Source of the DNA: an uncultured Pseudomonadota bacterium | Lineage (GTDB): Bacteria; Myxococcota_A; UBA796 | Reading direction: 5' to 3' | Length of the DNA: 33,036 nucleotides | Assembly: GCA_937127265.1 (NCBI GenBank) | Contig: CAKZLX010000462.1 | Coordinates: 1 to 33,036 of the forward strand | Translations under genes and position numbers: made by a program | The notes under the pieces: generated by a model | Database searches by the model: none | Seen by the model: only the letters and a program-made list of their open reading frames with translations | Told to the model about the DNA's origin: nothing | In this document: positions 1 through 33,036 of the stretch, one piece after another | Layout: each line of letters begins with the position of its first letter | Position numbering within the stretch: position 1 is the first letter of the stretch

Positions 1-1625
1 TCCATGTGGGCAACCGATAGTCGTGAAATAATACGACCAGCATCCGAAGGAATATTGTCGCGCAACAAATGAGACAAGACATCTTTGTTAACCACGTCAT
101 CGAACAACAAATTGACCGGCTCTGGAATATTACGTTCAATTGTCACTTCACGCCCGTCCGAAACGGCTGGTGCATTGGCGACCATAACCGCATTTAACAT
201 CGTGCAAATTGGATTGGCTTCTGTAGCCACCAACAACTCTTGGGTTGCCGGTTCCAAATCAACGTCCAAAGCAACCACCAAGACCATACGTTGACCACCC
301 GAGGGATCAGGCATACGCAATCGCCAAGCCAAACGATGGTTTAACGGCTCGCGGTTAAACCCTTCCCCTTGATTGGATGCAAATACGCGTATGTCAGGAA
401 TCGAATCTTCACGAACACCTTTGAGTACAAAAGCCATACGGAATGGACCACCTGTGGGCTCAAACTGTCCAACTTCGAGGTGTATAAACTGTTGCTCGGC
501 GCGATCACTGACTACAGACCACAGCCCTTTGTCCAAAATGTCAGATACCCATGTGGGTTCATCCACAATGTCTCCTGTATTCACACCATCGATTCCACGA
601 TTAACAGTTGGTTTCAGAGATGCCAATTTTTGATCCATGTGGGTCAAGGTAATCCAAATCGCTTCCACAATGTTGGTGGGTAACGGTTGAGACTTTCGCT
701 CCAACAATTCTCCAACGGGAATGTTTTCGGGAATTCCAGGTAATAGAATCGTACCACGTCGAGAACCCGGCATCGGAGAACGACCTTTCAAACGAACTGG
801 AATACGAGGATGGTCTTTGACACGAACCGGAGGTGTCCACACGCTATCATCCAAAGTACCCCAACGCCCCTGTACGTCTCCACCCATGGTTAATCCAGTC
901 GGTGTATCTGTCAAGAATGCCTTACCCAAATCAACGCGTGCGAAGACAGAAACAATCTCTGGTGAAGGTTGATCTGTTCGAAAATCCAACCACCCCAACT
1001 GCCGTTTGTCCAGTCCTTCAATCGCAGCATTTAAGGTTTCCAACAAGTCTTCAGCATTGCTGGTAATAATGTCATACCGAATCCACTCACCCTCAAATAT
1101 TTCTGAACGTTTCACATAAGACTGCCAGGCTTCCATACTACCAATGCCATCTTCGCTTTTTGCCATTCCCAATCGATACAGTTCACCATCCACCAGTTTG
1201 GATACGTTCAAAATACGCGAGGGACGCACATGCACTTGCTCTACGGGTGCAAATTCAACCATGTCCATCTCTTCGGTTTGTAGGGTGAAGAAACGCCAAG
1301 GGGCTGGACGATGATCAAATAGTTCCATCTTTCCAGCCTCTGCTGGCTGGGCAATACAAACACCCAATGATGGAACCGATGGTTGCAACTTACCACCCAT
1401 CATATGGACAAACTCTTGCACCATTGAATAAGGATAGAAGTCCAGTTGCTGAGACAACAACTCCACCAACCAAGCTGATTGTTCTAGAATGATCCAGGCT
1501 GGATCGGATGCATCATACTCACTTTCGTCAGCGTAATCAGGAAAACGCTCGGCCAATCGATCTCGAACATCTCGAAGCAAATCATCTTTATCTAACTGTA
1601 ATAGTCCCGGCTGTGGAATCCGCAC
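1..1625 (-). CDS. Baseplate J-like (T4 gp6 / P2 gpJ / Afp11-type) CIS baseplate wedge protein. N-terminal ~541 codons only; the 3' end lies beyond the left window edge.
   Basis: Absent from the supplied ORF track because there is no stop codon in the window. My manual minus-strand translation is open from GTG at 1625 (GGAGG at 1631-1635, 5 nt upstream) down to position 1: VRIPQPGLLQLDKDDLLRDVRDRLAERFPDYADESEYDASDPAWIILEQSAWLVELLSQQLDFYPYS... The DPxWxxLExxAWxxExL N-terminus is typical of the baseplate J family. The gene follows the gp25 gene, as in CIS and myophage baseplate modules. Confidence 0.65.
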   Translation of the reverse strand, partial: MRIPQPGLLQLDKDDLLRDVRDRLAERFPDYADESEYDASDPAWIILEQSAWLVELLSQQLDFYPYSMVQEFVHMMGGKLQPSVPSLGVCIAQPAEAGKMELFDHRPAPWRFFTLQTEEMDMVEFAPVEQVHVRPSRILNVSKLVDGELYRLGMAKSEDGIGSMEAWQSYVKRSEIFEGEWIRYDIITSNAEDLLETLNAAIEGLDKRQLGWLDFRTDQPSPEIVSVFARVDLGKAFLTDTPTGLTMGGDVQGRWGTLDDSVWTPPVRVKDHPRIPVRLKGRSPMPGSRRGTILLPGIPENIPVGELLERKSQPLPTNIVEAIWITLTHMDQKLASLKPTVNRGIDGVNTGDIVDEPTWVSDILDKGLWSVVSDRAEQQFIHLEVGQFEPTGGPFRMAFVLKGVREDSIPDIRVFASNQGEGFNREPLNHRLAWRLRMPDPSGGQRMVLVVALDVDLEPATQELLVATEANPICTMLNAVMVANAPAVSDGREVTIERNIPEPVNLLFDDVVNKDVLSHLLRDNIPSDAGRIISRLSVAHM

Positions 1626-1681
1626 AACCACCTCCCTCAAGTCCAAACTGTGTCTGAGAATACTCTATCTAAACGAGAACT

Positions 1682-1770
1682 GTTCATACCTTACTACAAA
1701 CGAGATAGAATAACACTTCTTTACTATCCGATTGTATATGATCCACCAATATTTCTACTGGTTCATACCT
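1682..1770. repeat. 10-nt direct repeat GTTCATACCT (1682-1691 and 1761-1770) inside the gp25-to-baseplate J spacer
   Basis: Read directly from the sequence. On the minus (mRNA) strand it reads AGGTATGAAC twice, 79 nt apart. Confidence 0.6.
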
Positions 1771-1776
1771 AAAATT

Positions 1777-1812
1777 CTATCGAAACTTCGATCGAAACCC
1801 CGATCGAAACCC
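1777..1812. repeat. Three tandem copies of a 12-mer: CTATCGAAACTT, CGATCGAAACCC, CGATCGAAACCC
   Basis: Read directly from the sequence. Copies 2 and 3 are identical and copy 1 differs at 3 positions. The repeat lies in non-coding DNA between two CIS genes. Confidence 0.8.
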
Positions 1813-1861
1813 CAAGCATCATAAAAAGTTTAGGCAAACACAAAGGTCCGATAACACAAGG

Positions 1862-2296
1862 CTACTCGGCTAAAATGTCAAAGTCGGTACCCACTTCCAT
1901 GACTTCATTCTCGACTTCAATATCCAATTTCAATTCAAGGTTGCTTTCTGTACCCATCGCCACCAAAGCAGATTCCGCCACTGGTATACCGGCTTCTCGA
2001 TGTGTGTTGGCCACACCACCAGCATGCACCAGTTGGACCGAGCAATCATTTACGGTAACATCTGGAAGCCACTCTTGAATGGTTTGCTCCACCAAGGCGC
2101 GGGTTTGTTGGACCCGAGAAGGTGTTGCTGGTTCACCGATCAAGCCCGTCACATCACAACCGAACTCGGGTCGCCAAGGAATATCCCCAACGCGAGAGTG
2201 TAAAACCATGTCTAAACGAGCCAAGGTACTTTCTCGTTGCGACAATAATGGCTGTCGCGCCCCTAATGTTAAAGATGGATGTAAAATACGTTTCAT
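1862..2296 (-). CDS. gp25 / GPW-like baseplate wedge protein (Afp9-type)
   Basis: 144 aa. The motif LARLDMVLHSRVGDIPWRPEFGCDV matches the gp25/GPW signature (xLxTxxGExxxxPxFG). Size and position, between the hub and baseplate J, are canonical. Confidence 0.85.
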   Translation of the reverse strand: MKRILHPSLTLGARQPLLSQRESTLARLDMVLHSRVGDIPWRPEFGCDVTGLIGEPATPSRVQQTRALVEQTIQEWLPDVTVNDCSVQLVHAGGVANTHREAGIPVAESALVAMGTESNLELKLDIEVENEVMEVGTDFDILAE

Positions 2297-2353
2297 TATT
2301 GCATACCAGATAAGTGATGAGAATGATGTTGGATTTCCTACAAGGATGATTGT

Positions 2354-3397
2354 TTAGGGTTTTGGTAAGGAGTTTGATTTAAAAGTAATCTCAGTACGCA
2401 ATCCATCAAAGGCAAATTCGTGCACCACTTTGGTAATGATAAACTTACCTTCAAACGGATAGCCCGCTCCTTTGATAGAGAGTTCATTTCCAACACTGGT
2501 GGCATGGGCCCCACGAGCAATCACCACACCTTCCACAAAGTCAAGTGCCGCCACATCCAATTCCGATTGGGCTTTGGCTTTGGCTTGAGATTGATTTTTG
2601 TACATCGGAGAATCATATCCTCCAATCGTCAAGGATTTTACTCCGAAAGCCTTCTTTCCGATCGCAGAGCCCAACTTACCACCAGAGTTGATTGCCTTAG
2701 GATCCTTTTTGTAGGTAACTTTGGTCTGCTTGGTACCATCTTTTTCAGGGTCACCCCAAAAGACGTGTACTTCATTGACGTGATCTTTGAGGTTGGCTGT
2801 GAGACGGATACTGACCACATCGTCACGGTAAGATAGTTTCAATTTCCCTTTGGTCAAATCACGACGACCAAAATGCAACTCTTTACCAACGACTCGGCAA
2901 TAGTAATTGTGTTCTCGAGCAAGACGCATCAAGAACAAGGCATCGGTTTCCCCTTGTTGAAAGGTAAAATCTGCCGTGGTGCTAACCCCTTGCACTTTGG
3001 CACTCAAAGAGGGCTTGGCTCGACCAGCAATCGTTTTCACAATTTTGTCGTGTGATTCTTCCCATACTTGGGTGTAATGCTTAGAACGTAGTCGGTGTAA
3101 ATAGTTCAAACCAACCAAGGTGACCGACCACTTTGAGCCTTTCTTCTCATGGTTCACTGCGACGATATCCCCTTCACGTTTTCCAAGAACTTTTCCTTTG
3201 TCATCCAACAGTTCCACGGTAAAAGGCAATCCAGGCTCCATTAACGGTTTCAAATCTTTTTCTTTATTTGACGGAACCGAAAATGTGGCAGTCAAACCAT
3301 CCAACTCACCGACTGCTTCAGTGTAGGTAATCCGCGTCATGTAGAAGTTTATGGTATCTTTTCCCTTCACTTTCAATGATAAAGCACCTTTGCGCAT
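2354..3397 (-). CDS. Phage late control D (gpD) / gp27-like baseplate hub. Equivalent to the Afp8/VgrG N-terminal part, with no gp5-like needle domain evident.
   Basis: 347 aa. The central segment ...IVKTIAGRAKPSLSAKVQGVSTTADFTFQQGETDALFLMRLAREHNYYCRVVGKELHFGRR resembles the gpD/VgrG core (Q-x-ESD-xxFLxRLA). The C-terminal segment GNELSIKGAGYPFEGKFIITKVVHEF is gpD-like. Confidence 0.8.
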   Translation of the reverse strand: MRKGALSLKVKGKDTINFYMTRITYTEAVGELDGLTATFSVPSNKEKDLKPLMEPGLPFTVELLDDKGKVLGKREGDIVAVNHEKKGSKWSVTLVGLNYLHRLRSKHYTQVWEESHDKIVKTIAGRAKPSLSAKVQGVSTTADFTFQQGETDALFLMRLAREHNYYCRVVGKELHFGRRDLTKGKLKLSYRDDVVSIRLTANLKDHVNEVHVFWGDPEKDGTKQTKVTYKKDPKAINSGGKLGSAIGKKAFGVKSLTIGGYDSPMYKNQSQAKAKAQSELDVAALDFVEGVVIARGAHATSVGNELSIKGAGYPFEGKFIITKVVHEFAFDGLRTEITFKSNSLPKP

Positions 3398-3496
3398 TCG
3401 CGTACCCTCTGTAAACTAATGGTTATCTGAATATTTTTGCAGACAAGATATCTCGACACTCGATAAAACAAATGTCCTGAAAACAACTTCGATAGA

Positions 3497-4171
3497 TTAT
3501 CCGATTTCAGTGGTCGTACTGGCCTTAGATTCCCCTTGACCAAACAACAAGTCTTCTGGCTTCTTATTGTACTCACCATAGACACCAATCAATCCCAAAC
3601 TAACCTCGGCTCTTTTTGGTGTGCCATCTGAATCAAACAAGATGATTTTGAATGAGAACTTTTCAATCGCACCACTGAACTTGATTTCTTCACCCCATGT
3701 AAATTGTACCAAACGTGGGTAAATTACTGCAGCAGCGTCTTTTTTCTTCTTCTTTCGATCATCGTCTGACAATTTGGTCATCATGTTAATCACTTCCAAA
3801 ACTTCTGTGACCGAATCCGGATTCACAGCACCACCAAAATAGGGTACCCCCTTGGCTGATTTGGCTGGATCCATCGCTGGTGTACTCATGATAATCGGTT
3901 GCATCATAACTTTTGAATAACTGGAATCAGACAAACTAGGTTCCGAAGTATCCAAGATAAATGACATGCTCAGTTCATCCGATTTTGCTCCACCAAACTT
4001 CAAACCACCATAATCATTCACCGAGTTGGAATCAGAGTTTTCAGAACTGAAACCACATCCGCGGGTCACTTCAAGTTCGGTTGGATTAAAGGGAAAGGTC
4101 ACTTCACAATTTGGCTTTTTCTTGTCAAAGGTGAGCAATACTGCTTTTTCTAAATTCGATCTTGGATACAT
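3497..4171 (-). CDS. CIS tube-initiator / baseplate tube protein (Afp7/Pvc7-type, T4 gp48/54 analogue), without a LysM domain
   Basis: 224 aa. The N-terminus KAVLLTFDKKKPNCEVTFPFNPTELEVTR and the C-terminus PRLVQFTWGEEIKFSGAIEKFSFKIILFDSDGTPKRAEVSLGL match the pattern I recall for Afp7-like proteins (FxFNPxxl ... vxFxWG ... FxxdGxPxRAxv). It sits between the tube-like gene and the hub. Confidence 0.65.
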   Translation of the reverse strand: MYPRSNLEKAVLLTFDKKKPNCEVTFPFNPTELEVTRGCGFSSENSDSNSVNDYGGLKFGGAKSDELSMSFILDTSEPSLSDSSYSKVMMQPIIMSTPAMDPAKSAKGVPYFGGAVNPDSVTEVLEVINMMTKLSDDDRKKKKKDAAAVIYPRLVQFTWGEEIKFSGAIEKFSFKIILFDSDGTPKRAEVSLGLIGVYGEYNKKPEDLLFGQGESKASTTTEIG

Positions 4172-4190
4172 CGTGTTTAATCCTCACTAC

Positions 4191-4691
4191 TTAGGTTGCG
4201 ACCATGAACATACCTTCATGGACCAGTGTAACTGACTCTGTGGCTAAATCATTTCCGTTAGAATCCAAGTCTGATGCTTTCCACTGCTTCGGCCAAGCAC
4301 CATAAAGACCAATAATACGATACGGCACATCACTGCGTTTATAGTGAGTGATAAATACGTGACGACGGAAGGGCAAACCAGGTCCAATTGAATGAATCCA
4401 TGCTTCCATTTTGTCACGTCGTACAGAACCCCATTCCAAAGTCACTTCACCCGCTGTTGCCGGTCCATCGAACGGGCGATAATGAGGAGACATATTTCGT
4501 CCACCTTCTTTGATTTGATAGGGTGTAACCGAGTACTCAATGCCACTCACTTTGGTAAAGAAACCAAATGTATCTCCACCGATCATCACACTGAACAAAT
4601 TGTTTGCTTGAGGCTGATTCAATTCATCAAACGGATTACTCAGTAGTGACTCTGCTTCACTTTGTGCTTTATTCAAGTCTAATGATGCCAT
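4191..4691 (-). CDS. T4 gp19-family tail tube protein, second paralog (Afp5-type)
   Basis: 166 aa. The motifs FSVMIGGDTFGFFTKVSGIEYSVTPYQIKEGGRN...GEVTLEWG...YGAWPKQWKASDLDS...ESVTLVHEG follow the gp19-like tube signature. Confidence 0.85.
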   Translation of the reverse strand: MASLDLNKAQSEAESLLSNPFDELNQPQANNLFSVMIGGDTFGFFTKVSGIEYSVTPYQIKEGGRNMSPHYRPFDGPATAGEVTLEWGSVRRDKMEAWIHSIGPGLPFRRHVFITHYKRSDVPYRIIGLYGAWPKQWKASDLDSNGNDLATESVTLVHEGMFMVAT

Positions 4692-4729
4692 TGCTTACTC
4701 CACATGTTTATTGCCAGAATCCTGAATAA

Positions 4730-5998
4730 TTAGGATTGATTTTCAATCACAGGATCCTCTCCTGATCTTACCATAACTTTTAGGCTTATGTTTTGACACC
4801 ATGGTCTGACCATCGCCGATAGATTTACACTGAGCATTGGTTGGGTATGACTAGGAAGTGCCTCTCCTATGACAGAAGGTCTCCCTTTACCCTCAGCACC
4901 CACCAAGATCCCTCGTTCATAAAACGGATTCAATACCATTTCCACTGTTTTTTCCAAGGCTACTGCTTCCACTTTCTTCACCGGTCGAAACACAAACATA
5001 TCTGCTGCTTGCCGTAATGACTGGTGGATCGCCTTCACAGTTCGAATCACAGGGATACTCCATTCATATCTTGGACGACGCAAGGTGTATTCAGAGGTCA
5101 CTTGGGCCTTCCTACCACGACTATCAATCGATAACACCGCACAATTATCTGAAAGCATATCTGCATAAGGTAACGGCCCTGAAGAGGTTAACAACCGTGC
5201 GCGATTGGCAATAATCTTACGACCACCCACCAAGGGGATCTCGTGCCCCACCAATGACTGGGTGACTACATCGACCCGTTTATTGATGTACCCAGCCAAG
5301 AAAGCCGAACCACAGCGCCATCCGTGCTTAAACATCCCATCCATATCACCCGTCCAAGAACACAAAGCGATATCGTACCCCTGAATGTTGTTAAGGGTGT
5401 GAATGATATCTTGTGGTGCATCTGGTACCATGTCCATGAAGCCTAACTGAAAATTCTCGGCAAATAAAGGGCCATAGGTTTGAATACAGTCCATTAAATT
5501 ACGCGACTGATCAGGATGCAACATTCGTTCGCGATCCAAAGACCATGCTCGTGCCCATGGACCACCAGCGTCTGGAAACACAATCATCGCACCTGGAATC
5601 TCACTGAAGAACCCCATCAACATCTCGACAACCGATTGATTGGTTAATTCAGCGGAATACACACCGGGCACCCGAACCAATATACAATCGACTTCATTAC
5701 ACCCCATTTCCAAGATACTGGTCACAGAATCCTTGAGACGGGAGGGATGATTTGCATCAATACCAGGTAGTAAAGAAGCTTGGGCGATTGATGTTAGACG
5801 AACTTGCTCCACAAAAGGATCTCGACCGTTCCAATTTGAACGACGAATTAAAGCCCCCGGTGACAGTTCAGAAATAATCGGTGAGGCAAAAGGAACAACA
5901 CCCACGACACACAAACGTGGAAGTGATTGCTTTGAGGACTGCGGACGAGCCAAACTAACTTCGATACTGACTCGTTTTTGTAAAGGATTGTTATTCAT
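4730..5998 (-). CDS. Divergent sheath-like paralog (Afp3/Afp4-like?), otherwise hypothetical
   Basis: 422 aa. The C-terminal segment EWSIPVIRTVKAIHQSLRQAADMFVFRPVKKVEAVALEKTVEMVLNPFYERGILVG aligns by eye with the bona fide sheath C-terminus in this window, WNYVNVRRLFLFVERSVRDSVNWAVFQPNNNQTRENLKNSIAAFLFRCYNEGMLDG. The N-terminus lacks the PGVYxEE motif. Confidence 0.45.
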   Translation of the reverse strand: MNNNPLQKRVSIEVSLARPQSSKQSLPRLCVVGVVPFASPIISELSPGALIRRSNWNGRDPFVEQVRLTSIAQASLLPGIDANHPSRLKDSVTSILEMGCNEVDCILVRVPGVYSAELTNQSVVEMLMGFFSEIPGAMIVFPDAGGPWARAWSLDRERMLHPDQSRNLMDCIQTYGPLFAENFQLGFMDMVPDAPQDIIHTLNNIQGYDIALCSWTGDMDGMFKHGWRCGSAFLAGYINKRVDVVTQSLVGHEIPLVGGRKIIANRARLLTSSGPLPYADMLSDNCAVLSIDSRGRKAQVTSEYTLRRPRYEWSIPVIRTVKAIHQSLRQAADMFVFRPVKKVEAVALEKTVEMVLNPFYERGILVGAEGKGRPSVIGEALPSHTQPMLSVNLSAMVRPWCQNISLKVMVRSGEDPVIENQS

Positions 5999-6014
5999 TC
6001 AAGATTACTCACTG

Positions 6015-6176
6015 TTATTTCATGGCTTCAAGGATCTTTTTATTGATCTTGCTCACCTGGCCTACCCACTCTACACGCTCTTTGTGCGGTAGTTCCAAGA
6101 TTTCATGAAGACTCCAATGCATATGGTATGCCAAAAATGCGGTTTCTTCACGAACTCTTGGAAGCGGATAGGCCAC
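6015..6176 (-). CDS. Small ORF in the -1 frame of the chaperone gene. It is either a stand-alone 53-aa protein starting at GTG 6176, or the E'-like extension of a frameshifted chaperone.
   Basis: Below the size cutoff of the ORF track. Translation: VAYPLPRVREETAFLAYHMHWSLHEILELPHKERVEWVGQVSKINKKILEAMK, stop at 6015-6017. From memory it resembles the small proteins (annotated DUF6760, if I recall correctly) that follow 'phage tail assembly protein' genes in CIS loci. This is not verified. Confidence 0.5.
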   Translation of the reverse strand: MAYPLPRVREETAFLAYHMHWSLHEILELPHKERVEWVGQVSKINKKILEAMK

Positions 6177-6178
6177 CG

Positions 6179-6718
6179 TTACCCCCCCGGACCGGGTTCC
6201 TCCTCAGGGAGATTTTCTTCGCCATAGGTCAAACGATAGACGGCGTATTCCAAAGCACGAACATCCAAGGCGTGCATTTTACCCACATCGTTCACAGTTA
6301 CATTTTTGTGTGGACCAATGCGCGTGACAGTACGAGACAATAACAACGTACGGTATACCAGATCGTTTGGATGCCGATTGTATTGAGAAGACTGACCAAT
6401 AAATAACTCATCGGCGCCAGTAACCGCACGCACTTCGGCCTCACGTGCCAATTCACCATTGGGCAATTCAAAGCCGACTGGCAATTGAATTAATTCGCGA
6501 TGACTGGTTCGAGCTGGTCCACCACCTTGCCAAGTCGGAGAATAGGCTTCAGGTGTCGGACTACCTGCCGTCGGAGAGGGCGGAGCACTCATCGAAGGGG
6601 CTGGATTAGTAGACGGAGGGGCAGATGGTGCACCAACGGATGGCGGTGCTACCGGAGGAGGCGCCTGAGGAACACTACCACCAGTTGGAGGTGGAATATC
6701 AGGTGTTTTTGAACTCAT
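6179..6718 (-). CDS. Phage tail assembly chaperone-like protein (P2 gpE-like) with a proline-rich N-terminal extension
   Basis: 179 aa. The C-terminal half LIQLPVGFELPNGELAREAEVRAVTGADELFIGQ...LLLSRTVTRIGP...NDVGKMHALDVRALEYAVYRLTY resembles gpE-type tail assembly proteins. The first ~65 aa are rich in Pro, Ser and Ala. Confidence 0.55.
   Translation of the reverse strand: MSSKTPDIPPPTGGSVPQAPPPVAPPSVGAPSAPPSTNPAPSMSAPPSPTAGSPTPEAYSPTWQGGGPARTSHRELIQLPVGFELPNGELAREAEVRAVTGADELFIGQSSQYNRHPNDLVYRTLLLSRTVTRIGPHKNVTVNDVGKMHALDVRALEYAVYRLTYGEENLPEEEPGPGG
6182..6188 (-). promoter_or_regulatory. Candidate -1 programmed frameshift site: G GGG GGG heptamer immediately before the TAA stop of the chaperone gene
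   Basis: The plus strand shows seven consecutive C at 6182-6188. On the coding strand this reads CCG GGG GGG TAA. The -1 frame is open from this run for 55 further codons, to the stop at 6015. Confidence 0.4.
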
Positions 6719-6810
6719 AGAGTATCCTTTTGTTTCTTCATCATGAAATACATCTGTCCGATGGACATGGTCTAATGTATTCCCTATTTACTTCACTGAC
6801 AATTACAACA

Positions 6811-6889
6811 GAAGGATGACCACCAAAAAAGACAGTCACCCTTCCACATGTTAGGAATCGTTGCAATGTTAACTGAATATTATTGCAAC
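6811..6889 (-). promoter_or_regulatory. Two stem-loops in the tube-to-chaperone intercistronic spacer (possible attenuator or mRNA-stabilising structures)
   Basis: Hairpin A: arms at 6860-6867 and 6882-6889 (GTTGCAAT/ATTGCAAC), 8 bp perfect, 14-nt loop. Hairpin B: arms at 6811-6820 and 6835-6844, 10 bp. One position is an A-C mismatch on the plus strand but a G-U pair on the minus-sense RNA, which favours function in the CIS transcript. Confidence 0.35.
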
Positions 6890-6913
6890 ACTCCTAGTAC
6901 CATCATGCGTTGA

Positions 6914-7363
6914 TTAAGCGCCTTGAGTTACGTGAGAGCAAGTCAAAGTAATGGTTTCAACAGCGGCTTCTGAAGAAGATGCATCCATTGGAGGCAATTC
7001 CCATTTTGAAGGATATGCATCGTGGATAGACATTGTGCGGATTACAGTTTCCATATCTGGAAGAAGCAAAGAAACAGTGACAAGTTTACGCTCGATTTTT
7101 CCACGCTCGATTTGCTCACGCCATGCATAGAAAGAGTCTACTTGTTGGTAAACACGTTTTAATTCGATATCTTCGAACATTGCGCGACCTGGTTGCTTCA
7201 TTACGAAACGGTCATCACCATGCATGAATTCCATTGTTTCAGAAGTTGATACAACACCTGATACAGAAACGAATTTTGAGTTTTCGACTTCGATTCCGTC
7301 GATTGTTACTTTGAAGTTAAATGCGCCGATATAATTATCAAGGCCAAACTGAGGAGCACCCAT
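6914..7363 (-). CDS. CIS inner tube protein (T4 gp19 family, Afp1/Pvc1-type)
   Basis: 149 aa. The motifs GAFNFKVTIDGIEVENSKFVSVSGVVSTSETMEFMHGDD...DAYPSKWELPPMDASSSEAAVETITLTCSHV match the classic tube signature. GGAG lies 8 nt upstream of the ATG. The gene sits directly downstream of the sheath gene. Confidence 0.9.
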   Translation of the reverse strand: MGAPQFGLDNYIGAFNFKVTIDGIEVENSKFVSVSGVVSTSETMEFMHGDDRFVMKQPGRAMFEDIELKRVYQQVDSFYAWREQIERGKIERKLVTVSLLLPDMETVIRTMSIHDAYPSKWELPPMDASSSEAAVETITLTCSHVTQGA

Positions 7364-7442
7364 TGTATTTCTCCGGGTTATTTTGTTGAAGTTTTTTAAA
7401 GTTGAAGTTGAAGTAATGTATTTAAATAGCCCAATCGCTTTG

Positions 7443-7476
7443 TTAGGATCCTAAGACCATCCCGAAACTTTCGGAA
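7443..7476 (-). promoter_or_regulatory. Perfect 12-nt palindrome TTAGGATCCTAA (7443-7454) plus a 7-bp hairpin (7460-7476) in the sheath-to-tube spacer
   Basis: Read directly from the sequence. The hairpin on the minus-sense RNA is UUCCGAA-AGU-UUCGGGA, which includes one G-U pair. Confidence 0.3.
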
Positions 7477-7508
7477 CCATTCAAACACACTACTAGTATA
7501 GCAGATTA

Positions 7509-9404
7509 TTAACCTACTTGCATTGGAGTTTGTGAGAAACGGATTCGGACAAACTCTGCTGGGAAGACTGGACGGATTTGAACGTCAACAGTGAGCAATC
7601 CAGAGCGAATGTCTGCTTCAGGGTTGTTCTCTTTGTCACATTGTACAGTGAAAGAGTCTTGCCATGAATCACCGTCCAACATTCCTTCGTTGTAGCAACG
7701 GAACAAGAATGCGGCGATTGAGTTCTTGAGGTTCTCACGAGTTTGGTTGTTGTTTGGTTGGAATACAGCCCAGTTGACAGAGTCACGAACTGAACGCTCA
7801 ACAAACAAGAACAAACGACGAACGTTGACGTAGTTCCACAATGCATCAGCGGCAACAGTACGAGCACCCCAAATACGGATACCAGCACCAGGACGATGAC
7901 GAATAATGTTGATCCCTTTGACGTTCAATGAAGCTTGCTCGCGATCGGATACAGAAGTAACCAATTCGGCGACACCCAATACAGGCTCATTGGCAGGTGC
8001 TTTATGTACACCACCACCAGCTTTAGTGTCAGTACCAGCGATCACACCAGCAACGAAACCAGCAGGAGGAGCAACGATGTACTTATCACTTGGACCAGTA
8101 GACAATGGATTGTCAACGATCAACCATGGTGAGTAAACAGCACCGTGACCTTTGTCATCACGTGGAGTACAACGATCCAATACGATATCAGCAGCAAAGC
8201 CTAAGAAACGCAATTCCTTTGAAGATGGCTCAGCCAACACTTGCATTTCACGTACTTCGTATGAACCACCAGCTTTTAACCAGCGAGTTTCAGTCACTTC
8301 AACACCGCGAGGAGGCTTAGTCATCAAGTAACGAGGGGCTTCAAGAACAGCAAAGAGGTCACCACGTCCAGCAGGACCAGCATATTCAAGAATCGCTTGT
8401 TGCCAACCGAACTCCAAACCAGGAGCACACAACATAGCGACAGCAGAGGCACCATCATATGCTTTTTCAAGGAAGGCACGTTTTGCAGGTCCACCAGTTC
8501 CTTCAGCTTGCAAGGCAACAGCAGGGAAAGCAGTAGCACCACCGTTTGAGAAGAAACCGACCAAAGACAGTTCCAAACGACGCATACCGGGATGAGTACG
8601 AACCCAGTTCAACCAAGCGTTTTGAGCAGATGCATCCAAAGAATCCCACATGATCTCAGCTTTTGATGGTGTCATCTTCTTGTCGCCTTCCAACAAGATT
8701 TGAACGAACAAGTTTGCAGACCATTCTGTACGCCATGCGTGGAAACCGTCCATTGAAGAAAATGAAGGAGCAGTTCCGTGCATACGTTCATGGATTGCAT
8801 CAACATCGACAGTGATTGGCTTTTGGGTTTTATCAACACAGCCAAGTTCACCAGTGTGAGCAACGCCTTGTTCTTCAGCGTGTGCTGCAATCAATTCCAT
8901 TACTTTGTTTGAAGCTTCAGAGAAACTCAAGTCCCATTCTGCTTTTGAAGAAGCGTCAACTGTGACACTCATCAATGCGCGAGATACAGGAAAACGAAGC
9001 ATTTCACCTTTGGCAGATGACATGGTAACTTTACTATCACCAGTTGGAGATTTCACATCCCACTGACCAGGAAGTACTTCAGATACCAACTGTTGGAATT
9101 CATTTCCAGCAACGGCAGGCTTGTCATCCTTTTTACCTTTCGACTTTTTATCATCTTTGCTTGCGGCAGGAGCATCGCTAGCAGGCGCCAAACGACGGAA
9201 GGCACGTGCACGATTCCAATACATGTGAACGTCTTCAGTAGAGCCAGGCAAGTACATGTTAGATGCACCACCGCCACCAGGGACGAATTGGGTTGGGATT
9301 TCAATAACGGCTACAAAGCCTGTTTCAGTTGTTGAAGAAGCCTGTACTGGACGTGGTCCATTTGAGATCTCTTCAATGTAAACACCAGGAGTACGGTAGT
9401 TCAT
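7509..9404 (-). CDS. Contractile tail sheath protein (Afp2/Pvc2/TssC-like fold family), 631 aa
   Basis: The N-terminus MNYRTPGVYIEEISNG is the canonical sheath start. It also has the FFSNGG motif and the C-terminal segment GINIIRHRPGAGIRIWGARTV...WNYVNVRRLFLFVERSV. I place the start at ATG 9404 (GGAG 8 nt upstream) rather than at the TTG at 9416 used by the ORF track. Confidence 0.92.
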   Translation of the reverse strand: MNYRTPGVYIEEISNGPRPVQASSTTETGFVAVIEIPTQFVPGGGGASNMYLPGSTEDVHMYWNRARAFRRLAPASDAPAASKDDKKSKGKKDDKPAVAGNEFQQLVSEVLPGQWDVKSPTGDSKVTMSSAKGEMLRFPVSRALMSVTVDASSKAEWDLSFSEASNKVMELIAAHAEEQGVAHTGELGCVDKTQKPITVDVDAIHERMHGTAPSFSSMDGFHAWRTEWSANLFVQILLEGDKKMTPSKAEIMWDSLDASAQNAWLNWVRTHPGMRRLELSLVGFFSNGGATAFPAVALQAEGTGGPAKRAFLEKAYDGASAVAMLCAPGLEFGWQQAILEYAGPAGRGDLFAVLEAPRYLMTKPPRGVEVTETRWLKAGGSYEVREMQVLAEPSSKELRFLGFAADIVLDRCTPRDDKGHGAVYSPWLIVDNPLSTGPSDKYIVAPPAGFVAGVIAGTDTKAGGGVHKAPANEPVLGVAELVTSVSDREQASLNVKGINIIRHRPGAGIRIWGARTVAADALWNYVNVRRLFLFVERSVRDSVNWAVFQPNNNQTRENLKNSIAAFLFRCYNEGMLDGDSWQDSFTVQCDKENNPEADIRSGLLTVDVQIRPVFPAEFVRIRFSQTPMQVG

Positions 9405-9877
9405 AGTTTTCTCCAAAATTTAGAGCGTGAGTTGTTGATTGAGAATTGTGTCGATGGATTCGAACGTTCAAAGGGTGGGTGAATGACCATTGTGCCTCCG
9501 ACCACTTTCTGGGACAATACATGTCGCATTGGACCCATCGAGCGTTGTGTCGTTAGAGCAATCAAAGGATATCGAACCCCTCTTTGACCTTGTAATACAT
9601 CTTGTTGCTTGCGCAATTGTTTTTTTGAATGAGCATCTGGAGAAAGCCATTTATCAGAACCCAACTTTCGCACCAATGGTTTGAACATGGGTGTTAACAA
9701 TGGAATTTCATCAGATTGCATAAAGACTATCACAGAATTGAAGTTGTCAATACATTGAAGACGAAAAAAATTTTCATCAACGTTCTTTTTTAACACTTTT
9801 TTGGTATCAAAGCACATAAAAACAATCCGAAGACCTCTTTGACATTTTGTCATTACACTTGTAAGACCCATTGTCAA
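9401..9877 (-). CDS. Doubtful 158-codon ORF filling the CIS leader; no recognisable domain
   Basis: The start is a TTG and the first ATG is at 9871; neither has a Shine-Dalgarno sequence. The stop TGA overlaps the sheath ATG (ATGA at 9401-9404). An internal ATG at 9490, preceded by GGAGG (9495-9499), would give a 29-aa peptide ending at the same ATGA. The 158-codon ORF may be a real small gene or a chance ORF in a leader; the 29-aa internal frame could alternatively act as a uORF. Confidence 0.2.
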   Translation of the reverse strand: MTMGLTSVMTKCQRGLRIVFMCFDTKKVLKKNVDENFFRLQCIDNFNSVIVFMQSDEIPLLTPMFKPLVRKLGSDKWLSPDAHSKKQLRKQQDVLQGQRGVRYPLIALTTQRSMGPMRHVLSQKVVGGTMVIHPPFERSNPSTQFSINNSRSKFWRKL

Positions 9878-9884
9878 AATGACA
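9840..9884. promoter_or_regulatory. Pair of 13-nt palindromes, TGACAtttTGTCA (9840-9852) and TGTCAaaaTGACA (9872-9884), centres 32 nt apart. Candidate activator/operator (UAS) sites.
   Basis: Read directly from the sequence. Each site has perfect 5-nt inverted arms with a 3-nt spacer. They lie 62 and 94 nt upstream of the -24 element of the sigma-54-like promoter. Confidence 0.45.
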
Positions 9885-9938
9885 TCCCTACTAGTTAACG
9901 CTCTATAAAAATGGGTACTATACGATCATTTTAGTAAC

Positions 9939-9954
9939 TGGCATGAATATTGCT
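9939..9954 (+). promoter_or_regulatory. Sigma-54 (RpoN) type -24/-12 promoter upstream of gspC
   Basis: TGGCATgaataTTGCT matches the TGGCAC-N5-TTGCW consensus at 10 of 11 specified positions, with the exact GG-N10-GC spacing. The predicted start of transcription is about 55 nt upstream of the gspC ATG. Confidence 0.55.
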
Positions 9955-10018
9955 AATAAGGTATATGATAGAACTATATTAACGTTTTACTTTCTCGAAT
10001 TTTTTACTTTGGTTTTGT

Positions 10019-10954
10019 ATGACTACACCTTCTACAAAATGGTTTGCTATCGGCTCTTTTGGCATATCAACCGTGCTTGCCTACCTTGGAGGCTTTGCTG
10101 GCTCTTCGTTTTTGGAAAGACAAATTGCCACTAACGATGTTGCTCCTGAAATGGAAATGTCGACCCAAGACAAACCTTCACAAAACAATACAGCACCAAA
10201 AAAAAGCGCTCGCAACCGTAAACGCACTCCACAAGAACGTGAATATGTTCAAAACATTGTCAACCGAAGTATCTTCGATTCAACCCAAGCAGGAAAAAAA
10301 AGCACGGTCATTTCTGATCCTGTAGAGGGCGACTCAGTAGAATCGAGTTTGCAGTTAACCTTATTGGCTACTATCATTGCTCAACCTGCCAAATACAGCG
10401 TGGCATTGATCCAAGACGAAACAAGTGGAGCAAACACCTATGGCGTCGGATATGACTTAATCGGTCAGGCAACCGTCACCAAAATTGAAAAGAATCGTGT
10501 TTACTTCCAACGCAACAACTCGGAGCAATTGGAGTATATTGAGATCGGCGGAGAAACACCGAGTAAAGAGCCCGGTACAACAAAGAAAACAGGGACCACT
10601 GCTGAGGATGGCGCCATTCAAAAGGTTGGAAACAACAAATATGTTGTGGATCAATCTGTACTGGATGAAATCCTAGCCAATCCTGAGAAATTATACACCC
10701 AAGTTCGGGTCACGCCACATAAAGATGCCGATGGAAATATCGATGGATACCGAATGACTGGAATCCGTAGAAAGTCCCTCTTCTATAAACTGGGGATCAA
10801 AAATGGCGACATTGTACACAGTGTGAATGGCCAACAATTAAATAGTTTATCCTCCGCTATGGATGCCTACAACTCCCTCGGTAACTCTAGAGATTTTAAT
10901 TTCGACGTTACTCGACGCAAAAATAAACAAACTTTTGAATACGAAGTTCGATAA
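10019..10954 (+). CDS. gspC: Type II secretion system protein GspC (N-terminal TM segment, C-terminal PDZ domain)
   Basis: 311 aa. It has a TM segment FAIGSFGISTVLAYLGGFAG and a C-terminal PDZ-like segment GYRMTGIRRKSLFYKLGIKNGDIVHSVNGQQLNS. It is the first gene of the gsp operon, directly upstream of the secretin. Confidence 0.8.
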   Translation: MTTPSTKWFAIGSFGISTVLAYLGGFAGSSFLERQIATNDVAPEMEMSTQDKPSQNNTAPKKSARNRKRTPQEREYVQNIVNRSIFDSTQAGKKSTVISDPVEGDSVESSLQLTLLATIIAQPAKYSVALIQDETSGANTYGVGYDLIGQATVTKIEKNRVYFQRNNSEQLEYIEIGGETPSKEPGTTKKTGTTAEDGAIQKVGNNKYVVDQSVLDEILANPEKLYTQVRVTPHKDADGNIDGYRMTGIRRKSLFYKLGIKNGDIVHSVNGQQLNSLSSAMDAYNSLGNSRDFNFDVTRRKNKQTFEYEVR

Positions 10955-10987
10955 CAACTCGCCCTTACAGTCTATAAGGAACCTTAC

Positions 10988-13573
10988 ATGTTCAATTTTT
11001 CCTATCTATTGCTTACACAACTGGTATTTGCCGAACAACCGGCATTGTCTCCTCAAAAAACCATCGGACCCAAAGCATTACCACCCAGAATAAACTTGGA
11101 TGGCACTTCACCTGTTCTTGAAGAACAACGCCGTCAAAAAGAGGAAGAAGCTAAAGCGGCTGAAGAAAAGGCTAAAGCCGAAGCCGCAAAAAATGCTGGT
11201 GGAGAACCTGGAAATAATGAGATTCGAATCGGATCCAATATGGGTGCCGTGCCGGCCAATTACGCTTCCATCAATGGTGCTAGCAAAGTCGAATTCAATT
11301 TCCCACAAGGCATTGAGTTGATGCAATTAATTAAAATGATGGCTCAAGCCACTGGAAGAAACTTCATTCTCGGGAATGATATCAAAGGCTCCGTGACCGT
11401 AATTTCTCACAAGTCGTTGACCGTTCCCGAAGCTTATGAGGCTTTCTTGAGCATCTTAGAAGTCAGTGGATACACCACAGTTGCGGTTGGACAAAACCTC
11501 AAAATCGTTTCCACTTCCGGTGCTAGTAATTCACCATTGCGCTATGGATACGATGGCGCAATCCCCAGCACTGACAATTTCATCACCCAAATTATTCAGT
11601 TGGAAAATGTTTCCGTTTCTGACATTTCTCCGATTGTGAAAGATCTCTCGGGTAAGTCTGCCAAAATCATAACCTACGCCCCCACCAATACACTGATTAT
11701 CACCGATGCTGGAGTGAACATCAAACGGGTTTATGACATTATTTCCAAAATGGACGTGGCTGCACCCAAAAGCCAGATGCGGATCATTCCTTTACAACAC
11801 GCCACTGCCTCTGATGTGCAGCAAATTATCAATGAATTGTACGGAGATGATGGTTCTCAAAGCACCTCCAAAACAAAATCCAGCACAAGTTCTCGTAGAA
11901 ACCGTCGTTCCAAATCTAAAAAGAGCACACCCGCTTCAAGTAGTGCCACCAATGTTGGTAGTGAAGAAAAGTACATTGAAAAAATTATTTCCGATGAACG
12001 GACCAACTCTTTGATTGTGATGGCCAATGAAAATGCCTTGGATACCATCACCAAACTGATCAAAGACTTGGATGTGGATGTAGATCCCGCTTCTCGTGCA
12101 CAGATTCACGTTGTTTATTTAGAGCACGCCAAAGCCGAAGACATTGCCCAAGTTCTCAGCAATCTTTCTCAAAACACCAGTGGAAACTCGCGAACAAACT
12201 CACGAAATAGCAGAACATCTAGAACCTCTCGCAATACCACAAACAACAATGCAAAAGCGGATGCCGATGCGGATTCATCTGTTGTCGCCGCCTTTGATTC
12301 GGGAATCCGGATTACCCATGATGAAAACACCAATTCCTTGGTCATTATCGCCACGCCCGATCAAATTCAATATGTCAAACAAGTCATCGAAAAGTTAGAC
12401 ATCCGTCGTAAACAAGTGTTCGTAGAGGCCGTTGTATTGGAACTTGCCAGTGATGAGACCTTCGACTTTGGGATGGGTGCACACTTGGGTAAACCCAATG
12501 ACGATGGATCACTGTCGATTTTCAGTTCACAGTTAAACGGATCCTCTTTTGGGCTATCCGCGGATCTACTGACAGGGATGGCGATGGGTGTATTTGGCGA
12601 ACCGGTTTCGGTCAGTGTCAGCGACGGTCTTGGAGGAACCTCCTCCTTGGCAGTACCGGCATTTGGAATTGCCTTAAATGCATTACAAAGCAATTCTTCG
12701 GTTAACATTTTATCCACACCAAACATTTTAACCCTAGACAACGAAGAAGCAGCCATCATTGTCGGTCGAAACATTCCCTTTCCAGTCTCAACTGGTCGTG
12801 ACAACAACAACAATCCCATCGTTTCTTACCAACGTGAAGACGTAGCGATCACCCTCAAAGTCACCCCACAAATTAACGAGTCGAACTACGTCACCCTTAC
12901 CGTATTTCAAGAAGTACAAGAAGTGGAAGAAGACTCACAAGGTCTAGACGTATCTACTGCTGGATTCATCACATCTAAGCGCTCTGCGGATACTACAGTG
13001 CTGGTAAAAGACAATCAAACCGTGGTCATCGGCGGACTCATTGGAACAACCGATACCAGTGTTGCCACCAAAGTACCCATCCTAGGAGATATTCCCATCA
13101 TTGGAAAAATGTTCCGTGGAAATCGAACTTCCTCTCGAAAGTCAAACATGCTGATCTTTCTCACACCACACGTAATTGATGACGAAAGCGATCTCGAAGA
13201 AGTCTATCGGGTTAAAGTGGCACAGCGACAAGAGTTCATTCGTCGCTTTTATGGAAAAAGTCGCCAACAGCAAGAAGTCGAATTGGAAAAATTACTGCAA
13301 TACAGCATGAACCACATCGACAAGCCTTCAGTCTACCGTGGCAATGAACGCAAAGAAAACAACTGGGAAGTTATCGGTTCTCAAGCACCTGTGGCTGCAC
13401 CAATTGAATCAACTCCTTCTGTCGACACAGATACCCTTGATACTGATAGTGACATGGAACCAACGGAAAGCATCGACGAACGCATTGAAGTCATCGATAA
13501 CGAGGACAGTGAGGTTGACGAAACCAATGTGAAAAACGATACTACCAGTCCTGATACTGAGGAGAATCCATAA
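10988..13573 (+). CDS. gspD: Type II secretion system secretin GspD
   Basis: 861 aa. The N0/N1-N3 domains (IELMQLIKMMAQATGRNFILGNDIKGSVTV...) and the secretin core (NILSTPNILTLDNEEAAIIVGRNIPF...VPILGDIPIIGKMFR...MLIFLTPHVI) are unmistakable. Several Ser/Arg/Asn/Thr low-complexity loops and an acidic C-terminal tail are present. Confidence 0.95.
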   Translation: MFNFSYLLLTQLVFAEQPALSPQKTIGPKALPPRINLDGTSPVLEEQRRQKEEEAKAAEEKAKAEAAKNAGGEPGNNEIRIGSNMGAVPANYASINGASKVEFNFPQGIELMQLIKMMAQATGRNFILGNDIKGSVTVISHKSLTVPEAYEAFLSILEVSGYTTVAVGQNLKIVSTSGASNSPLRYGYDGAIPSTDNFITQIIQLENVSVSDISPIVKDLSGKSAKIITYAPTNTLIITDAGVNIKRVYDIISKMDVAAPKSQMRIIPLQHATASDVQQIINELYGDDGSQSTSKTKSSTSSRRNRRSKSKKSTPASSSATNVGSEEKYIEKIISDERTNSLIVMANENALDTITKLIKDLDVDVDPASRAQIHVVYLEHAKAEDIAQVLSNLSQNTSGNSRTNSRNSRTSRTSRNTTNNNAKADADADSSVVAAFDSGIRITHDENTNSLVIIATPDQIQYVKQVIEKLDIRRKQVFVEAVVLELASDETFDFGMGAHLGKPNDDGSLSIFSSQLNGSSFGLSADLLTGMAMGVFGEPVSVSVSDGLGGTSSLAVPAFGIALNALQSNSSVNILSTPNILTLDNEEAAIIVGRNIPFPVSTGRDNNNNPIVSYQREDVAITLKVTPQINESNYVTLTVFQEVQEVEEDSQGLDVSTAGFITSKRSADTTVLVKDNQTVVIGGLIGTTDTSVATKVPILGDIPIIGKMFRGNRTSSRKSNMLIFLTPHVIDDESDLEEVYRVKVAQRQEFIRRFYGKSRQQQEVELEKLLQYSMNHIDKPSVYRGNERKENNWEVIGSQAPVAAPIESTPSVDTDTLDTDSDMEPTESIDERIEVIDNEDSEVDETNVKNDTTSPDTEENP

Positions 13574-15168
13574 TGGGTATCCGTCGTGTAGCATCCGTTT
13601 CTCTTGAAGAAGATGTCTCTTTGGTTGAGCAAGCCAAGGCCGTTGGTCTGCCTTTTTTGGAAGCCTTAAACCTTGATGAGTTAGATGCTCAATTTATTCG
13701 TCAACTGTCTTTGGGATTGGTGCGTGAACAGATGGCACTACCACTGTGGATAAAAGATGGTCATTTGGAAGTTGCCATCGCCTCCACTGATCGTTTCCAA
13801 CTGCTAGATGAATATCGTATATTCTTTGGACATCCTATCCAACCAGTATTGGTACCAGCTAAGGCATTACCCGAATGGATTAACCAAGCATTTGATCGCG
13901 CCACACAATCTGCTTCTGACGTGATGGAAGAAATGGAACGCGATGGTGAAGTCGAACGTGAAGGTGAAATCTTAGTCGGTGAAGACTTGTTGGACAACCC
14001 TCAAGCCGCACCTATTGTACGTTTCGTAAACTCTTTATTGAGTCAAGCGATCAAACAAAAAGCATCCGACATTCACATCGAACCGTTTGAAAAGGGACTA
14101 TCCGTTCGTATGCGTGTAGATGGGGTTCTTCAACAAGACGTACAACCTCCGCGTGCTTGGAAGGGTCAATTGGCCTCTCGGATCAAAGTGATGTCTTTTT
14201 TGGATATCGCCAAGAAAAATGTGCCCCAAGATGGTCGTATTCGAACCCGAATGGCAGGACGCGAAATCGACATTCGTGTTTCCACAATGCCCGTTCGACA
14301 CGGTGAACGAGTGGTGATGCGGATTTTGGAAAAGCAAACCAACTTCTCTTTGGATGGGGTTGGGATGGCTGTGGACACCTTGGAAACTTTTCGTGAGATC
14401 ATCAAGATACCTTATGGGATTATTTTGGTCTGTGGGCCCACCGGTTCTGGAAAGACCACCACTTTGTATTCAGCACTGTCTGAAATCAACTCTCCAGATA
14501 AAAACATCCTGACCATTGAAGATCCAATTGAATATGAACTGGCAGGAATCGGTCAAACCCAAGTCAACCATAAAATTGGGCTCGACTTTGCCCGCGTTGT
14601 ACGTGCTCACCTTCGTCAAGATCCCGATGTGATTTTGATTGGGGAAACCCGTGACAAAGAAACCGCCGAAAATGCTATCCAAGCATCTTTGACCGGTCAC
14701 TTGGTGTTCTCCACCATCCACACCAATGATTCGCCAACGGCTTTTACACGCTTGATTGATATGGGCATCGAACCGTTTTTGGTCGCCACCTCACTCACGG
14801 CAGTATTGGCTCAACGATTGGTTCGTCGCTTGTGTGAACACTGTAAAACGCCATATCAGCCAAGCGATTCTGAGTTGGCAAAAATGGACATTGATCAACA
14901 CATGCACTACTACTCTGGTATCCTCTACAAAGCCAAGGGATGTCCGGAATGTTCCAACAAGGGATACTCTGGTCGTATGGGGATTTATGAACTGATGATT
15001 GTCGATGAAGATATTCGTCGCATGGTTGCCCAAGGGAAAGATGCAGCCGAAATTATGCAATTATGTGTGTCGAAAGGCATGCGCACCCTCCGTGGTGATG
15101 GAATGATCAAAGTATTACAGGGGTTCACATCCATGGATGAAATCTTCCGAGTCGCTTCAGGAGGGTAA
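13573..15168 (+). CDS. gspE: Type II secretion ATPase GspE
   Basis: 531 aa. Walker A motif GPTGSGKTT, and the segment RQDPDVILIGETRD. Tetracysteine CEHC...CPEC. The TAATG start overlaps the gspD stop. Confidence 0.95.
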   Translation: MGIRRVASVSLEEDVSLVEQAKAVGLPFLEALNLDELDAQFIRQLSLGLVREQMALPLWIKDGHLEVAIASTDRFQLLDEYRIFFGHPIQPVLVPAKALPEWINQAFDRATQSASDVMEEMERDGEVEREGEILVGEDLLDNPQAAPIVRFVNSLLSQAIKQKASDIHIEPFEKGLSVRMRVDGVLQQDVQPPRAWKGQLASRIKVMSFLDIAKKNVPQDGRIRTRMAGREIDIRVSTMPVRHGERVVMRILEKQTNFSLDGVGMAVDTLETFREIIKIPYGIILVCGPTGSGKTTTLYSALSEINSPDKNILTIEDPIEYELAGIGQTQVNHKIGLDFARVVRAHLRQDPDVILIGETRDKETAENAIQASLTGHLVFSTIHTNDSPTAFTRLIDMGIEPFLVATSLTAVLAQRLVRRLCEHCKTPYQPSDSELAKMDIDQHMHYYSGILYKAKGCPECSNKGYSGRMGIYELMIVDEDIRRMVAQGKDAAEIMQLCVSKGMRTLRGDGMIKVLQGFTSMDEIFRVASGG

Positions 15169-15170
15169 GA

Positions 15171-16406
15171 ATGCCAGCATTTGAATACAAAGCTCTCGCT
15201 CAAAATGGTAAAAAGACCAGTGGTATCATCAACGCTGACAGCAAGAAAGCCGCTCGTTCTCAACTCAAAAAGCAAGGTCTCTTTCCTACTGAGGTCAAAG
15301 AACAGCAATCGGGAAAGAAAACCAGTGGGCAAGGTCTCAACATTGAGATTGATTTTGCAAAATACTTTGAACGAGTTTCGGCACAAGAGTTGGCGGAAGT
15401 GACCAGTCAAATGGAAACATTAATTCGCACTTCGGTCGATATCTCTGAAACATTGAAAATTCTAGCCGAACAAACCGAAAACAACATGCTGCGATTGGCA
15501 TTGGTCGAAATTCAAGACAAAGTACAAAAAGGAGAATCTCTCTCTTCAGCGATGGCTGAACACCCAAAAATCTTCAACAATCTCTATGTCTCGTTGGTTG
15601 AAGTAGGGCAAGAAACCGGTAAACTAGACGACATTTTGGCACGGTTGCGAGAATACACCACCAAGATGGTTGATCTACAACAAAAGGTGATCAAAGCCGT
15701 TAGTTACCCTCTGCTCACCATGTTCATTTCTGGAGCCGTTGTGCTGGGGATCTTCATTGGTGTCATCCCTCGTATTCGGAAACTGTTTGATACTTTTGGC
15801 GCCACCCTTCCTTTGCCCACCCAAATCGTCTTGTTTATCAGTGACTTCTTGTTGAACTATTGGTACTTAATTGTCATAGCTGTGATCGCTTTAATCATCG
15901 GAGTTCCCAAATGGCTGGCCACAGAGAACGGACGACGAACCTTTGACACTTGGCTGTTGAAACTTCCATTTTTCGGAAATCTGTTTCGAATGATCGCCAC
16001 CTCCCGTTTTTCAAGAACATTGGCCACATTGTTGCGCGGTGGTCTCCCCTTGGACAAAGCATTGCCCATCGCCGAAAAGGTACTGGGTAATGTTGTACTG
16101 GCCGAAGTGGTCTCTGACGCTACCGATAACATCATCAAAGGCTATGCTTTTGCAAAACCTCTCGAAGAGTCTGGACAGTTTCCTCCCTTGTTGGTTCGGA
16201 TGATCGCAGTGGGAGAACGCACGGGTGAAATGGAACACATGTTGGTTGAGGCTTCCGATGCCTACGACCAACGGGTCGACACCAAATTGAACTCCCTTGC
16301 TTCGGTCATCGAACCATTCATGATGGTGGGATTGGGTGGGATCGTTTTATTGATCGGCACCTCAGTTTTATTGCCCCTGTTAAACATGTCGGCACTGGCT
16401 CGCTAA
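15171..16406 (+). CDS. gspF: Type II secretion inner-membrane platform protein GspF
   Basis: 411 aa with the duplicated GspF/PilC domain architecture (...LSSAMAEHPKIFNNLYVSLVEVGQETGKLD... and ...FPPLLVRMIAVGERTGEMEHML...). Confidence 0.95.
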   Translation: MPAFEYKALAQNGKKTSGIINADSKKAARSQLKKQGLFPTEVKEQQSGKKTSGQGLNIEIDFAKYFERVSAQELAEVTSQMETLIRTSVDISETLKILAEQTENNMLRLALVEIQDKVQKGESLSSAMAEHPKIFNNLYVSLVEVGQETGKLDDILARLREYTTKMVDLQQKVIKAVSYPLLTMFISGAVVLGIFIGVIPRIRKLFDTFGATLPLPTQIVLFISDFLLNYWYLIVIAVIALIIGVPKWLATENGRRTFDTWLLKLPFFGNLFRMIATSRFSRTLATLLRGGLPLDKALPIAEKVLGNVVLAEVVSDATDNIIKGYAFAKPLEESGQFPPLLVRMIAVGERTGEMEHMLVEASDAYDQRVDTKLNSLASVIEPFMMVGLGGIVLLIGTSVLLPLLNMSALAR

Positions 16407-16447
16407 ATACACTTTTATAATTGCTCATTACTATGTAGGAGATTCTC

Positions 16448-16882
16448 ATGAAGAAAAATCTATTGTCACAATCTATTCGGGCTACCCGTCGTGGTATGTC
16501 TTTGATCGAAATCGTTGTTGTACTCGCCATTCTAGGTATTCTAGCCACTGTAATTGGTGGTTCGATGCTCGGTGCATTGGATTCTGCCAACCAAGATACC
16601 ACCCGTATTGCCATTGGTCGAGTCAGTTCTGCTTTGGATATGTATGCTGCCAAACACCGTGGTAAATACCCAAGTACCAGTCAAGGGTTGGTTGCCGCCA
16701 AATCATTGATGCCAAATGGTGAAGTTCTGTTGGATGCTTGGGGTGGTGATTTTGTCTACCTCAGTCCAGCACAAGGTTGCGATGCCAAGTATGAAGTCAA
16801 ATCTTTGGGTAAAGACGGTAAAGAAGGTGGCGTCGAGTTTGATGCCGACATCAGTTCTTGCAACTTAAACGGCGACGAATAG
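16448..16882 (+). CDS. gspG: Major pseudopilin GspG
   Basis: 144 aa. Prepilin leader ...RRG/MSLIEIVVVLAILGILA, and the signature segment DAWGGDFVYLSP...YEVKSLGKDGKEGG. AGGAGA Shine-Dalgarno sequence upstream. Confidence 0.93.
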   Translation: MKKNLLSQSIRATRRGMSLIEIVVVLAILGILATVIGGSMLGALDSANQDTTRIAIGRVSSALDMYAAKHRGKYPSTSQGLVAAKSLMPNGEVLLDAWGGDFVYLSPAQGCDAKYEVKSLGKDGKEGGVEFDADISSCNLNGDE

Positions 16883-16898
16883 TCCAAGGTGAAACCGT

Positions 16899-17603
16899 AT
16901 GCGTCGTGGAATGACCCTCATCGAGTTGGTGATCGTGATTGCGATTGTTGGACTCATTGCAGCCATTGCCGCTCCAAGTCTCAATTCCATTTTGGGACTG
17001 GAGCAACAATCGGCGGTCAAAGAGATGGGGCAAACCATGATGTGGCTCCAAGAAGAAGCCGCAATGCGTAATGTTGCCTTTAGACTAGAAATCAACTTGG
17101 ATCGCAACCAGTGGAAAGTCGAACAAGGTGATCCATCATCTCTGATCTTTGCCACACCGGAAGAAGCCGAAGAATTTAGGGACGAACAAAAAGCCCAAAT
17201 GCGTCGATTTACCAAACGACAAATTGAATCCGGAGAGGTAGACGTTGCCGAAGATCCTTCGAAGTTTGGTGAGATTGACGATCCCCGTTTTGAAACCAAA
17301 CAAACCTTGCCCGAAGGGCTACAATTCGCCTTTGTCTATACCCCACAATATGGTGAAGATGGTGTAGAGCCCAATGTCGAGTTGCCTGACGATCCCGAAG
17401 ATGAAAAGATTGCTCACATTCACATTTTTCCAGATGGCACCGCTGAACACACTGTGATTCGAATCATTGAAACCGAAGAGCCCGACAATGGGTACTCCTT
17501 AGAAATGGATCCCATGGGTGGAATGGTTCGGATGACCGATGAAATCCTCGACCCACGAAATTCGATGGACTGGATTCCAGATGAGGGGCCTGACTTCCGA
17601 TGA
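16899..17603 (+). CDS. gspH: Minor pseudopilin, GspH-type (enlarged)
   Basis: 234 aa. Prepilin-type N-terminus MRRG/MTLIELVIVIAIVGLIAAIA. It is assigned by its position after gspG. Confidence 0.7.
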   Translation: MRRGMTLIELVIVIAIVGLIAAIAAPSLNSILGLEQQSAVKEMGQTMMWLQEEAAMRNVAFRLEINLDRNQWKVEQGDPSSLIFATPEEAEEFRDEQKAQMRRFTKRQIESGEVDVAEDPSKFGEIDDPRFETKQTLPEGLQFAFVYTPQYGEDGVEPNVELPDDPEDEKIAHIHIFPDGTAEHTVIRIIETEEPDNGYSLEMDPMGGMVRMTDEILDPRNSMDWIPDEGPDFR

Positions 17604-18259
17604 TGCTCTCCTTCTCTTCTATTCAATTGCAACGAACACGGTCTGTACGTGGTTTCAGTTTGATCGAAATCACCATCGCCCTTTCGATCTTGGTATTGGC
17701 GTTGTCGATTTTGGTGGAAAACCAAGGATTTGCGGCATTCATGACCCGTGATGCTGAAAAGATACGCATTGCAACGATGCTTGCCGAAGAAAAAATGGTG
17801 GAAGCCCAACTCTATTTGGAACTGGAAGGTTGGAAAAGTACTGACATCAATGAAGATGGTGACTTTGATGACTTGGGTAGTGAAGAATTTCGAGGTTCTG
17901 GAAACAATTTGGATCTCGATGAAGACTTTGAGGACTACCAGTGGGCCTACACTATCAGAACGATCGAACTCAACATGCCTGCCGACATGGGTGGGATGAT
18001 GAATGACATGATGGGTGAAGGCTATTATGGTGACCAGTCCCAAAACGAAGCGGTACAAGACAACCAAATGGACCTTGGCGACCTCGGGGTGTCCTCGGAC
18101 ATGATCACCGACTATCTCTCCGACTATATTCGTGAAGTTCGGGTCATTGTGTGGTGGGAAGAAGATTTTGAAGAAACCGGTGACTACGTTGAACTACTCA
18201 CCCACGTGGTCAACCCATCAGGAGTGGTGACAGATCCCGAGATGGAGGAGACCCAATGA
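17600..18259 (+). CDS. gspI: Minor pseudopilin, GspI-type (enlarged, acidic insertion)
   Basis: 219 aa. N-terminus VRG/FSLIEITIALSILVLAL. Its start overlaps the gspH stop by 4 nt. Assigned by operon order. Confidence 0.65.
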   Translation: MMLSFSSIQLQRTRSVRGFSLIEITIALSILVLALSILVENQGFAAFMTRDAEKIRIATMLAEEKMVEAQLYLELEGWKSTDINEDGDFDDLGSEEFRGSGNNLDLDEDFEDYQWAYTIRTIELNMPADMGGMMNDMMGEGYYGDQSQNEAVQDNQMDLGDLGVSSDMITDYLSDYIREVRVIVWWEEDFEETGDYVELLTHVVNPSGVVTDPEMEETQ

Positions 18260-18987
18260 CACTGATGCCTCCATGCCAAAGCCGTCGTCGTGGTCTCACA
18301 CTGATCGAAGTGGTCATCTCCTTAGGAATTTTGGTATTCATTGGAGCAATGACCTGGCAAACAATCGCTGGTTCATTGATGCTACGTGATATTTTAGCCT
18401 ATGAAGATTCCGTCTCTCGAAGTGCCCGTGTGGCGATGGATCAAATCAAAAAGGAATTGCGCGTTGCCTTTCTGACTTCCAATACCACTGCCGTTAACAC
18501 CTACCAAACGGTATTCATTGGCAAAGATGGTGGTGAGGAAGACCAATTGTGGTTTAATACCATGGCGCATCGACGAAAATACGTTGGTGCACGAGAAGGC
18601 GATCAAGCAGAAGTCACTCTCTGGGTTGAGAAAGGCACCAAAGAAACCGAACAAGTGCTCTTTCACCGAGAGTCTGGACGGGTGGATCACGAGCCAGAAA
18701 AAGGCGGTGTGGTCTTACCGATGATCACCCATATCAAAACCTTCAACTTGCGCTACTTGGATGGTACCATCAATGAATGGCAAGATGAATGGGATTCCAC
18801 TGGACCCGACCAAAGCAATCGATTACCTCGAGCGGTTGAAATCACCTTGGTAATCGAAAAAGAACATCCCGAAACCGGTGAAGAACAAACCTTTACGTTT
18901 TTGAATACCGTCGTCTTGGAAACAGCGGCCCCCATGAAACGATCGTTATTAGCGGGTGACGGTGGTGGGAGAAAGTTGCCGATATGA
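18256..18987 (+). CDS. gspJ: Minor pseudopilin GspJ
   Basis: 243 aa. N-terminus RRRG/LTLIEVVISLGILVFIG. 4-nt start/stop overlap with its neighbours on both sides. Assigned by operon order. Confidence 0.75.
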   Translation: MTLMPPCQSRRRGLTLIEVVISLGILVFIGAMTWQTIAGSLMLRDILAYEDSVSRSARVAMDQIKKELRVAFLTSNTTAVNTYQTVFIGKDGGEEDQLWFNTMAHRRKYVGAREGDQAEVTLWVEKGTKETEQVLFHRESGRVDHEPEKGGVVLPMITHIKTFNLRYLDGTINEWQDEWDSTGPDQSNRLPRAVEITLVIEKEHPETGEEQTFTFLNTVVLETAAPMKRSLLAGDGGGRKLPI

Positions 18988-20171
18988 AACTGAATACCCG
19001 ACATCATCAACGTTCTGGGGTCGCACTCTTGGTCGCCATTACCACTGTCGCCATGTTGACCATCATGGTCACCGAGATCACTTATATCGCTCGGATGCGA
19101 CTGCTAACCGCCAGCAACCAACGCGACCGTGTGCAAGCCTACTGGTTGGCAAAGTCAGGTACCGGAATCTACCAATTGATCTTGGCTGCCAATAAACAAA
19201 TTGGTAAAAATGAATTCATTCAACAATTTGGATTGGGCGATTCCTTGTGGCAAATGGTGCCATCTTTAAACACCGGAATGATGAGAATGTTGTTCGTTTC
19301 TGAATCTTCCAGTGGTGACCTTGATGAAGAGGACATTGAGACATTTAAATCAGAGGGAACCGTCTCCGAAAAAGTCGCCGAAGAATCAAGAGCGGGCGGT
19401 ATTTTCAGCGACAAGAACTTCTTGGATTTCTCTGGAGATTTTTCCGCTGAAATATCCGATATGGAATCCAAAATTGACATCAACCAATTGGGTTCTGAAG
19501 GCGACAACCTCCAAGATTCACCAACGGCCGCAAGAATGTTTGCCCTGATGAGTGGCGAAGAAAACGACCAGTGGTTTTTAGAACGCAATCTCGATCGATG
19601 GGAACTGATTGGTAATCTCAAAGACTGGGTCGATGCCGACACCTATCGCTCTGGTGGATTGGGTGGTCAAGAAGACTCTTTGTACGCCAACCAAGACCCT
19701 CCCTATCTCAGTAAAAATGCCAAGTTTGATACCACCGATGAGATTCGGCTGGTGGAAGGTTGGAATGGGGAACTCTACGACAAATTTCGCGATAAACTGA
19801 CCATTTGGAGTCGTGGAAAATTCAACCTCAACTCTTTTGATGAAGAAATGCATCGCGCACTGATTCGGGCCACCGCACTCAGTCAACCCTCCGATGCCAG
19901 TTTGGACATGTGCTTTGCGGGCAGTAGTGACTCAGTACTATCAGTTTGGGATATCGCCTCCTTTAATACCGGTCGAGACTATGCTACCTTTGTGATGAAC
20001 AACTGTGGCATTGAATTGGATGCCTCCAAAATCACTAATGTGACCAAACAATCACAAGTCTTTGAGGTCGTGAGTACCGGCATGGTTGGCACCAGCAGCG
20101 TAACGATCACCACCATTTTGGACTTTGCGGGCTCAAGTACCGGAAAAGTACAGTACATACGGATTGAATAG
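18984..20171 (+). CDS. gspK: Minor pseudopilin GspK
   Basis: 395 aa. The N-terminus RSGVALLVAITTVAMLTIMVTE lacks the Glu5-type prepilin motif, as is typical for GspK. Size and position fit. Confidence 0.8.
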   Translation: MKLNTRHHQRSGVALLVAITTVAMLTIMVTEITYIARMRLLTASNQRDRVQAYWLAKSGTGIYQLILAANKQIGKNEFIQQFGLGDSLWQMVPSLNTGMMRMLFVSESSSGDLDEEDIETFKSEGTVSEKVAEESRAGGIFSDKNFLDFSGDFSAEISDMESKIDINQLGSEGDNLQDSPTAARMFALMSGEENDQWFLERNLDRWELIGNLKDWVDADTYRSGGLGGQEDSLYANQDPPYLSKNAKFDTTDEIRLVEGWNGELYDKFRDKLTIWSRGKFNLNSFDEEMHRALIRATALSQPSDASLDMCFAGSSDSVLSVWDIASFNTGRDYATFVMNNCGIELDASKITNVTKQSQVFEVVSTGMVGTSSVTITTILDFAGSSTGKVQYIRIE

Positions 20172-20207
20172 CATGAATACTACACTATACACAACAGAGG
20201 TGACACC

Positions 20208-21734
20208 ATGATGATCGGATTGGACATCGGCAAAACAGTCATTCGCGCCTGTATCTTTGAAGGCAGTTTTGGACGATATACATTTGGGAATGTCATTGAA
20301 GAATTGGTGCCTACCAGTACCTTGGGGATGGACAGTCCGATTGAGGGTGATGACGAAGATACTGAAACTGTCGATCCTGCCCTGCTACAACAAGCCGATC
20401 TAGAACAACGACAGTCTAGTGCGATTCAGACATTACTGCGTGGTTTTCAAAACATTTCGGTGGTAACGCACCAACCGGCTAGCCAAGTCAGTACCCGACA
20501 AGTTTCCTTACCTTTCACCGACAAATCGCATATCGCGGAAGCACTTCCTTCCACCATTGAAGAATTGGTTCCCTTTGATGTAGATGAAGTCCAAATCCAA
20601 CATCGCGTATTGGATGCCACAGACAACGAATCCACACTGCTGGTTTTGATTACCAGTGAAGACATTATTGAAAGTCATTTGGATAAACTCGAAGGACTCA
20701 ATATAAATCCACAACATGTATTGATTGATGGTGACATACTAGGCTACTATGCGTCTACTGGTGTCCAAGTCATTCTGCATCCAACCGAGGATTCGATCAC
20801 TTGCAGCGTGTTCAAAGATGGACAAACACTTGGATTTCGTACCATATCGGGTGTGGTATCGCCACAAGTCGATATGCCATTAACCGCACCGACAATTGAA
20901 AGAATCCGTAGTACGCTGATTTTCTTTGAAGACAACCACGAGATCGATATCTCGGAGATCTTGTTATCTGGCGAGCACGCTCACCTGGAATCATTACAAG
21001 AACAAATTCGCACCGAAATGGGCGTTCCTTGTAGTCCTATATTGATCCCCAATAATGTGGCTCCCAAATGGGCTCTTGCCTACGCCCTAGCAGAAAAAGG
21101 ATGTGGCAATACCGATGGTAAAGAGTTCGATTTACGTACCCAAGGGTTTGCCTACCAAGGAAACATTCAAAAATTAGCCACCGTATTACAATATGCCGCC
21201 GCCTTCTCCATGATTGCATTTATTGGCTTCACAGGGTGGTTTTGGACCCAAAAGATTGCCATTGACAAAGAGATTGCCAGTCTCGAAGAAGATTTGATCG
21301 CCCAGATTCAAGAAACGATGCCTGACCTTCCACAATCAGTGATGGCAAACCCTTCAACCGTAGTGTCCTTGATGCAAGAAGAAATCATGACAGCGACTGA
21401 CAAACTAGACAAACTGGGATCAATTACGGCAGCCGAACCACCGATGCTCACTTTGGTAAAAGCCATTTCGGAAGGCATGCCCCCACATGAAAAGGCACGA
21501 ATTGATGTCAGTGAAATGATCATTTCCAAAACCAGCATCAACCTCAAAGCCGAAACGGATGGTTTTCAAACAGCAACCGAAATTGAACAAGCCCTCAAAC
21601 AACACCCTCGTTTCAAGCAAGCCCAAAAAGCCGATGAGAAGAGTATGCGTGATGGGATTCGATTTTCAATCATCATTCCACTAGAAGTCGATGAATCCAA
21701 CACTGATGCTCAAGATACCGAGGAGGACGGCTAA
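20208..21734 (+). CDS. gspL: GspL (PilM/actin-like cytoplasmic domain, TM segment, periplasmic domain)
   Basis: 508 aa. It has the N-terminus MIGLDIGKTVIRACIF and a single TM segment AAAFSMIAFIGFTGWFW. Its position before gspM fits. Confidence 0.7.
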   Translation: MMIGLDIGKTVIRACIFEGSFGRYTFGNVIEELVPTSTLGMDSPIEGDDEDTETVDPALLQQADLEQRQSSAIQTLLRGFQNISVVTHQPASQVSTRQVSLPFTDKSHIAEALPSTIEELVPFDVDEVQIQHRVLDATDNESTLLVLITSEDIIESHLDKLEGLNINPQHVLIDGDILGYYASTGVQVILHPTEDSITCSVFKDGQTLGFRTISGVVSPQVDMPLTAPTIERIRSTLIFFEDNHEIDISEILLSGEHAHLESLQEQIRTEMGVPCSPILIPNNVAPKWALAYALAEKGCGNTDGKEFDLRTQGFAYQGNIQKLATVLQYAAAFSMIAFIGFTGWFWTQKIAIDKEIASLEEDLIAQIQETMPDLPQSVMANPSTVVSLMQEEIMTATDKLDKLGSITAAEPPMLTLVKAISEGMPPHEKARIDVSEMIISKTSINLKAETDGFQTATEIEQALKQHPRFKQAQKADEKSMRDGIRFSIIIPLEVDESNTDAQDTEEDG

Positions 21735-21735
21735 A

Positions 21736-22314
21736 ATGTCTCAATTACAATACTACAAAGAACAAGCCCTTGAAGCCTTTGCCGCCTTGCCACCACGAGA
21801 TCGATTCTTAGCCGCCGGTCTGATTGTCTCAACATTTTTTGGTGGTCTGGGATTTGGGGTTTACTCGATGAACAATACCTTGCGCAGTGAACGTCAAGAT
21901 ATTGAACGGATCGGCAAATCGGTCGAACTGATTCAAGTCTTACAAGCAGAACAAGCCTCGTTAGAATCAGAAGTGGCTCAAATTGAAGAGTCATTGGCCA
22001 AGAACGCCACTACCGACTTATCGGCTTTCCTTGAGCAATCGGCCACAAAATCGGGTTTCAATCCAAAAGAGAAAAATATGCAAGTTCGTGAAAAGAGCAC
22101 CAGCAAAGATGGTCGCCTCCAAGAAAAAGTATTCTCTGTAAATCTCAGCAACCTCACCACCGAAGAGTTTGCCAAGTTCCTTTTTCAAACCGAAACCTCA
22201 GGTTATCCATTAAAAATTCAAACCAGTACCGTCAAAACGCGAAAAAGACGAGATGAAGTCACCCTAAATCTCAGTCTAGACATCGCAGCCTATAAACTGG
22301 TGGAGGAAGAATGA
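21736..22314 (+). CDS. gspM: GspM
   Basis: 192 aa starting from ATG 21736 (GGAGGA 8 nt upstream). I prefer this to the 21691 start in the ORF track, which would overlap gspL by 44 nt. It has one TM segment, FLAAGLIVSTFFGGLGFGVY. Confidence 0.7.
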   Translation: MSQLQYYKEQALEAFAALPPRDRFLAAGLIVSTFFGGLGFGVYSMNNTLRSERQDIERIGKSVELIQVLQAEQASLESEVAQIEESLAKNATTDLSAFLEQSATKSGFNPKEKNMQVREKSTSKDGRLQEKVFSVNLSNLTTEEFAKFLFQTETSGYPLKIQTSTVKTRKRRDEVTLNLSLDIAAYKLVEEE

Positions 22315-23585
22315 AACGCCTTCTGATTGCCATTGCCGCCTCTATTTGGGGACTGATTGTATTTCGAATCGCTCTCGGTATTCATTTCCCATCCGATAGT
22401 ATCCAAAACCGAATTGCGGTTGAAGTATCGAAAGCCACAGATGATGCAAACCAATTGAAAATCGGTGAACTGGGGTTAGCCTCTTTTCTGGGTGTACAAA
22501 TCAAAGACGGCATTTGGTACACAAAGAATGACCAAGGAGAGTTTGCTCCCAATTTCATGATTGAACAAGCCAGTGTCGTACTGAGCCCAATCCAAGCCTT
22601 GTTGGGTGCACTCAGTGCCTCCATCGAAGCAAATCTATTGGGAGGAGAGGTCTCTGCTACACTTGACGGCGATTCTTTTCAGCCAAACAAACTCGACATT
22701 GTCTTTGACACAACAAGCCTTGACCTCAGTCAGGTTCCAGTCGTTTCACCAACTTTCGAAGCCAATCTGGCAGGAAAACTCACCACCCATGTCGAAGGTA
22801 CCTTTCCACAAGAGTTACCCCACAAAAACTCAGAAGGTAGATTTACGATCGCCATTGATGGCCTGTCAATAGCCAATGCCAAAGCCTCAGGGATCGAATT
22901 ACCCACCTTGGACTTTTCAGAGTTTTCCATTTCAGGACTCTTTAACAATGGTAAATTGGAAATCACCGATGCCAACATCATTTCTGAAAGCATTGGTCTC
23001 AGTATTGATGGGGACATTATCCTCGGTAAGTTGTGGCAACGTTCGCGACTTCGTTTAACCTTGGAATTGAAACTGGGATCAGAGTTTGCCTTGATTGCCA
23101 AAATGCTTCCCGCACTCAAAAATAACAAAGTCACCGAAGAAAATGGGGACAGTCTTTACAAAATTGATGTCATTGGCACCATCAAAAATCCCCGTATCAA
23201 AACCAACAACCGAAACCGTGGTCGTCAAAACAATCGAGTGAATCCAAATAAACAGCGCGATATCGAAAAGGGAACCATCGAAAACACTCAAGATAGCAAG
23301 ACACCTGAAGAAAAACGACGAGAACGTCGAGAACGAATTGAAGCCAGAAAGCGCGCCCAAGAAAAACGAAAAGAAGCCGGTGGACTTGACCTTCCAGATC
23401 GTCCCATTCGAAATCTTCCCAATCGCCCTTTACAACGGGTGCCCGAGCTCGAACCAGAAGATGATGATCTAGAACCAAGTGAAGAAGAGTTGGAGCCCAG
23501 TGATGAAGAATTTGATCCTGGTGCCGAAGAAGAGCCCAGCGATGAAAATGATGATGAGGTAGAACCCAGTGATGAGGACGAATAA
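22311..23585 (+). CDS. gspN: GspN-like protein with a long, highly charged C-terminal tail
   Basis: 424 aa. It has an N-terminal TM segment LLIAIAASIWGLIVFRIAL. It is the last gene of the gsp operon, with a 4-nt overlap on gspM. The assignment is mainly positional. Confidence 0.55.
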   Translation: MKRLLIAIAASIWGLIVFRIALGIHFPSDSIQNRIAVEVSKATDDANQLKIGELGLASFLGVQIKDGIWYTKNDQGEFAPNFMIEQASVVLSPIQALLGALSASIEANLLGGEVSATLDGDSFQPNKLDIVFDTTSLDLSQVPVVSPTFEANLAGKLTTHVEGTFPQELPHKNSEGRFTIAIDGLSIANAKASGIELPTLDFSEFSISGLFNNGKLEITDANIISESIGLSIDGDIILGKLWQRSRLRLTLELKLGSEFALIAKMLPALKNNKVTEENGDSLYKIDVIGTIKNPRIKTNNRNRGRQNNRVNPNKQRDIEKGTIENTQDSKTPEEKRRERRERIEARKRAQEKRKEAGGLDLPDRPIRNLPNRPLQRVPELEPEDDDLEPSEEELEPSDEEFDPGAEEEPSDENDDEVEPSDEDE

Positions 23586-23591
23586 CGCAAT

Positions 23592-24050
23592 CTATTCCAT
23601 CGGCGTTTTTGATTTCTCCAAGAGTTGAATGTGCTCTATCACCATCTCTTTATCGATTGCTTTTAACATATCGTAAATCGTCAAAGCCGCCGTACTGACA
23701 GCCGTCAGGGCCTCCATTTCGACTCCTGTTTTCCAGACTGTTCCTACGATTGCCTGAATCTGCACACCATGGTCAACAACCTGCAAATCCACTGATACTG
23801 CATCAATTGGAATCGGGTGACAGAGGGGTATCAAATCCGCAGTTCGTTTGCTTCCTCCTATTCCAGCCAACTGAGCAATCGAGAGCACATCACCTTTTTT
23901 ATTATTTCCTTGGGCAATACTGTCCAGACTTTGGGGAGACAATCGAATAAATCCCTCGGCAATGGCAATCCGTTTTGAATGTGGCTTGGAGAGAATATCG
24001 ACCATTTTGGCGTTGCCTTCGGCGTCAATGTGGGTGAGCGTCTGTTTCAT
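23592..24050 (-). CDS. moaC: Cyclic pyranopterin monophosphate synthase MoaC
   Basis: The segments LTHIDAEGNAKMVD...KGDVLSIAQLAGIGGSKRTADLIPLCHPIPI...GVEMEALTAVSTAALTIYDMLKA are diagnostic for MoaC. I place the start at ATG 24050 (GAGGAAG upstream) rather than at the ORF-track start of 24104. Confidence 0.92.
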   Translation of the reverse strand: MKQTLTHIDAEGNAKMVDILSKPHSKRIAIAEGFIRLSPQSLDSIAQGNNKKGDVLSIAQLAGIGGSKRTADLIPLCHPIPIDAVSVDLQVVDHGVQIQAIVGTVWKTGVEMEALTAVSTAALTIYDMLKAIDKEMVIEHIQLLEKSKTPME

Positions 24051-24124
24051 AAATCTTCCTCTTGATGATGAGGTCATATATCCTAACCCCTCACCATTTA
24101 TCAAATTGCGTTACACTGTATGCC

Positions 24125-25630
24125 ATGGCAAGACGATTGTTCAAATGGTTTGGAATTGGGGGTTTGCTCACTGTAGCCCTTATCTTGGTTATGGTTCAAT
24201 CGGTAGTGGGGCTCCCATCCATTACCAGCAAGGGACTATACTGGTCTAGTATCCAAAAAAATAGTTGGACGGCCAGCAATGTTTTCTACGCTTTTGATCA
24301 ACAAATCACGATAACCACCCTCGAGTTCACCTACGTTGAAAAGGCATCCTCAGCAACAGTGGAAAACAATCAAAGGCTATTCAAGTGGGTCAAAAGTATC
24401 CAAATCGAGAACCTAATTATTCACCACCAAGACCAGACGTACAACACGGGATTGGGAGGGAGTCTCCATCCACAAGTGCTGTTGGAAAGTGATTGGCTAC
24501 ACATTGCCCGCCAAAACAACACTTGGCAGGTGGGAGGAACATTCGATTCCACCAACATTCCTCTGATTTTATCCCCTCATTTACCGGATCTCCCCCAAGA
24601 CGTCACCATCCAACATCAATTTTCATTTGAAGTCACCAACTTCCGTGAACCCATCACCGGAAAATTGCAAAATATCGAAATCACCTATCCCCTCTTGGGT
24701 AAGAACATACGAATGCCAACCCTCGATGTCCAAGTGCATGCTAATAATCCCCAAGAAGTACAGTTCAGCACCAAGAAATCAACAGTCAAGTGGACAGGAA
24801 AACATACGGATGAAGATTGGACGGTCAATTACAGCATTGCGCTCCAAGATTTGGTAGAATGGTTTGATATCCAAATCCCTCATACCAAAGTTGAAGGGGA
24901 CTGGATGGGTACACTTACCCCTCAAGAAACCACCATCACCGGTGTTGACTTAGGATTTGAGGGACAAATATATGCCCTCAGTCGACTCCAATCAGGCTTA
25001 CCGATCACCTATCAACCGATTCATGCTGAACAAACGCAGATGATTGGTCCCAATACGCCAGCGTGGGTACCCTACAACAAACTAGGTTGGATGGCCAAAA
25101 CGGTCATTGCTGGTGAAGACGCACCATTTTTCACCCACGATGGGTTCAATACAGAAGGTTTGAACCGTGCAGTCAAAGACATCCGTGAACAACGTCAGAA
25201 TCCTGCCGGTGGCTCCTCCATCACCCAACAATTGGCCAAAAATCTCTTTACCGGAAATCGACAAACCTTGGATCGGAAAATCGAAGAAATGGTCTATACC
25301 CTAGCCCTCGAACATACCTTAAGTAAAGAAGGTATACTTACTCTCTATCTCAATGCCATTGAGTTTGGGGAAGGTATTTACGGCATCAAAGAAGCCTGCA
25401 ACAAGTATTTCTTGAAAGATCCCGCTCATCTGACACTTAAAGAGGCTGTCTTTCTCGCCGCTATTTTACCCAATCCCCGAGAAGGTTATCGACGAGCCAA
25501 ACGTGGACGACCACCCACAGCACGAATGCGGGTAATTCTACAAAACCTAGTCGATGGTCAACAAATCACCAAAGTCGACATGCAAATTGCACTGGGAGAA
25601 CCGTTGCGCTTGTTGTTGCCAGTGGAGTAA
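24125..25630 (+). CDS. GT51 peptidoglycan glycosyltransferase (MtgA-like catalytic domain) with a ~330-aa N-terminal extension
   Basis: The C-terminal segment AGEDAPFFTHDGFN...GGSSITQQLAKNLF...RKIEEMVYTLALE...LYLNAIEFGEGIYGIKEA carries the GT51 motifs. I place the start at ATG 24125 (MARRLFKWFGIGGLLTVALILV, a TM anchor). Confidence 0.8.
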   Translation: MARRLFKWFGIGGLLTVALILVMVQSVVGLPSITSKGLYWSSIQKNSWTASNVFYAFDQQITITTLEFTYVEKASSATVENNQRLFKWVKSIQIENLIIHHQDQTYNTGLGGSLHPQVLLESDWLHIARQNNTWQVGGTFDSTNIPLILSPHLPDLPQDVTIQHQFSFEVTNFREPITGKLQNIEITYPLLGKNIRMPTLDVQVHANNPQEVQFSTKKSTVKWTGKHTDEDWTVNYSIALQDLVEWFDIQIPHTKVEGDWMGTLTPQETTITGVDLGFEGQIYALSRLQSGLPITYQPIHAEQTQMIGPNTPAWVPYNKLGWMAKTVIAGEDAPFFTHDGFNTEGLNRAVKDIREQRQNPAGGSSITQQLAKNLFTGNRQTLDRKIEEMVYTLALEHTLSKEGILTLYLNAIEFGEGIYGIKEACNKYFLKDPAHLTLKEAVFLAAILPNPREGYRRAKRGRPPTARMRVILQNLVDGQQITKVDMQIALGEPLRLLLPVE

Positions 25631-25633
25631 TCC

Positions 25634-25852
25634 CTACTTCAATCGTTCCGCCAATACACAGACCAATACAGCCGTGGCAGCGGTTTTATCCAATCCACGC
25701 AAGGCATTAATTAAGGCGTTGTGTTTGTATTGAAACCCAATGCAAGCAATCCGTTGGGCAGTGAGTGGAAACTCGACTTGATCTCGGTACACCAGTTGCA
25801 ACAGTTTCTTCAGTTCTTCAGTGGAAAATGAGGTGAGTCCTTCTACTTTCAT
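25634..25852 (-). CDS. Hypothetical 72-aa protein, probably co-transcribed with the TetR gene
   Basis: AAGGA Shine-Dalgarno sequence upstream of the ATG, which lies 15 nt after the TetR stop. No recognisable motif. Confidence 0.45.
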   Translation of the reverse strand: MKVEGLTSFSTEELKKLLQLVYRDQVEFPLTAQRIACIGFQYKHNALINALRGLDKTAATAVLVCVLAERLK

Positions 25853-25867
25853 GGGATTATCCTTGCC

Positions 25868-26395
25868 TTAATCTTTCAATAGTCCTTGCCAAACCGTTTC
25901 CACAGCCTCTGTATGGTTCGCACTATCCATATCGCGATGCAGTGACAAAAGCACCAATCCATGTGCCAAAGACCACATCGTTTGCCTGGCGACTTCGACA
26001 GATACCTTCAACCGTGGTCCCTCAGCCTCCAGTCGCTGGTGAAATAAATTGGCAATATGCTCGGTTTGATCAGGAAGCATCGCCCGTTGATACAACAATT
26101 GAAAATCATCGGAAGCCTCTAAACCAAATTCGATATACCCCAACATCAATGTCGGTACCGTTTGATGAACTGCCAACTTCTCTGCCCAATCCTGATCAAT
26201 CTGGGCACACAGGGCATCGATAATATCGTCTTTACCGGTAAAATATTCATACAGTGACGCTGGTGAAAACCCTGCCCGTGCCGCCACTGCTCGTAATGAC
26301 AAGCGGTTGAAGCCATTCTCGTGAATTAAGGCTTTGGCAGCTTCTAAAATAATGTGGGTTGTTCGAACTCGCTTTTGGGCTTGACGTTCATTCAT
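25868..26395 (-). CDS. TetR/AcrR family transcriptional regulator
   Basis: N-terminal helix-turn-helix ILEAAKALIHENGFNRLSLRAVAARAGFSPASLYEYF. I place the start at ATG 26395 (GGAG 9 nt upstream). Confidence 0.88.
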   Translation of the reverse strand: MNERQAQKRVRTTHIILEAAKALIHENGFNRLSLRAVAARAGFSPASLYEYFTGKDDIIDALCAQIDQDWAEKLAVHQTVPTLMLGYIEFGLEASDDFQLLYQRAMLPDQTEHIANLFHQRLEAEGPRLKVSVEVARQTMWSLAHGLVLLSLHRDMDSANHTEAVETVWQGLLKD

Positions 26396-26424
26396 GATAC
26401 ACTCCAATTCACCATTTCATCGTT

Positions 26425-26439
26425 TATACTACATGTATA
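26425..26439. promoter_or_regulatory. Inverted repeat TATAC-N5-GTATA (contains TACATGTA) between the TetR gene and the divergent N0-domain gene. Candidate TetR operator.
   Basis: Read directly from the sequence. It lies in the 64-bp divergent intergenic region. Confidence 0.35.
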
Positions 26440-26459
26440 AGATACCCTAAGGACGATCG

Positions 26460-26831
26460 ATGTTTTTCTCTATTCTTTTCTACCAAACCCAATGGGCACT
26501 AGCAACTGAAAATGATGGTGCTGTCTTGATTCGGCTTGGTGGAGAAGTAATCCAAGAAAGCCAACAACAAAGCGTCATCCCCATACCACCACCCAAACCG
26601 ATCACCTTGGACTTATTGCAAACGGATATTGCTGAGATTGTACGTATATTTGCTATGCACAGTGGTCAAAACATTTTGCTAGCCGATGGAGTTCAAGGAA
26701 CCGTCAGCGTACGGGTCACCAACGTGCCATGGACCGATGCCCTAAATGCCATCGTCCAAAGTAACGGATGGGCACTACTACCTGTTGGAGAGATTCTGAT
26801 GGTTGTGCAGCAAACACCTACCTCCAAATAA
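26460..26831 (+). CDS. Small secreted protein consisting essentially of one secretin N0 (PilQ/GspD N-terminal, STN-like) domain
   Basis: 123 aa. The segment ITLDLLQTDIAEIVRIFAMHSGQNILLADGVQGTVSVRVTNVPWTDALNAIVQSNGWALLPVGEILMV matches the N0 pattern (dvlrxlaxxxgxNivvxxxvxGxVtlxlxnvpwxxALdxiL). AAGGA Shine-Dalgarno sequence upstream. Confidence 0.5.
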   Translation: MFFSILFYQTQWALATENDGAVLIRLGGEVIQESQQQSVIPIPPPKPITLDLLQTDIAEIVRIFAMHSGQNILLADGVQGTVSVRVTNVPWTDALNAIVQSNGWALLPVGEILMVVQQTPTSK

Positions 26832-26958
26832 ACCACTTCCTTCCAATGTTTTTCAAATACAGCCCCTCGATTTTACACAAGAGAAGTCGAAACTTGAGTG
26901 AATTCAGAGTACACCCATAATACACATCCCTTGAAACCCCTATTGAAAGAGGTCCATC

Positions 26959-27849
26959 ATGACTGAAGAATTAAAAAACAAACTCCAAGGCATGGTTGAT
27001 AGCCATGACATCGTACTTTTTATGAAAGGTGATCGCAACCAACCACAATGTGGATTTTCCGCACGAGTTGTCGGTGTTTTAGAAGAGTTAGAAGTCGATT
27101 ACCAAACCTACAACGTCTTTTCTGACCCTGACATCCGCAGTGGTATGAAAGATTTCAGTCAATGGCCAACCTTTCCCCAATTGTACGTCAAACAAGAGTT
27201 TGTCGGTGGATGTGACTTGGTGACCGAAATGATGCAAAACGGAGAGTTACCTCAAATGCTCGGGGTTTCTTTGGAAGAAGTTCCTCCACCAACCATTCAT
27301 CTGTCCCCAGGTATCAAAGCACTTTTCGCTGAGTCCTTGGCACAACACGAAGGTGGTATTCATTTGGAAGTCAGCAAAAATTACCAATACGATCTCTTTG
27401 TTGGTCCCAAAAGCAACGGACAAATCGAATGTTTGGTTGAAGGCATCCCCTTCTACTTTTCTCGAGGCTCCGCCAAGCGTGCCAATGGAATCTCCTTGGA
27501 TTTCAAAGATGGTGATCAAGGTGGCGTGTTGATTGACAATCCCAATGAACCCAAGTTTCAAGACATTGCCGTTTCTGATTTGGAAGATTGGCTTCAAACC
27601 AACCCCAATGCCAAAGTCTATCAAATTGGTGTTGGTGCCGATGCAGTACTGCCCTTTGCCACAGTGCTGGATGCCAATGCGCACCGTGAGATCGAATCGT
27701 TGCCCAAAGATCACCCCATCGCCTTCATGTGTATGATGGGAGTACGTTCACAACAAGCATCGAAATCATTGGTCATGCAAGGATACAACAATGTCTTTAA
27801 TGTCTTGGGTGGCTTAAACGCTTGGACTGATTTTCAAGGTTCCAAATAA
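26959..27849 (+). CDS. Monothiol glutaredoxin (Grx4-type, CGFS) fused to a Cys-less HesB/IscA-like domain and a C-terminal rhodanese domain
   Basis: Grx domain: VLFMKGDRNQPQCGFSARVV...WPTFPQLYVKQEFVGGCD. Middle domain: IHLEVSKNYQYDLFVGP...ISLDFKDGDQGGVLIDNPN, which is IscA-like but lacks the Cys ligands. C-terminal domain: PIAFMCMMGVRSQQAS...GGLNAW, a rhodanese active-site loop. Confidence 0.75.
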   Translation: MTEELKNKLQGMVDSHDIVLFMKGDRNQPQCGFSARVVGVLEELEVDYQTYNVFSDPDIRSGMKDFSQWPTFPQLYVKQEFVGGCDLVTEMMQNGELPQMLGVSLEEVPPPTIHLSPGIKALFAESLAQHEGGIHLEVSKNYQYDLFVGPKSNGQIECLVEGIPFYFSRGSAKRANGISLDFKDGDQGGVLIDNPNEPKFQDIAVSDLEDWLQTNPNAKVYQIGVGADAVLPFATVLDANAHREIESLPKDHPIAFMCMMGVRSQQASKSLVMQGYNNVFNVLGGLNAWTDFQGSK

Positions 27850-27964
27850 ACCCAGTCAATACTCGGATCGGGATTTCCTTCTATCCTCTGCCAGACTGTT
27901 TATTTAGGGTGAACGGGTCTATTTCATTGAAATCACACTGGTTCACTACAATATTGGAGCAGCG

Positions 27965-30001
27965 ATGAAACCACCTGTCCCCCCAATTGAAAGCAATACA
28001 CGCACAGAGCATGGAAAAACGGTCAACGATCCCTTTCGATGGCTCGAAGACAAAGAGCATCCGCAAACCATTCCCTATTTGGAAGCAGAAAATACCTACA
28101 CCAAAGAGGCTACCCAACAGTTTGAGGCGTTGGAAAAAAAACTGGTACAAGAGTTACTAAACCGCACACCCGATCACGATCAAACTGCCCCCTACACTGT
28201 TGGATCGTGGTCTCGTTTTGCCAGCATTACCAAGGAACAATCCTACTGGGTGTATAAAAGAGCACCTCTGGATCAAAACAACCAGCCTGATCTCTCCAAA
28301 ACAGAAATCCTCTTAGACGAAAACAAACGGGCGCAAGAGCACGATTACTACCATCTAGATAGCCTACAACTAAATCCCTCGCAAACCAAGATGGCATGGT
28401 TAGAAGACACTCAAGGTAACGAACGCTTCACTTTATACATCCAAGAGATAACCTCCAAACAAACCATCGTGATTCCGCATGCCAATATCAAATGGTCCTT
28501 AGCTTGGCTAGACAATCGGCGACTGGTCTATGTCGGAGGAGATGATGCCGATCGTCCGAGTGAAATTCGGGTATTCGATTGCCTATCCCAAACCGATCAG
28601 TGTATCTGGCACGAAAAGGATGAACGATTTCACTTGGCCGTACATCGAGCAAGGGTAGGCAATCTAGTCGTTTGTGAAGCCCACAGTAAAACCACCAGTG
28701 AAGCGCGACTGCTACGATGGAGTGAAAACACGGTCAGTCTACAAACAGTACAACATCGCCAAAAAGGTATCAAATACACTGTTGAAGTTGGTGAACAAGA
28801 AGTCTTTCTACGCACCAATGTGCATCATCCAGAATTCAGTGTAGACATTCGACCCATTTATGGGAATCAATCACAGAAATTACTGACCTTTGCCAAAGGA
28901 ACCACCCTTGAATCCATCGATTTATTTACTGACTACTTGATTTGTTGGTTGCGACGAAATGGATTGCAAGAAATCGATGTCTGTCACATTTCCACAGGCG
29001 AAATTACAACCCTCTCCTTTCCCGATCCAACCTATGAAATCTATGCGGACATCAATCCACACTTTAACAGCAGACAATTTCGATTGCGCTATACCTCACC
29101 GGTACAACCGGATATCGTCTTGTCATATGATTTACCAACTGGGCAAGGTGTCTGTATTCACCAATTCAACATACCCAATTACCAACCTTCTCTATACCGA
29201 TGCCATCGAATTTGGGCAGAGTCATCTGATGGTGTAACCATACCAATATCATTGATGGAACCGAAATCTATCAAGGATTCCGCTCCACTACTGATGGTGG
29301 GATATGGGGCTTATGGTGTCTCTTACAATGCTGGCTTTTATTCAACTTGGGTATCATTATTGGATCGTGGATTCCGAGTTGCCATTGCCCATGTTCGAGG
29401 TGGTGGAGAACTAGGAAGACAATGGTACAACCACGGTAAAGGACCTCACAAACCGAATTCATTTTCCGATTTTATCGCCTGTGCCGAACACCTGATCCAT
29501 CAAGAGTATACCTCCAAGGATCAATTGGTTATTTCAGGAGGATCGGCCGGTGGACTGTTGGTGGCGACTTGCCTCAATCTGCGTCCAGATCTTTTTGCAG
29601 GCTGTGTGGCCGAAGTGCCCTTTGTGGATGTCACCACCACAATGCTCAACCCCGACCTACCACTGACCATCATCGAATATGAGGAGTGGGGTAATCCCAA
29701 TGAAGTTCAGGCTTACAATCTCATCACCAGCTATGACCCCTATCGAAACTACAGTGGACAACAATACCCTCCCACACTAATCACTGCGGGCTTACATGAC
29801 CCACGTGTCGGCTATTGGGAGCCTGCCAAGTGGGTAGCTAAGATTCGCACCCTATTGCCAACCTCAAACCAGATATTGCTCAAAACAAATATGCAAGCCG
29901 GACATGGTGGAGATAGTGGACGACTGGAAATGGTGAAGGAGGACGCTTCCATCTACGCCTTCATTATTAATTGTTTACAAACCACCCTTACGGAAAAATA
30001 A
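27965..30001 (+). CDS. ptrB: Oligopeptidase B (protease II), S9A prolyl oligopeptidase family
   Basis: 678 aa. The N-terminus VNDPFRWLEDKEHPQTIPYLEAENTYT is typical of oligopeptidase B. The catalytic Ser lies in the motif GGSAGGLLV. Confidence 0.88.
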   Translation: MKPPVPPIESNTRTEHGKTVNDPFRWLEDKEHPQTIPYLEAENTYTKEATQQFEALEKKLVQELLNRTPDHDQTAPYTVGSWSRFASITKEQSYWVYKRAPLDQNNQPDLSKTEILLDENKRAQEHDYYHLDSLQLNPSQTKMAWLEDTQGNERFTLYIQEITSKQTIVIPHANIKWSLAWLDNRRLVYVGGDDADRPSEIRVFDCLSQTDQCIWHEKDERFHLAVHRARVGNLVVCEAHSKTTSEARLLRWSENTVSLQTVQHRQKGIKYTVEVGEQEVFLRTNVHHPEFSVDIRPIYGNQSQKLLTFAKGTTLESIDLFTDYLICWLRRNGLQEIDVCHISTGEITTLSFPDPTYEIYADINPHFNSRQFRLRYTSPVQPDIVLSYDLPTGQGVCIHQFNIPNYQPSLYRCHRIWAESSDGVTIPISLMEPKSIKDSAPLLMVGYGAYGVSYNAGFYSTWVSLLDRGFRVAIAHVRGGGELGRQWYNHGKGPHKPNSFSDFIACAEHLIHQEYTSKDQLVISGGSAGGLLVATCLNLRPDLFAGCVAEVPFVDVTTTMLNPDLPLTIIEYEEWGNPNEVQAYNLITSYDPYRNYSGQQYPPTLITAGLHDPRVGYWEPAKWVAKIRTLLPTSNQILLKTNMQAGHGGDSGRLEMVKEDASIYAFIINCLQTTLTEK

Positions 30002-30093
30002 GCGACAATGATTTGAGCAGACAAGATAAAATAATTATAGATATGCTTTGCTATACTTAGAACACACAGATCATTTTTGGAGTTTCTGCGTTC

Positions 30094-31170
30094 ATGCCCG
30101 ATCGTCACAAAACACTTGTTCTTTGCGAGAACATCAATTGGCGCAGTAAAGCCGTAAGTACCTTGTCGCAACACAACTTGCAGTGCTTTGCCCCCCGTGA
30201 CGTTTCCAACTTGGAAAGTATCAAAGCATCTTTACCAGAAATGAAATATGTCTTTTGGGTAGTGGATCAAATACTGGCTGACTATACCGCAATGCTGGAT
30301 GCCTTATATGATCATTGGCCCAATACTGAACACATCATCATTTTATGCCAACTCCATAGCAACGACTTACAAGTCCACTGTAAACGGACGCTTCTAGCCA
30401 AAGTTGCACATTGCTATCTCACTGGACTTGCCGAAGTAGAAACCGCTATTCAAAAGGTCCTCTATGAATTTTTCCCTTCCTTTGCGCCTACAAGGAAGAA
30501 AACCAGTGTTCTGGAGAAACGAGAAGCTTTTGTTCCTTCTTTTACCAAACAATCGCCCTCTACTCGTTCAAGTATATCTCAACAAATCAAACGAAACTTG
30601 CAAAGAAAAAAACTGATTGTGGTCGCCAGTTCCACCGGTGGCGTACAAGCACTCACTGAATTACTTACCGCGTGGCCAAACGATTTAAAAGCACCAATCA
30701 TCATTGCCCATCACCTACCGGCTAAGTTTCAAACCTCTTTACAAGAGATTCTCCAACGAGTCAGCCATCGAAATGTCGGTTTTATCACCGAAGAAACCAA
30801 ACTGGACAATGCCGTTTATATCTCTCCGTTTGATTATCACGTCCGGGTCTTTGCCAAAGATGGACATTTATGGGCGGAGCCTCATCAAGGTCCCAAAGAG
30901 CATTTTTTGCGACCAGCCGCAGACCCTCTCTTTCGATCAGCCGGTGATTTAGAAGACACTCGAGTGATTGCAGTTGTTCTCACCGGAATGGGTCGAGACG
31001 GAATGGCAGGTGCAAAGCACATCCATAGCAACGGTGGTCATGTAATCTGTCAAGATGAAGCCTCCTCAGTGGTTTGGGGGATGCCCAAACAAGTTTTTGA
31101 TTTGGGGATCACAGAAGGTGCCTATCCACCCAAAGAGATTGGCCGTAGAGTTGTGACTCTTTGTAAATAA
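30094..31170 (+). CDS. cheB: CheB-like protein-glutamate methylesterase with a divergent N-terminal receiver-like domain
   Basis: C-terminal CheB domain: LIVVASSTGGVQALTELL...IIIAHHLPAKF...RPAADPLFRSA...VLTGMGRDGMAGAK...QDEASSVVWGMP. The N-terminal ~130 aa is receiver-like, but EN replaces the DD acidic pair. Confidence 0.8.
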   Translation: MPDRHKTLVLCENINWRSKAVSTLSQHNLQCFAPRDVSNLESIKASLPEMKYVFWVVDQILADYTAMLDALYDHWPNTEHIIILCQLHSNDLQVHCKRTLLAKVAHCYLTGLAEVETAIQKVLYEFFPSFAPTRKKTSVLEKREAFVPSFTKQSPSTRSSISQQIKRNLQRKKLIVVASSTGGVQALTELLTAWPNDLKAPIIIAHHLPAKFQTSLQEILQRVSHRNVGFITEETKLDNAVYISPFDYHVRVFAKDGHLWAEPHQGPKEHFLRPAADPLFRSAGDLEDTRVIAVVLTGMGRDGMAGAKHIHSNGGHVICQDEASSVVWGMPKQVFDLGITEGAYPPKEIGRRVVTLCK

Positions 31171-31248
31171 AGCCCCCACAATAGGGACGATTTGCGTTAG
31201 ATTCAGGATGTGTGGTTGACCAAAATATGATACGATAGGAAATATCCG

Positions 31249-31971
31249 ATGGGAGGGTTTATGTTGTTGTGGATCAGTCTTGCGCTAGCCAACGCCGAAA
31301 ATACTGCGGTGGAGATGCGCGATCGTGACTATACAATGGAGGTCAACCTCCGTGCTCGCCAATTGTTTATTCCCGATAGCATCTTGGATACTTGGTTCTA
31401 CAATTCTGATAGCCCCGGTGCATACCCGGAACCTAGACCCAGTATTGGTGCCCAAGTCTTCGGATTAGAATACGCCTTTACCAACCAACAAACTTCATGG
31501 GTCATTTGGGGTGAGTACATGGCCTCAGGTTTAAACGAAGGCTATTGGGACGATGTCGATACTGGAGAAACCGTTGATCACGATGACGGAGACTGGGTGC
31601 GACCAGACAATTTCAGTGGTTGGTGGACTGGATTCAATTACAACTACATGGTACCGATCACCCCTGCCGACAAACCAATCCACTTGGACTTTGTTGCTGG
31701 TGGTGGTGCTGGTGTTGGTTTAATTACTGGAGACCTCACCTACTGGCGACCAGGAACCGCCATTGAAACCGATTGTGAACCCGCCTCCCCCGCTTATGTT
31801 CGACGTAAAGTTTGTCCGGCTGATGGTGCGAAAGAATTTCCTCGATTTTTACCCATGTTGGATGTCACACTGGGATTACAACTCAACTTTGCCGATCGTG
31901 CCCACATCCGAATGGAAGGTGGTCTCCACGATATGTTCTTTTACGGAGTTTCCGGTGGCGGTCGTTTCTAA
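31249..31971 (+). CDS. Hypothetical exported protein, possibly an outer-membrane beta-barrel
   Basis: Signal-like N-terminus MLLWISLALANA; an alternative start is at 31261. It is rich in aromatic residues and Gly and ends with a terminal Phe (...GVSGGGRF). Confidence 0.45.
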   Translation: MGGFMLLWISLALANAENTAVEMRDRDYTMEVNLRARQLFIPDSILDTWFYNSDSPGAYPEPRPSIGAQVFGLEYAFTNQQTSWVIWGEYMASGLNEGYWDDVDTGETVDHDDGDWVRPDNFSGWWTGFNYNYMVPITPADKPIHLDFVAGGGAGVGLITGDLTYWRPGTAIETDCEPASPAYVRRKVCPADGAKEFPRFLPMLDVTLGLQLNFADRAHIRMEGGLHDMFFYGVSGGGRF

Positions 31972-32084
31972 ACATCATCATGCCTTTGCGATCGACTGTT
32001 AGAAAAGAACACCCCATTATCAGTCTGTTTTGACCTTATTTGTGGACAGTGACCTTTGGACTGGTTAAAATGAAAACTGTACCA

Positions 32085-32108
32085 TTGATGATGATTGTGT
32101 ATCATCAA
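32085..32108 (+). terminator. 8-bp hairpin TTGATGAT-N8-ATCATCAA followed by T-rich sequence. It is either a terminator for the upstream gene or an rpsU leader structure.
   Basis: Read directly from the sequence. It lies 114 nt after the stop at 31971 and 43 nt before the rpsU start. Confidence 0.3.
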
Positions 32109-32150
32109 TATCGCTTATTGTTATTTATTGTTTAAACCTCTGGAGTATCC

Positions 32151-32351
32151 GTGATTTTAGTACGAGTCCGTGACCACGAACCATTTGAAAAAGCCATGCG
32201 CCGCTTCCGTCGCAAAGTTGAACGCGAAGGAATCCGCAAAGACATCAAGAAAAACAGTTTCTACTTGAAACCCGGCGAAAAAAAACGTTTAAAGCAACGT
32301 TTGGCTGAAAAACGTCGTCGTAAGGCAATGCGTCGTTCACGTCGTCGTTAA
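32151..32351 (+). CDS. rpsU: 30S ribosomal protein S21
   Basis: 66 aa with a GTG start. The sequence ILVRVRDHEPFEKAMRRFRRKVEREGIRKDIKKNSFYLKPGEKKR... is a clear S21 match. GGAG lies upstream. Confidence 0.93.
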   Translation: MILVRVRDHEPFEKAMRRFRRKVEREGIRKDIKKNSFYLKPGEKKRLKQRLAEKRRRKAMRRSRRR

Positions 32352-32408
32352 TCAGATTTCTGGTCATTGAAGATACACATCCTCACAATATCTTCAGAAC
32401 ATTTAAAA

Positions 32409-32443
32409 ATGGGTTCACAAGTGTGGACTCATTTTGTTTTTTT
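32409..32443 (+). terminator. Rho-independent terminator after rpsU, possibly bidirectional with the convergent gene
   Basis: Stem ATGGGTTCACA/TGTGGACTCAT (9-11 bp including two G-U pairs), followed by TTTGTTTTTTT. Confidence 0.6.
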
Positions 32444-32471
32444 ACCACAACAAAACTCTCACCCAGCCAAA

Positions 32472-33036: not shown

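Follow-up and report, generated by a model that had tools for sequence, protein, structure and literature searches.

Ten co-directional genes at the left end of this contig encode parts of a contractile nanomachine, and they raise two questions. Do they belong to a prophage or to a contractile injection system (CIS) that the host chromosome has made its own? And, if the latter, from where does a machine missing so many familiar parts fire? The window, meaning the whole stretch of DNA analysed, is 33,036 nucleotides long. We are highly confident that the locus is a functional, domesticated CIS. Where it fires from is a more delicate matter.

The operon and its surroundings

All ten ORFs of the preliminary description are present, on the minus strand between positions 1 and 9404, and its by-eye assignments were borne out by profile searches, alignment or structure prediction. 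Its operon was incomplete, however: an eleventh co-directional gene, g138, shares 4 bp with the beginning of the sheath gene, and the operon reaches ~7–10 kb further left, beyond position 1 (locus L001, same contig). Positions 1–9817 of the minus strand are the first two-thirds of a chromosomal CIS operon of ~17–20 kb. From right to left, its features are:

9401..9817 (likelier start 9721), minus strand: g138, immediately ahead of the sheath gene; small, conserved ORF
7509..9404, minus strand: main sheath (Cis2-type), 631 aa; Pfam Phage_sheath_1 1.6e-11, Phage_sheath_1C 8.3e-11; PHROG_23 tail sheath 1.2e-45
6914..7363, minus strand: inner tube (Cis1-type), 149 aa; Phage_T4_gp19 3e-27, TIGR02241 1.1e-22; CIS1_fam and CIS5_fam weak
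6179..6718, minus strand: tail-assembly chaperone, P2 gpE/Mu gp41 type, 179 aa; from alignment with orthologues and canonical-locus homologues
6182..6188, minus strand: G7 run, candidate -1 slippery site, G GGG GGG in the chaperone frame
6015..6176, minus strand: DUF6760 ORF, 53 aa, -1 frame with respect to the chaperone gene; PF20546 8.5e-12
4730..5998, minus strand: p422, 422 aa, predicted second sheath-fold protein; AlphaFold2 model and Foldseek
4191..4691, minus strand: second tube-fold protein (Cis5/Cis1b-type adaptor, initiator-tube), 166 aa; Phage_T4_gp19 5.9e-23, CIS5_fam 1.2e-10
3497..4171, minus strand: tube initiator (Cis7/Afp7-type), 224 aa; CIS_tube PF19266 1.2e-15
2354..3397, minus strand: baseplate hub (gpD/gp27-like, N-terminal part of Cis8/VgrG), 347 aa; Phage_GPD 8.6e-06, VgrG_rel 8.3e-18, PHROG_52 6e-23
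1862..2296, minus strand: gp25/Cis9 sheath-initiating wedge protein, 144 aa; GPW_gp25 4.2e-06, PHROG_43 baseplate wedge 2.6e-10
3..1625, minus strand: Cis11 (gp6/baseplate-J-like) wedge, N-terminal 541 aa of an ORF cut by the window edge; TIGR02243 weak

Profile searches upheld sheath and tube directly. The gp25 match lies just under the GPW_gp25 cut-off (26.9 bits versus 27.2), and a lineage HMM for this protein matches 44 canonical gp25 genes. Baseplate J (Cis11) was recognized through TIGR02243, 'baseplate assembly protein' (1.4e-4 for the cut ORF, 1.7e-10 for the full 826-aa protein in L001), and through a lineage HMM that matches 37 canonical Cis11 genes; it starts with GTG at 1625, with GGAGG ahead. 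The Phage_GPD score of the hub is below the Pfam cut-off, and NCBIfam VgrG_rel and PHROG_52 corroborate the assignment. The hub is without an OB-fold or needle domain, and the six-frame translation of the window contains no match to needle or PAAR HMMs. The second tube gene immediately precedes that of Cis7, an arrangement shared with canonical loci, and the Cis7 lineage HMM matches 53 canonical-locus ORFs.

Gene calls on three independent contigs include the newcomer, g138, whose stop codon shares bases with the ATG of the sheath (ATGA). The gene probably encodes 106 aa from the ATG at 9721, which corresponds to Met33 in the 138-aa version, a residue nearly invariant among the 66 clusters (50% identity; typical length 80–110 aa) found among 1.84 billion representatives. 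Orthologues occur in 16 lineage loci, and dN/dS is 0.24 (versus L007). Confidence in its AF2 model is confined to a helical hairpin, residues 84–106. Identification as a PAAR, Pvc16 or DUF4157 protein was rejected after family searches.

To the right, as the preliminary description had it, lies a complete gspC-L type II secretion (T2SS) operon, followed by housekeeping genes. To the left, in L001, Cis11 is completed and is followed by three genes that we call p286, p288 and p628, and by one for a giant secreted repeat protein. No tRNA and no Rfam match turned up in the window. The early observation that the 33 kb lack capsid, portal, terminase, lysis, integrase and replication genes extends 8 kb to the left: these ~41 kb contain none of them, no other head gene and no att site. 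The T2SS operon adjoins the locus also in relatives whose p422 orthologue is 44–56% identical and whose sheath, where measured, is ~71–93% identical, and the persistence of this adjacency despite such divergence argues for vertical chromosomal inheritance. Head, terminase, integrase and lysis genes being absent and the neighbourhood being kept, the locus is best read as a domesticated CIS, not a prophage, as originally proposed.

Sheaths, chaperone and the lineage

The main sheath is distinctive in that an insertion of ~380 aa separates its N-terminal PGVYIEE strand from the conserved C-terminal domains. Among solved structures it is closest to Halogeometricum borinquense Cis2 (9ezm, 5.4e-56), with Streptomyces Cis2 next (8bky, 1.8e-48; 8bl4); CIS sheaths match it far better than that of pyocin does (3.4e-07). 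The lineage is monophyletic, on a long branch, when sheath C-terminal domains are compared in a neighbour-joining tree, and it has been seen so far only in uncultured Myxococcota MAGs. IMG/VR holds no member (best match, 42% over the C-terminal third), and no sequenced phage covers at least 80% of the sheath (best, 36%).

No family in Pfam, NCBIfam, PHROG or PDB sequence searches accommodates p422, and it was structure prediction alone that confirmed this protein as the sheath-like paralog suspected by eye. Its AlphaFold2 model (pLDDT 85.6, pTM 0.85) draws sheath proteins as all of its top 39 Foldseek matches in the PDB, the first being Pvc4 (6j0n_V, E 9e-10, prob 1.0), and hhalign matches it, weakly but in the corresponding register, to the C-terminal domain of the sheath. 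It has 41 homologues and is absent from all canonical CIS loci compared. On the strength of the model, p422 appears to be a lineage-specific sheath-fold protein consisting of the core domains only, without the insertion, and it probably forms a single specialised sheath ring, in the manner of Afp4/Pvc4.

Alone, the 179-aa chaperone has no direct family match. When it is aligned with orthologues and canonical-locus homologues, Pfam Gp41_Mu is found in 11 of the 22 members and Phage_TAC_7 in six, and canonical loci yield 25 homologues to the lineage HMM, in the corresponding place. An N-terminal extension of ~65 aa, rich in Pro, Ala and Ser, is specific to the marine clade. The G7 run directly precedes the TAA stop (6179–6181), and slippage there would join the chaperone to DUF6760, the small ORF that had been remarked upon for its -1 frame and that occupies this frame in 31 of 32 loci. 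A G-run of at least five within the last 15 nt of the chaperone occurs in 23 of the 32, among them archaeal and acidobacterial loci with no start codon before the conserved DUF6760 motif. Either the ORF extends the chaperone by frameshifting (gpE'/GT-like), or it is a small protein of its own whose translation is coupled, and at 62–72% identity across the lineage it is the operon's most conserved product.

Five genes with estimable dS are under purifying selection, dN/dS ranging from 0.01 to 0.24 (0.011 for the inner tube, 0.039 for DUF6760). One 14-gene order is kept in at least 15 lineage loci at 25–70% identity, and in L087–L090 as well; within the marine clade gene order is kept at 44–93% identity. 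Between close relatives, the middle cassette (p422, the second tube and Cis7) has diverged to an unusual degree. The same lineage has very probably appeared already, as 'PLTS/eCIS-like', in a metatranscriptome paper of 2025. Its kind was reported there coarsely; the set of parts at the present locus is unusually stripped-down and rearranged.

Missing parts and the genes to the left

Nowhere in the ~41 kb is there a Pvc16/DUF4255 cap, a tape measure, an AAA+ ATPase, a PAAR protein, a fibre or a DUF4157 effector. Canonical loci served as a positive control: they carry Pvc16_N cap genes upstream of the sheath (a 42-member family, of which the four members tested all match Pvc16_N, at 9e-5 to 6e-32), eCIS_core (DUF4157) proteins, PAAR after the needle, and a variable protein of 250–1200 aa in the tape-measure slot. 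With the same tools, none of these families was detected in the lineage. A gpV/gp5-type needle gene does lie directly upstream of g138 in the more distant lineage loci whose upstream region was recovered, 13 from L011–L025 plus L088, but at the locus it is absent in every member of the T2SS-adjacent marine clade, which could signify reduced function.

The missing parts had been expected to lie to the left, to lie elsewhere, or to have been replaced. The first expectation fails, as L001 is without them. Either lineage-specific proteins fill their places or the parts are encoded elsewhere in the genome, as cap, ATPase, spike and PAAR may be. Both p286 (286 aa) and p288 (288 aa) are conserved and without family assignment, save for one weak profile match of p286 to Cis12 (E 0.014). 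The 628-aa p628 has four membrane helices with a basic segment after them; its Cys4 motif and its soluble domains are conserved, the soluble part (~450 aa) being cytoplasm-sized. It is the last structural gene in every lineage locus that extends that far. No HMM match connects it with CisA-type or Hbor_38620-type anchors in canonical loci, one haloarchaeal locus included, and it could just as well act in release, like a holin, or in immunity, or be a neighbour with no part in the system. The giant repeat protein downstream, conserved in lineage loci, carries a Sec or lipoprotein signal and so would be exported on its own, not built into a cytoplasmic particle. Any of p286, p288 and the giant protein could be a divergent fibre, wedge protein or cap. 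Peculiar to this lineage, then, are the sheath paralog, the set of missing parts, the terminal membrane protein with its giant surface protein, and, in the marine clade, the spikeless locus.

Where the machine might fire

So stripped-down and rearranged a set of parts suggests firing from the cell membrane, not as a free particle, and we put the chances of such a membrane-docked mode at about even. Hub, Cis7 and adaptor tube would seed the tube, assisted by the chaperone pair; gp25 and p422 would make up the initial ring of the sheath, and the main sheath would polymerise upon it. The wedge (gp25, Cis11 and perhaps p286/p288) would dock onto the cytoplasmic domain of p628, so that the particle is kept inside the cell to fire at the envelope or through it, instead of being released as a fibre-targeted free particle. 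Spike and cargo would be supplied from elsewhere in the genome, and the giant surface protein may serve to grip the target cell.

A classical extracellular CIS of the Afp/PVC/AlgoCIS kind, assembled in the cytoplasm, released by lysis, and injecting toxin after receptor binding, is a real, if lesser, possibility. It would have its missing parts elsewhere and p286, p288 or the giant protein as a divergent fibre. The core genes are those of the eCIS/PLTS set (TIGR02241, TIGR02243, CIS_tube, DUF6760), a sheath with several paralogs is otherwise an Afp/PVC trait, unassigned proteins sit at the fibre position, and this is how Myxococcota clusters have been interpreted (PMC11937823). Against it, the ~41 kb contain none of the parts that our tools find so readily in canonical loci, and no lysis cassette; the gene at the fibre position encodes a polytopic membrane protein, and the giant protein is exported separately.

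Less likely is a self-directed CIS like that of Streptomyces, in which stress leads a membrane protein to recruit free cytoplasmic particles, which fire into the producer's own membrane and bring about regulated cell death or a developmental switch, not prey attack. The sheath is close to Streptomyces Cis2, and CIS-Sc/CisA likewise has a membrane-protein gene immediately behind those for the baseplate and lacks both fibre and tape measure (PMC12237407). But the Streptomyces CIS has a Cis16 cap, a Cis15 ATPase and a fixed length (PMC12237407), and the locus has neither gene; p628 is polytopic and shows no detectable relationship to CisA, which is bitopic. The conserved giant surface protein after the anchor gene, and very high expression in planktonic predatory taxa (PMC11937823), better fit a weapon pointed outward.

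That the locus is a decaying remnant, left without a working injector by loss of the spike and other parts, and since co-opted or not yet purged, we consider very unlikely. The needle gene of distant loci is gone throughout the marine clade, and the middle cassette diverges unusually; the ORFs, however, are all intact on several independent assemblies, selection is purifying, and gene order is kept. T6SS spike genes, moreover, commonly lie apart from the main cluster. For clusters of the present kind, the gp19 tube gene is reported as the top-expressed gene in marine Myxococcota MAGs in situ (PMC11937823). A myovirus prophage tail module or R-type tailocin, though its P2/Mu order of sheath, tube, chaperone (-1 frameshift), hub, gp25 and J is mirrored here, is scarcely credible for a lineage missing from IMG/VR and sequenced phages, in a stable chromosomal neighbourhood, with no head, packaging, integrase, replication or lysis gene, no tRNA or att site, no tape measure or fibre, and a sheath so far from that of pyocin.

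Set beside known systems, the locus is partly ordinary. Of the differences from Afp/PVC first listed, the sheath paralog stands as lineage-specific, and p422 echoes the multi-paralog sheaths that are otherwise a trait of those eCIS; sheath before tube, a hub split from its needle, and chaperone with DUF6760 are all normal in the class-II CIS loci compared, instead. The membrane-docked mode we propose would have two analogues, both without a tape-measure gene, as here. One is the membrane-bound, T6SS-like CIS of haloarchaea, which supplies the closest solved sheath (PMC11566945). The other is the CIS of Streptomyces, which, where conventional eCIS encode fibres, encodes the membrane adaptor CisA, at the position equivalent to that of p628 (PMC12237407).

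Genes of the contractile core

The left end of the window carries, on the minus strand between 1 and 9404, ten ORFs that all run in the same direction and that overlap or are separated by short gaps. With g138, the small ORF upstream of the sheath gene, they are as follows.

Genes of the contractile injection system (CIS) operon, from right to left, with profile matches
9401–9817, minus: g138
7509–9404, minus: sheath, 631 aa; Pfam Phage_sheath_1 and Phage_sheath_1C; PHROG tail sheath 1.2e-45
6914–7363, minus: tube; Phage_T4_gp19 3e-27
6179–6718, minus: 179-aa protein, putative tail-assembly chaperone
6015–6176, minus: DUF6760 ORF, 53 aa; DUF6760 8.5e-12
4730–5998, minus: p422, 422-aa protein of sheath fold
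4191–4691, minus: second tube (tube2); Phage_T4_gp19 5.9e-23
3497–4171, minus: tube initiator Cis7; CIS_tube PF19266 1.2e-15
2354–3397, minus: hub; Phage_GPD under the Pfam cut-off; VgrG_rel 8.3e-18; PHROG_52 6e-23
1862–2296, minus: gp25; 0.3 bit short of the Pfam cut-off; PHROG_43 (wedge) 2.6e-10
3–1625, minus: Cis11, ORF cut by the window edge; weak match to TIGR02243 ('baseplate assembly protein'), 1.7e-10 for the full-length protein of the extended contig

The preliminary description had seen here a CIS operon, domesticated rather than part of a myovirus. The observation is confirmed, the interpretation is supported by profile searches, a structure model and the flanks, and nearly all of the gene assignments (sheath, tubes, initiator, hub, gp25, Cis11) are upheld by profile searches. 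Both Pfam sheath domains score above cut-off, and so do both Phage_T4_gp19 proteins and the CIS_tube protein; PDB matches of the sheath extend from 9ezm (5.4e-56) down to T4 gp18. The CIS baseplate core is present, with a gpD/gp27-like hub and gp25-like and gp6/J-like wedge proteins, and the HMM of the Cis11 proteins of this lineage matches 37 Cis11 genes of canonical loci, i.e. of the other class-II CIS loci fetched in the same sheath scan. The gap between gp25 and Cis11 (1626–1861) is, at 236 bp, long for this operon; in relatives it spans 10–40 bp. It contains no ORF, and at about 1783–1818 (minus) it holds three tandem 12-nt units, GGGGTTTCGATC, GGGGTTTCGATC and GAAGTTTCGATA.

The protein p422 has no direct match in Pfam, NCBIfam or PHROG profile searches. 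Its position suggests a tape measure, for p422 and then the adaptor tube fill the slot where canonical loci have a variable, tape-measure-like protein of 250–1200 aa, but this identity was rejected: p422 folds as a sheath protein and is not similar to the canonical-slot proteins. It has 41 database homologues, 37 of which went into an AlphaFold2 model (pLDDT 85.6, pTM 0.85). The first 39 Foldseek matches of this model in the PDB are all sheath proteins, Pvc4 being the best (6j0n_V, E 9e-10) and the pyocin sheath, Streptomyces Cis2 and the Afp/PVC sheaths following. Because of this, and because a weak profile match lies in register with the sheath C-terminal domain, the preliminary description was right to call p422 a sheath-like paralog. 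Afp4/Pvc4 forms a specialised sheath ring adjoining gp25 and, by analogy, p422 might form such a ring next to gp25, too.

The 179-aa protein matches no family directly in profile searches, and a PDB profile search with it returned no match. It is conserved over its ~115 C-terminal residues, however, and 25 canonical CIS loci encode a homologue in the corresponding place; when members of the family are scanned singly, Gp41_Mu is matched by 11 of 22 and Phage_TAC_7 by six of 22. This evidence is weak but consistent, and it makes the protein a likely tail-assembly chaperone of the P2 gpE/Mu gp41 type. In the marine clade—the part of the lineage, window included, whose CIS operon adjoins a Type II secretion system (T2SS)—the chaperone has a Pro/Ala/Ser-rich N-terminal extension of ~65 aa (window 6524–6718, minus) that is probably disordered. 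The chaperones of distant lineage members and of canonical loci are 114–131 aa long and have no such extension.

The small DUF6760 ORF that follows lies in the -1 frame with respect to the chaperone in 31 of the 32 loci that have both, and in 23 of the 32 the chaperone ORF has a run of at least five Gs among its final 15 nt. In the window the junction (6176–6190, minus) contains CCG GGG GGG TAA (G7 at 6182–6188, stop codon at 6179–6181) and includes an in-phase G GGG GGG heptamer; a GTG at 6176–6174 is a possible independent start for DUF6760. L086 and L070 (both Thermoanaerobaculia), L051 (Pyrinomonadaceae) and L046 (cyanobacterial) have no start codon before the DUF6760 motif. Junctions of this kind, with the -1 frame and the G-run, span CIS loci of Myxococcota, Acidobacteriota, Cyanobacteria, Actinomycetota and Methanothrix. 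Tailed phages make frameshifted chaperone pairs, G/GT in lambda and E/E' in P2, in which a -1 extension lies behind a slippery run. Judged from sequence, the chaperone–DUF6760 layout is that of these phage pairs and, since some loci lack any possible DUF6760 start codon, it is an indication of programmed -1 frameshifting conserved among domesticated CIS. The G/GT-type frameshift of phages seems to have been retained in such systems, bacterial and archaeal alike; in that case the Pfam family DUF6760 would acquire a function. No prior description was found in the literature on DUF6760 or on frameshifting in CIS chaperones.

At the right edge of the operon, g138 ends in an ATGA overlap with the start of the sheath gene. 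It is called on independent contigs, has orthologues in 16 loci of the lineage, and forms 66 clusters among 1.84 billion representatives, mostly of 80–110 aa; its dN/dS of 0.24 indicates purifying selection. As Met33 is nearly invariant, translation probably begins at 9721. From 65 sequences AlphaFold2 gives a poor model (pLDDT 62.7) that is confident in a helical hairpin only. In relatives g138 follows the needle gene, and a PAAR tip was considered and rejected (hhalign against canonical-locus PAAR, E 0.25); nor does g138 match DUF4157.

Beyond g138 lies a T2SS operon, gspC-D-E-F-G-(H/I)-J-K-L, and then MoaC, transglycosylase, TetR, glutaredoxin-rhodanese, prolyl oligopeptidase and CheB genes. 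Positions 9939–9954 (plus), which lie some 65 bp before gspC in the divergent intergenic region, read TGGCATGAATATTGCT, one mismatch away from the sigma-54 consensus; the count of this pattern window-wide is that of chance. Two relatives, L008 and L010, have a sigma-54 activator gene between the T2SS and CIS operons. Between 1 and 10100, sigma-70 promoters and terminators are no more frequent than in shuffled sequence, terminators being below expectation (3 versus 9.1), and Rfam, tRNA and PADLOC scans found nothing. Some 13 kb from gspD, adjoining a TetR regulator, a free-standing 123-aa protein with a secretin N0/STN-like domain is encoded at 26460–26831 (plus).

The lineage and the parts it lacks

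Scanning one genome per species with the sheath alignment finds full-length relatives (54–93% identity) in MAGs only, and those that are meaningfully labelled are Myxococcota; the remaining matches are confined to the sheath's C-terminal third. A neighbour-joining tree of the sheath C-terminal domain places the window and L007–L025 together in one long-branched clade. Throughout this clade, at 25–70% identity, the order of 14 genes is conserved: g138-sheath-tube-chaperone-DUF6760-p422-tube2-Cis7-hub-gp25-Cis11-p286-p288-p628. Four more loci, reached via p422 homologues, have the same order. HMMs of five of these proteins (g138, p422, p286, p288 and p628) have no match across 61 canonical loci. 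IMG/VR contains no member of the lineage, its best match being 42% over the sheath's C-terminal third; nor do 50,697 phage records, among which the best match reaches 36% and no record covers 80% of the sheath. The marine sub-clade, window included, always has the T2SS operon beside the CIS operon.

Divergence from the closest species-level relative, L007, is mosaic. From g138 through DUF6760 the proteins are 67–99% identical (sheath, first tube and DUF6760, 94–99%) with dS of ~0.4–0.65 (chaperone, 1.7), and the hub is 93% identical, but p422, tube2 and Cis7 (window 3497–5998 versus L007 13433–15942) are only 78–89% identical, with dS saturated. The sequences suggest either recombination of this middle cassette or faster evolution. 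Elsewhere in the lineage the tube genes vary: L019, L021, L023, L025 and L088 have two main tube genes in tandem, and tube2, 166 aa in the window, is enlarged by insertions to 260–375 aa in L011, L015–L017, L021, L025 and L088.

Canonical class-II loci run Pvc16 cap-sheath-tube-chaperone-DUF6760-(tube)-variable 250–1200-aa protein-Cis7-hub-needle-PAAR-gp25-Cis11-Cis12, with eCIS_core (DUF4157) proteins upstream. The preliminary description had called the content of the operon non-canonical, and this holds in part. Sheath before tube, a hub unfused to a needle and a chaperone pair are normal, because canonical class-II loci show them as standard; they differ from Afp/PVC only. The sheath paralog and the absences, on the other hand, are specific to the lineage. 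We find in it no cap, tape measure, ATPase, PAAR, fibre or DUF4157 protein, all of which the same methods detect in control loci. For the cap, the control is a 42-member family upstream of canonical sheaths, four of which, tested by Pfam, match Pvc16_N at 9e-5 to 5.9e-32; no lineage protein matches the Pvc16 cap by Pfam or hhalign, and the proposal that g138, p286, p288 or p628 is a divergent version of it was rejected (hhalign E 0.2–0.9). No gene of the cluster matches AAA or PAAR in Pfam or NCBIfam, and an HMM of canonical-locus PAAR proteins finds nothing in the window.

The HMM of the needle, or spike, has no match in the six-frame translated window or in L001–L010, L001 being the window's own contig extended to the left of position 1. 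Distant members of the lineage do have a spike gene (Phage_base_V 7.6e-14 to 1.7e-16), relocated to the start of the operon, immediately ahead of g138, in 13 of L011–L025—those that reach upstream of the sheath—and in L088. It encodes 220–240 aa, Phage_base_V followed by a gp5 C-terminal beta-helix. From this locus the gene is absent throughout the marine clade: in the window (9818–10018), L007–L010, L087, L089 and L090.

To the left of position 1, L001 supplies the remainder of Cis11 (826 aa whole) and then p286 and p288, two proteins of 286 and 288 aa without a family. Profile searches of the PDB with p286, p288 and p628 found nothing; p286 against canonical Cis12 gave a marginal hhalign E of 0.014 over 125 columns, and no gp7/Cis12-like wedge partner was identified. 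p288 (L001 14017–14883) is among the most conserved products of the operon, 46–51% identical where the hub, Cis7 and p422 are 25–35% identical, and has invariant motifs that include GPPGTxRP and AEPEGxVWxRxVLGxxWxRYQT; it, too, lacks any sequence match in the PDB. The products of the genes after Cis11 match no fibre family, though a very divergent fibre among them is possible, and the last of them, p628 (628 aa), is predicted to be a membrane protein with four transmembrane (4-TM) segments. Besides its four hydrophobic segments it has an acidic linker, a Cys4 motif that is conserved, and ~450 aa of conserved soluble sequence. Run on the 61 canonical loci as a test for homology to known anchors (Hbor_38620, CisA), its HMM matches nothing, the haloarchaeal locus L035 and actinobacterial loci being among those covered.

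In L001 a large lipoprotein with Ig-like repeats begins 196 bp past p628 and is cut by the end of the locus. Every locus that extends far enough has a giant secreted repeat protein next after p628 (5976 aa in L087, 2619 in L088, 1635 in L090, more than 1150 in L001), and its start overlaps the end of p628 in two loci. These genes begin at 19892, 20613 and 20223 in L087, L088 and L090, and occupy 16969–20435 in L001 (~4.7–8.1 kb left of window position 1). Their products carry a signal of lipoprotein or Sec type and repeats of the Ig-like, Big_3 or MopE-like kind, and their N-termini cannot be aligned across clades. Because of the signal, they are not cargo of the tube. That the operon closes with p286, p288, p628 and a giant surface protein is a further trait specific to the lineage.

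Mode of action

The ORFs of the operon are intact on several assemblies, dN/dS is 0.01–0.24 where it can be computed, gene order and context are conserved and expression of the tube gene has been reported. For these reasons we consider it highly probable that the locus encodes a functional, domesticated CIS. How the particle acts we infer from its parts. A conserved 4-TM protein closes the structural operon, a gene-level proxy for membrane anchoring by the baseplate of the kind that marks T6SS-iv, thylakoid CIS and the haloarchaeal T6SS, and it stands where, after the baseplate genes, conventional eCIS have fibres and Streptomyces has CisA (PMC12237407). Membrane docking is favoured by this position; by the nearest solved sheaths, which belong to a membrane-bound haloarchaeal CIS (9ezm, PMC11566945) and to the cytoplasmic CIS of Streptomyces, both without a tape-measure gene; and by the lack of the fibre, ruler, cap and ATPase that are typical of released particles. 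We put the chances of a membrane-docked rather than an extracellular particle at about even. If docked, the particle would stay in the cell, attached to the inner membrane through p628. The giant exported protein may serve as an adhesin, and the spike and cargo would have to be encoded elsewhere in the genome.

A more novel proposal is possible but, as a whole, doubtful: that the lineage represents a distinct, minimal class of CIS, a membrane-anchored, single-shot, contact-dependent weapon of marine predatory Myxococcota. It would dispense with ruler, cap and recycling ATPase, and would include a first-ring sheath paralog, a polytopic inner-membrane dock, a giant adhesin to hold the prey, and exchangeable spike-plus-cargo modules encoded off the operon. 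It would amount to an independent, T6SS-like solution that arose in a Gram-negative bacterium out of a class-II phage-tail CIS. Traits of canonical T6SS i–iii, with their two-protein TssB/TssC sheath, Hcp tube, TssJLM membrane complex and ClpV, were not found: the sheath is a single phage-type chain, the tubes are of the gp19 type rather than Hcp, and no Tss family is matched apart from a weak VgrG fragment (TIGR03361 0.0011).

The main rival is a conventional eCIS whose missing parts are elsewhere in the genome. The published reading of Myxococcota clusters (PMC11937823) and the possession of several sheaths both favour it, and it is a real possibility, though less likely than membrane docking. 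A self-directed system like that of Streptomyces is possible but less probable still. CIS-Sc of Streptomyces coelicolor resembles the window locus in having no tail fibre or tape-measure gene and in encoding a membrane protein right after the baseplate genes, but this protein, CisA, is bitopic and has a periplasmic-binding-like domain (PMC12237407), whereas p628 is a 4-TM protein with a large soluble part. That the operon is a degenerate remnant is very improbable given the selection on it and its expression. A prophage or tailocin is essentially excluded: no capsid, portal, terminase, integrase, lysis or replication gene, and no tape measure or fibres of the myovirus or R-type tailocin kind, were found in the 33-kb window, as the preliminary description had maintained, or in the 8 kb to its left.

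CIS are currently classified by mode of action, as released particles, membrane-anchored guns or intracellular suicide devices, and each newly characterised lineage has altered the picture. They are also under engineering as tools for protein delivery. The part list of this lineage is the shortest among the CIS loci examined and, if the system works as proposed, it would show which parts an injector can spare, and reveal a second bacterial route from phage tail to T6SS-like weapon. The lineage is abundant in the ocean, and one metatranscriptome report places its tube gene among the top-expressed genes of uncultured predatory Myxococcota; if so, it likely matters for bacterial predation and for carbon turnover in seawater. 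And p422, g138, p286, p288 and p628 constitute new, unannotated protein families.

Comparison with known systems

The tail modules of P2 and Mu (gpFI-FII-E/E'-T-...-D, V-W-J-I) share with the window the order sheath-tube-chaperone, the -1 chaperone extension, and a hub, gpD, separate from the spike, gpV. Unlike them, the window has no tape measure after the chaperone, and no fibre, head or lysis genes. Against any sequenced phage the window sheath is 25–36% identical, in the C-terminal third only.

In Afp and PVC (Afp1–18) the sheath genes come after the tube gene and the spike, a fused VgrG, is tipped by PAAR; Afp, in addition, has the Afp13 fibre, Afp14 tape measure, Afp15 ATPase, Afp16 cap and toxin genes. 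None of this layout and none of these parts was found at the window locus. Shared with these systems (Serratia, 6RAO; Photorhabdus, 6J0N) are the sheath, the gp19 tubes, the Afp7-type initiator, and the gp25 and gp6-like wedge folds. They are the only well-studied CIS with several sheath paralogs and Pvc4 is p422's best structural match, but their sheaths are less similar to that of the window (Afp3 1.9e-33, Pvc2 6e-31).

The closest solved sheath by sequence is Cis2 of the Halogeometricum borinquense CIS (clade IIa, 9EZM, 5.4e-56). Like the window, this system lacks genes for a tape measure (cis14), a plug (cis6) and a crown (cis19); unlike the window locus, it has a Cis16 cap, Cis15 ATPase, spike, PAAR, Cis12 and Cis13, and a single sheath protein (PMC11566945). 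It, too, has a membrane protein, but one with six TM segments, encoded upstream, with a cytoplasmic domain of only ~150 residues (PMC11566945), and p628 has no detectable homology in haloarchaeal L035. CIS-Sc (type IId; 8BKY, 8BL4, 9GTP; PMC12237407) has the second-closest sheath, and shares the class-II layout sheath-tube-small proteins-...-Cis7-Cis8-Cis9-Cis11. It differs from the window locus in having a Cis16 cap, a Cis15 ATPase, Cis12, a spike, DUF4157-type effectors and a single sheath protein (PMC12237407).

CIS as a kind are known, and this lineage has very probably been noticed already, as an 'eCIS-like' cluster. PLTS/eCIS-like clusters were reported in marine Myxococcota MAGs, mostly of class UBA796, from the Zhenbei seamount (ISME Commun 2025, PMC11937823), with the gp19 tube gene as the top transcript of those MAGs. 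That report labels the cluster eCIS by analogy with Afp/PVC, and notes the cluster and the high transcription of its tube gene only; as far as its available text goes, it does not describe a second sheath paralog, the lack of so many parts (spike included), the membrane protein or the frameshift junction. Nor did we find the part list described elsewhere in the literature, or the second sheath protein, the parts that are lacking, the membrane and giant proteins that end the operon, the marine clade without a spike, or the conserved -1 junction. The reported clusters very probably belong to the same lineage as the window. Like it, they come from uncultured marine Myxococcota and have a sheath and a gp19 tube without other phage genes. 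L009 (DS_MAG67) is from the same MAG series as DS_MAG26, which that report cites. On the contig described there, two called genes separate gp19 genes _11 and _14, which is the spacing of the window's two tubes when DUF6760 goes uncalled.

What the first reader, a model, noticed from the sequence alone, without database searches (positions are those of the whole stretch)
6015..6718. G7 slippery run exactly at the chaperone stop codon with an open -1 frame: candidate tail-assembly-chaperone-type programmed frameshift inside a CIS
The 179-aa gpE-like gene ends ...CCG GGG GGG TAA, seen as seven C on the plus strand at 6182-6188. This is a perfect X XXY YYZ heptamer (G GGG GGG). The -1 frame is open from this run for 55 codons (VTVAYPLPRVREETAFLAYHMHWSLHEILELPHKERVEWVGQVSKINKKILEAMK) and ends 17 nt before the next gene. 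A slip would produce a ~234-aa fusion protein. Tailed phages conserve exactly this arrangement (lambda G/GT, P2 E/E+E'). The conserved-looking part of the extension (AFLAYHMHW...) begins upstream of the only in-frame ATG (6122). So the extension needs either the frameshift or a GTG start at 6176, 3 nt after the stop, whose only SD-like element is the G run itself. A homopolymeric G7 could alternatively act as a phase-variable or transcriptional-slippage tract.
Basis: partly seen in the sequence, partly recalled or inferred. Interest (0 to 1): 0.7.

Follow-up and report, generated by a model that had tools for sequence, protein, structure and literature searches.

The report
Conserved frameshift in injection-system chaperone gene
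A run of seven G's at the end of a phage-type tail-assembly-chaperone gene in a bacterial contractile injection system is very probably a programmed -1 ribosomal frameshift site that makes a short and a long chaperone from one gene, an arrangement conserved in about a hundred related loci but not described for these systems in the papers searched.

Summary
The 179-aa gene (6179-6718, minus strand) ends CCG GGG GGG TAA. The -1 frame then runs 55 codons and encodes Pfam DUF6760.

The upstream protein is a distant relative of myophage tail assembly chaperones (P2 gpE / Mu gp41 / T4-like hub-assembly protein).

In all 103 related loci analysed, DUF6760 lies in the -1 frame of the chaperone gene.
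- 95 of 98 distinct junctions carry an in-phase G_GGG run at a near-fixed distance from the conserved Tyr-Pro.
- 39 of 96 junctions have no possible start codon for DUF6760.
- Most loci have a covarying 12-bp hairpin about 8 nt downstream and a Shine-Dalgarno-like element upstream.
- Two lineages instead hard-wire the outcome as a chaperone-only gene followed by an in-frame chaperone-DUF6760 fusion gene.

The window's own lineage lacks the hairpin. There the G run abuts the stop codon. A GTG three nucleotides after the stop leaves coupled re-initiation as a live rival. One Oscillospiraceae lineage expresses DUF6760 from its own ribosome-binding site.

Verdict: a new member of the known tail-chaperone frameshift class, located in an injection system. 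It rests on comparative evidence only, and no protein data exist.

The parts
6179..6718 (-). Tail-assembly-chaperone-like gene (179 aa), the 0 frame. Residues 1 to about 68 form a Pro-rich low-complexity extension. Residues from about 70 to about 166 are the conserved chaperone core, followed by a short acidic tail ending PGPGG.
   Evidence: ORF listed. phrog_508 'tail assembly chaperone' is hit by 19 of 20 family members. Pfam Gp41_Mu is hit by 9 of 20 and Phage_TAC_7 by 6 of 20. The top Foldseek PDB hit is the HK97 tail assembly chaperone, though not significant. BFVD hits are T4-like baseplate hub assembly protein (E 3.8e-5) and many tail assembly chaperones.
6199..6205 (-). GAGGAGG, a Shine-Dalgarno-like element 10 nt upstream of the G run. 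It is a candidate 5' stimulator of the dnaX type.
   Evidence: Sequence. Across 96 junctions, anti-SD complementarity peaks for 8-mers starting 14-21 nt upstream of the run (mean -3.5 to -4.8 kcal/mol against about -1 background). This is confounded by conserved Glu codons.
6182..6188 (-). The slippery run G GGG GGG, seen as C7 on the plus strand. It is the proposed -1 shift site.
   Evidence: In-phase G_GGG occurs in 95 of 98 distinct junctions against a background of 0.35% per codon in the same genes.
6179..6181 (-). The 0-frame TAA stop directly after the slip codon, followed by C. This is a 'shifty stop' context.
   Evidence: In the window's lineage the stop abuts the run in 21 of 23 sequences.
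6015..6182 (-). The -1 frame extension of 55 codons plus stop, encoding the DUF6760 domain. A slip gives a 234-aa fusion protein.
   Evidence: Pfam PF20546, E 8.5e-12, 45.4 bits against a cut-off of 27. AlphaFold model has three helices, pLDDT 94.8.
6174..6176 (-). A GTG at the third -1-frame codon. It is the only candidate independent start for DUF6760 in this window.
   Evidence: The start contexts of eight other operon genes show ATG starts with purine-rich SD elements in seven; no SD-like element precedes the gp25 ATG, and the start of the 158-aa ORF is uncertain.
6914..7363 (-). The tube gene (T4 gp19 family) immediately upstream. It is listed as context.
   Evidence: Pfam PF06841, E 3e-27.
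4730..5998 (-). The 422-aa gene immediately downstream. It sits where related loci carry a second sheath or a second tube gene. It is not a tape measure protein.
   Evidence: No Pfam hit. Downstream genes in other loci are Phage_sheath_1 or gp19. Weak pairwise similarity to one such sheath, E 0.012.

Best explanation
The 179-aa gene encodes a tail/hub assembly chaperone of a contractile injection system. Most ribosomes terminate at TAA and make the 179-aa protein. A minority slip back one nucleotide while peptidyl-tRNA-Gly sits on the G GGG GGG run. The slowly decoded stop in the A site (UAA C context) probably helps, and so may the GAGGAGG element 10 nt upstream. These ribosomes continue in the -1 frame and make a 234-aa chaperone-DUF6760 fusion. 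This gives a fixed ratio of short and long chaperone, as with lambda G/GT and P2 E/E+E'. By analogy, the chaperone part would hold an assembly intermediate and the DUF6760 part would recruit another tail component. Shown here: the anatomy, the homology and the conservation. Inferred: the slip itself, its efficiency and the binding partners.
For: (1) DUF6760 lies in the -1 frame of the chaperone gene in 103 of 103 loci, found by independent three-frame HMM hits.
(2) 95 of 98 distinct junctions have a 0-frame GGG codon preceded by G. In 77 of them it sits 4 codons before the conserved Tyr-Pro. The background rate is 0.35% per codon.
(3) 39 of 96 junctions have no ATG, GTG or TTG between the last -1-frame stop and the conserved Tyr-Pro. 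These include L032, L037 and L038 in the window's own lineage. In several loci the -1 frame opens only 13-16 nt before the end of the 0-frame stop, which pins the shift to the G run.
(4) 74 relatives carry a 12-bp hairpin about 8 nt after the run. Paired cells are 88.6% against 34-59% in slid controls. Covariation beats 500 of 500 shuffles. The Leu third codon position covaries with the Gln/Glu first position (CG:33, GC:19).
(5) Two lineages replace the arrangement with a chaperone-only gene plus an in-frame chaperone-DUF6760 fusion gene, found on four contigs. One of these lies in a cluster with Pvc16_N, an AAA ATPase and eCIS_core.
(6) In the window the run is built from the rarest Gly and Pro codons.
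(7) Chaperone homology is supported.
(8) Gene callers disagree on DUF6760 starts within single 90% clusters, for example 64 against 40 aa.
Against: There are no protein, ribosome-profiling or read-level data. The window's lineage has no conserved 3' hairpin: 52.9% of cells pair, the same as controls. In that lineage, 20 of 23 members have a GTG, ATG or TTG at -1 codon 1 or 3, so termination-coupled re-initiation could yield a separate DUF6760. DUF6760 is a free-standing gene with its own RBS in an Oscillospiraceae lineage, and L030 has an ATGA overlap without a G run, so covalent fusion is not universally required. The common G GGG GAA site is not a canonical X XXY YYZ heptamer. The 80 metagenome loci are those most similar to the window out of at least 595 hits, so the 103/103 figure is not a census of the family.
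Confidence: 0.7

Rival explanations
1. There is no frameshift in this lineage. Ribosomes terminate at TAA and re-initiate three nucleotides later at GTG 6174-6176, with the G run acting as a Shine-Dalgarno-like element. The products are separate 179-aa and 53-aa proteins.
For: A GTG lies 5 nt after the run. In the window's lineage, 20 of 23 members have a start codon at -1 codon 1 or 3. That lineage has lost the hairpin. DUF6760 has its own ATG and a GAGGTGATCC RBS in L111. L030 has an ATGA overlap.
Against: L032, L037 and L038, in the same lineage, have no start codon. In L007 and L008 the only start is a GTG overlapping TGA, directly abutting the run, so the run cannot serve as its SD. In the TAA-type members the Thr codon upstream of the GTG is kept as Thr through ACG, ACA and ACC. 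The run keeps the same phase and the same distance to Tyr-Pro as in lineages that have no start codon at all. Seven of the eight other operon genes examined start with ATG and a purine-rich SD.
Confidence: 0.2
2. RNA polymerase slips on the G7 tract and adds one G to a fraction of transcripts, which then encode the same fusion protein.
For: The tract is a homopolymer of 7, and the protein outcome would be identical.
Against: Most relatives have only G4-G5 (54 of 96 junctions). The run is phase-locked to the 0 frame, which transcriptional slippage does not need. The hairpin at a spacing of about 8 nt and the upstream SD-like element are ribosomal signals. From general knowledge, bacterial transcriptional slippage is documented on longer A or T runs.
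Confidence: 0.05
3. The G7 is a phase-variable DNA tract, or a sequencing or assembly artefact.
For: Homopolymers are error-prone. One apparent in-frame fusion (P0027) was found.
Against: P0027 comes from a Pilon-polished long-read contig whose sheath gene is broken into three pieces. The same run and frame relation recur in many independent assemblies at 45-98% protein identity. No good assembly in this lineage shows a fused G8 allele. The four G8 junctions elsewhere still have the -1 arrangement.
Confidence: 0.03

Closest known systems
Phage tail assembly chaperone -1 frameshift (lambda G/GT; P2 E/E+E'; Mu gp41 family; Xu, Hendrix and Duda 2004, as summarised in PMC5009743)
   Same: A small gene just after the tube gene. 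A -1 overlapping extension of about 55 codons. A slippery run near the stop. Short and long products from one gene. Weak sequence homology to Gp41_Mu and Phage_TAC_7, and a fold resembling tail assembly chaperones.
   Different: It sits in an injection-system operon with no capsid genes. It is not followed by a tape measure gene: a sheath paralogue or second tube follows instead. The extension domain is DUF6760, which was not found in 50,697 GenBank phage records. The shift site is a G run (G_GGG_G or G_GGG_stop), not GGGAAAG or TTTTTTG.
E. coli dnaX -1 frameshift cassette (from general knowledge)
   Same: In most relatives there is a three-part signal: an SD-like element about 10 nt upstream, a slippery run, and a stable hairpin 6-8 nt downstream.
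   Different: In the window the hairpin is absent and a stop codon directly follows the run. Also, frameshifting here extends the protein, whereas in dnaX it truncates it.
T4-like 'baseplate hub assembly protein' and Streptomyces phage BRock gp136/gp135
   Same: These are the best structural matches of the chaperone core (BFVD E 3.8e-5, TMq 0.68). BRock has the order sheath, tube, gp136 (chaperone-like domain), then small gp135 carrying the DUF6760 core motif WSLxEIxxLxxRERQxW.
   Different: In BRock the small gene is separate, lies 31 nt downstream in another frame, has no G run, and is followed by a long tape-measure-like gene.
Cis6 / Afp6 / Pvc6 / Alg6 spike plug (PMC8894136, PMC12546770)
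   Same: A small helical protein of about 55 aa encoded among the tube genes of injection systems and needed for assembly.
   Different: A DUF6760 profile finds no PDB chain, and the DUF6760 model has no structural match below E=1. The gene position also differs. Treat them as unrelated unless shown otherwise.

Membership tests
Programmed -1 frameshift tail assembly chaperone (G/GT type) | The upstream ORF is a tail assembly chaperone homologue. | tested here: met
   phrog_508 is hit by 19 of 20 family members (best E 2.4e-7; the window core scores 0.0084). Gp41_Mu is hit by 9 of 20 and Phage_TAC_7 by 6 of 20. Foldseek and BFVD matches are to tail assembly chaperones and T4-like hub assembly proteins. 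The window protein alone is below Pfam thresholds.
Programmed -1 frameshift tail assembly chaperone (G/GT type) | The second ORF overlaps in the -1 frame, and this is conserved among relatives. | tested here: met
   103 of 103 loci.
Programmed -1 frameshift tail assembly chaperone (G/GT type) | A conserved slippery sequence lies in the overlap. | tested here: met
   In-phase G_GGG occurs in 95 of 98 junctions. The window has the perfect heptamer G GGG GGG.
Programmed -1 frameshift tail assembly chaperone (G/GT type) | The second ORF lacks its own initiation signal. | tested here: inconclusive
   Met in 39 of 96 junctions with no start codon at all. In the window a GTG lies 3 nt after the stop.
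Programmed -1 frameshift tail assembly chaperone (G/GT type) | The gene lies between the major tail/tube gene and the tape measure gene. | tested here: not met
   The tube gene is directly upstream. The downstream gene is a sheath-like 422-aa protein, and other loci carry a second sheath or tube there. No tape measure gene is present in the window.
Programmed -1 frameshift tail assembly chaperone (G/GT type) | Two proteins are made in a fixed ratio, both are needed for assembly, and neither is in the particle. | not testable with these tools
   Indirect support only: two lineages encode the short and long forms as separate adjacent genes.
Pfam DUF6760 (PF20546) | The score exceeds the curated gathering threshold. 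| tested here: met
   45.4 bits against a cut-off of 27, E 8.5e-12.
dnaX-type three-part -1 frameshift signal | A stable 3' hairpin lies 5-9 nt after the slip site. | tested here: not met
   Absent in the window's lineage. Present and covarying in 74 other relatives.
dnaX-type three-part -1 frameshift signal | An SD-like element lies about 10 nt 5' of the slip site. | tested here: inconclusive
   The window has GAGGAGG 10 nt upstream, and there is a family-wide peak of anti-SD complementarity. The same bases encode conserved Glu residues.
Cis6 spike plug | Sequence or structural similarity to solved Cis6, Pvc6 or Alg6 chains. | tested here: not met
   No PDB hit by profile or by fold.

The most novel reading that the evidence does not exclude
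Many contractile injection systems in several phyla carry a chaperone not reported in the papers searched. Its long form is made by a conserved -1 ribosomal frameshift on a G run, and DUF6760 is the frameshift-encoded domain. The signal exists in two interchangeable designs: run plus hairpin, or run plus adjacent stop codon as in this window. Evolution has repeatedly swapped the frameshift for gene duplication with fusion, or for a separate gene.
Probability: 0.65. Interest if true: 0.7.

Novelty: new member of a known kind. Interest (0 to 1): 0.6.

Why it matters
The injection-system papers I could search name no tail assembly chaperone and no frameshift. One 2026 preprint states that length control in these systems is poorly understood.

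If the frameshift is real, three things follow.
- A Pfam domain of unknown function gets a role.
- Two assembly factors are added to the parts list of systems that are being engineered for protein delivery.
- Automatic annotation is shown to miscall this gene pair, with inconsistent or truncated DUF6760 starts.

It also gives recoding researchers a large natural series of at least 595 loci in which slip-site length, hairpin and stop-codon position vary together.

Tried and rejected
(1) P0027, a 138-aa in-frame fusion 96% identical to the window, looked like direct evidence. It comes from an error-ridden long-read contig with a fragmented sheath gene, so I discarded it.

(2) DUF6760 as the Cis6/Pvc6 spike plug. 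There was no sequence hit and no fold hit.

(3) The 422-aa downstream gene as a tape measure protein. Its position is taken by a second sheath or tube in relatives, and its sequence is not helical-repetitive.

(4) A conserved 3' hairpin in the window itself. It is absent.

(5) DUF6760 in sequenced phages. tblastn found nothing.

(6) Direct PDB sequence relatives of the 179-aa protein. None were found.

(7) Several literature searches for an injection-system chaperone or frameshift. Nothing relevant turned up.

Full report
**Observation**

On the minus strand the 179-aa ORF (6179-6718) ends GAA CCC GGT CCG GGG GGG TAA.
- The seven G's are at 6182-6188.
- Reading from the last G in the -1 frame gives 55 codons: VTVAYPLPR...ILEAMK, with the stop at 6015-6017.
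- The next gene starts at 5998, 16 nt beyond that stop.
- The -1 frame is closed by a stop only 25 nt before the end of the 0-frame stop. Any -1 entry must therefore occur within that 25-nt stretch, which ends with the run.
- The window is 45% GC. GGG (12.5% of Gly codons) and CCG (13.3% of Pro codons) are the rarest synonymous choices.
- This is the only G or C homopolymer of 7 or more in the 33 kb.

**Context**

The minus strand carries an injection-system operon. In order it contains:
- a 158-aa ORF;
- the sheath gene (7509-9416);
- a gp19-type tube gene (6914-7363);
- the 179-aa gene;
- the small -1 ORF;
- a 422-aa protein with no Pfam hit;
- a second gp19-type tube gene;
- a CIS_tube protein;
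- a GPD-type hub;
- a gp25 homologue.

An ORF of at least 554 aa runs off the left edge. The plus strand from 10019 carries a type II secretion cluster. The closest genomes are uncultured Myxococcota MAGs.

**What the two ORFs are**

The small ORF is Pfam DUF6760 (E 8.5e-12, above the curated threshold). Its AlphaFold model is a confident three-helix unit (pLDDT 94.8).

The 179-aa protein alone hits only phrog_508 'tail assembly chaperone', weakly (E 0.03). Across 20 diverse family members the picture is clearer:
- 19 hit phrog_508 (best E 2.4e-7);
- 9 hit Pfam Gp41_Mu;
- 6 hit Phage_TAC_7, the P2 gpE / Mu gp41 family.

A model of the core (pLDDT 76) gives these matches:
- the top PDB match is the HK97 tail assembly chaperone, although it is not significant (E 0.72);
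- against predicted viral structures it matches 'baseplate hub assembly protein, T4-like' (E 3.8e-5, TMq 0.68);
- it also matches a string of proteins named tail assembly chaperone, tape measure chaperone, or pre-tape-measure frameshift protein G.

**Comparative test of the junction**

Homologues of the 179-aa protein almost all end ...EEPGPGG at the same position. I collected three sets of loci:
- 10 genome loci;
- 14 IMG/VR loci;
- the best 80 of at least 595 metagenome loci.

I located the chaperone and DUF6760 independently by HMM in three-frame translations. In all 103 loci holding both, DUF6760 is in the -1 frame relative to the chaperone. One further locus, L011, was set aside beforehand because of assembly errors (below).

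Results for the 98 distinct junctions:
- 95 have a 0-frame GGG codon preceded by G.
- Run lengths are G4 in 9, G5 in 45, G6 in 15, G7 in 23 and G8 in 4.
- In 77 junctions the slip codon lies exactly 4 codons before the invariant Tyr-Pro of DUF6760.
- The 0-frame stop follows the slip codon after 0 codons (26), 1 codon (35) or 2 codons (26).
- The same motif occurs at only 0.35% of codons elsewhere in these genes.
- 39 of 96 junctions have no ATG, GTG or TTG anywhere between the last -1-frame stop and Tyr-Pro, and 62 have none within 10 codons.
- In several loci (L013, L016, L017, L064, L090, L098, L100, L105) the -1 frame opens only 13-16 nt before the end of the 0-frame stop.

The conserved residues GG[IV]x[GS]YP therefore cannot be reached except by a shift at the run. 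Gene callers give inconsistent starts within single 90%-identity clusters, for example 64 against 40 aa, or 56, 52 and 41 aa.

**Stimulatory elements**

Sixty nucleotides downstream of the run fold much better than shuffled sequence (mean z -2.7). In 74 relatives this reflects one hairpin, GCUACC.CCUSG / CSAGG.GGUAGC, that starts about 8 nt after the run.
- Paired cells are 88.6%, against 34-59% when the partner is slid.
- Covariation exceeds all 500 shuffles.
- The synonymous third base of a Leu codon covaries with the first base of a Gln/Glu codon (CG:33, GC:19). Protein constraint does not explain that.

Upstream, complementarity to the anti-SD peaks for 8-mers starting 14-21 nt before the run. 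The window has GAGGAGG 10 nt upstream (6199-6205), but these bases also encode conserved Glu residues.

Together these elements give the slippery site, spacer and hairpin layout typical of -1 frameshift signals (the dnaX comparison is from general knowledge).

**The window's own lineage differs**

This lineage has 23 sequences. Run lengths are G7 in 12, G6 in 4, G4 in 6, and none in 1.
- It has no conserved hairpin. RNAalifold finds only trivial pairs, and the equivalent helix pairs in 52.9% of cells, no better than controls.
- Instead, the run directly abuts the stop in 21 of 23 sequences.
- A stop in the A site is a known stimulator of peptidyl-tRNA slippage (the 'shifty stop' concept reviewed in PMC5009743).
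- 20 of the 23 also have a GTG, ATG or TTG at -1 codon 1 or 3, so coupled re-initiation is possible.

Four points argue against re-initiation as the whole story:
- L032, L037 and L038 have no start codon.
- In L007 and L008 the only start overlaps the stop and touches the run.
- The Thr codon upstream of the window's GTG is kept as Thr through ACG, ACA and ACC in the TAA-type members.
- Seven of the eight other operon genes examined start with ATG and a purine-rich SD.

**Natural experiments**

Two lineages have true in-frame chaperone-DUF6760 fusions. P0114 lies on a 42-kb contig next to Pvc16_N, an AAA ATPase and eCIS_core genes. P0141 is found on three independent contigs. In both lineages a separate chaperone-only paralogue (106-108 bits to the family HMM) sits immediately upstream. 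The short and long forms are thus encoded as two genes. This is what one expects if the frameshift's purpose is to supply both forms.

Conversely, in an Oscillospiraceae lineage DUF6760 is a free-standing gene after TGA TGA, with ATG and a GAGGTGATCC RBS and no G run. L030 has an ATGA overlap without a run. Covalent linkage is therefore common but not obligatory.

**Rejected leads**

- The apparent fusion P0027 is an assembly artefact.
- DUF6760 is not detectably the Cis6/Pvc6 spike plug described in PMC8894136 and PMC12546770.
- The downstream gene is not a tape measure protein; in relatives it is a second sheath or tube.
- DUF6760 is absent from GenBank phages by tblastn. Streptomyces phage BRock does have a chaperone-like gp136 followed by a small separate gene carrying the DUF6760 core motif.

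**Mechanism, with its status**

Shown here: the two ORFs, their frame relation, the conserved run and its phase, the hairpin in relatives, and the homology to tail assembly chaperones.

Inferred:
- Peptidyl-tRNA-Gly slips -1 on G_GGG, either alone with the stop in the A site or in tandem on G GGG GGG.
- The 179-aa product is the major product and the 234-aa product the minor one.
- By analogy with lambda G/GT (PMC5009743), the chaperone part holds an assembly intermediate while DUF6760 recruits another tail component.

Efficiency and binding partners are unknown.

**Novelty**

Frameshifted tail chaperones are a textbook feature of long-tailed phages, and injection systems derive from phage tails, so the kind is known. 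I found no paper that reports a chaperone or a frameshift in these systems.

I rate it as a new member of a known kind. It has three unusual traits: a G-run site, the DUF6760 extension, and no adjacent tape measure gene.

Confidence is about 0.7 that the window's site is a functional frameshift, and higher that the family as a whole uses one.

Noticed in passing
window 6515-6718 (-): The first ~68 residues of the 179-aa protein are a Pro/Ala/Ser-rich low-complexity extension. Most relatives lack it and are only about 115-125 aa long. Its length varies even among close homologues.
   Followed up: partly
L013-L023 and most of L039-L105, chaperone C-termini: Most relatives have a single CPxCG motif (half a zinc ribbon) just before the slip site. 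The window's lineage has replaced it with EENLPEEEPGPGG. DUF6760 has invariant or near-invariant His residues (HxHW and a later His), so a composite Cys2-His2 site formed only in the fusion protein is conceivable. This was not tested.
   Followed up: no
window 4730-5998 (-): This 422-aa protein has no Pfam, PHROG or NCBIfam hit. It sits where related loci encode a second sheath protein, and shows only weak pairwise similarity to one (E 0.012).
   Followed up: partly
L009:6480-6489: A Myxococcota MAG keeps G7+TGA at the end of the chaperone gene, but the -1 frame downstream no longer encodes DUF6760. This could be decay or an assembly problem.
   Followed up: no
L024:1823-2790 and L025: In a low-GC lineage the chaperone is a tandem duplication (269 aa, two domains). 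The junction reads GAA AAA TAA TAA TGG: an A-run before the stop instead of a G-run, plus an ATG that would truncate the conserved N-terminus of DUF6760.
   Followed up: partly
L106 (Streptomyces phage BRock) 3836-4919: A true myophage has the order sheath, tube, a 289-aa 'baseplate protein' with the chaperone-like domain, a separate 60-aa ORF with the DUF6760 core motif, and then a 1025-aa 'endolysin' that looks like a tape measure protein. This suggests the pair predates the injection systems.
   Followed up: partly
A5 hairpin, e.g. L013:2470-2503: The 3' arm of the conserved hairpin contains GGAGGU, a perfect Shine-Dalgarno core, and the 5' arm contains CCCCCU. The hairpin could also sequester or mimic an SD / anti-SD pairing.
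   Followed up: no
window 10019-18987 (+): A type II secretion gene set (GspC, secretin GspD, GspE, GspF, GspG and further pseudopilins) is transcribed divergently from the injection-system operon.
   Followed up: no
window 10198-10205, 10294-10301, 28134-28141, 32278-32285: There are four A8 homopolymer runs. Two lie inside the GspC-like ORF near its start. They were not examined for slippage or phase variation.
   Followed up: no
window 9401-9416: The listed TTG start of the sheath ORF overlaps the upstream 158-aa ORF. The likely true start is the ATG 12 nt downstream (MNYRTPGVY), which is preceded by GGAG.
   Followed up: partly
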